Both the position numbers and the translations under genes were made by a program. The notes beneath the pieces were generated by a model that was given only the letters and a program-made list of their open reading frames with translations, was not told where the DNA came from and ran no database searches. This document shows, piece by piece, positions 1 to 64,000 of a stretch of 64,000 nt of DNA. This stretch comes from Marsupella aquatica (lineage: Eukaryota > Plantae > Marchantiophyta). How positions within the stretch are numbered: position 1 is the first letter of the stretch; every line of letters starts with the position of its first letter. The DNA lies in the NCBI GenBank assembly GCA_973895155.1, contig OZ316891.1, positions 6,109,708 through 6,173,707 on the forward strand. Reading direction: 5' to 3'.

Positions 1-1035
1 TTTCTTAGGTTTCTTACATGCCTTATTACATAAAGATAGAAGTGGAGGGGCAAACGACAGGCTCTGCTGTTCACAAGAATGATCCGACCACCGTGTTTAT
101 CTCATCATCAGTCTAAACGACGAAAGCTGATGGTGAACCTGGATCAGCTAACTAGTAGCCAAGGCTTTAAGAAGTTTGAATCGAGTTGGTGACAAACTGG
201 TAATATCAAATGAGATTCAGATTGGTTCGTTCTTATGTCATTGACTAACGTGCGTTCAATTGTGCGACTAATTACTCTTTGAAGAATGAGGCAATGAAGT
301 CGGCCATTGCAAAGACAGACCAACGCGGTCAAGTAGGAGCTTCGAGTAGGAAGCCCCAATAATAGTCTGGAGGAAAAAGACCCCCCTGGAGGTATCCATT
401 TGACGTGCTTGGACTTCATGAGTTCCACCAAACAAATCTACTGAGACCCCATGACTCGTATAGTCCTACTCTTTTGCTACCTGAGAGATCTAAGCTGTGG
501 ACTATTGAGCAGAAAGAAAGTAATTTACTACAACTCTCGAGTGTCGCTCAAATCGACCAACCGGATGGATTGAAATTGTGTCTCACGGTAATGTCGACAA
601 AGGCTGTAAAAGAAACAGTTCAACTCTAAAGACACCCGCGCCTGAACTACAAACTTCTACAGTAGCATTTTGTAGGAGCAAATAATTATGCGCTCACCTC
701 ATAAAGTGGGTAGACCATGTCTGGAAATCTACGTTCCAAATAAATAGACCATCGAAGGAGTAATCTTCAGTGATATAGACTAACTAACTGGGAGCTGTAA
801 TTGCGGGAAAAACTTAGACTTCGACACCGCAAAAAAAGGCTTCACAACTACAAGCTTGACTTCAACACAGCACAAATAGGCTTCAAATGAGTTTTCACAT
901 ACCCCTGTTTCCGAGATAAATCCGTAGGCCCCAAACTATCGAACTAGCTCATGACGTAGCTCAGACAGCAACCAGGTCGGTGGCTGACGGCGAAGACGAA
1001 ACACCCACTGAGTGACATGGAAGGTCTGGAGTTGG

Positions 1036-1540
1036 TCACCCCACGAGGTAGACTTCACAGGGCATGACGGTCTTTCGGAGTCGCGGTCCAGGAGAGATCA
1101 TCAAGCCTACCTTGGGGATGAACCTTTCATTTTCTTCAAGGTCCACAATCGTCGTCATGTAATTTGAATCCACATCGGCACCACGCTCAACACTGAAGAT
1201 AGAGGCAGGTGGTTCGAAAGAGAAGGCGAGCTTGTGCAATAGCCAAGCACTTCCTGCGGCATCCCTAAAAGTTGAAGCCAGTTTAGGACCACCAAGTTTT
1301 CCAACCCATTCGACTGTTATATTTTTCATCCTTTTACAGAGAAGAGGAACCTTTGCCTCACAGAACTCTTGAAATTGTGGATCCTCGATGTCGCCCGCGG
1401 AATTCTACTCTAGTTCGCGGAGATAGAATTTGTAAAACCTTTCCTTCCGAACGTCGGGGTTTAGAAACCTTGAAACACCAGATATGGTGTTGAAACTCTC
1501 GTTCTCAAAACCTTGAAAGAAAATGTCATTCACGGCCGAA
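1036..1540 (-). pseudogene. 3' fragment of a GIL1/IRKI-C-terminal-domain gene, paralog of 2491..4107
   Basis: ORF 1036..1329 ends WLLHKLAFSFEPPASIFSVERGADVDSNYM...KVGLMISPGPRLRKTVMPCEVYL, near-identical to the C-terminus of the 542-aa ORF. DNA similarity to about 2510-3030 continues to about 1540 and then stops; the 5' part is missing. Confidence 0.85.
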
Positions 1541-1541
1541 T

Positions 1542-1746
1542 TGTTAGGGTTGATGACATTTATTTAGGATTCCTGACCTTCGTTACATTTGTAGGCTAAC
1601 GTAGATTGGATAGATGTTTTTGTAACACATTACATGTTGCAATAAAGTCCAGCTTCTTGCTGCTGTAGTCTGGCCAGCTATCGATGATTCTAGCTATTGC
1701 AGTAGATAGATAGGCCCTGTTATAAACCGTTGAAATCCTGATAACG
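1542..1746. mobile_element. possible short solo LTR at the breakpoint of the GIL1-like fragment
   Basis: Starts TGTTAG and ends ATAACG (a degenerate TAACA), is flanked by GAAT/GAAT and contains AATAAA. It begins exactly where paralog similarity stops. Confidence 0.35.
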
Positions 1747-1869
1747 GAATGTCCCGTATCGTGCTACAGAAGGGCTCAAAGGTTCATTTGGACAACCAGT
1801 ACGTCTAGATTTTGCAACCGTGTTCCCGCTGAGGCACAGCTTAAAACGAAATTATTCCAATTTGTCTGC

Positions 1870-2113
1870 GAATTTGACGGATCCACCAGATGGGGAAGTG
1901 AGGAAAAACCGTGCTGCTAACACACAAGATTTGAAATCTCCGAAGAAGCCAATGAAAGCGAAACCAAGCATGCTGGAGGAGGCCAAAATCATCGTCGGCA
2001 TCGACTTTGGGACCACTTTTTCAGGATTTGCTTCTGCTGCGAAGGATGAGCCGGAGAAAATTTTCACATGTTATGATTGGCCTTGCCAGGCAGCAGCAGG
2101 GGTGAAACTATAA
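1870..2113 (+). pseudogene. 5' fragment of an HSPA12-type Hsp70
   Basis: Encodes IIVGIDFGTTFSGFASA..PEKIFTCYDWPCQA, matching the N-terminus of the 6183..8138 protein. Upstream DNA also aligns with about 6217-6300. The frame stops at 2113. Confidence 0.85.
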
Positions 2114-2490
2114 ATTAGATTCTTACCACAATATTTATTTCTATGAGTATCGTTAATCTTACCTATGTCAATCGAAAACGTGAATTGAAGTTTTAAAAGC
2201 CATCCTGGAAGTATTTATCTAAGTTGTTTCGAGAATGGCGACGTCCACAAAGTGCGTCAGGAGAGAGTCAATGTCACCATACAAATATTTTGGATAAAAT
2301 GAGCAGAAGGACTTCAATCGGGTGATCTGTATCGTTGGAACTGAAGTCGGCCGAATCGAAAACTCGTCAAGTTGGGTCAAAGAAACCATTCGAGTCACGA
2401 GAACTGCAAGTGACAGACTACTGTATTTCCTTACCTGCAACTGCTGAATCCCTACAACTTGGAAAGGATTTGTCCTTCACAATCAAGATT

Positions 2491-4107
2491 CTAGTCTGAA
2501 GTTGGAGTTTCTCCTGCGAGATACACTTCACACCGCATCACGGTTTTCCGAAGACGCAGTCCAGGAGAAATCATGAAGCCTACCTTGGGGACGAACCGTT
2601 CGTCATCTTCAAGACTTACTACAGTGTCCATGTAATTTGGATCAACATCAGCACCGTCCTCAACCCTGAAGATAGAGGCAGGTGGCTCGAAAGAGAAGGC
2701 TAGCTTGTGCAGCAGCCACACAGTTCTTGCAGCTGCTCTAAAACTTAAGACCAGAGAGTTGTCACCGATTTCTTGACGACACCCGACTCCGATACTTTCC
2801 CTATCGTCTTTAAAATAACGTCCCCAGAGAGAATTACTTTTCTTGTCGTAGAACTCTTCAAATTGAGGATCATCACTGTCACCTGCGCGGCCTTTCTTTC
2901 GTTCGCGGAGATAGTATTCGTAGAACTTTTCTTGACGAAGGTTGGGGTCTAGATACCTTGACGCACCGAACAAGGTGTTGAAACTCTCATTCTCAAAGCC
3001 TTCGAAAAGTACATCAAATACGACAGATTTGATATGGTAACTTACATGATTTGGTCTCGCGAAAAAAACATCTGGGCTATGGGAATCCTTTCTGATTAAT
3101 TTCACAACCTCGACGAACTCCTTTTGGAACCTTGTAATTGCATTTTTGGTGATACACACAGCAGCATGAAGGAGGAGAGGTGTACCAGATGCATCGGAGT
3201 ATGATCCACAAAGAGCATTAAGCTGTTCGTGCCCATATTCTGCTCCTGTGTCAGATATTGACATAGTCAACCCATGCTCGTAAGAAATTTTATGCAGCTC
3301 CAAGTTCTGTAATTGATTACATCTTTCCAGCGACAGAATTTTACTCTGCTTCTGCTTGATTTCCTCGCTGAAGAGATGTTGCGATTCTTGTAAGGATTTG
3401 TTTGTAGCTTCGTTTTGTTCCTCAAGTGCCTGATTTTCAGCTAACAGATCCTGAAAGTCTTGCTTGACCACTGCATTTTCATTCTGTAATGCTACTAGAT
3501 TTTCCCAATGCGGTAAGGCGTACTCGGGTTTCAAGTTGGCCAATTGAACTTGATGTCCCATTGCTACGAAATTGAGATGTTCCTCCAATCGCCTGAGGAG
3601 CAGAGTGACTCTAGCAGGATATTTCATATCTTGACTGACTAAAATCTCCTTAGCCCATCGAAGTACCGTTTGTGGAGGAGTTAAGTCGTGAGATCCACAA
3701 CTCGAGACTGCTTGAAGAGACTCGAAGAAAGCTGTTTGTTGGCTGCATTTATCAGCTTCCAAGGCACGTGCTCGGGTCGACTGACCAGTGTTTACTTCAG
3801 AGATAGGACACTTTTGAAGAGGAGAACATCCTGTTGTTTGATCCTTCCCCTGATGACATTGAAACATACCATCTTCTGGAGGTGGTTGGGACGAATGGCC
3901 AGAGTAATGAATCTTTGGCAGATTAGTCTTTACTGTAGAAGTGCGAACCTTTCGTGGAGTAGCACCACCTTGATTTTGATTCTTGCCTTGTTGGTTGGAT
4001 GACCCTGTCGACCGGGTGTCAGGCAGTGAGGCGTACTTCTCATCGCCATCAGATCCCGGAGGGCATTTTTTAGGTCGACCTCGAGCCCGCGTCCGTAATC
4101 TAGACAT
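2491..4107 (-). CDS. coiled-coil protein with C-terminal GIL1/IRKI-like domain (intronless)
   Basis: Uninterrupted ORF (first ATG at 4107; the track starts at GTG 4119). It has a basic, disordered N-terminus (RARGRPKK), a heptad-rich middle (LQNENAVVKQDFQDLLAENQALEEQNE) and a C-terminus with FEGFENESF...AARTVWLLHKLAFSFEPPASIFRV...VGFMISPGLRLRKTVMRCEVYL, typical of plant GIL1/IRKI proteins. Confidence 0.8.
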   Translation of the reverse strand: MSRLRTRARGRPKKCPPGSDGDEKYASLPDTRSTGSSNQQGKNQNQGGATPRKVRTSTVKTNLPKIHYSGHSSQPPPEDGMFQCHQGKDQTTGCSPLQKCPISEVNTGQSTRARALEADKCSQQTAFFESLQAVSSCGSHDLTPPQTVLRWAKEILVSQDMKYPARVTLLLRRLEEHLNFVAMGHQVQLANLKPEYALPHWENLVALQNENAVVKQDFQDLLAENQALEEQNEATNKSLQESQHLFSEEIKQKQSKILSLERCNQLQNLELHKISYEHGLTMSISDTGAEYGHEQLNALCGSYSDASGTPLLLHAAVCITKNAITRFQKEFVEVVKLIRKDSHSPDVFFARPNHVSYHIKSVVFDVLFEGFENESFNTLFGASRYLDPNLRQEKFYEYYLRERKKGRAGDSDDPQFEEFYDKKSNSLWGRYFKDDRESIGVGCRQEIGDNSLVLSFRAAARTVWLLHKLAFSFEPPASIFRVEDGADVDPNYMDTVVSLEDDERFVPKVGFMISPGLRLRKTVMRCEVYLAGETPTSD

Positions 4108-6013
4108 CGTGGGTGACACGGAAGGCCTTTCCAGATCTTTTGAGATTTGACGATAGCTGAACCGTTAGCGCTTTGTGCAGCAGTTACAACATGAGAGTGT
4201 TTCTGTACAAGCAACTGCATAATCGAGAACACATGAGTCTATCTCAGAAACCACCAGATCTATCGATAGACTACTTCGACATGAGACGAGCATGTTTTTC
4301 AACACCTACATCGATCTATCGCCGCATCTATCTAGTTAAGTGTACTCCTGGAGTTCCACTCTATTCAGAATCTTCTATTGGTAACATATAATTTTCTGAT
4401 CCAAGAGAAAAGACCCAACTGCCATTGAGAGAAAATTCGAAGCATTTGGGAGATTCACAATCAATTTTAGGAAACCTGAAGGTCGAGATGGTTAACACGT
4501 ACCTTTTTGCTGACCCTTAAAGACTCGGGAGAGAACATACTAGCATCCCTTCCCGGATCATTGCTCAACTGCGAATCCTTCGTCGAGGCACAGCCTGGAC
4601 AGCTCTGGATAAGGGGGACACGATGTAACCGACTCCATCAGAGATGTCCCGTTGGGCATCGACTATGTAATGCGCATTAAGTCCATGTAAGGTACACTGC
4701 TCAAATCCTCCCAGGGATGCTGGTGAAGATGGACAACGCTTTGCGCAGGAATGAAGCTCATACAAATTGGGGAGTACTCCAGAATAACACGACCCAGTTC
4801 TAGGTGTTTAGTTTGCACTGTCTTACGTATGGTTGTATTTTCGGGACTTTCAGTTTCAGAAATGTTATGCACTATGCTTCACTACAGTAGTTCAGTTCCC
4901 TTCCAAATTGCGACACGACCTCGGGTCTAAATTGTAAGGTACGGTATCTCTTCAGCTATATTTGAAAGAGTGAAGCTAGGATTTAATTCAAATCTCCGCA
5001 ATAAGGAGCTTCTTCGTTGCGATTTCCCCCCTGACAGCGAATTATAAGATATGCCAGAATCCATCCCTGGCAAATCATGACAATGGCACGGTCCATAATT
5101 TCTATTCTGTTCCGTCGTCACTTCGTTTACCTGAATTATTAGGTCGTTAAGACCACCATTGTTTCATCCATGATCAAGGTAGACGGGCGACACGAGGTGT
5201 GGCTACTTGTCTTTGGACGGACAACGAGTGTACTTAGTTCCTGGGAGATTCCTGTACTTCCAACTGCCAGCAGACCTGTGAGAGCACTGATAGCCACATC
5301 AATAGCTTATCTGATTTTCTGGACAGCCGACGCAAAGAATGATTGTAAAGACTGGAGATTGGAGAATAACATCATGATTGTACCACGGTCGGTACTGTAA
5401 GTACGGTAGGCAAAGGATGATTCAACGCTGGAGGTGGGATAACAACGTCATGTCCGAGTGGGCGTGCCTGAGTGCTTTTGCTCTCGCTGAATAATAAAAA
5501 GTACCTTGGCAACGAAAAGTGAATGAAGGTACTGTACGTAAGGTGGACGAAGGGAGATCGAATGAGAGCAACAACATCTCGCCAGCATGCCGCAATTCCA
5601 ATGTCGTACTCAACCTTCACCTCCACCTCAACTCTGAGTCTCTGAGGCTGAACCACGTACTAGTGCGCCTAGCCCAGAGAGAACACCTAATCCTCGCCAT
5701 CCCCGAGAGTTTCATACTATGACCACAAAGGGGAGGTGGATCCAGCGGAGATTTTATAGTTCAGGACAACATTTTCGCCCTTGCTGTTGATCTGCGAGAC
5801 TGTAGGAAGGTAAGGTCACGGCCAAGATTCCGAGTCAGAGTAGTGAGCCAAACCTTCAGCTGACGTTTATTTCTACTCCGACCTAAGGATCCTGACAAAC
5901 AAGAGCAACTGTCATTCGCAAACAAGTTGAGCGGCATGTTGATGATCCGCGTATGACGTATTTGCACTTCCACACTTGGTAACATATACTCAGACCTCGC
6001 AAGTCTCTGAATT

Positions 6014-6180
6014 AGAGATTTGACATATTATTGTTGCGAATTGTGGCTATAGGTGGCCTTGGAGAAATACTGGCACCAGCAGTCGAAAGATTGACAAATC
6101 TCTCCAATCGATTGTGGCTATAGGTGGCCTTGGAGACATTGACATCAGCAGTAAGATTAAGATTGACAAATCTCTTCAAT
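6014..6180 (+). repeat. about 70-bp tandem repeat (2+ units) immediately upstream of the Hsp70 start
   Basis: ATTGTGGCTATAGGTGGCCTTGGAGA...AGATTGACAAATCTCT occurs at about 6040 and about 6111. Confidence 0.8.
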
Positions 6181-6182
6181 TG

Positions 6183-8138
6183 ATGATGGCGACCTGCAAG
6201 CAAGGAAAGCCTAAGTTGGCGGATCCACTGTCGGACGACTGTTCATTTGAAAGCGTAGTGAGGGAAAAACGTGCTTCAAACACAGTACTTTTGATGTCTG
6301 CAAACAAGCGAAAACTGAAGGCGAACCAAATCAAGCTGGAGGATGCCGCGGTCGTAGTTGGCATCGACTTCGGTACCACCTATTCAGGGTTCGCTTATGC
6401 TAGAAAGGCAGACCCGGAGAAAATTTTCACGTTTTACGACTGGCCCGGCCAAGCACCAGCGGGAGCGAAGCCATATTGTAAGACACAAACTAGTCTTTGG
6501 TATTGGCGATCAGATTGCTTCAAGGATTTCGACCTCAGAGATTGGGGATGGCCTGCACATGTGAACCACAGGAAGGCCTTGCAAGCGAAAAGCACGTACA
6601 TGAAAGGCACAGAAAGCTACTCCGTCCTTGCGAGGCGACCTGTCCCTCTAACGGATTGTGGTCACTTCTTGACAAAATTTAAGCTGCAGCTCGCCGCCGT
6701 TGGATCAAGTTCTGGTTCGCAATTGAAGGGAGAAAAGCTACCAGAAGGGCTTTCAGCTGAACGGATGGTGACTGATTATTTGAAGGGGCTGTCTGTTTTC
6801 ATCATGGCCGAGTTGGAGAAGTTTGACTGCTCCATCCTGAAAAAGGACGTCCAATGGTGCTTGACTGTCCCTACAATTTGGACAGATACATCGAAGCAGG
6901 CCATGGTCAAATGCGCTCAAATGGCTGGCCTTATACATGGGCTTCATTGTCGAGATGAGAGTGCCAGCCTGCACCCGATTGTGATTGTCTTGGAGCCGGA
7001 AGCTGCTAGCGTGTACTGTCTACAGAAGTTGAAAAATACAGTTCATGATCTCAAAATGGGAAGCAAGTTCCTCATTGTGGATGCAGGAGGAGGTACGGTA
7101 GATTTGGTAGTGCATGAGAAACTCGACAACTCTGGTCTGAGAGTGAAGGAAGTGACCTGCAGTACAGGAGATCTATGCGGCGGTACTTTTGTTGACCAAG
7201 CATTCATGAAGTATCTTGGTCGAAAAATAGGTTGTTTCGATCGATTCTCTGCAGAATATCCCGCCACTGTGCTCACAATCCATGGCTATTGGGAGAGCTT
7301 CAAATGTGGTTTCGATGGCCAGCAAGAGTTCGATCTAGAACTTCCTGCAAAGCTCGCTGATGCTTGGGAGACCCACGATAGGGGATGTGGGTTCTGGACT
7401 GCAGACAGACAGTACGACGCATTTGTGATTAAGACTGCAGAGATCAGGGGTATTTTTGATGGCGAGGTGAGGAAGATATTCAATCTAATCGGAGATCAGC
7501 TGGCGCAAGTTCCAGAGATAGAGGCTGTCATGGTCGTGGGTGGTTTCTCAAATTCACCCTATCTCATGAAGAGAATCCGTCAGTTTTGTTCCCACAAGGT
7601 GAAACATATCTTAAGTCCTCCAGACCCCGGCAGCGCTGTATGTCAAGGAGCAGTTGCGTTTGGAGTTCTGGGCGCTGACATCATGATGTCCAGAAAGTCT
7701 AGAAAAACTTACGGGATACGTATGTACCGCACATTCCAGAAAGGTGATCGCCGCGGTTCTTTTGAATTAGATGACAATGGCGAGGCCCTTTGTAAAGATT
7801 CGTTTTGTGTTTTCACTCGTATAGGGGATGATGTTCCTGTCGACCATTGTGTGCCCCATCAATTCGTGCCGGTGAACAAAGGTGAAGCAAGTATTAAGTT
7901 CACCATGTATTCAACGAACGATCCTGAACCCGAGTTCATCACAGATAAGGGGGTCGTGAAGGTGGGTTCCTGGACTTACAGTCTTCCTCCCAAGGCCAGG
8001 AGGATGAAAGAGAAGCCCCAAGTAGAGGTCACGATGTATTTTGGGCGAACGCACATCGAGGTGTCAGCACAACCCCTGAACTTCCATGGTGGTAAAAAGT
8101 CCATGTTTTCTGTATTGTTTGAAAGGGATCCTCTTTAA
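6183..8138 (+). CDS. atypical Hsp70 (HSPA12-like actin-fold ATPase), intronless
   Basis: Motifs: VVGIDFGTTYSGFAY (phosphate 1), WCLTVPTIW, LEPEAAS, FLIVDAGGGTVDL (phosphate 2), CGGTFVD, VVGGFSNSPYL (adenosine), SRKTYG. It has no helical lid and no EEVD tail. First ATG at 6183; the track ORF starts at GTG 6114. Confidence 0.92.
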   Translation: MMATCKQGKPKLADPLSDDCSFESVVREKRASNTVLLMSANKRKLKANQIKLEDAAVVVGIDFGTTYSGFAYARKADPEKIFTFYDWPGQAPAGAKPYCKTQTSLWYWRSDCFKDFDLRDWGWPAHVNHRKALQAKSTYMKGTESYSVLARRPVPLTDCGHFLTKFKLQLAAVGSSSGSQLKGEKLPEGLSAERMVTDYLKGLSVFIMAELEKFDCSILKKDVQWCLTVPTIWTDTSKQAMVKCAQMAGLIHGLHCRDESASLHPIVIVLEPEAASVYCLQKLKNTVHDLKMGSKFLIVDAGGGTVDLVVHEKLDNSGLRVKEVTCSTGDLCGGTFVDQAFMKYLGRKIGCFDRFSAEYPATVLTIHGYWESFKCGFDGQQEFDLELPAKLADAWETHDRGCGFWTADRQYDAFVIKTAEIRGIFDGEVRKIFNLIGDQLAQVPEIEAVMVVGGFSNSPYLMKRIRQFCSHKVKHILSPPDPGSAVCQGAVAFGVLGADIMMSRKSRKTYGIRMYRTFQKGDRRGSFELDDNGEALCKDSFCVFTRIGDDVPVDHCVPHQFVPVNKGEASIKFTMYSTNDPEPEFITDKGVVKVGSWTYSLPPKARRMKEKPQVEVTMYFGRTHIEVSAQPLNFHGGKKSMFSVLFERDPL

Positions 8139-9834
8139 TCTTTTTGAAATTCTCGATCTTCGAACAATTTTTGGGAAACATACTCGTTCCTTAGAACTAA
8201 ATATAGCTTGTTGATTTGGTGTTCTAAATGAATCAATTTCTGGGAACTTGATAGATGACATTGTTGCAGTTCAGCGTTGCCTAAGTACGTTCAGCATTGT
8301 GAGGCGCAGCCTGGTTTTGTGCAAGGTTAAAACTATATAATATTTTATAAGAGAAATGTTTTTCGAAATCCTCTGTTTGCATGTCGAGTTCAAGATTATA
8401 GGTTTTCTTCGCCACCTGAGTCCCACCCGATTAGAAGATCTAGAAGTCAATAAAGCTGAGGTTCAACCAGCACCTAGGTAGCCGACCTCTTCGAGCTTAG
8501 AGTCCTTTTTCCTTCCTTTAAACAGCGACGAATCCGCGCAATTGTTTTCCTCCTTAAAACCTTCAATCCTTTTAATTTCATCAACTCTTCCCTTCTTTAG
8601 ACTGGTTCAAAGTCTGGCGACCGGCCAGCGCTAGAACCAACAGACAAACGGCCAGGTTTTGCAAGGTGGACAAGCTGGTAGACTTCGGAACTCGACGTTT
8701 CTCCGAAGGGGATACTGATCCTCAAGTTTTCAAATGTCTTCTCATTACCCTCAAAAACTAGCTCTAAGAACGCAACATTTTCTGCTAAAAGTTTTTCAAT
8801 AAAAAGAATCAACAAGTTGGTTGTTTCGCTACGCTATTTCTGGTGTTCAAAGTTCCGTCACCTGAACTCACCCAAAATTACCTGAATCTCTCAAGCTTCA
8901 TTTCCTTACTCACCACACATGGTGAGGTAGGTCCGCACAAGGAAATCAGCCAGCCTTGGGCTCACTGGCCAGCTTGATCTTAGTTATCCCACAACTTAAA
9001 TATTGCTTGTCAGAAGTAACACTTTAACAAATGCTATCTGCAGGGGGTTAGCTCGAAACGGAGGAAGAAATTGAGCCCTTGTCAGATATCTATGCAAACG
9101 CCGTATGCTTCTTTCTTCAGAAGGGCGTTTATGAATACTTCTAGACATCCATAACCTGGAATTGACGAAATCTGTCCAGCTAATGCTTTCATAGTATTCT
9201 TAAATCATGGGGTGTGATCTGTGAAAAATTCATCGAGAAAGCTAGCTAGTGGTCCTCAAGTTGAGCACCTCTCTACTCTAAGAACGTGAAGGCCATACGA
9301 AAAGTGAATCTAAACCTTATGCTAGCTTTAGCTTTAGGTTTTGAAGTAGGATAGATCGGTTCGGAAAAGTCTCCATGACAACTCGACGGTTGATGTGGAG
9401 CCAAGTCTAATGTGGTGTACAACCAAAGCAACTGACCTGTCAGATGCAATACCTTCTATGTAGCTGACTTCATTCAAAGGTCGTCTTTAATGATTCGAGT
9501 TAACGCACGAGATACTGTGCATATGTGGCCAGCATGAGAGCCTGGCTAAGTCAAGTTTCAATCATCTAACAATGAATTGTGCACTGTAAATTGGAACTAT
9601 GATAATTGCTCTTAAAAAAACGGACTTTATCAGTCTGGCATGATCAAACTTGATCAGCGCCGTGCCACAGTCAACTTGTAGGAGCACTCTGCCAATTCAA
9701 AAAGATCCAACAACCTGCAGCCCATGGCTAGAACACAGAGTCTATACTTATTCTGGAGCTTGATCTAATGGGCAGGACAAGGATTGACCAGAAGCAGAAA
9801 TAAAAACCACAGCTGCAATTAATCAAGTTGTCTG

Positions 9835-12034
9835 CTAACTCTGCTGTCCTCCCACAAAACGCTTCCAATACCAATGCTTTGCCCAAACTAACTCCATTTC
9901 CTCAATGGGTACATTCTTGGTTTCGGGAAGGAACAATGTAACAAAAATGGTCATGACAAGCACCCAGCCTCCAAAGAATAGGAAGATGCCCCATTGGAAG
10001 CTACACAGCATTGAAAGGAAGGCTTGCCCTACAATGAATGAGAAAAGGAAGTTAATCGACACGGTCACACTCTGAGCTGCAGATCGGATTTCCAGAGGGA
10101 ACACTTCGCTGGGAACCAACCATCCCAAAGGGCCCCATGACCAAGCAAAAGCCGCCACGTACATACAGATGAGAGTTACCACCACCAAGGCAAAACCCTT
10201 GGAGAGCTGAGCATCAATTTCAATGGGAAGGTGGTACTTAAGAATGAGCCCAACGGCAATCTGATGAAAAGACAAAGACGAGAACAGAGTCAGAAGGGGA
10301 GGAAAGTGCACTCATCCCTTACCTTGAATTAATGGCATTCAAGACAAATATGATAGAGCTTGAATGATTCAGGACATACAGAGATCTAGCTAGGGCGATG
10401 GGAGCGAAGTCAGACGAGAGCTGAACTTCATCATCTTGATTTGAAGACAAGAACAAATATCAAGAGCCAAAGATCAGGGACGAATCGGAAGATACACGAA
10501 GAACCAGCTCCCGGAAGGCTTGATTGAGTAGGATTACCTGGCAGATAAACATCTGGGCTCCTCCTTCCCAGAATAGAACTTTTCGGCCCAATCTATCCAC
10601 GGTAGCGATAGAAACAAAAGTGGACAGAAGGTTCACGGCTCCAAAGATGACAGATGAGTACAACGACGCATCGTTTCCAAACCCGACGGTCTTGAAGAGC
10701 ACCGGCGCATAGAACATGATCGCATTGATACCAGTGACCTGCTGGAAGAAGGGTATCAGAATGGCCACGCAGAGCTGAGGCCGGTACTTCCTGCTGAGGA
10801 GGTTTCGGAAGGGGTCTTTGATGGCATGGGCTTGATTACTAGCGACCACGATGTCCTCATACTCTTCGTCAACGTCAGACGTGCCACGGATTCTCCTGAG
10901 TGTTGCCTTCCCTTTGTCATGTTGGCTGCGCTCGATCAAACTATTAGGCGTCTCAGGAACAAAAAAACTTCCCAAGGTGAGGATGGCTGCTGGAACGACG
11001 GCAAGTCCGAGCGACAGCCGCCAGCCCCAGTGCTGTACATCTGGCTTTCCTGTTCCGTAATTGATCAAGTTAGCTGAGAGGATACCGATCGTTGTTGCCA
11101 ATTGGAAACAAATGTTCAAGGCTCCTCTGAGATGTGCCGGAGCCATCTCAGACAAGTAAAGAGGCACAGCCTGCAGTCATATATAGCGCAACGACGAGTT
11201 AGGGAATTTCCAGATTGAGCAATTTTAAACGGTTCTCGAAACAGTCAATTATATCGTGCTAATGTCTCAACGAGATGTACTTTTGCAGCAGGTAATATAA
11301 TTGAAGCAGCTATGATAACAGAATTTGAAGTGAACTCTGATCGAGCGGACCTGACCTGATTGGCAAAACCCACACCAATACCCAGGAAGATGCGGCCAAC
11401 AATGAGCATCGCCAAGTTCTGAGCAGCGGCATTCAGGACGCCTCCGGTCAAGAAGGAGGCGCCACCAATGAGCATGGATGGGCGCCGGCCTAAATGCTGT
11501 GTTGTCCAGGCAGCGAAAAAACTGGCAGTCAACCCCGCGACATACAGGGATGACGTGAACAGCTGAAGAACTTGGTCATTAAAGCGACAGTAGGAGTTCA
11601 CATCGTGCTTCCTGGCATAAACGTTCGGGAAAAACTTCAGAAGGAACTGGTCCATAGAAGTGACTCCTCCTGTTCATAGACCACCGACAACATTTGTCAA
11701 ACCATTCATCAAACCGCATCTGAAAGACCGCATCATCATATATCTCCAAAGTTAGGTTACAAGTTGAGCAAGAGGAAGACCACATGATATCTGGCAACGT
11801 CACATTGCAGTGAACTCAAAAGTACACTGCAAGCCCGATCCATAAAACTTGCAATTTAAGTATTGACAGGAAAGTGTATAGTCGAGATAGAAAGTACCAA
11901 CCTGAGATACCGATATCATATCCGAAAATAAGACCACCACTGGCTGCTACGATCGAGACGAGCACCACGTAAACGGTAACCTTCTGTTGATACGTCTTCT
12001 GTAACGCCGATGTGACAATGCCCCCGCCCGCCAT
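9835..12034 (-). CDS. STP: STP-family hexose/H+ symporter (MFS sugar porter), 4 exons: 12034-11902, 11669-11356, 11170-10538, 10260-9835
   Basis: Spliced frame reads MAGGG...GYDIGISG|GVTSMDQFL...GVGFANQ|[11 protein letters not shown]...PETPNSL...[14 protein letters not shown]...MFICQ|IAVG...[13 protein letters not shown]...[15 protein letters not shown] junctions were checked by eye. Confidence 0.95.
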
Positions 12035-12934
12035 CTTGGCTCCTCGATCGATCACGATCACTCGCTGGTTCGGTGACTACACTACAATTTTTTCAACTCC
12101 TGCACAAAAAAGCGGAGTGAGACTTCCACAATGCTCAGGAAGAAGCCTAAAACTAACGGTGCCCAGACAACACTGCAAAAATCTATCAAACAGCACAATC
12201 CAAAGAGGACTCTCTTAGTTAGTCCTGGCCTCCTAATGACAATTCCCGAAAAGCCAAGGAATTGACTTGATTACTACCAGAAACGAAGAAAAATTCAAGG
12301 ATGGCAATAATGGACATGTGGATCACCGTTTCTAACTTTTTTACGACATCACCGGAGAATTGCCACTCCAATCTTGCACACTTGCAATGCTCAGCTCCTC
12401 TTCTAATTCATCTATCGAATCGAGACCTGTGTTAAGATCGTACGCAATGAGACGGCTCCAACTAAAAGGAGGTCAAACGGGAGACTTGTAAATGAGCCTG
12501 TGAGGGCCGCAAAGAGGTCTTATAGTAATGCTGTTCCTCATTAATTCGGGATCGGCACAATGGATCAGTCGTCAGTCATAATTATCTGGTAGCGTGTTGA
12601 CTGACCGGAACCAAACTTACAATTACATAAGTGTCATCAATATATATCTTAAGGTACCGTAGCCCATTTTTAAAAAAATTTCTGGGTTTTTTTTTGGTTT
12701 TTGAAATTAGGTGTTTATAGAGAGTCCACTGGGCTAAGACCAGCGAGGCAGGCAACAAATCACACATAGGGACACACACACCCCATTCGGCGACTAAACG
12801 CCAAAAAGCACCCCAACAATACACAAGGTCACCTCCTGAAGAAGGGCCAAGCCAGGGGGAGAAAGCAAAAAAACTAGGTTACCCATCAGGCAAACAAGCA
12901 CTAGAAGAATCCGAGGTGAACTGAGACCGCAATA

Positions 12935-13250
12935 TATGACTCATTTTGGCTCATGTGACTTCATTGTGACTCAACGTGACTTGACCCACGCTGTGACCCT
13001 TGGAGTTGCAAAAGTTGAGACCAAAAAATGGAAGTCACTATTGATACTAGGCTTTGCAACTTGCTTGATACCCATTTGTGATTGATCTGTGACTTTATTG
13101 TGGAGTCTAGCCTTGTTTCGACGTGACTGCAATATGACTTCAGCGAGTCACATCGTAAGTCACATACATGACTTACCCGCATTCAACAACGACTAGCGTG
13201 TGACTATTTAGTGTCACAGGAGAGACCAATGGAGACCCTGGCCCGCGTCA
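12935..13250. repeat. GTGACT/AGTCAC-rich short-motif array, probable subterminal region of the adjacent CACTA element
   Basis: Many GTGACT/TGACT motifs in both orientations lie downstream of the TnpA-like gene. No clear CACTA TIR was found. Confidence 0.45.
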
Positions 13251-13753
13251 CACAACAGAACCATTTGGGACTCTATATACTCATGTTTATAACTAATAAG
13301 GTTCACATGCAAGTTATAACCATGACTAATGAACACAGAGGGACAGTTCATAAGGAGAGAGAGCACTCGACATTACAATACATAGAAACCTGATGTTCTA
13401 ACTTTAGAAATATAACACATTGAATACAAGAAATGAACATAGCATGAATGACATCCACATGAAACAAAGCATCATATAAGCAGATCCTACATAAAACATT
13501 CATAAGAATTAAACACAATCACAATCTTGCTAAAAAATGAAGATCATTTGAATTCCAATGGAATAGTTTACAATGTGATCAATGTAATTTAGACAAAATA
13601 GGAACTCATAATTGATGACTGTAGGATGAGATAACTGAAAGCACATGCATGATACTATGAATCTCCAAGAGGACATGATTCTTGTACTGCTTCTTGACAT
13701 CTAAAATCTACATAACATGACTCACACTACAAACAAATAATGGCATGACATTG

Positions 13754-16700
13754 TTATGGATCCTCTATGAACTTGCTTGGCCATAATACCAAAGAACCTG
13801 CAGCATCTCCAAGTGTCTTTTGAGGAGGATCATCATTTGTGTTTGGAATGGGAAGGACAGCTTTAGGTTTCACTAGTAATGTGACTAACACTACTGAATA
13901 ACCTGGGGGAATCCTCTTGCCATGGAACGTTGTGGAACCAACCTGCACTCTGGCAAATCCTACTCGTGTTCCACTCTCATCAACAGCTAACAAGCCACTT
14001 TGTCCCTCAGCATTAGGTGCTTTCCCCACTTCCACCTTAGATCTTTCTGCCAGCACTGTTCTTGGAGGTTTGTATGAAACCTTTGACGTGGCTCTGCTCC
14101 CACCAGCAGACTTGCTTCGTGTGCGCATGCTTCCTCTCTTCACAGTAGTGAAGCTAGGCTCAGTAGGTTCCTCTGTTAGGACTGTCACAGTAGCAGGTTC
14201 ATCACCTGGGAGTGTCATACCAACTAACTCTTTGGTTGGATTTATCTCAACAAGAGGCACACCTGTCATTGAGAATGATACATTCTGCAAATCATTTATC
14301 TCTGCAATGGAGTCAAGATCTACATAGCATGAATCTGGCTCAATGGTATCATTGTCATGCTTGCTGATATCCTCATTTGCCCCAACATTGATATCATCCA
14401 CTCCCTTGCCAATGTCATCCTCATCCAAACATGGTTGACTGCCCTCTGTCAAACAAGTTGCTTGTACAGACTGCAACTTTGTTGCCTCTAAATTACAGCG
14501 AATATTTGCCAGGTTCTCATACTTCTTCTCTGTAGCACCTGTCTTATTCTCTATGGACACAACAACCACAATATATGTTACTGAAAATAACACATTCAAC
14601 AAACAATGTCAATTCAAACTATACATTTAATAATCATATCCCACACAGTTGTAAAGGCCTTACCTTCAAGCCTACATGTCGTTGGCATGCCAGAAGAGTG
14701 CATCGACTTTGGCACCTCAAGTGGTGATGGTGGAACTCCTGCAGAATTGGAATCAATTTTATCTCTCACCGACACAACAGCTTCCATTAATGTCTTGAAG
14801 TTCACATGGAACAAGTCAGTCAATGAATTCAAACGTTCATTGATCTCTGGAAGACATGTTTCGACAGCCTTCAAACGACCACTTATCTCTGTAAGTGAAG
14901 ATCCACCTCCCTACATGACACAGGGGTATAGGTTCAATCACTCCATATGAAATGTTGGGCAATATATGCACAATCAATGTTATATACAGTGTACACCTGA
15001 AATTCAACGCAGGTCATTCAATTACCAATCAGAACTCATATAACTTACATGCTTGGAGGATTCAGATGCACCCTCTTGAGCCCGGGTGGTCACAATTTCA
15101 GCCCTCAACTCTTCTTTTGAAGGGCTTTGCCCCAATTGGGCTTTCTGCACATGCATGGCAAACACAAGTTATCGATCAATATTCAAGGAACGTACACTAA
15201 AAAACAAAGTTTACATGTATGGGTTTACACTAAAAAATAGTACATAGTGTAGCATAAATTACATAGCTAGGCCATTCATTCTTACCAAACGTTTAGCTGT
15301 CGGTGCAGTGCCGGTCCTTCCTGTCAGATTAGGGTTCTGAACACTCAACCTGGCCTCGGTCATCTGTGAACTCTTCTTTTTTGAAGCATCTGTTACAAAA
15401 TAAGCTACTAACCTTGCCCACACTTTATCATCACAACTGGCTGGTGGAGGCATATCTGGCTTCTCCCCACCTTCCTTCCAAGCCTTATGCATTCTCCACC
15501 TCTCTTGCTTGATAATTTTACCTGCTGTACTCTCTAGGCAACCTATGTCCACGCCATCATCACTGCCCACATAATTCCATTTGGCAGCAACATTTTCACA
15601 TACAGTCTTCCAATCTTTTGGATGCTGTTTTTTAAAATTAATAACACTCACATCTAACCAACGCAATACTTCAGCTTTCAAATCAGCATGCCATCGGTTC
15701 TTGCGAGGACACTCAGCATCCACCCATTGTCTCTCATTCAACTTTACATTCCCTTTCTTTGTCACCTCCCCTCGTGCACTACTCTCGGTAGTACTGGGCG
15801 TTGTATTGGCCACCCCTTCATTCACCCTACCTGGGGTTCTGAAGCCACCTGGGAAAATACAATGCCATTCATGCTTGAGAACTACATATAGCAGAATGGA
15901 TGACGGCAACATTCAATGCTTCACTTCAAGAAAAATTCTTCAAACATACATACCTGTAGCTCTGCCTGTAGATGCCTGTGCAGGGACTGCACTCTGAAAT
16001 TGTTGCGACCCTGGACCACCTGTCCAGCCTAGTACAGGGGCCGGATGATGTCACTTTCTAGGTATGTGTGTGCAAACATATGTACTGAAAACTAAGTACA
16101 AACTGTAGGAAAACAACTGAACATTCACCGACATACCTGTCCCCCTTCCGTGCTGCATCTGCATAGGGGCATTAGTGAATACTTGAGTCGATGGTTCGAC
16201 TGTCCAACCTGCACACATACATTTTCTATCATTATACATGTGCAGAGTCCCCCCCACGAGAATGGACTCCACATATAATGAGTTCTTCCATTGCTGACAA
16301 GATCAGACATTACCTGCTCCTCTTCCAGAGTTTGTAGGTACTGAATTTTGATATCCCTGCCAATTACCTTCACCACCTTCCCAACCTTGTTCATTCCACA
16401 ACCCACCACCATCCTCCCAACCTGGTTCAACCCATGTCTGTCCTTGTGGACATTGGAACTGATCATTACTAGCATTTGCCCAATCAGGTTGGGCAGAATC
16501 TGCATGCAATGGCAGGTGGACAGAATTTCATGTTGTCTGAATCCAATACATCCCAAACAATGTCAAAAATTGATATGCAGTCTGAAATTCAGGAGTGCCA
16601 TGCCTTCACAAAGAACTGGCATATAGATATATACTCACATCCCCATGGTTGAGGTGGACGTCCATACCCACGAGATTGTGGGTTTGGACCTGCTCTGCCT

Positions 16701-17470
16701 CTACCACGGGCATAACCTAGAGCTTGCCCCCTGCCATAGTATTGGGCACCAGCCTGGGATCTACCACTACTACCACCTCGCCAACCTTGATCAGAGGTCA
16801 GCCCCCCTGCTGGTATGGTGCATGCACAGGCTTCGAAGGCAAAACAGAACTGGCAGGACGCTGCATCACATCACCAACTACAATGTCAGGAACTAAGCAA
16901 GGTACATATGTGTAGTACTGAACATATGAAACCTCTAAACAAGAGTTTTTAACTCAAAACCTTGTTGGGAAAACTACTTACATGTTTCTTTTGGGGCTGC
17001 TCTGCAATGTATTCATCTTCATAACCCCCATCCTCATCCATTTCCTTTGGAAAATACTCATCATCTGCATCTTCTTGTCTAGTGTCTGCACCCACCTGTG
17101 CAGCATCAATGTCATCTCCACATTCTGCCATTGTAGGTACGACCTTCTTGCTCAACCTGTCACTCCGACGCACAGGCCCAGAGATAGTGCTGGTCACCCT
17201 TCTTGCGTACTCCTTTTGTTTCTTTGAAAATGCTGTGGCTCTGCGACATTCCAATATGAGAATACAGTCACAATTTCAGTGCCACATTGAACTATTCATG
17301 TCACACAAACTCAGCGGAGGGGTGTAGTTGAGAATCGTTCCCTTACAATTCAGCCACATCCTTTTCCAGATCCAGTTCTGCGATTTTGGCTTTCACGTAT
17401 GCTCGTTGTTCCATAGCTTTCCTTTCATACTCACACATCTCTGTGTCACTCTGTTCCATCCTACTGGACC
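13754..17470 (-). mobile_element. CACTA/EnSpm ORF2 (TnpA-like) multi-exon gene
   Basis: Series of minus-strand exon-like ORFs (17343-17460, 16949-17254, 15259-15850, 14614-14874, 13754-14550) downstream of TnpD. The 15.3-15.8 kb part (VWARLVAYF..SKKKSSQMTEAR..NPNLTGRTG) resembles Ptta/En/Spm ORF2 proteins. Confidence 0.6.
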
Positions 17471-17615
17471 ACAAAAACATGTCATCTATGGTCACCCCGT
17501 ATAACACAATGCAACCACAATCACCAGGCATCCATCCATACATCTGTGTTGCTTCAGAATTACTTTATTACACATCCTTCCCCTCACTAATGTCCATGCA
17601 AACAAGTCACATTAC

Positions 17616-20585
17616 TCATGGCACAGGCACACTGTTGGCATCTGCATCTCTGAATTCGCCTCCTTCAGCAAATGCATCTACCCTTGTCACAGGAATGAAG
17701 TCCCCGCTATCATGAACTACAGGCACTTGGTCTGAACGCCGACGATCAAAGGCACTATGAGAGTGTAAATGAAACTCAAGGTTTGATCCTTCCATCCGAC
17801 GTTGCCTGGCCTGTTTATGACACACTACACGCCAACCTGGGGAGTCTTCCACATCCAGGAAGAAAGCTTGCTCCACCTGACTAGGAAACACAAATGGCTC
17901 AGACCATTCGGGCAATTTCCCTCTGAAATTGGCCAGCAAGAAACCGTCGTTGTCTCTCTTCATGGTAGCCCTGTTACCAAGCCAATCCTGCCGCACCCAT
18001 GAACCTTTCATAAGAATCACAGGACTGGACACCGCCCCATAGTCCAGAGCCCATATGTCAACTAATTCTCCCACATATCCCATCTCCATCCAGGCCCTGT
18101 CATGATTGTGGCTCTGTTGCTCAAATACAGTGATGAGCCCGCAGTCATTCGTCACCCTGTAGGCACTGTCACCATCCTTCACTCGGAAGTGATTCCCATA
18201 TGCTCTCATCCGTTTGTAAGTCTTCACTTTCAGGCTAGGGGCATTAGACAGTAGGTAAACATCTGCATCCATGTCTGGGTGGGTCTCGTGATGCTCTCTA
18301 ATTGCCACTCTGATCCACTCCATGAAACCTGGAAAAGTTGTTCCTGCAGTGGGATGGGCCGCCTTCAATGACTCATACTCCCTGAACGAACAACCACACA
18401 GCATTAGCTTGGGTAAACATGAACAGGCTGAAGGAGAAAACCACACGAACACAACATTTAAGCTCATGAACTGGATTATAGCACATGTATGCACTCACTG
18501 TATCCAGGGTTCCATCACCACAGTGTTATGCAATACAAAGTCATGTGCCAAGTCTCTCATAGATATGGTCAGGTTCTTTGTGGTTGCAGCCCCTTCCAGT
18601 ACTTCACCTATCACCCCTTCCTCCTCATCAGAATTCCACACCCTGGTCTTCACATGCTCATATTGTGCTATGTATTCGGTCAGAAATCCCAGAGTCTCAT
18701 CCTTGATGTAACCTTTAGCCATGCTTGCTTCAGGTTTGTAATATGTTCTCACGTGACCTTTGAGTAGCTTCATGTACCGTTCCAAAGGGTACAACCAACG
18801 AGCACTCACAGGCCCAAATTGGTGTACCTCTTCCACAACATGGACAAGTAGGTGGGTCATGACATCAAAAAATGCGGGAGGAAAATAAATCTCCAGGTCA
18901 CACAGCACCTGAGCGACATCTTCTGTCAGTTGTGGGAAGTGTGTTTCATCCCAAACCTTCACACAAATACGACGAAACACATCACTGAGTCGCATGATCA
19001 CAGTACGAACAGGCTTCTGCAACAGGCCCCTCAGGCATAAAGGCAACACCTGTTGCATCAACATATGGTAGTCATGGCTTTTCATACTACCAAGCTTTCT
19101 AGTCATGATATGCTTCTTGAAAGCACTGCCATAGTTTGAAGGAACCTTCAAAGAACTCAACCTCTGCACAAATAGTTCCCACTCTGTGTCTGTCAGAACA
19201 TAGGGCGCTTGGTACTTCAAGAGCACATCAGCTCTGTGGGCATGTGGCCTCAACCAAAGATGGGGTTTCATTCCCCTCTGTTCAAGATCCAATCTCACTG
19301 AACCAGTGTCTTTCTCTCCACACAAGAATCTGAGTAGACTCTCACAAATATTCTTTTCAATGTGCATAACATCAATGTTATGTTTGCTTGGCTCAAACTC
19401 CTGCATCGTTGCAATGCAAAAGCGTCAGGAAATGCCTCAAGTTTAGTCTCTCTCTTCGAAATGAATGCACATGCTCTGAACCAAAACATGTATCCCAATT
19501 AGCATCAACTCCAAGAGGCTTACCCTCCAGTACTTGAGCTCCAAGTCCAATATGCTCAGTCTTTTTACACCATATCGCTTTATTGGATCACTCACTCCAT
19601 CTTCCCTGCCCCCTCGTTTGATATAGTCATCCCTCAGTGCTCCCCACTGCCTGATCTCCTCTTTGGTCACTCGTGCCGGGGGTCCACGTTGCTCAATCTC
19701 ATTGCCAAAGTGTGCAATCAGTGCCTGTCTTTCTCTGTAAGGGTGATCTGCCTTCAGAAAATGACGATGGCCCATGTATATCACTTTCTGCAGGGCTCTG
19801 GAGTACTCACTGGTGACATTGCGCCCACAGATAGTACAAGCACAATATCCTTTTGTTGTTTGGCCTGATATCATCCCATGGGCTGGGTAGTCAGCTATAG
19901 TCAGAATGACAATGGCTCTAAGGATGAATGGGTTTAACCTCCCAAGCCTCTGTAGGACATCATATGTGAGAACTCCTTCCTCCCAAAGCTTTCTCAATTC
20001 CTCCACTAGGGGAGCCAGAAACACATCTATGTTGGCAGATACAGCACTGTCTGGCCCTGGTATCAGTAGGACCATCAGAACAAAAAATCGCTTTGTAGTC
20101 ATCCAAGGAGGAAGGTTATAATTCAAAATAGTTACAGGCCAGCACGAAAATTTGTTGTTCTTGTCTCCAAATGGGTTTACCCCATCCAATGACAGCCCAA
20201 GTCTGACATTCCTTGGCTCAGCAGCAAATTCGGGATACATCTCATCTATGAGTTTCCATTGCCTTGAATCTGCAGCATGTCGTTGTAGCCCATCATCACT
20301 TTTCTTGTCAGTTGCCCAAGTCATCATCTCCGAGATGGCACGGCTTCTGAACATCCGCTGAAGTCTGGGAATGAGTGGAAAATGACGAAGTACCTTGGCG
20401 GGAACCATAGACTTTCCTGAGTTCCGATACTTGTGCTTCCCACACTTAGGGCATGTCAACGATTCTTTATACTCCTTTCTGAAAAGAACATGCCCATCAG
20501 GATAGGCATGGATCGAATCATAGTTCAATCCAAGATTAGATATGCATCTTTTTGCCTCGTACATGTTCTTGGGCAAAATATTACC
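17616..20585 (-). mobile_element. CACTA/EnSpm transposase (TnpD; Transposase_21 + DUF4218 + DUF4216), 5'-truncated, 3 exons
   Basis: Motifs: VLRHFPLIPRLQRMF, FAAEPRNVRLGLSLDGVNPF, YNLPPW, IDVFLAPLVEELRKLW; DVMHIEKNICES, MKSHDYH, FFDVMTHLLVH, WLYPLERYMKLLK; EPFVFPSQVEQAFF. Confidence 0.93.
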
Positions 20586-20778
20586 ATCATTGTACCTTTT
20601 TCTCGTCCGGGACGATGAGGAGGTTACCACCGCCTGCGCCTGCGGGGAACAATTTTCAAATCTGAAATGTCAGGATACAACTCAAAACATGGTGAGTAAC
20701 TAAAGCTAAGAGTGAACAGACAAGCATCTCTTAGGTACCAGGACAATCGTATGTACGTTCTGTTCAAGCAGCCCATGG

Positions 20779-23700
20779 TCAGTTTTGACTCGAGAGCTGG
20801 AATACTGACCATAAGTGTGAAGGACCATACAGTACCTCAGCTTTTCCCTTGTTCCTGCAAGGTTTTGGAATATTAGCCGAATGGCCTCTATCTTCATCGT
20901 CGGCTTCCACTGCTTCACTGCGAAGCCCGCCATCTAGGATGACCACTATCTTTGTCGTATCTGCATCGTCTTTCTCTTCCTCTTCCTCACCGTCAAGCTC
21001 AAGCTCACTTGGACTATAGTCTGAATCAGAAACTGAGACAGTCGAGTATCCATCTGAGACATCTCTCTCTTCAATTTCAGGTGATGGCGCAACTGTAGGC
21101 TGGAAAGGACCGGGGGAGCCCAGTGGACCAGCAGCATCATGGGGATCCAATATTCCTATTTGATGAGGGACAGTTGGAGTTTTCCACTTAATTGCTGCAA
21201 GACGTTCCTCCCGATAAAAGTGTTGATACTGCAGATCATATGGAAATAAGTCTGTAGACAAACGTTACATCTTGTTAATAATATACCTATAAATAATTTG
21301 ACCTCTTGAACCATTAGTCACCGGAATCTCAGCGGAAACAAAGCCAATTACATGGTAAGAATGCTCTTGGAATGTAGTAAGTGATTGTAACCATGGATCA
21401 CTAAAAAGATTAAAGAAGTGTGAATCTCGATCAAATGAATTCACATTGCAGCAATTGCTTGTAGCTATTATCGATCAGGTATGAAAAATAAAGGAATTTC
21501 TGAGCACCCGGCTGAGCACTAACTTTCATCACACAGAACAGCTTCTCTGTTCCGGCTCTCCTGCAAGTACAGTGCAAAGAAAACAATGGGTAAGAGCCAG
21601 CTATCCTGCAAATAGAAGATTGTACGTTTATGCAAAAGTTTATGATCGATCAGATCTAAAATTATGCAGTCGATTTTTCTGGTACTGAACACCTCCAACT
21701 AGCGTTACTAGGTTCTAAACCATGCACGTCTACTTCAAATTCCGAATTTCTGCCAAACTTACCTCACCCACAACGTTTGCACTATTGTCGACTTGCTCCC
21801 GTCGAAAGAACTGTGTTATGACAACAAAATATTGAGTTCCATATACTTGCAGGACAACGATTCTCAAAATATTGAATTGTAGTAATTTAGGCATCTTCAA
21901 TAACTTCCAGAAATGTCACCTTAACTCTCGTGAAATAATTCGATGCACCGGTGTAGTAATAGTTGGCATTGAAGCAATTACCACAAAACACTCAGTGATT
22001 TCAGAAAGTATTTTCGATGACAACTTTAACATACTTGCTCATATTTTGCGTTTTGGAGTGAGCTCCCGTCTCCAGTTGCAAAAAGATAGATGCGACCGAC
22101 ATTGTCGGACACTACCAAAGATGATCCATCACTGTCGCCAATAGCACGGAACTCAGTAACTCTGCAAGCTGGTTAGATGTATCTTTGAAAATCCAAACCA
22201 TTTGACATTAACAGCAATCATTAGCAGGACTTGTTATGCATTCGTCGAGAAAGTCAAATTCAGGTGGACCACACTTATATCAGCAATACTAAGCAACCTT
22301 GTAGTAACCAAAAGTCCTCTTACTAGGTGTGTCATAAGGAGCTGTAAGCATATTTGAGACTTACGGGGAGAAATTGCCATCAACAAGACTGTCTTCTCCT
22401 GTTTTATAAGTACGAATTGGATGACCACACCATATCTGCCAGAGTCACAATAATCAATGACTGTTGAATTACGAGGTCAACATTCCAAGATCGAGGCATT
22501 CAAATTTTCTTAATGTCCATGACAGCGCTCTATTGTAAGAAGGCTTTGAAGTTACCCGAAACCTGATGACTTCCAGCCCTTAACATTACAGTAATTAAGT
22601 ACATAAACTTACATCCCAGATGATAGCACGTCCGTCATATCCAGCACTCATAGCAATTCTTGGGTTGAATGGATGCACGTCCAATACATATGTCTGTATG
22701 TCAGCACGTTTGTGACAAACAAAACCAATCAGCAAACTCTCAATGTGACTATTCACATCTCACCACAGATTCTTTGAAACTGGCAGGAGCAGTAAAAAAA
22801 CAACAAGTAAACCTGTCAAGAGATGACACAAAGCTACATGACCTGTGAACTGCGTTGTAATCAGGTTTGGCAGATGATTTCTAATGCATAACTTCAGCCC
22901 AGAGCACTCTACGACAAGCTCCAAGTCATATATCCACACCATAATACCTGCTGGTCATGACCAGTCAAAGAGTGCGCTAAACTGCCGTCCAGAGCATTCC
23001 AAACGCATATTCTACAGTCTGCACAACGTGAGTGTCAGACGCATATTCCACAGGCTGCACGACATGTGTCAGAGTGTCCTACAAAATCGTTTTTAGCGAT
23101 TGGGCAGCATTTTATTACCCGTAAACGTGCAATAGCAGCAAATAGTATACAACCTCTAATGGATGAAGGTTTACAGTTAAGTGTAATTAATGTTCTGCAA
23201 ATTTTGCAGGTGTATGCGTACTATGTCAAAGTAATAGCAAACTTACCCGTTATTGCTCCAAGGAGAAAACGGCTATCCAAACTCCAGACAATTATGTTTA
23301 CGCCTCTACGCTTTCGCAGAGACCATTGCTTTCTTCCTCGAGGTCTCGGCAGTTCTGAGGGTATTGGATGCGGGTCCACCTTCAGGTGATAGGCTTTCAC
23401 CCACCGATCAGCTTCAGAATTATGTCGGCGACGGAGAGGAATCCAAATGATAGTGCTGGCGTCTCTTGAACATGTTACAATGCTGTCACGAGCAGACCAG
23501 GTATTCTTGGAACTCGCCGGATAATCCTTTTCAGGAGAGTCTGCAAGGAATGGCCGTCCGGAAGCTACACATCCACTAAACCGAACACAATGGACATGCT
23601 TGTCATGGCCCACAAGATTGTCCAATTCGTAAGTTGGCCTCTGTGTGAGAGCTGGAGCAAAGTTGCACTCCGTGGCGCTCCATACCATAGCCTTATTGTC

Positions 23701-24504
23701 TGAGCTGCCTGCCACAAAAATGGTACCATCTGCATTAAAAGCACAGCAGAGGATTCGCATTGCAGGTTGGCTGATGATGTTGGACACCTGTAGGGAGGCT
23801 TTTCTAGGTCTCCTTGTAGGTAAAGGTTGGATGTCTCTGGGAGCGGGCTGATAGACATGGGGCTTGACAGCCGAGTATCGCGCATCCCAGATTCTGCACA
23901 TACCATCCTCAGAGGACGAGAGTAGATGATGTTCACATCCCTGTCGAGGGCTGAATTCGATAGCCGTAACAGCCCCACCATGCCCACCAAGGACAGAAAA
24001 TGGAAACCCATCTGGCAGCCGCCAAACTCTGATGGAGTGATCACTGGAGGCCGATGCTACAAAATTGTTCTTGCTACTCACAGCCAAATCGGTTATAGGA
24101 GCATCATGGCCAATGCAACTACCCAGACAGAAACCAGTGCGAGTTGACCAGATGTTCACAAGGGCATCATCCGATCCAGTGATCACAAGCTGCGCACTTC
24201 TATCAAATATAGAACAGTTCACGACTTCGTGATGCCCTCGCAATTTCTTGATCATCTGGATCCTTTCAAAGATTACTGTGGGCTTTGCTATCTCATAGGT
24301 GGTCTTCTTGACAGGAGGAGGTCGATGATATCGACCAACTGCACCACCCAGTTCTCTCAGTGCCAATCGGTAAACTTGGTTTGCTTGCGCACTGGTCTCA
24401 TGGCCTCCTGGCTCGCCTTCCTTAGAACGGCCAGGACAATTCAGATCAACATCCACCCCGGCTGCCGCCGCCTCAGATTGTCCACCAGCTATACTTGAAT
24501 CCAT
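20779..24504 (-). CDS. BRWD/PHIP-like WD40 protein, N- and C-terminally truncated (no bromodomain visible); may be a pseudogene
   Basis: Exon 24504-23247 reads ELGGAVGRYHRPP..IAKPT..IKKLRGH..FDRSAQLVITGSDD..GHDAPITDLAVSS..WRLPDG..WSLDSRFLLGAIT. Small GT-AG exons follow: DCRICVWNALDGSLAHSLTGH (about 23018-22948), TYVLDVHPFNPRIAMSAGYDG (about 22694-22613), IWCGHPIRTY..DGNFSP (about 22435-22365), DGSSLVVSDNVG..AKYEQ (about 22132-22035) and FPYDLQYQ..RLAA (about 21260 onward). Confidence 0.85.
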
Positions 24505-24694
24505 GATCGAAAATTTAACCCAAACCAGTACCGATGCGCTGCTGATATCGAGGAAGGGCTGATCCTGCTGTCGTATAAGCTGAATCCCGGATGCAACCCC
24601 TATGGCTGCATACTCTACGCTGCTCGATCGTAGATAAGGTCTAGGGGTTCCGAGCACTGAAATTCACTCACAAGCCTATGTTTGCACTAAGAGC

Positions 24695-24980
24695 TTGCGT
24701 GGTCTTAAATTGCCAAAGGAAACACCACATGCTCCCGAAACGATAATGAGGCTCGTCAAAACAGTCGTGCATGTAGTTCCTTCACTGACCAATCAAATTC
24801 TCCGATCCCTCTAATCTACCGCTCCTGTCTTTCCTCCATTTCATTGTTTGCACAGAGACCTCGCGTGGTCTTTGCCAAAGAGAAACAACACACGCTCCCG
24901 AAACGATAAATAATGAGGCTCGTCAAAACAGTCGTGCATGTCGTTCCTTCATTGACCAATCAAACCCTCCGATCCATGTA
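24695..24980. repeat. direct duplication of a >100-bp unit upstream of the WD40 gene
   Basis: GCGTGGTCTT..GCTCCCGAAACGATAA..TGAGGCTCGTCAAAACAGTCGTGCATG..GACCAATCAAA..TCCGATCC occurs twice. Confidence 0.8.
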
Positions 24981-25052
24981 ATTTATCGCTCCCGTCTTTG
25001 CTCCGTTTCTCTGCTCTACTACTTGCTCCGCGACCACCTCATCGTTAAGCCC

Positions 25053-25490
25053 TGCATGAACTGAACCGCAGTAGCAGAACAGCACCTTGCATGAACTGAA
25101 CCGCAGAACAGCACCTCCGTGCATCAACTGAACCGCAGTAGCAGAACAGCACCTCCTTGCATCAACTGAACCGCAGCAGCAGAACAACACCTCCGAGCAT
25201 CAACTGAACCGCAGCAACAGAACAACACCTTTTTGCATCAACTGAACCGCAGCAGCAGAACATCCCAGCAACAGCAGAACAGTGACTGGAGAGTATCAAC
25301 TGAACCGCAGCAGCAGCAGAACAGCACCTCACCAGCAACAGCAGAACAGTGAATGGACACCGAAGGGAGAGAATGCGGAGACCGAAGAAAGCGAATGCGG
25401 AGACCGAAGAGAGACCGAAAGGAGATCGAAGAAAGAGAATGCGGAGACCGAAGAGAGACCGAAGGGAGACCGAAGGGAGAGAATGCCGCA
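25053..25490. repeat. minisatellite arrays (about 37-bp GCATCAACTGAACCGCAGCAGCAGAACAGCACCTCC units, then GAGAATGCGGAGACCGAA units)
   Basis: About 7 units in 25053-25350 and several GGAGACCGAAG units in 25365-25490. Confidence 0.85.
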
Positions 25491-28400
25491 GTGACGAATC
25501 TGCGACGATGCGTTACTGATACGTGGTGATGAACGCCAGACTAGCGTCCGCAATGCTTTCCGCCGCCAGGCATAAGGCTCCGAATTGCTGGAAACGTCGT
25601 CGACCGCAATAATTAGTAGCAACTGTATAAACGGGGAACCCGGAGCAGTCAACATCTTATCTTGGGGTGCGCAGTCAGCCACTGTTTGTCTCTTCAGACA
25701 CCTAGCGGCTCCGTTTTTTTTGGAATTGTTTTGTTTTTGGGGTCCGTTTGTAGAATTATCTTTTATGTTCACAAATTGGAGAACTGAAACAATACGGTTA
25801 TGTAGTAGAGTTTTATGTTAAAAGAGGCCTGGGCGTATATTAGTATTTTTGGTAAAAGGAGGCTATTGAGAGATATCTTACTAATGTCCTCCAGTGAGCA
25901 CAGCGTTATGGATATTTGAATAGTGCGCCCTGTCCGGGCATTGTGTTTGAGATTGGACTCTTTTGTTTTCATTTATTTTTTAAACTTTCGGGGCGTTGTG
26001 CTGAAAAATGAGTGTTGTGAACTCAAAACACAAGTTCCAACTTAAACAAATAGATCGTATAGGGACCCCAGAAAATTCATTGTCAAACACGCTGTTACTT
26101 CCAAACCTACTTCCAAACCACAGTCCTTCCACTCCAAAACAATAAGTTACCTTAAAGATATGTAAAACCTGCTGCATCTTTGTAGTCCAAACTCAGGATC
26201 ATGACCTCTCTCTCTAGGTGGTGTGATTCTGCTTTAAGGTTCACAATGCCCACCAGAAAATATGGGTGACCAAGGCTTTGTCACTCCCAGTTAGTTTGAA
26301 GTTCTACCCCTTGGTTATGTAAGCTTGATGTTATTCAATTAACTCTATCATTTGTCCCTTTTAAAACTCTCATCTTGTGAAAATTGCTTGATTAAAAAGA
26401 ATGATTCATATGGCTAACTGGACAGTAAGCAAGAATTACTTTGGGTAATTATTAATAGCATTCTGAAATTTGATTCCCTGCCTGAAGGCTACAACAATTG
26501 TCATCAAAAGGAAATAGGTGGAGCCTCAATATTCTAAAATAGGAGTGCAGAAAAAGGGATTGCAGCTAACAGGAGTGCAAAGAAAGGACTAGCCAAGCTG
26601 CTATATGGTGAATTCACCTTTCAGATTTGTCTTATTTAGATTTGTTGTGTTATACTGTTTTTATTTCAATGTGGCCGATCAAGGGCAAGATGAAGGGGCA
26701 TCATTTGTATTATTTAGATTTATAATCAATTTTCCTAGCTTCCCATGAAATCCTAACTAGAGCCCGAACTAGAGCCATAGTATTCTTTTTATGGATATTT
26801 CAAGAAAGGTTTTAAAACCGTAAGTTTCCGTAGAGTTGTGTAACTTAAAAATCCTGTGATCTTCTTGCGGAATACTTTATGTCTTAAAGTCTAAACCCAA
26901 GTCAAAACCTTACTTTTTCAAATATGATGGGTTGAAAGAAATCAGTGACAAGGCTTGGTTATTGGAGACACAATAAGAAAGTTGTGCAATAAGATTGTAT
27001 AGTCATCTTTTAGTTACTTTCTATAATCCTGGACTCTATCCATGACGCTGATCTTGCAATTGTGCCTTCCTAGTTGAGACCCTATTTTTGTAACCTTCAT
27101 AAGAAAGTTGTTGCAAACATGTGGATCATTTATTTTTCTCATAGTTACCTTGTTCCTTCACAGTCATACTTATGAAAGATACTTAAAAGCCGGCAGAGAA
27201 GTAGAGTAAAGGGTGTACCTATATTTTTTCTAATTGTATTCTAATATTTATCCCTTCATGAAGAAGAATGTTGTCCATGATTTTAACATATTCAAGCAAT
27301 TCTAGGTGTTACATAGGGGATTACATATAGAAACATTTTGCTGGCTTAGCATACTATTCCATGCATTATAATGGCAATTCTCATGGTGTCAGGTTGGTGT
27401 CCTCATTTAATTGCTTACCACTTCTTCCCCCATTTCATGCTTTGACTCAGGTCCATACCTTCACCAGAAATATAACTCAAGGATAGTGTCCTTGAATTTT
27501 CAGGTTAATTTATTTTTGAGCTAGTGAGGGCTCTACCTACTGTAGATGAACAATATAATCTATTTATCTTTCCCTCTGTATGTGAGTCCTTCCTTATGAA
27601 CGCAGAGAAAATAGAGGAAAATGTGGAAACAGTCATGTGAATCAGCATGCAAGAAACACATCATTTGGTACAAGCTTCAAGTAGCAAAGATGCAAAACAT
27701 GGTCCGCAATAAAAAGCCAGTTGGGATGCACATTAGTGCACACAACTCCCCTTTTGCAACTTGACAAGTTTTAATTTCCTTGTAATGGCCGGGGTAATGG
27801 CCTTCTAACCAAATGAATTGACATTGTTAGGTTTCATTTACTCAACTAAAATCTAGCACCTCTCAACCCAAGGAATCCAAAAATGTAACTTAAAAAAAAA
27901 ACTGAACAATCATGTATGTATGGATGGATGAGAACAAACTTGATCAGACAAAATTATATGACTTGTTTTTATACAGGGCCTACAACCAGACTAGCCAGCA
28001 TTTCAGGATTTTCATTAAAATTCTAAAAGTAACTCTTTTAAAATAAAAGATAAAGCAAGAGTAGAAATCAATCATTTTCCTATGTGGGAAAAGAAGAAAA
28101 TAAAACTGTATATCTGACTCAAAAGTTCTAAAAGTGGAAAACCCAGGGTTTTTTCAAATTTCAATTTTCAATAGAGCCAACCTTTTAATAGCTCACCTTT
28201 TAGCCCATGCAAAAATGTAGACCCCTGCTAAACGAGCCAAGTACATGAGTTGCAAACCCAAGGATGCACAACAGTGTAATTTTGTTATCAATGGTACGCG
28301 CACAAATGCAACAGGGTAGGCACAACACTTGTATGCTGCAATTAAGGTTTGATCATTAGGTCCTCATCCTTGGGGTTCCACTTGGTGTATCTTATGTACG

Positions 28401-29639
28401 GTAAGGAGCTCCCCAATCACTAAAGTTCTGACACTTTGGGGCCTTGTACACCCCAAAAATTAAGAAACCAACTTAATTTTGCTTACCAAGGCTATTAATT
28501 TCAAAATTTTTGTTTAGGAAACTCATACTTTTTCTCGTCAGACAGTTAGTCAGAGGTCAAAACCCTTGTTAGCTGTCTTAAAAAACTATTTCAAAACAAA
28601 TTTGATTTCCTAGTAATGGACATAAGAATGTGACCAATTAGCCCATTCAATGTGCATGTGTTGCCCATAGTCTGCTGCAACCATGATGTCATTGCTGAAA
28701 TGTTGTTGCTGCACAATTGAATGATGCAATAGTTGACCCTGGAGGGGTTGGAAGACACAAATGAGAGGAAGAGCCTGGTGAGGGAGAGTCAGAGCAAGAG
28801 TCAAGCAAGAGCCATAGTGAGAATATTAATTATATAAATAGGCCACTGGGGCAGCTCCAGCAAGTCTGTTGGCAGCAGAATAAAAATTAGTCATAAGAAA
28901 CCCTTTTGGTCTTCACACTGATTCCCCCCCTCCAACCCTCACCTAAATTATCTCCTCCCCCTGGATGGTTTTTGGACCCAATTTATGCCACGTACTGAAA
29001 AATGTTGCATAAATTGGATGACCTCTATTTCACCAGGGATTTTTATCATCACCATCTTAATTTCCTAGAGTTTATCTTTCCAGGTGTATAGGTCTTGAAT
29101 TTGTGTACTGACCTTCCTTTTTCCCCCTAGAAAGTTCTCACTCCTCACCACCACATAGGTCAGGGTGGGTGGAAGGCGTGTAGGGGGCAAGTTAGTCATC
29201 CCGACCAATCAGCTGCAGGTCAGCAGAAATGTATCTTTACATCAGCACACTGCCATGGCCTGTGCAGTGTGGAGAGTCTGGGTGAGCCAAAGACAGCACA
29301 GGCATAAGAGGAATTATTCCAGAAGGAAAATTGAGACAAGAATCAAATTTTGAGAGACATCCAACTGTGATGACAAACTCAAGAAGAGCTTTGGGGCCCA
29401 AGACAAACAACCCACCCCCATACATGCAACCCAAATATAGTTGCCCTTCAAATGACGGCCTCCCACCCCCATACATGTAACCTCAAATACTGGCCCGTCA
29501 AATGACTGCCCCCACCCCATGCATGTAACAATGAACCCCAAAAAATCTGACCCCTTCATTGGCTGACCTTCTTCCCTCCAAGCAAAAACTCTACCACAAC
29601 CTTTCAGAGCGCATGTACCTCGGGGAACTATTTCACTCC

Positions 29640-30960
29640 ACGGGTTTACAGGAGGTTGCGCATCTCTTCAGTTCGTCCGCGTGCTTACAATCGACCATCA
29701 GAGCTATGGCTGCAAAAGAGGTTTCCTGATCACTCAATTGCTCGAACTGGAGGGATAGTGGCAGGCAGTGGGGGAGAAAATGGGAAACCCGCAGCCGCAG
29801 AATATTAAGAGTGTTCGAACTCCGGAGAGGCTAGGGTTGGAGAGAAGACGAGTCAGGAAAGGATACCGTTCCCAAGCTCCAGAAGGCTAGAAATGGTCCT
29901 CCGTGCAGGCGGGCCGACTAGGTTATCCGACAGCAATCGCATGGGGGGAAGGCGGAGAAGCAAGGCTGGGCTCATCGTAATCCCCTCTGCTGGAGAATGA
30001 AGAGGAATTTCTGATGAGTTCAAGTTTGCAGGCGCAGCAGGCTTTCATGGACAAAGTAAAGGAAACGCTTCACGTCGACCAATCTATGTATAGAGCGTTT
30101 CTCGCGTGTTTCCGATCATCAGCCCTTCCGTGTTGCAAAGCTTCGTTGTCGATACATTGGCTGAGTTCAACGATTTGCTTTGCGGTAGCTACATCCTCGA
30201 TTTGCCGTCATTAGCAAAATGCTTGATTGTGAGGAACGTGTCATGAGTTTGGCGGCTCAGAAGGAAGTCCCCAGCCGGAAGCCCTCATCACTTCTCAACA
30301 TGGTGAAGCATTCAAATGAGCCAGTTTCACACCTCGACAGATTGAATTGGGAACGTTGTACACCCAGCTCGCCTCCTGCCCCAAAACTACCCGAAGATAT
30401 CACCAATTCAACCCACCATTCGATCAGAACTGGCTTCTGCGATCCTCAACTGCTGCCGCGTATGTGCGACAGCTGGAATTGAGAACCACAACTCAACTAC
30501 TGCCGTGTATGTGCGACAGCTGGAATTGAGAACCACAACTTCAAGCCCCTGCGCAGGGTTATGAATCTATATGCGGAGAGTTCCTTCCGATGTGTAGTTG
30601 CTCGGTGTGAGGTTCATTTGTTAGTGCAACGGGCTGCCGTTACAGCTCGGACAGTGATATACCTATTGAGATACATAGAGGATCCGGAATTCAGACAGCA
30701 GATGTCGCGATCTACATTTGTGTTGGAAGACCATCTATCAGCTATCAATTTGAGATGCATCGATCGAGGAGGTCTATGGGGATCATGGGCTGGACTTCAT
30801 TGCATTGAGCTGTTACGCACAGATCGATCCATCTACTACTCTACCCTGTTGTACTCACTCGTTTGCTTCAGAAGCACGAGGAATGGTTTCGGTAGCGGAT
30901 CAAGATGAACAAAGTATGGGATAAGGTGTACTAGAAATATTACAGTTAGTCGCTTGGTGA
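29640..30960 (+). pseudogene. Sin3-like (SNL) co-repressor processed pseudogene (end of PAH2, PAH3, HDAC-interaction domain)
   Basis: Fragments across frames: VYRRLRISS/QEVAHLF region, QQAFMDKVKETL, LDRLNWERCTPS, MNLYAESSFRC, EDHLSAINLRCI..GLHCIELLR. It is collinear, intron-free and has frameshifts and stops. Confidence 0.8.
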
Positions 30961-31334
30961 TGTAGCTTCGACCTATGACAATAGCTAGTAGGACGAGAGG
31001 CTCTTGAATGTATCAGTAAAGGGAACGATGCAGATGGGACATTCATCCGCATCGATAGGAGGGGCTACCAAGTAAGAACGTTGGAGTGTTCACCGCAGAA
31101 GTCAACCTGACACCTGGAGACAGTCTCCTCACTATAGCCTGTACGTACCTAATTAAAGAAATGGTGGCCAGCTAATAGTTGATGTAAAACAAAGGAAGGA
31201 TGTTAACGTCACTGATTGGCCACTACTAGAGGACTCAAGGAGAACACTTCCATCTGTCAGGGACCAGATCAAATGGATGCCAAACTTTCCACATTTTTGT
31301 GAAGGAATTTTTTTTTAATCCCTGACACAGTGGA

Positions 31335-32738
31335 GCTAGGGGTCAGATAGTAGTCTTTCATGTTTTAGACTAGGAAAGCAACCGAGATCAACGCAAGGTA
31401 GCTAGTTAACGTTAGGTTGACCAGCTGAATTGTTTTTGATGGTAAATCAATAAAGGGCCATGTCCATTCTGTAACCTTCAATCATGTTGCTTGCAAGCAA
31501 GCAGAGTCCAATTATATACTCCGAAACCTTCTGGTGAATGCAGTACGTCGAACTTTCATGTATGTAAAATGAGAGCAGTAGTGAACTTCGAATGGCAGTT
31601 AAATTGACATGCAACTGAGTGTATGGAATGATTGTTTTTGGTTATATTTGGATCAATTAATTAATTTTTAATTAGTGATCCATCCAAGCAAGACAATTAA
31701 GCTAGTTGGACAATTAGATGTTCAGATCGAATGGATGGAGTTCAGACTTTGAAAGTGCAATATTGATAGCTATTGAAGAGTTGATAGTGCGGCCAAGTGG
31801 TAAGAGATTCACGATTAGATAAGGAACCGTGATGACGAGTCAGGTATCTATTGCTTCTGCTTTGATTGTGAACAGCAGCCGAGAATGTACTTGGATGACA
31901 CTGATGATTATTTGTTTTACAAAAACCTATGAAATGCGCTAATGATTTCATTCGGATGCAAGGAAACCCAGGAAAAAGTAAGACTAAGTCAATTAATGAA
32001 ACTAATGCGTTAGTGGTTACACCCTACACTATAAACAATTTGCTCACACTTTAGGCGCTCTTAATAGAAGATTGGAAAGGGCGGAGACAATTGTCTCAAA
32101 CTAAAGGGGTACAAAATTAAAGGGGTCTGATCAAGTGGGTATATATTTTAATTTTTATACTAAGTGAGGGCCCAGTTGAGGGATGCTCACAAAGTTTCTA
32201 TGGTGACAACAAACTTGCCAAATCACATACTGCTCATCATTTCAGGACCAAGCACATTGAAGTTCCTTATCATCGATCAGGATCAAGCACATTGATGTTC
32301 CTTATCATGTTGTTCGTGAACAAGTTCAAGAGGCATTGTTGTTATTCGGTACCTCTCCACAGAGGACATGCCTATTGATGGCCTTACTAAGCCTCTCATT
32401 GTATTTTTGATATCTATTGACCTCAGTGGTCTCAAGCTGATACCTGGTAGCCAAGCCAAAATGGTCAAGATCGGGGTGTCTGTGTGAATTCCTGAGACTG
32501 CAGATTCCTGACATTTGGACCAGTGACAATAAATCGTGTTAGGACTCATCCTCAATGCTGGTTACCCACACCTTCTTGGGTTCCTCATCCTCCTTCTCAA
32601 CCTTGACTTTAATTTATTCTCCCTTCTGGCCACCACCGGCCGTGTATGTCAGCCCGATCGTGAGTCACTTTCTCATCAACTGAAGACTTTGTGTCAGGCG
32701 CCTCTCTTGTCATAGAAATGTGAATAATGTTTGACAAC
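31335..32738. repeat. left arm of an inverted duplication (partner 57975..61375)
   Basis: For example, 32690-32738 is the reverse complement of 57975-58025. The ORF-track peptide MSPNTIYCHWSKCQESA appears on opposite strands in the two arms. Confidence 0.9.
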
Positions 32739-33302
32739 CTGTTCTCAATATATCTCAGTTTTTTCTTTAGTTTTCCGGATGTGGTACGCGCGCCCCGAAT
32801 TTGTCCTGATCTGACCATCCTCAGGTACAGATAGGGGCCGTTGTTGAAGGCCCATTGACTTCTGCTTGGCTGTAGGTTTCGACTGTCCATTTGGCTTGTG
32901 CTACCAAGGACATGCCAGAAGAACCTCTGGTACCACAGGTTCGGAACCATTCTCATGCCGAGGCTCTTACTTCCATCCGATCTAAATTAATGGCCGTTCC
33001 CCTTTTTTTCATAAGTAACTAACGTAGCATGAAAAGCTGGTTCATAGACATCCTCCATCTTACTAGCTAGCATTGGCCGTTCCCCTTCTTTTCATAACTG
33101 TTGGAGCATGACCAGCTGGTTCATAGGCATCCTCCATCTTACTAGCATTGACATCTTCAGTCTTTGCTTGATGTGCGTGTTTAGCAGTTGTGCCAGTCCC
33201 CAAAGCTTTTGTTGAATTGTGGTTCCAGTGGTGCCGATTAATGACAGTTGTCGCAGATTCAGATTCTTGACGTGATCAGATTCTTGACGTGATCGGCTGC
33301 AG

Positions 33303-34176
33303 TCAAATTACTTGAACCGGATCATCTGATCGAGAAGCATTGAGAAGAATGCCGGTACCCAGGGAACTGTATTGTTCATACAGCTCAAGCATTTGGTTGC
33401 CAACTTCTTCCAACTGTCGAGGACTGACTTCGAACTCTCGCCACCAAAGTGTCTCCCCATCTGTACGTATCTTGACATTAAGAAACTTAGCCGCGAGGAA
33501 GATGGCCCCTGCAGCAATTTGATGGGGCTTAAACTGCAGGCAGAGCGACGTGCGCAGCCCGTCATTCACAAAGTTCCAGGCCACTTGTTTCAGTGCGTTG
33601 TGAGGAACCTTGAACTTTTTAATAGCTGCAACCAATGGCTTATAAGGATGAGCTATCTCAAGATCCAAACCCAGTGTGGTCAGAACTAGTCGTTCTCCCA
33701 TCAATATTAACTCCTTCTGCTCCTCGTAAACATCCTTGTTCTTGATGCGCCCCACCGCTGCAGGATCCTTTTCATGTCGAACCTCATTAAGACATATGGA
33801 CAACATCTCGGAGAGGTTTTGGTGTCTCCTCCACTTTACCAGCCAAAAACATGCAGGAAGTTGCAATGATATATCTATCATTTTTCAAATGTGAGTGTCG
33901 AAGGTAGAATCGATGAGAGAAGACAATTGCCGTGGCGATGGTCAACTGATGGACTCTCAGACGCATGCCCAGATCTTGAAGGAAAGTAGTATAGCACACT
34001 CGAAAGTACGTCTCTTTCTTCAAATCGATACCGTCAAGACGCGAAGGAGACCTTGTCTCGATTTCCTCCCTTGAAAAATACCAGTTGGAACTCGAATGGT
34101 CAGGCTCCTCGAGCCTCCCTAATGGTGTTCCACATCCTGCTAATGCCCTCTGGGGAGCTTGAAATCCACCAGACAT
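33303..34176 (-). pseudogene. CYCT1: cyclin T1-like processed copy with one frameshift at about 33787
   Basis: [70 protein letters not shown], then [56 protein letters not shown]. No introns; one extra base relative to the copy at 40 kb. Confidence 0.9.
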
Positions 34177-34534
34177 CGTTCCCGCCTTCTGCGTTCCTCG
34201 AAGAAAGAAACCTTTCTAATTTGATACCTGCGCACTAAACCGCCAGTGAGATATTCTTAATCATAAGCTCAACACAACCGAGACTTTTGTGGTGGGACTA
34301 AACCGCACGTACTCAAACGCTGTCCCGATCAACGAGCCGAGGAAACTGTCTGAAAAGCACAAAGGGCCGACAATTTATCCACGATCCCGATCGAGTTAAA
34401 CCACCGAAAACGAGGATGGTCAAAACGTAAGCCCCTTACTCTTCAGCCTCAAGCTTAAATACACATGCTCCCTCTCCAGCCACCCGCCAGAAGGCTTCTT
34501 TGCTGTGAAGGAGGTTGAGGCTGGCGCCTGAAAT

Positions 34535-34770
34535 CATACAAGAGACTGACTAGGACTCCCCTCCAAGGACAAGTGACTGACTAAGGACTCCCCTCCAAGG
34601 ACAAGTGACTCTCCCTCCGTAAGACTTCAGGCTCAAGCCTAAAACACCCATGCTTCCTCCCAAGCCACCCGCCGGAAGGCTTCCTTACTGTGAAGCAGGT
34701 CGAGCTTCAAATCATATATACAAGAGACTGAAGAAGGACTCCCCTCCAAGGACAAGTGATTCTCCCTCGG
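34535..34770. repeat. tandem/dispersed repeats in the cyclin T upstream region
   Basis: GACTGAC..GGACTCCCCTCCAAGGACAAGTGA occurs 3 times and GCCACCCGCC.GAAGGCTTC twice nearby. The same pattern is at 40770-40985. Confidence 0.8.
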
Positions 34771-35269
34771 GTAAACAAAGAGGCTGCAGCACGTCAATTA
34801 AAGCAACAACAGTCCGCAAGAACAGTCCTTTTCCACCCAGTTCTCGGCATTGACTTGAAATTCCGATCCGGGCTAAGCCACTCACGAACACCGCCACTCG
34901 CATGATCAAAGGCAGACCCGTCCAAACATGAAAGCTAGGGCAGTAATACATAAATCGGGACACCATGCATGAACGAATTAAGGGCATCCACAACCCTGAA
35001 CGCCCTCTCCTCCCGCCTGCTGGTACCAGAAATTGACCTAAACGAGCATGAACCTCCATGTCCTCTTCCTCTTACCTTTTCTCGCAGTCCTGCTCGCTGA
35101 CAAACAAAAGTTGGCCTAGAACAAAAAGGTCCAAATTAAAATTACCAGTAATCTTATCGTACGATGATAATCCCTGTTTCACGTGATGGGAATAGCCGTC
35201 CGTGCGCTGTTGTACTTGTCAGACTATTGCAAAGATGAGAAGTTCCCATCCGAGTCGGGCTTTGAGGTC

Positions 35270-35385
35270 CATTCCCTCAACTTCGAAGGCTACTCAGATG
35301 CATTCTTTGCCGGCAATACCACGAACATAAATTCAACATCCAGATATGTAGTCAAAGCTTACAAATGATGGTGTCAGCTGGAAAT
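35270..35385 (+). mobile_element. isolated Ty1/copia RNase H fragment (second copy at about 41490-41600)
   Basis: LNFEGYSDAFFAGNTTNINSTSRYVVK..GVSWK resembles NFQGYCDASFVDNSVDQKSTSGYLFKLAGGAISWK of the copia at 56121. Confidence 0.75.
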
Positions 35386-35419
35386 TAATCATTACATGCC
35401 ATAAGGCCCACCAAATTTG

Positions 35420-35830
35420 ATCTTGCTATGCCCTCTCAATTTCTTGCTCATCTTGATCCTTTGAAAGACACTTGTCGGCTTTGCTATCGCATAGCTGGCC
35501 TTCTTGATAGAAGAAATTCGATGATATCTAGCAACCCCACCACCCAGTTCACTCAGTGTCAATTCGGTGAACTTGGCTTGCCTGCCCACTGGCATCTCAT
35601 GGCCTCTTGGCTCACCTTTTGCAGACACAAACCAGTACCGATGTGCTGCTATGGAGGGAGGTCTGATCCTGCTGCCGCATAACTGAGTTCCAGCTGGTGC
35701 AACCCATCTGGCTGCATTCTGGATTCTGTTCGATCTAAGATAGGATCTTCCCTAGTAATGAAAATTCCCTCACGAATCCATGTTTGCACCCAAGACCTTG
35801 CGTGGTCTTTGCCAAGGGGAAACAACAGGG
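35420..35830 (-). pseudogene. 5' fragment of the BRWD-like WD40 gene (second copy at about 41640-42025)
   Basis: ELGGGVARYHRISSIKKASYAIAKPTSVFQRIKMSKKLRGH, plus upstream DNA, aligns with about 24230-24730. Confidence 0.85.
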
Positions 35831-36365
35831 GACAGTGTTTCCCACTTTGGAAATGTGAAGGCTTTGGTCTCAGTGCGCTTTCTTCCTGTGCATTCTGAAG
35901 ATTATCTTTTATGTTACACAAACAACTAATTTCTATATCAGATGTTTTTGGGAAAGGAGCCTGCCAAAAGATGGGTGATTAGCCCTTCACTCCAAAAATT
36001 GACTTACCTTGAAGCTATTAGATGTTTTAGTCAAAACTCAACTTGACTTCCCCAAACAGCTGCTTCTTGGTTTGCTACAGGCTCTCTTTCCAGATAGCTG
36101 CTTTGTGGTTAGTCATGCCCACTAGTAAGCCAACTGACTTACTAAGTCGGCTTTGGCACTCCCTGGTATCATTCTTGTTATTTTCCTATGAAGTCACCCT
36201 GTAATTGACTAAATTTTGGCCTTTTTCTAACGCTCATCCCCTAGAACTTGACTAATTGAAAATAAATATATAATTTTTAGGCTAATTATGAATATTGTGT
36301 AATGAAATTCTTGAAGTTACATTATCTTAAATCTGAACTGTGCAAAAAATTCTTTTTCTATGCAT

Positions 36366-36663
36366 CTCGGGGGTCTCACTATATGGAGACCTCCCCACCA
36401 CCTACTACATTTTTAGGCCTTGGATCCCCTTAAATGTAGGATTTAAAAAATAAAATTAACTCTTATAAAGCTAAAATATTCTTGGATTATTATAAAATTT
36501 TGATTGAAAAGATATTGCTGTTCTTATAAAAGACTAAAAATTGAAATTAAAATATACTGTTGTTATTCTGCATGCAAAAAATCTCAAATTTTTCCTTAGA
36601 AACAATAAAATGACTTTATTTTTTGTGGTACGTGGTGCCATTTTTGTGGAAGTGAAACCCCCA
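36366..36663. mobile_element. MITE of the CTCGGGGG(T/C)TCACT-TIR family (other copies at about 42563-42856, 57317-57617, partial at about 43480-43717)
   Basis: Starts CTCGGGGGTCTCACTATATGG and ends GTGGAAGTGAAACCCCC. It has an AT-rich interior similar to the copy in the 3' LTR. Confidence 0.75.
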
Positions 36664-37359
36664 AATTCTTTATGAACCCCTTGGAATCACTTAGGGTAAA
36701 ACTTTTAATATACTTGTGAGCACTTACATGTTACATATACCCCTTATTAATTTTCATATGGCAAATTTAGAAGACCCTTGAAAAATATAATAAATAATTT
36801 TCAATATATTAAAAACACTTTTAAGTCAATTATAATTACTTTGGAATCTCATTGGAAAATTTCTTGTGTCTTTATAAAGTATCGTATATACAATACTAAA
36901 ACATGATCAAGTGCATATGTATAGTTTTTGCTTAACCGTCCATACTATTATAAAAAATTAAACTATTAATACATGATCTACACTAAGCAAGTGACACATG
37001 GACCCATGTGTTGGTGATTTGTGGCATACACTATGTGGTTATACCCTTGCATAGAAATGAAAACATTATTTTGATCAAATAAAAATATCTTAGTGTAATT
37101 ATATAATGAGATAAGGTGTTAAAAAATCACATTCATTACAAATTTATGATAATAATTATTATTTGAGCAAGATTTTAAATATCTTTCATTTGTTTGTACT
37201 TGGTTCTAAGAATCCAACAAGTGATTCCCCAAGGGCTTGAACAGAAAAATTAATTTCAGATCTGAAAAATTAAACAACATCTTCTTGAAAGTGATCCTCT
37301 TTTGAGTTCACCTTGCAAATGAAAGTGTCAACAGTTCACCTTGCAAATGAAAGTGTCAA

Positions 37360-39125
37360 CTATGTACGGGAAGAGAACGTACTATTTCAATCCAGGAAGT
37401 TCACCAAGAGGTAGCGCATGTCTTCAGGGAGCATCATGATGTGGCGGACGAGTTCATCAGCATCGTGCGACCCTAATATCACCTGACCGACATCGTCAAT
37501 TGAGACATCCGGCCGATGGCTGCTAATGATGTCCGGATCACTTAATTGCAGCTCGTCAGGGAAGGGTGTCTTCAAAGTGGAGGGGCACGTACCGGCAGAC
37601 AGTGGGGGACAAAGTAGCAAACCCGCAGCCGCAGATAGTGAGTGTGCTCGAGCTCCGGAGATGGTTGGAGCGGAGACGAGTCAGGGCAGTATACATTCTT
37701 GCTAAGGTCAAGAAGATTGAGAATATTCCACCGTCCATGCGGGCCGACGAGCTTACCCGACTCCAATTTCAAGTGGGGGAAGAAGGAGAAGCAGCGCAGG
37801 CCCACCTGGGTCTTCTCTGCTGGAGAATGAGAGAAGTTTTGGAGAGTTCTACTTTGGAGGCGCGGCAGGCTTTCTTCGACAAAGTGAAGGAAACGTTTAC
37901 ACGACCAAGTTTTGTGTGAAGAGTTAAACAGGTGTTCCTACGCCTTTCAGCGAAGCGATTCATCAGCTGTTCCGTGCCAGATTGAGTAGTAAGTCGAGGG
38001 ATATGTGCGTACCAATTAGTCTATGAAGTCCAACCATGATCCTCATATATAGATACTACGGGCCTCTATAGATAATTGATAGATGATGTTACAAGACAAA
38101 TGGACATTGACATCTGCGCTGTGAGGTACGGTGTGCTTAGGAAAGCAAATAGAAGAAGGCAAGTAGTTAATGCTGACGCTGACCACCTGATTAATGGTTT
38201 TTATGCCAAATTAATAAAAGCTCGTATCCCTTTAGAGTTTTCTAACCTTGCTTGCTGTACGTATCCATTCAGATTTTTTTAATAAACATAGTATTGCTTG
38301 TTCTGTCCATTCAGAATTTTCTGATGTACATGATCTTGCTTGTTATAGCAAGCAGAGCCTGTAGTCGAAGTTTCTTGTAATAAAATGATAACTTGACCTT
38401 CATATGGCAGGTGAGTTTCACTTCTGAGTCTACGGAATAAGTGTTTCCAATTAGGGTTCTCTCTCTCTTGTCTCTCTCTCTTAACAACATGAGTAGAACG
38501 CAAAAGAAATGGATGGCCAATAAAATAATAAGCTAGACAAGTATTATTACGAGCTATACACAGAAAATCCAATAATATACGCGATATGATACACTCGATA
38601 ACGCGAATAAAGACACCAATGTGATCAGGACATCTCAGACGTTCATAGACCCACTAAACCTAAGTTGAGTCGAAACCTGACCGACTTTCACAGACTCACT
38701 AAACCTAATTAAGTTGAGCCCAAATCCGATCTACCGGTCATCAGAAGCGCCTCCATAAAGGATTGAAAATAGCCATACATATATAATACCACACAGCGCA
38801 GGGTCAGACACCCTTAAACTGACACTGGAATCTTGAGTGGGAGCATGGAAGAAGATGACACAGACTTAGGAACAAAGGAGAATTGTGGGAGTGCAGTGTT
38901 TATACTCCAGGACCATCCAGTGACTTGACCTTATTAACATGGGCAAACATGATCAGGTGCCAGAAATTAATCTTTTATCATCCGTATCACTCCGTGTTTA
39001 CTATGCTGTATTCTAAAAACGGTTACAAAGTTAACAAGTTTTTGATCCAAAAGCTCTGAATCACTCCTGTTTGCTATGCTATATTCTATAAACGTTACAA
39101 AAACAATGAGGCAAAAGCCAGCCCT
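37360..39125 (+). repeat. left arm of an inverted duplication carrying a Sin3-like fragment (partner 49273..51140)
   Basis: The ORF SKWRGTYRQTVGDKVANPQPQ appears on + at 37566 and on - at 50938. The arm ends match (GCAAAAGCCAGCCCT and its reverse complement). Confidence 0.92.
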
Positions 39126-39553
39126 TTCTTGGCCTAAGTTTCCCCGCAGCAGCCTAGACATGGGTGCAAAAAGGTGCGATTCAAAATCAGGTGGAATAAG
39201 GACTTTATTTCACCCCGATGGCGGGGTTGAACGAAAAAATTGGGGTCTTGAACCATCTCGTTTGTTTCCCAGAAAAAGTTAAGAATGCTTGGTGATGTAA
39301 GTGGACTCACGACTTGAGTATCAGCGCTAACTAACTGCACCCTCATGGTCTAAGTCTAATCAAAATCTAAAACTATAATAAAGGATCCCTGACTAACTGC
39401 ACCCCTCATGGTTTAAGTCTAATCCTAATTTACAACTATAATAAGGATCCCTCATTTTTATAGTCCTTTGTCCCAATAGAAAAAAGCTCATAGGCTGGAA
39501 AAATACATTAGCTATTTTCCTTGACCATTTGATGAAAACAATATGTAACATGT

Positions 39554-39854
39554 TGTCGACTCGTTAGATGCGCAGAGCTTGAACACGAGACAGGAAAAAA
39601 CACTCAAAGCCATCGAACACGATTTTGAAAACTTCCTGGAGTGCAGATTTCATTATGCCTCAAAAGAGGGCGAGAGCCAGAGTACATAGTGGCGCGGGGA
39701 TGGACCTCAGTCCTTATCACACCGTTGTCCCGCGGAAGCCATGTGGCACAGAAAACGACGAAAGCAATGTGGCTTACAGTAAGCCTGATACTACTGTATG
39801 TAAATGTAGACTAACCGACAGACGAGCACCGAAACAGAAAGGTAAACTTTCACA
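39554..39854. mobile_element. solo LTR
   Basis: TG...CA termini (TGTCGAC...TTTCACA) with a 5-bp direct repeat CATGT on both sides. The flanks rejoin into sequence homologous to the reverse complement of about 57800-57975. Confidence 0.7.
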
Positions 39855-39952
39855 CATGTGCGTCCTGTTGCCCCACAAATACCCTGGCCTGACTCCCTAG
39901 CCCTCCTTGAATAGTGGTGGCATAGGGCTCGTGCTAACGAAATCTCGTAGCG

Positions 39953-40402
39953 CTACTGTGTGAAAACGAAATTGCAAAATGCCGTCGCAGGATCCTTTTC
40001 ATGTCGAACCTCATAAGACATATGGACAACATCTCGGAGAGGTTTTCGTGTCTCCTCCACTTTACCAGCCAAAAACATGCAGGACGTTGCAATGATATAT
40101 CTATCATTTTTCAAATGTGAGTGTCGAAGGTAGAATCGATGAGAGAAGACAATTGCCGTGGCGATGGTCAACTGATGGACTCTCAGACGCATGCCCAGAT
40201 CTTGAAGGAAAGTAGAATAGCACACTCGAAAGTACGTCTCTTTCTTCAAATCGATACCGTCAAGACGCGAAGGAGACCTTGTCTCTATTTCCTCCCTTGA
40301 AAAATACCAGTTGGAACTCAAATGGTCAGGCTCCTCGAGCCTCCCTAATAGTGTTCCACATCCCGCTAATGCCCTCTGGGGAGCTTGAAATCCACCAGAC
40401 AT
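39953..40402 (-). pseudogene. CYCT1: 3'-truncated cyclin T1-like copy (N-terminal cyclin box only)
   Basis: 149-aa ORF near-identical to the 33.8-34.2 kb copy. It is in frame through [13 protein letters not shown] and homology ends at about 39986. Confidence 0.85.
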
Positions 40403-43400
40403 GGTTCCCTGCCTTCTGCGTTCCTCGAAGAAAGAAACCTGGCTTTCTAATTTGATACCTGCGCACTAAACTGCCAGTGAGATATTTTTAATCATAAGCT
40501 CAACACAACCGAGACTTTTGTGGTGGGACTAATCCGCACGTACACAAACGCTGTCCCAATTCAGCGAGTCAAGGAAACTGTCTGAAAAGCACAAAGGGCC
40601 GACAATTTATCCACGATCCCGAGTAAGGCCACGGAAAACGAGGATGGTCAAAATGTAAGCCCCTTACTCTTTAGCCTCAAGCTTAAATACCCATGCTACC
40701 TCTCCAGCCACCCGCCAGAAGACTTCTTTGCTGTGAAGGAGGTTGTGAAGGAGGTTGAGGCTGGCGCCTGAAATCATACAAGAGACTGACTAAGGACTCC
40801 CCTCCAAGGACAAGTGACACTCCCTCGATCCGTCAAACAAAAGACTTCAGGCTCAAGCCTAAAACACCCATGCTTCCTCCCAAGCCACCCGCCGGAAGGC
40901 TTCCTTACTGTGAAGGAGGTCAAGCCTCAAATCATATATACAAGAGACTGACGAAGGACTCCCCTCCAAGGACAAGTGATTCTCCCTCGGGTAAACAAAG
41001 AGGCTGAAGCACGTCAATTAAAGCAACAACAGTCCACCCAGTTCTCGGCATTGACTTGAAATCCCGATCCAGGCTAAGCCACTCACCAACACCGCCACTC
41101 GCATGATCAAAGGCAGACCCGTAATACATAAATCGGGGCAGTAATACATAAATCGGGGCAGTTACATAAATCGGGACACCATGCATGAACGAATTAAGGG
41201 CATCCACAACCCTGAACGCCCTCTCCTCCCACCTGCTGGTACCAGAAATTGACCTAACCGAGCTTAAACCTCCATGTCCTCCTCCTCCTCTTACCTTTCC
41301 TCACAGTCATGCTCGCTGACAAACAAAATTTGGCCTAGAATAAAAAGGTCCAAATTAAAATTACCAGTAATCTTATCGTACGATGATAATCCCTGTTTAA
41401 CGTGATGGGAATAGCCGTCCGTGCGCTGTCGTACTTGTCAGACGATTGCGAAGATGAGAAGTTCCCATCCAAGTCGGGCCTTGAGGTCCATTCCCTCAAC
41501 TTCGAAGGCTACTCAGATGCATCCTTTGCCGGCAATACCACGAACAGAACTTCCACATCCAGATATGTAGTCAAGCTTACAAATGGTGTTGTCAGCTGAA
41601 AATTAATCATAACATGCCCTAAGGCCCACCAAATTTGATCTTGCTATGCCCTCTCAATTTCTTGCTCATCTTGATCCTTTGCTATCGCATATCTGGCCTT
41701 CTTGATAGAAGGAGTTCGATGATATCTAGCAACCCCACCACCCAGTTCACTCAGTGTCAATTCGGTGAACTTGGCTTGCCTGCCCAGTGGCATCTCATGG
41801 CCTCTTGGCTCACCTTTGCAGACACAAACCAGTACCGATGTGCTGCTATGGAGGGAGGTCTGATCCTGCTGCCGCATAACTGAGTTCCAGCTGGTGCAAC
41901 CCATCTGGCTGCATTCTGGATTCTGTTCGATCTAAGATAGGATCGTCCCTAGTAGTGAAAATTCCCTCACTAATCCATGTTTGCATCCAAGACCTTGCGT
42001 GGTCTTTGCCAAGGGGAAACAACAGGGGACAGTGTTTCCCACTTTGGAAATGTGAAGGCTTTGGTCTTAGTGGGCTTTCTTCCGGTGCATTCTGAAGATT
42101 ATCTTCTCTGTTACACAAACAACTAATTTCTACATCATATTTTTTGGGGAAAGGAGCCTGCCAAAAGATGGGTGATTAGCCCTTCACTCCCAAAAATTGA
42201 CTTACCTTAAAGCTATTAGATTTTTTAGTCAAAACTCAACGTGACTTCCCCAAACAGCTGCTTCTTGGTTTGCTGCCTCTCTTTCCAGATAGGTGCTTTG
42301 TGGTTAGTCATGCCCACTAGTAAGCCAGGTGACTTACTAAGTAGGCTTTGGCACTCTCTAGTATCATTTTTGTTATTTTCCTATGAAGTCACCCTGTAAT
42401 TGACTCAATTATAATTGGCCTTTTTGTAACTCTCATCCCCTAGAACTTGACTGATTGAGAATAAATATATAATATTTAGGCTATGAATAATGTGTAATGA
42501 AATTCTTGAAGTTACATTATCTTAAATCTGAACTACAGTGCAAAAGTTCTTTTTCTATGCATCTTGGGGTCCTCACTATATGAAAACCTTCCCATCACCT
42601 AAGACATATTTAGGCCTTGGATCTCCTAAAATGCAAAAATTTTGTTTTTAAAAGTAACTCTTATAAAGCTAGAACATTCTTGGATTATTGCAAAATTTTG
42701 ATTAAAAAACATTAATATTCGTATAAGTCTCAAAATTGAATTTAAAATTCTCTATTGGTTTTTCTGCAAAATTCTTAAGTTATCCCTAAGAACCAATAAA
42801 ATGATTTTATTCTTTGTGGCACGTGGTGCCATTTTTGTGGAAGTGAAACCCCCGAGCTTTTTATGAATCATTGAGAAATCACTTAGGGTAAAAATCTTAA
42901 TACCCTTGTGAGCACTTACATGTTACACACCCCTTATTAATTTTCATATAGCTAATTCTTTGGCAAATTTAAAAGACAATACTAAGATACAATCAAGTGC
43001 ATATGGATAGCTCAATGTATAGTTCTTGCTTAACCGCCCATATCATTGTAAAAAATTTAACTACTAATACAAGACCTATGCTAAGAAAATGATACATGGA
43101 CCAATCCATTGGTGATTTGTGGCATACACTATGTGATAATACCCTTGCATAGAAAAAAATTGGACAAGAAACAAACAAACCTTAGTGTGATTATGTAATA
43201 AGATGAGTTAAAAAATCATGTTCATTGCAAATTTGTGATTATAAGTATTAATTGAGAGAGCTTTTAAATACCCCTCATTTGTTTGCAGTGGTTCTAAGAA
43301 TCCGACAAGTGATTTCCCAGGGGCATGAACAGAAAAAAAGATCTGAAAAATTAAACAACTTCTTGACAGTAATCCTCTTTTGAGTTCACCTTGCAAATTA

Positions 43401-43409
43401 GAGTGTCAA
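39986..43409. repeat. direct segmental duplication, copy B
   Basis: Same order as copy A: cyclin T 5' part, upstream repeats, RNase H fragment, WD40 fragment, MITE, AT-rich tail. Confidence 0.92.
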
Positions 43410-44682
43410 ATTGTGAGACTTTTACATGATTGATATGAAGACTTAAAAATATGGAAAGTAAATGTGCATTATTTACTTGGTTATCCTTAGAAACAATAGA
43501 AAATTATTTGTTTCAACCCCTTCAAAGTTAGAATATTTTTGGAATATTCCAAAATCTTGGTTAGAAGGACTGTAATGTTTCTATAAGTCTCAAATTTGAA
43601 AAGACCATATTTTTCTATTGAGAAAATTTTTAAAGTCTTCATTTTGAACCAATAAAATGACTCTATCATTTGTCGTTGCACATGATGTGTTATTTTTGTG
43701 GAAATGAAACCCCCGAGCAATCTTGGAATACATGGACTGAGAAACACCTATTGATTACAATGAGTCCATGTAATATGGTCTCATTCACAATTGGAGGACC
43801 CAAAAGGAATGTCACACTAAAAAGTGACCATAGTTTATTATGCTTTAGGATATCATTTGTAGGTTGTAATGAGATGATATAAAAAAATTGATGTATTGTA
43901 CTTAATAAACATCTTGTAGGTTGGTAACATTCATTAAAGTATCTAACATTTGAGACTTTGAAGCTTTCCTTATATGTCCTTCAAAGATTGATAATAGGAC
44001 TTGTCATGCAACGGGTCACATCATTTCAGGACTCAAAAATACCCCAAAAAATGTATTTTAGACAATGAAATTTTACTAAAGCATGCATACTGTCTAATAG
44101 AATAATCCTATATTTTAAAACTCAAATATGGACACACACTAAACCTTTATATACAGGACAAAAATAATCAAAAAAATTGGCTTATTTAGGGTCATCAATA
44201 ATAGGATCCCTTAAAATAGTTGAAAACTTGATTTATCAACATGGTGAGGTAGGTTAGACCATGTAAAATACCCGATAAAATAGTCTTGTGAAAAAATTAG
44301 ACAGTTTAAATGTCTTGAGATAAAATCATGATGAAACTTTTTCCATGTTACAAAAGTCATTTTTCACTTAAAAAGTATATTCTTGAGTCGGGAAAGTGGT
44401 TCCTGCGAGGTACACCCAATTGTGAATGAGGCCATATGATAGATATTCCAGATCAATGACAATAACCCAGACAGTTACATTGTAGTAATTTAGTAAGTGT
44501 AGGTTGAAAGAATTTAGATTTCTTGCTCCGGTTCCCCTGAGCCCGCAATCTTAACTAAATTGCGGAGGACGTGCAAACACTCGAAGGGTAGGTTTTATTA
44601 ATTTTAAACTAATAATGATAATTATTACCAGTAATAAGGAAAATTTTAATACTAAAATGGAAATAACAAGGGGTAAACAGGA

Positions 44683-44821
44683 AAAGGGCCCGATCGCAAG
44701 GGATTCACTTCTTTTACACGGAGTGAGGGCCCAGGGTCTGATTCTAAAGCTATGCCAAAATACGGATACCCTGGGCCCTCACTCCGTGTAAAAGAAGTGG
44801 ACCTCCTGCGATCGGGCCCTT
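44683..44821. repeat. near-perfect hairpin (stem about 55 bp, loop about 30 nt)
   Basis: AAGGGCCCGATCGCA..CACTTCTTTTACACGGAGTGAGGGCCCAGGGT pairs with ACCCTGGGCCCTCACTCCGTGTAAAAGAAGTG..TGCGATCGGGCCCTT. Confidence 0.92.
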
Positions 44822-44996
44822 GACTACCTTAACACTTAGCTCCGGCGTTGCTAACTCCGATGTCAAACTCCCTTATGGTCCAAGCCCGGATAGGCCATTG
44901 GGGGAGGACTTAGCATGGGGAGACTTGTGGACAATGAGACGTGGCACCGACGAAGGCAAGACGCCAAGCTGGTGAAAACACTGATGACTTAGACTA

Positions 44997-45230
44997 GGTC
45001 AAAAACAAGCTTGAGGGGTACTGAAAAGTCACTCATTTTCTCCACAAAAAGGATATACTCCTTGTCCTTATTCCAAGAATATTCCAAAATGACCAAAATG
45101 TGACATGGAATGGTCAAGATTGCTTGGAAAAACTTTAAAGGTTAGATCTTGCATGTCGAGTCTTTGGAAGTGTGCACAACATTGTTGGAAGTGCCCCCAA
45201 CCTTGTGGAAGATAGTGTGTCCAACCTTTT
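44997..45230 (-). mobile_element. truncated relative of the 56811..57199 MITE
   Basis: GGTCAAAAACAAGCTTGAGGGGTACTGAAAAG..CATTTTCTCCAC resembles the reverse complement of the MITE right end. Confidence 0.7.
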
Positions 45231-45307
45231 GGGGAGGGTATTCCTCTTGGGCCCAAGGCCAATGGAGTTGACGCCATGGGCAACGGACGCTTGCTGCGCA
45301 AGTTATG

Positions 45308-46255
45308 GCCCCTGGGCTCTCAGTCTCAACTAATACATGGAGGATGTGCAAACCATTCGGTAGTTTTTATTCATTTTGAACTAATAAATTTTATAATTAT
45401 TACCGATAATAAAGGAACTTTTAATGGTAAAATGGAAATAACAAGGGGTAAACACGAAAAGGGCCCAATCGTAGGGGGTCCACTTCTTTTACACGGAGTG
45501 AGGGCCCAGGGGTTATGGCCCAATCCAAGTTGGGCCGATCGGGACCCCAAGTGGTGATAAGATTTCAGGGCCTAGCCATGAGCAGTGGGTCGGCCCAATC
45601 ACAACGGGCTAAGGCACTCTATTTGCGAATGCCTAGCGAGAAAGTTATGGGTGTTGCCAGTTGGTGGCGCGCCCAAATTTGTGGGATAGGGTCCGGGTTG
45701 GGGTCCAAAAGTTTTGGGACCAAAGTTTGTCCGGGGGTGGCGGGTCTCCAAAGGCATACATGAGGGGAGTGGTGTCTCTTTGGGGGCTAAGGGCAAGCCA
45801 AAGTCGTGAGCCGCGGCGATCGCGACACTAAAGGAAAACACCAAACAAAAATGGTGGTATCTTCCCAACAGGAAGTCCTTTGGAGGACAAATCCTGCCGA
45901 AACAGCAGCCAGGTCGCGTTCAATATCCCAACGGAGCTTGCGTTAGGGAGGCAAGGCCAAGCGTGAAGGTTGAGTTCCAAAGGTGTCTGGCCCCTAGACC
46001 ATTAGTGGGGCGAAAACCAGGATTGGTTGCTAGAGTTGGGGCCATTCTGGTCGTGGGCCCTCTGTCACTCCGTGTAAAAGAAGTGAACCTCCCTGGGATT
46101 GGGTCATTTTCCTGTTTACCCCTTGTTATTTTATTTTACTATTAAAAGTTCCTTTATTACCAGTAAATTATAATTATTAGTTCAAAATTAAGAGAAACTA
46201 CCCTTCAAGCGTTTGCACGTCCTCCACATATTAGTTAAGACTGAGGGCCCAGGGT
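45308..46255. mobile_element. foldback-type element with about 200-bp terminal inverted repeats
   Basis: 45308-45512 (CCCTGGGCTCTCAGTCTCAACTAAT...ACACGGAGTGAGGGCCC) is inverted at 46055-46255. Another left-arm copy is at about 44535-44737. Confidence 0.75.
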
Positions 46256-48043
46256 ATTTATGGTCCCGACGTGTTGGGACAAGCTTGGGACAAGCTTTAG
46301 GACAAGCTACGTTATTTGGGCCATGAACATGTCTTGGGGTCAGGGGGATCAATTGGTGATCGATAAATACGAGGGGGAACCCGGGCCGCGCCCAAGGAAG
46401 AAGTTGTTCTAGACAAACAGTGGGCGTTGGTTCTGGTTCTGCCTTATGGCATCGGGAGGACCTATCGCTTACCTACTTACCAATATCTGTTGAGCTTGAG
46501 ATAGGATGCTAGACTTGGGAGATCTAGATCCTAAAGGGTTATTTACCGAGGTGTTGGTTGCTTGTGCAGACAATGAGGACCGTTGAGTAGCGGTCATGTT
46601 GGAGAGCAAACTATGCGGCTTCGTATGGGAGGGGCACTAGGTTGCTTGCTCAAGGGATTCCATGGAGGCGTTTGGGCACCAGGGGTACTTAATTGTGAGT
46701 GTCAGGATTGATGAGGGCATTGGGTGGCAAGGTCCACCACTTCAAAGAAAGAAAATACTCATATATAAATTGTAACCGTTTTCTTGTGTAAACTAGCCAG
46801 AGTAAACTATTTAAGGTTGTGACTTGAAGGTAATGTGTCAACGTGTTTGGAGGAGGGGGAGCTTCAGTTGGGTAGTTTGTAGAACATGATGGTTTTGTTT
46901 ATTTCTTAGTTACCATTCAAGCCAAAAGTACCTAAGTCCTATTGTCCTTGGAGACCAAATTAAGCTAGATTTGTGAGATGCCATTCCATCCATGGTAAAT
47001 CCATCTGATGGGGACGATACTATGCGTCCGGAGGAAAACTAGGATTCAATTTTTACTTCAAACTGGATGAGTATGAGATGTACATAATGAAGGTAATTTC
47101 TCATTTAGCAGAGCAAAACGTTTTTTCCCGCTAGTAGCTGTTGCTTGAAGCCACAATGAGTCAACCGACCACATCATTATTAAATGGGCAAAATAACTGT
47201 CCAGGTTGCACTGGAAGAGACTGGAGACGAGACGAGCAAACACGGAGTTCAACTAAGACATGAAGAAGGGTCGTGCCACCAAAATTCAGCGAGCATCACT
47301 GAGTTAGACTGCATCTGAAGGGCCGGAAGACTGCATCTGAAAATTGCTTTTGCTGCAGCTGTTAAGTTGTTGTAATGGTGGGATGCTGTTAGTGAGGTAA
47401 GGAGGAGATATATGAACAATGATTAGCTAGTTAATTATATAAGACAGGAGGGTAGGACTCCAGGTTGGATGGGTCAGCCAAGGAAGAAATGAACGATGAC
47501 TATATATAGCAGCAGGGTGGACAAACGTGGCTGATGGCATTGACTGTACGTACGTGCTCTTGTAGGTAAGATAAGTAAGGAGGAGACGACCACTGACTAA
47601 CTAGAAGCCTGGGAGGTGTGGACGAGTCAGCCAAGGAAGAGATGAACAATGACTGTAGCAGGAGGGTGGGACAAAGGTGTATGATGGCTGGCGTTGCCGT
47701 TGACTGTGTTTTTGTTGGGAAACTACAGGAAGAGATCATGAACAATGGCTATCCCAGGAGGTAGGAATAGGGATGGGCATGGATGGCACTGACTATCAAC
47801 AACCAGTGATTCAGAAGCATTTAAGAGCGGCTAGAGCCCGGGCTAGAGGAATCTCAGAACAGTTGCGCAAATTGGTTTGGGCGTTGTTGGTTCCCCCTTC
47901 TGCAGCAACGACCCGATTCTCTACATCTCTACAGCTGTGGCAACAGCTCATATTATATCAGATTGTGAGCACTCAAACGCAGTAGTCCGATCCAAGTTAT
48001 AAGCGCAGTCGGCCAGAACAGAGACTTTGGGGCTGGTAGCACA

Positions 48044-48556
48044 ATGACATCATTGGTTGCACGTACCGGGCGTTACCAGCAGCGTTATGATCAAGGGTAC
48101 CGCCTTGTTGCTGGTTGTGTACCTTATAGAAATCGATCACCAGGCCTGGATAATGGCAACTCAGAGAAAAATATTGAGGTCCTCATGATCACCTCACAAC
48201 GAGGTGAAGGTCTACTTTTCCCCAAGGGTGGCTGGGAAACTGATGAGACAGTGGAAGGGGCAGCTTTGAGAGAAGCTCTTGAAGAGGCGGGAGTGCGTGG
48301 CATTCTTAGAGAAAATCTTGGTAGCTGGGACTACAAAAGTAAGAGGAAACAAGGAGAATTATGTCCAGAAGGACTCTGTCGGGCCAATATGTTTGCTCTG
48401 TCTGTCACAGAGCAGTTGGATAATTGGCCTGAACAGCATGCCCGCTAACGACGATGGTTTTCATTGGACGATGCGCTTGAGCAATGTCAGGTGGAATGGA
48501 TGCGGAAAGCTCTCGTTAAGTGCAAAGCTTATTTGACAGTCGCGACTACCGGCTAG
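48044..48556 (+). pseudogene. Nudix hydrolase (plant NUDT12/13/16/17/18, DIPP-like clade), intronless, with premature stop at 48446
   Basis: MTSLVARTGRYQQRY..RLVAGCVPY..EVLMITSQ..LLFPKGGWETDETVEGAALREALEEAGV..WPEQHAR*RRWFSLDDALEQCQVEWMRKAL. Confidence 0.88.
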
Positions 48557-49272
48557 GGTGGCTGCATCTACATGCATGCAGTTCAATACCCAACATTTTC
48601 GTACCCATTTGCCAAGCGGCAGGAAGTTGGGATGACTAGCACCAGTTTATATCTAGCTTCCATCTGAGATGAACTCGAGGTAGAAGTACAGAGATGGGTG
48701 CGTTGGCTAGAGTAGCTTGGAAATAGGCTAAAATGTTTTTGATGTCATTATCGCCGCATGTCCAGGATGATAATGATCGGCAATTTAGTATCTGAGGGGA
48801 GATTTTGCTAGATTTCTGAGCAACGAGTAGAGAGGTAGGGGACGGTTTTGCTGCAGTCCCTTGGTAATTGAATACTGCCGATGGAACCACATTCCACATA
48901 TGAAAGCCTTCGGGACTTTGAATTGAAGGATGCATGTGTGTTTTTGTACTCACTGGACACCTGTCTTAATTAAGTATGGGCTCGACACCACATCACTGTT
49001 CTCGATCATAAAAAGCTAGTGCAACAAGAAATATTGAAATAAGCCATGCAATGGTCTCTGCAAAATAAGTAATTGTAGGTTTGTCATAACTTCTTTGATG
49101 AGTATATATAGCTAATACCTTTCAAAGAATGGGTGTAAAGGTCAATCTTGTCGTCACTAGGAATCAAGGTCTGCACTCTTGCACATAATTGGATTTTTCT
49201 TCGAGGGTTCTCCTATTGCAATCAATGGTAGGTACTAGTCGAGTCCTTTCAAGGCGGGACTTAATTTGTGTC

Positions 49273-51140
49273 AGGGCTGGCTTTTGCATCATTGTTTTTG
49301 TAACGTTATAGAATATAGCATAGCAAACAGGAGTGATTGAGAGCTTTCGGATCAAAAACTTGTTAATTTTGTAACGTTTTTTAGAATACAGCATAGTAAA
49401 TACGGAGTGATACTGACGATAAAAGATTAATTTCTGGCACCTGATCATGATTTCATGATTGCCCATGTTAGTATGGTCAAGTCACTGGAAGGTCCTGGAG
49501 TATACACACTGCACTCCCACAATTCTCCTTTGTTCCTCTGTCTGTGTCAGGTTCTACCATGCTCCCACGCAAGATTCCAGTGTCAGTTTAAGGGTGTTTG
49601 ACCCTGCGCTGTGTGGTATTATATATGTATGGCTATTTTCTATTATTGAACGGAGGCGCTTCTGATGGCCGGCTCAACTTAGGTTTAGTGAGTCTATGAA
49701 AGTCGGTCAGGTTTCGGCTCAACTTAGCTTTAGTGGGTCCATGAACGTCTGAGATGTCCTGATCACATTGGTGTCTTTATTCGCGTTATCGAGTGTATCA
49801 TATCGCGTATATTACAGTATTTTCTGTGTATATCTTTGCCTAGCTTATCATTTTATGAGCCATCCATTTCTTTTGCGTTCTACTCATGTTGTTAAGAGAG
49901 AGAGACAAGAGAGAGAGAACCCTCATTGGATCGAAACAATTATTCACTAGACTCAGAAGTGAAACTCACCTGCCATATGAAGGTCACTAGCTTCTCTTTT
50001 GCGTTCTCCTCATGTTGTTAAGAGAGAGAGACAAGAGAGAGAGAACCCTCATTGGATCGAAACAATTATTCACTAGACTCAGAAGTGAAACTCACCTGCC
50101 ATATGAAGGTCACTAGCTAGCGTTATCATTTTATTTACAAGAAACTTCGACTACAGGCTTTGCTTGCTATAACAAGCAACATCATGTACATCAGAAAATT
50201 CTGAATGGACAGAACAAGCAATACGATTTTATTAAAAAAATCTAAATGGATACGGGTACACCAAGCAAGGTTAGAAAAATCTAAATGGATACGAGCTTTT
50301 ATTAATTTGACATAAAAACCATTACCTACTTGCCTTCTTCTATTTTCTTTCCTAAGCAAACACCGTACCTCACAGCGCAGATGTCAATGTACATTTGTCT
50401 TGTAACATCATCTATCAATTATCTATAGAGGCCCGTAGTATCTATATATGATCGAGGATCATGGGTTGCATTTCATAGACTAATTGGTACGCACATATCC
50501 ATCGACGTACTACTCAATCTGGCACGGAACAGCTGATGAATCGCTTCGCTGAAAGGCGTAGGAACACCTGTTTAACTCTTCACACAAAACTTGGTCGTGG
50601 AAACGTTTCCTTCACTTTGTCGAAGAAAGCCTGCCACGCCTCTAAATTAAAGTAGAACTCTCCAAAAATTCTCTCATTCTCCAGCAGAGAAGACCCAAGT
50701 GGGCCTGCGCTCCTTCTCCTTCTTCCCCCGTTTGAAATTGGAGTCGGGTAAGCTGGTCGGCCCGCATGGACGGTGGAAAATTTTCAATCTTCTTGACCTT
50801 AGCAAGAATGTATCCTGCCCTGACTCGTCTCCGCTCCAACCATCTCCGGAGCTCGAGCACACTCACTATCTGCGGCTGCGGGTTTGCTACTTTGTCCCCC
50901 ACTGTCTGCCGGTACGTGCCCCTCCACTTTGAAGACACCCTTCCCCGACGAGCTGCAATTCAGTGATCCGGACATCATTAGCAGCCATCGTCCGGATGTC
51001 TCAATTGACGATGTTGGTCAGGCGATATTAGGGTCGCACGATGCTGATGAACTCGTCCGCCAGATCATGATGCTCCATGAAGAGATGCGCTACCTCTTGG
51101 TGAACTTCTTGGATTGAAATAGTTCTCTTCCGGTACATAG
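49273..51140 (-). repeat. right arm of the inverted duplication of 37360..39125; includes a local tandem duplication (about 125 bp) at about 49868-50112
   Basis: Reverse-complement similarity throughout. TTTTGCGTTCT.CTCATGTTGTTAAGAGAGAGAG...ATATGAAGGTCACTAG occurs twice. Confidence 0.9.
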
Positions 51141-51546
51141 TAAGAATATCCAAGAACTTCAAGTAGACATGCTCTTCACTCTGAAACCGCGTCTCAACCG
51201 TCTTGACGTAGTCCCTGACATGGTTGAAGTCGACCGAGGGCTCCGTGTTCACTCGCCTGTCTTCAGGAAGGAGAGAGATTTTGTACTCGTCGGGGAGAAA
51301 CGTGTTGAAGCCGAGAAAGAGGATCGGGTGACCTCTGAGCACATGCTTCACTCTCCTGATCACCTCGCCTCTATCGATTCTCTGAGCTTTCAAGTCATGT
51401 GAGATGTCGATGATGACCTTCAAAAAATCGTTATACTTCTGTTCGTCCGCTAACCTTCTCTTCACCAACCTCAGATATTCGAAGGCGGCAACCATGCCCG
51501 TGCCCGTCGAGCTATTTCGTGAGGAGGATGCACCGTTTGCAGCCAT
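51028..51546 (-). CDS. Sin3-like PAH1+PAH2-only protein (about 172 aa), intronless
   Basis: AFEYLRLVKRRL..KYNDFLKVI..KAQRID..VIRRVKHVLRGHPILFLGFNTFLP (PAH1); VDFNHVRDYVKTVETRFQSEEHVYLKFLDILTMYRK..IQEVHQEVAHLFMEHHDLADEF (PAH2), then a stop. Sin3-derived sequence continues downstream in a decayed state. Confidence 0.75.
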   Translation of the reverse strand: MAANGASSSRNSSTGTGMVAAFEYLRLVKRRLADEQKYNDFLKVIIDISHDLKAQRIDRGEVIRRVKHVLRGHPILFLGFNTFLPDEYKISLLPEDRRVNTEPSVDFNHVRDYVKTVETRFQSEEHVYLKFLDILTMYRKRTISIQEVHQEVAHLFMEHHDLADEFISIVRP

Positions 51547-51605
51547 ACTTAGCCCTGACGACCTCAATTGACGATATTGATATTGTAGCGCCGATGAACT
51601 CATCC

Positions 51606-51740
51606 ACTCGATCAAAATGCTCACTGAAGAGATGGGCAACCTAGTGTGAACTCGATCCTAATGCTCACTGAAGAGATGGGCAACAGAGTGTGAACTCGAT
51701 CCAAGTGCTCACTGACGAGATGGGCAACCTAGTATGAACT
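51606..51740. repeat. about 44-bp tandem repeat x3 upstream of the PAH ORF
   Basis: ACTCGATC..AATGCTCACTGAAGAGATGGGCAACCTAGTGTGA occurs three times. Confidence 0.88.
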
Positions 51741-54700
51741 TCCTGGACTTAAATAGTTGCTTGAGGTACAGAGTTATGCATGACGAGCCCTATGCCAGGC
51801 TTTGCACTGTGCAAGGAGGGCAGGCCCATAGGGATGTGTGAAAGTGATTTTCTTCCCTAATGTTTTTTGTCTAGACGTTCTTTCTCTGTCCTTTTGTGAA
51901 TTTTCCTGCACCGTTTACTGTCCTTACATGTAAAAGGACGCGGGGTGTTTTGACAGTGGGGACTCAACACGTGTTGTGCTCTGCTCTCCCCGCTCCTGCC
52001 TAGTGGATGCTCGATCCTCATATTTATCCTGTTAAGAATTCAAACTAGCTTTTCTCCCCGGGCAAGCAATGCTCTTGGTTGAAGTAGTTATGTCTGGTTT
52101 GATTCTCGGGGAACTCAAAGTCCAATATTCAATAGAGGATTGAAGCTTATTCACTGGAACTCATGGACTTGATGTTTACTATTTTCTGTCTCCAATTCTC
52201 ACAGCATTGAGTTCTTCACGTGTATTCTCTCCATGTCTTCCGTGTCCACTTTACTTCGTTTGATACTCCTGATCATAGGTTACAGGCCTTTAACTTTATT
52301 TGATCAATACTCTCATCATTTTACCTCTCCCGGCTTCCTTCTTTTGAGGTTTCTCATGGCATTCACATATCGCAATTCTAGTCATCTGCTGCCTAAACTT
52401 GAAGGAGGCTCGAACTATGAGCAGTGGAATTTACTTGTCTCCTCTGGTCTTGCATCTTCAGGCGGGTGGAAATTTGTTGATGGTACTGCAGTTCCTCCGG
52501 TACAAGAAGTGGACGAGAAGGCCTATCAGTTTCAAGCTCGTTTAGAATCTTACAATGCTCAAGCTGCACATGCTCGTATGATTATTCTCTCTACGTGCAA
52601 ACCACACATTCAAAGTACGCTAGCATCTGTGCTCAATGCGGCCGCTTGCTGGGATAAGTTGAAGCAGACATACCAGCCTCAAGGCATCATTCAGAAGCAC
52701 AACACTTGGGCGACTTTCATCAAACTTCAATACCGTGGTGAAGATATGGAGATTTTTACTACAAAATACCGAGATGCTGATCGGTGTGCTGCGGTTGGAA
52801 TTGTTGTTGATTCTACTGTCCAAACCATGCAATTCATACACGTTTGGATAAGCATTATGAGCATTGGACAGCCAATGTGCGAGATCACCTTCGGCGCAAT
52901 CCAACCGCTTCTCCATCTCTTGATTCTTTGTTACAAGAAGCCAAGGACGAATATCATCTGGCTGTGATTGGTCCCACTCCGCTGCAGCTCAATGTGAACA
53001 CGCCCAATCCCCGGCCTCCTTCGAAGTTGCTCTCCAAGGAAATTTGCAAGTATTGCCATTTACCTCGTCACAAGGAGGAGACCTGCTATTACAAACATTT
53101 ACACTTGCGACGTCCGGGTTGGCAGCGAAATACACTTGTTATGGAGCGCATTCAACAGCGCTTCAGGGTACCAATAATGTTCAGGCTTCTCCTTCTTCTG
53201 CTCCTGTACACGACTCTTCTCCAGATCTTGATCTCTTTAATTTTGTGCAGTGCTCTCATTCAGCACAATTGACAGAGCTTCAAGCAGTTGATACGGGCAC
53301 ATGGATTGCAGATTTGGGCGCCAATCATCACTTCTGTAATAACCAGAAGCTTTTCCATGACTACACTGCCGATCCGCTTTCCATCAATACGGGTGCTGGT
53401 CAAATCATTTCTCCTGGATATGGCATTGTTGATCTCTCATTACAATGCACTGACCAATCCTTTCGACAGATTCTTTTACACAATGTTCGATACATGCCTA
53501 GCAGCGAATTGAATACTATCTCAAAGCATCTTCTTGAAAAGAAGGGAGTCTATTGGCATGGCTGGGAGTCTCGCTTTATCATACAGATTACTGGTCACGA
53601 ATTTGCCACCGCAAAATGGCTTGATGGTCTTAAGGTCTTGACGATTCAATCTACATCTTCTTGTGTCCCTGATAAGAGCCATTTTTACGGCCAAACAGTT
53701 ACTCTACCTCTCCTTCATCGAAGATTTGCACATCTTCATTCTGATGGCCTCCAGAAAATCATCCAACAGGAACACATTACACTTTCTGGTTCTCACACTT
53801 TGCCATCCTATGAAGTATGCGCTTTGGCCAAATCTTCTCGTGTGATTTCTCGCGAAACTCACACTTAGGCTTCTGCCCCTTTTCAGAAAATCCATGATCT
53901 TGACCTATGTGGTCCCATCGCTACTGTTGGCATTCAAAATCAGAAGTATTTTCTTCTTCTTACTGATGATCACTCACTTTTTTGTTGGGTCTACTCTATT
54001 CAAAGTGAGAGTCAAGTTGTCCCTATTGTCCAACAATTTTTTACGGCCATTCAAACTCACTATGCCACAATCATTGCATCTCTTCATTGCGACAATGGCA
54101 CTGAGTTTGGCAGTTAGCAGTTTTTGACTTTCTTATCAACCCAAGGGTGTACCATCACCCATTTGGCTCCATATCACCATACTCAGAATGGTATTGCTGA
54201 ACGATCTAATGGTGTCATTACAGAGCAGGCTTGTGCGATGCTGCTTGACTCTCATCTTCCACCCCGACTCTGGCCAGAGGCTATTAATGCTATAGTGTAC
54301 GTGACCAATCGTTTGCCGACAACTACAAACACGCTTTCTTTATCCCCTGTTGCTGCCTTGAATGAACCATTCCATCGACAGTTCAATTCAAATATTTCTC
54401 ATCTACGCGTCTTTGGGGCACTTGCTTACGTTCATATACCCCCAGAGACTCGACCTTGTGGTGAGAAGTTTGCTGCTCAAGCTAAGAAGGGATACTTGGT
54501 TGGATACGGTGATGGCTTGAATTACCGTATATGGTTTCCGGATACAAATGAGTTTGCGGTATCTGCATACGTTTCCATTGATGAAACGCCGAGCACCACC
54601 TCTCCATTAGAGGCAAGTACATCTTTTGATTCAAGTTTCATTCATCTTGACGTCCCATATCAATGATATTACTTCTCGTATTCCTCCACTTGCAATTGCG

Positions 54701-56810
54701 GGTTCTATTTTGCCGAGCACTCCATTTGTTCCATCTCTCATTGATGGCCAGTCACAATCCAGCCCTTCATCTACGGCCAATACTCTCGTCTCTGTGGAAT
54801 GTTTTGACAATAACAATTTAATTCCTTCTATCTTTCCCCCTTTGGGTGCAATCTCGCCACAAGAATTGACAGTAGACCTTACAGCTGCAATATCTAATAT
54901 ACCTTCAGCTCCTTGACGTTCTGAGCGATCTACGCGGGGAATCCCTCTGCCTCAATTTTCTACTTCTTTGCTAACACGCATTCCATCCACGCTGCTTTCT
55001 TCTTATTTGGCTGCACTTTTTTCAGCCTCCTCTGAGGTGCATAAGACACACAAGGAGGCCATGTCTAGGCCGGATGCTGATTTATGGCAAGCTGTAGAGA
55101 AGAGAGAGTTTAATGAACTTACGAAGTTGAATGTTGCACGTTTAATCCCTTTACCTCTTGGTGCACGTCTTCTCCCATCAAAATGGGTGTACACACAAAA
55201 AGCAGCGGGCATCTACAAGGCACATTTCGTAGCTTGTGGCGATAAACAACGACCAGGGGAGGATTATGGGATACTTTTGCATTAGTGGTCCGTCCTGAGA
55301 CTTTCCGTGCTATCATGGCTAATGTTGCTGCATTAAATCTCGAGGCTAAGTGTTATGACATTGTTACGGCTTTTTTGAATGCTCTAATGGCTGGTCAAGC
55401 TCCAATCTATGTTCAACCACCTCCTGGCTACGAAACCTATGGTCATCTTGGCCAGCTTCTTGTTTGGCTGCTTTTACGAGCTTTGTATGGCTTGCGCTAG
55501 TCTCCACGCCTTTGGTACATCAAAATCACTGCATACTTAGCTCTGCAGGGCTTCTTTCCTTTACCCTCAGATCCTTGTGTTCTTAAGAATTCTGATGGCA
55601 ATCTTATTGTCTTATGGGTGGATGATATTATTACCGTTTCAAAAACTCTTAGCGGCATTGTGTCTATGAAGTCCATCCTCTCCTCCAAGTACATGAGGTT
55701 CATGAGCTCGGAGATCAGACTGAGTATTTAGGGCTTGCCATCTATCGTGATCGTAGCCAAGGTGTCCTTTACCTTGCCCAACAGAAATATGCTCTTAAAG
55801 TTCTTTCTCATTTTCATATGGAGTCAGCTCTTCCTTTGTCTGCTCCTTCTAGTGGCACTAATCGCCTGCTCCCAAGTGAAATCCCTGCTACACATGATCA
55901 GAAGCAGTTGTATCAAGCCATGATTGGCTCTCTCATGTACCTTGCAGTATAGACAAGACCTGATCTTTCTGAGCGTTGTTCTTGACTTGGCCAGTTTGCT
56001 CATAATCCGGCCTTCGAACATCAGAGTTGTGTCAGGCACATTCTTGGTTATCTTCGAGGCACTGTTAATCTTGGCCTCAAGTATGAAGTTGTTTCTTCTC
56101 CTGGCATTGAAATTCATTCAATGAATTTTCAGGGCTATTGTGATGCATCTTTCGTTGATAACAGTGTGGATCAAAAGTCTACATCTGGTTATCTCTTCAA
56201 ATTAGCAGGCGGCGCCATCAGCTGGAAATCTCGGAAGCAGCCAATCATCACCACCAGCAATACGGAGGCTGAATACATTGCCTACTCAATTGCTTGCAAG
56301 GAAGCTATCTGGTTGCGGAAACTTCTACAGCAGCTCGATCTCTGCACTTCATACAATCTCTGCACTTACGACGGTTGTGATCTATGGTGACAATAAACCA
56401 ACAATTGCATTAACCATCAATCCTGAGCATCACGCTCAGACCAAACACATTGAAATCCAATGGCATTATGTACGTGAACAGGTTTGCCAAGGGCATGTGC
56501 AGATCAAATATTTGTCTACTGAAATTATGCCTGCTGATTGTTTAACAAAACCGCTTGCTGGAATACGTTTCCAACAATTCATTGAACTCCTTGGTTTGGT
56601 ATTGTTTCCTTCTGCACCAAACACACAGTAGATCGTCAATCCAGGGGGTGTGTGAAATGGATTTTCTCCCTTTACTGTTCTTTGTCTTGACGTTCTTTCT
56701 GTCGTTTTGTGAATTTTCTTGCACTGCTTACTGTCCTTACATGTAAAAGGACGCAGGGTGTTTTGACATCGGGGACTCAACACGTGTTGTGCTATGCTCT
56801 CCCCACTCCT

Positions 56811-57199
56811 GGTCAAGTGCAAGCTAGAGGGGTACCAAAGGAGTCCCCAAGGACTAGCTCAAAAAGGAGAGGGGAAGGACTAGAAATGTCATTAAGATTT
56901 AGTTGAGCACACTCCCAAAAAGGTTGGGCACACTTCCAAACGATTGGGGGCACTGCCAACAATGTTGTGCACACTTCCAAAAAGATTGGGCACACTTCTA
57001 GAATTCCCAGACATTTGGACACACTTCCAAACATTTGGCATGCATGATCTAACCTTTCAATCTCACCAAAACAATCCTGGCCATTCCATGTAACATTTTG
57101 GTCTTTTTGTCCTCTAGTGATTGCTTTTACCAAGGACCTATGTCCTTTTGGTGAAGAAAATGGAGATCCTTTCAGTACCCCTCTAGCTTGCACTTGACC
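56811..57199. mobile_element. 389-bp MITE with 25-bp TIR and 4-bp TSD (TCCT) in the copia 3' LTR
   Basis: GGTCAAGTGCAAGCTAGAGGGGTAC...GTACCCCTCTAGCTTGCACTTGACC. The 5' LTR shows the empty site CTCCTGCCTAGT. Confidence 0.92.
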
Positions 57200-57316
57200 T
57201 CCTGTCTAGTGGATACTCGATCCTCATGTTTATCCTGTTAAGAATTCAAACTAGCTTTTCTCCCCGGGCGAGCAATGCTCTTGGTTGAAGTACTTATGTC
57301 TGGTTTGATTCTCGGG

Positions 57317-57617
57317 CTCGGGGGTTTCACTTCCACAAAAATGGCATATCACGTGCGACAAAGGATATGGTCATTTTATTGGTTGTAAGGGAAGACTTAA
57401 GAATTTTTGTAGAAGAACAATAGGGTCTTTTAAATTCAATTTTGAGACTTATAAGAACATTACCTAGGGCCTTTTTAATCCAATTTTTGGAATATTCCAA
57501 GAATATTCCAACTTTATAGGGGTTAAAAAATAATAATTTTTTCTTATATTTTAGGGGGTCTGAGACCTAAAAACATCACAGGTGATGGGGAGGTCCCCAT
57601 ATAGTGAGACCCCCGAG
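57317..57617. mobile_element. 301-bp MITE with 15-bp TIR and 8-bp TSD (TTCTCGGG) in the copia 3' LTR
   Basis: CTCGGGGGTTTCACT...AGTGAGACCCCCGAG. The empty site GATTCTCGGGGAACTC is in the 5' LTR. Confidence 0.92.
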
Positions 57618-59025
57618 TTCTCGGGGAACTCAAAGCTCAATATTCAATAGAGGATTCGAAGCTTATTCATTGGAACTCATGGACTTGATGTTTACTATTT
57701 TCTGTCTCCAATTCTCATAGCATTGAGTTCTTCACGTGTATTCTCTTCACGTACTTCCGTGTGCACTTTACCTCATTTGATACTCCTGATCATAGGATTG
57801 GTCGGGGCATTATGGGGCAACAGGAAGCAAATATGTGCTGGGGGTGTACATTTCTCTCATCAATGGTCAGCAAAAACAGCTAATCAAATCCAACCTCTAT
57901 GGATCCTTGCCGCCCAAAAGCTTTTTTGTATTGGGACAAAGGACGAAAAAGGCGGGATCCTTTATTATAGTTGTAGTCAAACATTATTCACATTTCTATG
58001 ACAATAGAGGTGCCTGACACAAAGTCTTCTGTGGATGAGAAAGAGACTCACGGTCGGCTGACATACACGGCCGGTGGTGACCAGAAGGGAGAATAAATTA
58101 AAGTCAAGGTTGAGAAGGAGGACTCAAGAAGGTGTGGGTAACCAACATATATTGAGGATGAGTCCTAACACGATTTATTGTCACTGGTCCAAATGTCAGG
58201 AATCTGCAATCTCAGGAATTCACACAGACACCCCGATCTTGACCATTTTGGCTTGGCTACGTACCCGGTATCAGCTTGAGACCACTGAGGTCAATAGATA
58301 TCAAAAATACAATGAGAGGCTTAGTAAGGCCATCAATAGGCATGTCTTGTGTGGAGAGGTATTAAATAACAACAATGCCCCTTGAACTTGTTCACAAACA
58401 ACATGATGACAAACATCAATGTGCTTGATCCTGATGATGATAAGGAACATCGATGTGCATTGTCCTAAAATGATGAGCAGTATGTGATTTGGCAAGTTTT
58501 TTGTCACCATAGATAACTTTGTGAGCATCCCTCAACTGGGCCCTCACTTAGTATAAAAACTATATACCCACTTGATCAGACCCTTTTAATTTTGTACCCC
58601 TTATATATTATTTTGAGACAATTGTCTCCGCCCTTTCCAATCTTCTATTAAGAGCGCCTAAAGTGTGAGCAACTTGTTTATAGTGTAGGGTGTAACCACT
58701 AATGCATTAGTTTCATTGATTGACTTAGTCTTACTTTTTCTGGGTTTCCTTGCATCTGAATGAAATCATTAGCTAGCGCATTTCATAGGTTTTTGTAAAA
58801 CAAATAATCATCACTATCATCCAAGTACATTCTTGGCTGCTGTTCACAATCAAAGCAGAAGCAATAGATACCTAGCTTGTCATCACGGTTCCTTATCTAA
58901 TCATGAATCTCTTACCACTTGGCCGCACTATCAACTCTTCAATAGCTATCAATATTGCACTTTCAAAGTCTGAACTCCATCCATTCTTAACATCTTATTG
59001 TTCAACTAGCTTGTCTTGCATGCTT

Positions 59026-61022
59026 CACTAGTACATTTTACCTCCTTTTTCCGATTCTCTCCACATCGGACGTCTTTGTAAAACAAAATATGAAAAAACC
59101 ATACATCCGATTCTGCCGGCATTGTAACATGCCATGATGAAAGTATCGGATATCGACAATCGGACTTAAATCAGAAAGTCCGATGCTGAAAGAATGGGAA
59201 AGTCCGATGCTAAGAGAATGGGAAAGTCCGATGCTAAGAGAATGGGAAAGTCCGATGTTGGGAGAATGGGAAAGTCCGATGCTAGGAGAATGGGAAAGAG
59301 CAAAACAATGAAAATGGGATACACATTGGAGCGGACGCAGGGTGCTCAGGTCACCCATCTCTTCCTTTGTATATTTACTTTCATTTTGCAACCATGAGCG
59401 AGGTGCCCATCTCCTTTGACATTTCAACTCTTCATTCCTCAACTAAGTGGTCACCCATCCCAATTGCTATTCCTCCAACATGAGCTTAACTTTGTGGTTC
59501 TTATCCCTCACAATGTACATGCAAGCTTAACACTTTTATTGTTTGACTTGGAGTGTTTAGGGATTTTATACACTTCTAAATTTATTAAGAGCCATAATTT
59601 GGACCTAAGCTGGGCAGAGTCGGGAGAGGCCAACAGGAAACATGCAACAATGCAGCCCCAGCCAAGCTAGAGGCAGCCAGGGTCAATGACAACACAGCCC
59701 GGGCCGGGGAAATGAGGATGCAACGATAGTGGCAAGGGTGGAGCAAAGACGCAACCAATGCGCCTCGACTATGGTGATAGAGAAATGGAGGGGAGGAGAA
59801 ATGGATTAGCCGACCCACCCCTCCGCAAACTATACTAAGGGTTCAAAATGTAATCGTGAGGGAAGCGACAACCATCCAATGGGAAGACCAAAAGAAATCT
59901 CAATGACGGATCTTAGGTAGTTAACCTGAGTTACTTTTCTTAACCAATGACTCAAACGAGAGGCAGAGTGATAAATACAAGAAAAGAGTGGCAATGTAGT
60001 GATTATGCCACAAAAGTGTGGCATTAGACTAATAAATCCCAGTTTTGCTCTATCATGATATTGCATGTTTGCATCGAGTGATCTATAATTACGATTACCC
60101 TCTTACATTCCCTTGGAGCAATCAATAGAAATTTGGGGTCATTCGTGAATAGTAAAGCCCTCCTCCATCCAACTTGACATGAGATCATTATAGTTTATTA
60201 GTTATGGAAGATTAATATTTTGGTCCTTCCAAAGCCTTGGCGTCAAGGGCAGCTCCCGATTGTCTCATCTTTCATCAACTATGTTGTTGTTGGACTTGCA
60301 ACAAAGACTACATGGGACAAGCAATCTCCTTTTAGATGATAAATTTTGATTTTGCATGTTGAGCAAATATTGCCAAAAGGGAACAATATTTTGGGGTCTT
60401 GGAAGGAGGCAAGAACAACATTCAATTAAGTCCATTTGCCTCAAGTATGAAGTCATTCAAACATGCAAGAATGATTGTATCCTCTTTTCTAGGAAGAGTA
60501 TGTCGGTGCAACTACATGCCCCATCTAACACAATAGGAATTTGTCGTTTTGCCAAAATGAAAATTTCCCATTCTCCCAACATTGGACTTTCCCATTCTAC
60601 TAGCATCGGACTTTCCCATTCTCCTAGCATCGGACTTTCCCATTCTCTCAGCATTGGACTTTCCCATTCTCTCAACATCGGACTTTGCCATTTTACCACA
60701 ATCGGATATAATATCCATTCTTATCAACTACGGAACTTTTCCGATCAATATTGAAACGCACATCATTTCCGTTACAAAAAACATCGGACATATCAATCAA
60801 ATTTTTTGTTAGGGGATCCGATGTATTTTGTAATAGATATGATCCATTTTTTACCGCATCAGAAAGGTTCCGTTGTAAATTACATCAGAAATGAAGATAT
60901 CCAAAGCCGAGAGTATGGCATATTGCCATTTTGTGATAATGGGAATTTCCAATTCTAAAAGAATCGGACGCCGGTTGTTTGCAAAAATTGAGCATCGGAA
61001 ATCAGCTAAATATGTACTAGTG
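59026..61022. mobile_element. non-autonomous CACTA element (about 2 kb) with 3-bp TSD CTT
   Basis: CACTAGTACAT...ATGTACTAGTG termini flanked by CTT/CTT. 24-bp subterminal repeats (GAGAATGGGAAAGTCCGATGCTAA) are inverted between 59170-59297 and 60565-60690. The empty site is in the paralogous arm at about 31681-31692. Confidence 0.95.
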
Positions 61023-61372
61023 CTTGGATGGATCACTAATTAAAAATTAATTAAATTCAGATCCAATATAACCAAAAACAATTATTCCACAAACTCAGTT
61101 GCCAATTTAACTGCCATTCAAAGTTCACTACTGCTCTCATTTTACATACATGAAAGTTTGACTGCATTCACCAGAAGGTTTCGAAGTATATAATTTGATT
61201 ATGCTTGCTTGCAAGAAACACGATTGAAGGTTATGGAATGGACACGCCCTTTTATTGATGTACCATCAAAAACAATTCAGCTGGTCAACCTAACGTTAAC
61301 TAGCTACCTTGCGTTGATCTTGGTTACTTTCCTAATCTAAAACATGAAAGACAATTATCGTGACCCTAAAGT

Positions 61373-62003
61373 AGCTCCCAATCATCTCATCTTTCATTGA
61401 CTATGTTGTTGTTGGACTTGCAACAAAGACTACATGGGACAAGCAATCTCCTTTTAGGTGATAAATTTTGATTTCGCATGTTGAGCAAATATTGCCAAAA
61501 GGGAACAATATTTTGGGGTCTTGAAAGGAGGCAAGAACAACATTCAATTAAGTCCATTTGCCTCAAGTATGAAGTCATTCAAACATGCAAGAATGATTGT
61601 ATCCTCATTTTAGGAAGAGTATGTCGGTGCAATTACATGCCCCATCTAACACAATTAGGACTTTCCGGCCCATTCTAACACAATAGAAATTTGTCTTTTT
61701 GCCAAAATGAAAATTTTCTCATTCTCCCAGCATCGGACTTTCCCATTCTCTCAACATCGGACTTTGCCATTATATCACAATTGGATATAATATCCATTAC
61801 ATTCTTATCAACTACAGAACTTTTCCAATCAATATTGAAATGCACATCATTTTCATTACAAAAACCATCGGACATATCAATCACATTTTTTTCAGGGGAT
61901 CCGATGTGTTTTGTAATGGATATGATCCATTTTTTACCGCATCGGAAAGGTTTCGTTGTTAATCACATCGGAAATGAAGATATCCAAAGCTGAGAGTATG
62001 GCA
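61373..62003. mobile_element. partial second copy of the right half of the 59026..61022 CACTA
   Basis: Aligns with about 60250-60920; the duplicated ORF-track peptides MTSYLRQMDLIECCS and MLSKYCQKGTIFWG appear in both. Confidence 0.88.
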
Positions 62004-62400
62004 CACTAGTACATTTTACGGTCGTTTAGCGATGTTTAAACCATTGGGCGCCTTTGGGGCAATGCCACACCATTTTTTAGGTTTCCGTAACCAATTGCAT
62101 CGCTACGTCCAATACTCCCAGATTGGGAATTCAACCATTGGACCTTTTTTGGAACACCCGATACGGCAACTATTGGACTTTGCGTATCTCCTCTTCTCAG
62201 ATAGATTAGTGATCCGATGTCTCAAGTGTCGGAACAAGCCTCTACTTTCGCCAGGTGAAAACATTGCGTCTGACGGTAGTCTGTATGAAATTACAAGGCA
62301 TATTGCGTTAAAAATGGCTATTGGACATTGCGATGGTGGAAGTAACGGAATTTTCGACAGTTTCAGTATGGGAATGTGACATATAATTGCGATTTCCCTG
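62004..62400 (+). mobile_element. left end of another CACTA-family element nested in the partial copy (right end not identified)
   Basis: CACTAGTACATTTTAC, identical to the 59026 terminus, begins exactly where similarity to 60920 breaks. Confidence 0.75.
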
Positions 62401-64000
62401 TGTAGAGGTCATAGGAGGCACTGGACCCATGCCACCACCACCACCATGTGACGCTAGAGAGTCATGGGAAGGTCCACTCCCCCCACTTGCATGGCAAGTA
62501 TGAAAGGAAGCTGCACCACCCCGACTAGCCCCATTGCCAATGGACTGCCATGATGTACCACCCCTGCTCCCTCTTGAATGGCCAGGGGCAATATGAGCAC
62601 CCCCAGTCTGGGCTCAAGGGTGAGAGACACCAACACCAACGGCTGTACTCCCTCCTAACTGGCCAGGGGCAGGTTGACCACCCCCATTGCGGCCTGAGTG
62701 GTGAGAGACAACACCGACACTACCTCTACTCCCTCCTGACTGACCTCCTGTTTCATTTTTATATGTTTTTCTAAAGTACTTTTGGAAAAATCTTGAAAAG
62801 GGAATTTGGGCCTTGGACTCATCCCTTAGTTAAGGCTCCATGTTTATGGTGCCCATTTTTTAAGTTGATCTCAGATACTGATGACTCCCAATCTCCAGGC
62901 CCATGATTTAAATTTCAAGTAAAACTCCTTGCCAAGTGCTTTGGTGATGATCTCTATGTCTATTTTGGATTGTCTGATTTGTTAAAAAAAAAGTTACATT
63001 GACATACTTCACTCAAAAGGTTTCTTAATGAAACATTAGTCATTCAAATATGAACAGACTGTTGGAGGGGTTTTTGCTAGTGAGGCTTATTGTTACTTGC
63101 GGCCAACAAGTCCAAACCTTGGTATGAGGAAAAAATTACAAGGAGTTTTTTTTACTCGTAACAGCAAAAAAACACTGTTATGAGCAAATGTTTTCCTGTT
63201 TCCTCGCATGGTAGTCATACCCCTTATTACCAGGGGATCAAACTAGACCAACATCAAACTAGGTAATTTAAGCGGGGGTAAAAGCCCCACGTACATAAGG
63301 TAGGATAAATTTAGTTGCCTACCCGGGGACATGACTGTTTTGACTGGCTGGTGATATCAGGCCACAACATATTTTGTGCTGTACCCAGAGGTATTTACTT
63401 AGTTGACCATGCCAAACTGCAATTTATTCTACCCAACTCAAGGAATCCCAAATAATAATAAATGATGTAACTTTACAAAACCCCATCTTGTTTCTGTGTG
63501 AAAACCCTCTATCCAAACCAGATTATATGGTTTTTCTAAAATACGGGTCTAGAGCCAAACTAGCTACAGACTTTTTAGAAAATTGACGAGAATTACAACA
63601 AGTTTAGGAATGTTGTGCACCAAAGACCATACTATATAACTATGTAAATCAACAAGCTTTTAAAGTGGGAACACCAATTTTCTTCAAATTCATAATTTTC
63701 TTATAGCCAACTTGTTATTTTGTATATAAATTAACAGTTTTTTATTAACCTGTCCCCCTAACTTGTTGAAATTCGTAAGGTGTCCCCCAAATGATTTTAC
63801 TTACTTCCCTGCCTCCCATTCCGTATAAGGAATAGTATTTTCTCATCTTTGGGGTTCCAGATGCCAGGTGGCAAGGTGTCATTGGCCCGGATGTTTCTGC
63901 CCGAATCACAGTATTCATTTAAACTGGAAATTTAAAAGTCCAGATTGTGATCCTCAAATTTACATTCTTGTCTCTACAAAGTCCATTAATTTTGCTCCAG

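What the first reader, a model, noticed from the sequence alone, without database searches (positions are those of the whole stretch)
2491..8138. Head-to-head HSPA12-type Hsp70 + coiled-coil GIL1/IRKI-domain gene: candidate dedicated Hsp70/GrpE-like two-gene module
Seen: two intact, intronless ORFs transcribed divergently about 2.1 kb apart in otherwise decayed DNA. Known: HSPA12-type Hsp70s keep the ATPase motifs but lack the lid and EEVD, and their cofactors are unclear. GrpE nucleotide-exchange factors consist of a long coiled coil, a helical bundle and a small beta domain ending in roughly V.ev.q.GY.l..rvlRpa.V.V. Inference: the partner has a similar layout, and its last residues KVGFMISPGLRLRKTVMRCEVYL resemble that GrpE beta motif. 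The GIL1/IRKI domain may therefore be a GrpE-like fold, and this locus a co-regulated atypical Hsp70 with its own exchange factor or effector. The arrangement recalls paired immune-receptor loci and could act in stress, defence or cell death. I know of no description of such a pair in plants.
Basis: partly seen in the sequence, partly recalled or inferred. Interest (0 to 1): 0.85.

Follow-up and report, generated by a model that had tools for sequence, protein, structure and literature searches.

The report
Orphan Hsp70 with GrpE-like partner gene
In this plant (likely a liverwort), a lid-less Hsp70 gene faces away from a coiled-coil gene whose tail is predicted to resemble the bacterial Hsp70 helper GrpE; the pair was apparently duplicated as a unit and appears to recur in other liverworts, an alga and some bacteria, so the partner is likely this poorly understood Hsp70's own nucleotide-exchange factor.

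The parts
2491..4107 (-). Partner gene, 538 aa: basic low-complexity N-terminus, long helix, helical bundle and GrpE-like beta-wing (GIL1/IRKI C-terminal domain)
3256..3507 (-). Long helix or coiled-coil stalk, residues 201-284 (pLDDT mostly over 85)
2698..3180 (-). Helical bundle, residues 310-470; larger than GrpE's short helical domain and partly superposed on it
2512..2676 (-). Beta-wing, residues 478-532 (PF24994); P515 and G516 in 99% and 94% of 113 homologues; aligns to the GrpE C-terminal domain
4108..6182 (.). 2075-bp spacer between the divergent ATGs (candidate shared promoter, untested)
6183..8138 (+). HSPA12-type Hsp70, 651 aa: complete nucleotide-binding domain with conserved D62, T65, K167, E271, D300, T305, D307, all-beta substrate domain, no lid, no EEVD
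1024..1539 (-). Decayed copy of the partner's C-terminal 178 residues (59% identical, 2 stops in frame)
1898..2110 (+). Decayed 5' fragment of a second HSPA12-type gene (71 codons, 61% identical, then a stop), divergent from the decayed partner

Best explanation
A lid-less HSPA12-type Hsp70 ATPase gene lies head-to-head with a coiled-coil gene that is likely a distant GrpE relative, and the partner likely serves as this Hsp70's dedicated nucleotide-exchange factor. Shown: both frames are intact, the ATPase keeps its catalytic residues, and a second decayed copy of the pair lies beside it. Inferred from accession numbering and bacterial loci: the pair is an old unit that moves, duplicates and decays together. 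Predicted: the partner's helical bundle and beta-wing dock on the ATPase domain as GrpE docks on DnaK, open the nucleotide cleft and reset the enzyme from ADP to ATP. Its variable N-terminus and stalk would set location or client. Neither protein has a membrane segment, and both carry basic N-terminal patches, so it would work in the cytosol or nucleus. The biological job is most likely a stress or defence switch rather than bulk folding, but that step is weak (about 0.4).
Confidence: 0.55

Rival explanations
1. The pair is a two-component defence or cell-death switch. The partner binds the ATPase as an inhibitor, sensor or effector (guard or toxin-antidote style) rather than as a plain exchange factor, and the GrpE-like surface is the docking module.
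For: Patchy occurrence in bacteria (1 of 401, 3 of 301, 9 of 301 and 5 of 55 genomes). One Hsp70 is fused to a trypsin-like peptidase and a STAND NTPase, and a dynamin-like GTPase follows another pair. STAND-TPR/vWA/PP2C, patatin, nucleoside-deoxyribosyltransferase-like, E1/JAB and WD40 genes lie beside 6 of 10 fetched loci (30 of 78 ORFs scanned, no background control). Many plant paralogues, several truncated or decayed. Kaur 2020 (PMC7159879, passages) places HSP70 plus GrpE genes in bacterial conflict systems.
Against: No PADLOC match for either window protein. No immune domain is fused in the plant proteins; among 90 homologues scanned, the only families beyond PF24994, DUF641 and coiled-coil models were SMC/AAA hits in one protein. 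Calling the neighbours 'conflict-type' is my recalled knowledge. This reading is not exclusive of the best one.
Confidence: 0.25
2. The genes are linked and perhaps co-regulated but do not bind each other. The GIL1/IRKI-type protein is a scaffold like Arabidopsis IRKI1 and the GrpE likeness is a relic.
For: IRKI1 binds the IRK kinase domain, NRL2 and PAT19, and Marchantia IRKI is polar (bioRxiv 2026.08.17.745151 and 2026.08.17.745269, passages). Many partner paralogues sit alone. None of the names among the 120 listed HSPA12-like hits is a flowering plant, although these keep the domain.
Against: Operon-like pairing at 16 of 19 bacterial loci, and adjacency in an alga and two liverwort classes, is hard to explain without a direct functional tie. 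The partner resembles the one known ligand of this ATPase fold's cleft.
Confidence: 0.14
3. Chance neighbours carried along by local tandem duplication in one liverwort lineage.
For: Both families are multi-copy, and tandem duplication would copy any two neighbours.
Against: Adjacency in Klebsormidium and Riccia (chance about 0.002-0.006 each even with 30 HSPA12-like genes) and in bacteria.
Confidence: 0.04

Closest known systems
DnaK-GrpE / mtHsp70-GrpEL1 (PF00012 + PF01025; PDB 1DKG, 4ANI, 9BLS)
   Same: An Hsp70 ATPase gene beside a protein with a disordered N-terminus, helical stalk, helical domain and beta-wing (architecture as in PMC12987570 passages; model); beta-wing motif aligns.
   Different: The Hsp70 has no lid and no EEVD. 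The partner's helical domain is about 160 residues rather than a short hairpin, there is a flexible link after the stalk, and it is below the PF01025 cut-off. No J-protein gene was seen beside it in the window. It is probably not organellar. Dimer and exchange activity are untested.
Animal HSPA12A/B
   Same: Lid-less Hsp70 with intact ATPase motifs; a homologue at 39% identity is named 'heat shock 70 kDa protein 12A-like'; lineage-specific expansion as in bivalves (PMC13580251 passage).
   Different: No cofactor is described for HSPA12 in the passages read. Here a candidate lies beside the gene. No direct comparison with a human HSPA12 sequence was run.
Arabidopsis IRKI1/IRKI2 and GIL1 (PF24994, PF04859)
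   Same: Same C-terminal domain and upstream helical region.
   Different: No DUF641; falls in a liverwort clade (support 0.995) apart from the DUF641 clade (0.999). IRKI is described as a polarity scaffold of poorly understood molecular function, with no Hsp70 link.
HSP70 + GrpE modules in bacterial GAP1-N2 GTPase conflict systems (Kaur et al. 2020, PMC7159879)
   Same: Hsp70 and GrpE-type genes used together in specialised loci of multicellular bacteria.
   Different: No GAP1-N2 or FNIII-DnaJ gene was detected among the ORFs scanned here. The partner here is not a Pfam GrpE, and the system extends to eukaryotes.
MIEAP/SPATA18 domain (PF16026)
   Same: Weak leads only: one bacterial partner E 0.36; Atlas scores 0.80 and 0.82.
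   Different: Not significant; relationship not established here.

Membership tests
GrpE (PF01025) | Pfam curated cut-off | tested here: not met
   No hit for the window protein at E<=1; best A2 member E 0.11
GrpE (PF01025) | Order of parts: disordered N-terminus, long helical stalk, helical domain, C-terminal beta-wing | tested here: met
   Model of residues 200-538, pLDDT 88; N-terminus judged low-complexity from sequence only
GrpE (PF01025) | Beta-wing fold and sequence homology | tested here: inconclusive
GrpE (PF01025) | Homodimer through the stalk; 2:1 binding to the Hsp70 nucleotide-binding domain | not tested
GrpE (PF01025) | Accelerates ADP release | not testable with these tools
   Needs biochemistry
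HSPA12-type Hsp70 | Hsp70 nucleotide-binding domain with catalytic Asp, Lys, Glu, Asp, Thr | tested here: met
HSPA12-type Hsp70 | No alpha-helical lid (PMC13580251) and no EEVD | tested here: met
   Model ends in a beta-sandwich; C-terminus FERDPL
HSPA12-type Hsp70 | Groups with animal HSPA12A/B in a tree | not tested
   No animal sequence in the set; the label rests on a homologue's name and on architecture
Canonical Hsp70/DnaK | Lid and full-length PF00012 match | tested here: not met
   PF00012 covers profile positions 113-369 of 599 only; 15-17% identity to DnaK and BiP
GIL1/IRKI family | PF24994 above cut-off | tested here: met
   35.2 bits against 27
GIL1/IRKI family | DUF641 (PF04859) N-terminal domain | tested here: not met
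   Absent; also absent from a ginger 'IRK-interacting protein-like', so not universal
GIL1/IRKI family | Orthology to Arabidopsis IRKI1 or GIL1 | tested here: inconclusive
   Liverwort clade, deeper branches weak, Arabidopsis sequences not identified in the set
Paired immune-receptor (NLR-like) locus | NB-ARC, LRR or TIR-type domains | tested here: not met
   None in either protein; only the head-to-head layout is shared

The most novel reading that the evidence does not exclude
HSPA12-type ATPases and GIL1/IRKI (and perhaps MIEAP) proteins are the two halves of one undescribed, cross-kingdom DnaK-GrpE offshoot, inherited as a gene pair from bacterial conflict loci into algae, bryophytes and fungi. 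It would be a cytosolic GrpE-type exchange-factor system in eukaryotes, acting as an ATP-driven defence or cell-death switch. Flowering plants would have lost the ATPase and redeployed the partner as the polarity scaffold IRKI and as GIL1.
Probability: 0.3. Interest if true: 0.9.

Novelty: new variant of a known kind. Interest (0 to 1): 0.72.

Why it matters
A 2026 review (PMC13580251, passages) says the function of HspA12 is unknown and that eukaryotes kept no dedicated cytosolic GrpE. A 2026 preprint says IRKI1's molecular function is poorly understood. This pair offers one testable answer to all three: a named candidate cofactor for HSPA12-type ATPases, a GrpE-like fold for the GIL1/IRKI domain, and a two-gene locus that can be knocked out in Marchantiales or rebuilt in vitro.

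Full report
1. Observation. ORF A (2491-4107, minus, 538 aa) and ORF B (6183-8138, plus, 651 aa) are open and divergent, with 2075 bp between the ATGs. A carries PF24994 GIL1_IRKI_C at 479-529 (E 1.3e-8); B matches PF00012 (E 1.2e-11). The best relatives of both are from the leafy liverwort Calypogeia fissa (54% over 46% of A; 60% over 94% of B), so the source is likely a liverwort. No genome is held. The rest of the window has a sugar-transporter gene, CACTA and copia remnants and WD40, cyclin, PAH and Nudix pieces.

2. A second copy of the pair. tblastn finds a decayed copy of A's last 178 residues at 1024-1539 (minus) and of B's residues 26-96 at 1898-2107 (plus), again divergent and 358 bp apart. 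Nucleotide identity to the intact genes is 73% and 74%. dS is 0.85 and 0.75 and dN/dS is 0.32 for both (170 and 70 codons). The simplest reading is one duplication of the pair, a period under selection, then decay.

3. Linkage in other plants, read from accession numbers and shared contig lengths; coordinates and strands were not seen. All 11 Calypogeia partner-type proteins found were looked up. They form 8 loci, of which 3 lie within 7 accessions of one of the 11 HSPA12-like accessions known: 8099/8101, 8181/8186 and 4140-41/4134. The other five are 128-1639 away. The chance is about 6e-5 if the genome has 30 HSPA12-like genes and 4e-4 if 60 (the 7-accession limit was set after seeing the data). 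Klebsormidium nitens GAQ79451 and GAQ79452 are consecutive on one contig, and so are Riccia sorocarpa R1sor_027397 and 027398, though that Hsp70 model lacks the middle of its ATPase domain. Against: the partners from Riccia fluitans, Ceratodon (2 loci), Ceratopteris and Selaginella have no neighbour among the 120 HSPA12-like hits listed of 2007; 4 of the 10 proteins had no name. None of 21 metagenome GIL1/IRKI loci (27-33% identical, many short, probably flowering-plant type) holds an HSPA12-like gene. All paired liverwort Hsp70s fall in one clade (0.992; 143 sequences), and their partners in one clade (0.995; 152 of 158 sequences), apart from the clade that holds all 22 DUF641-labelled proteins (0.999). 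A six-pair congruence test was unresolved.

4. Bacteria (a lead from the scan's notes, tested here). Seven HSPA12-like loci came from GTDB genomes. All 7 have a same-strand coiled-coil gene directly downstream, ending in a P-G/A-(Y/V/I)...P-x-V-x-T tail. Twelve further loci gave 9 with a related downstream gene, 2 without and 1 too short (that profile was built from the first seven). The plant head-domain profile ranked four of the first seven partners first to fourth among 144 ORFs, at E 0.012-0.41; the other three were not listed. The system is rare: 1 of 401, 3 of 301, 9 of 301 and 5 of 55 genomes searched, seeds included. Neighbours include a trypsin-STAND fusion to the Hsp70 and a dynamin-like GTPase. 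STAND-TPR/vWA/PP2C, patatin (twice), a nucleoside-deoxyribosyltransferase-like protein, E1/JAB and WD40 lie at 6 of 10 fetched loci (30 of 78 ORFs scanned, chosen by nearness). Reading these as conflict genes is my recalled knowledge and has no background control.

5. The Hsp70. The model of residues 55-651 (pLDDT 91.6, pTM 0.89) has a full nucleotide-binding domain, a linker strand and an all-beta substrate domain, with no lid. It matches DnaK and BiP folds at E about 1e-23 and 15-17% identity. D62, T65, K167, E271, D300, T305 and D307 are present in 95-96 of 96 aligned sequences; equating them with the DnaK catalytic set is recalled. It is likely an active ATPase that cannot clamp clients under a lid.

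7. Mechanism. Shown: intact divergent genes, a decayed twin pair, conserved ATPase residues. Inferred: an old linked unit (about 0.9); GrpE-like head (about 0.8); direct binding with nucleotide exchange (about 0.55); defence or cell-death role (about 0.4). Basic N-terminal patches (RARGRPKK in A, KRKLK in B; similar in relatives) and the lack of membrane segments point to the nucleus or cytosol; no targeting predictor was run.

8. What is known. PMC13580251 (passages): HspA12 lacks the lid, its function is unknown, it is expanded in bivalves, and no dedicated cytosolic GrpE was retained. PMC7159879 (passages): HSP70 plus GrpE genes in about 14% of GAP1-N2 conflict neighbourhoods. PMC8195603 (passages): HSP70 domains in oyster immune-type proteins. 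bioRxiv 2026.08.17.745151 and 2026.08.17.745269 (passages): IRKI proteins belong to a lateral polarity cluster, also polar in Marchantia; 'GrpE' and 'HSP70' occur 0 times in their main texts; their supplements, which include IRKI phylogenies, could not be seen. The ten searches listed under Tried and rejected found no description of the pair. The scan's own notes report similar pairs in eight fungal windows and none by sequence, place or plant words for this one; they are unchecked AI notes and are not counted as support.

9. Verdict. A real and conserved two-gene module; a new variant of the Hsp70-GrpE kind, not found in print; its mechanism is predicted, not shown. Interest 0.72.

Noticed in passing
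window 9835-11655 (-): Sugar-transporter (PF00083) gene in several pieces, likely exons, 1.7 kb beyond the Hsp70.
   Followed up: no
window 15259-20669 (-): CACTA/En-Spm transposon remnants (Transposase_21, DUF4218, DUF4216, Transposase_24).
   Followed up: no
window 33760-36767 and 39987-42957: Direct 3-kb duplication at 90% identity; a cyclin C-terminal domain ORF (33303-33884) overlaps the start of the first copy.
   Followed up: no
window 23221-24663, 47969-48448, 51028-51657, 52173-54666: WD40 ORF, Nudix ORF, PAH-repeat ORF and a copia retroelement remnant.
   Followed up: no
window 4066-4107 (-): The partner starts with RARGRPKK; a Calypogeia relative has KRKRGRPRKK. This resembles an AT-hook or nuclear signal (label recalled).
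   Followed up: no
window 6040-6190: An imperfect direct repeat of about 80 bp just upstream of the Hsp70 ATG.
   Followed up: no
L024:2278-7794: Dactylosporangium protein of 1838 aa fusing a trypsin-like peptidase, a STAND NTPase and an HSPA12-like Hsp70, followed by the GrpE-like partner.
   Followed up: partly
L026:2563-4611, L027:1881-3878, L121:3779-5596, L122:8329-10134: In Beggiatoa-group loci an ORF of 600-680 aa, mostly without a Pfam family, lies upstream of the Hsp70: a possible third component.
   Followed up: no
P0190 (981 aa): A GIL1/IRKI-C domain protein with an N-terminal SMC/AAA ATPase match, possibly a fusion or a merged gene model.
   Followed up: no
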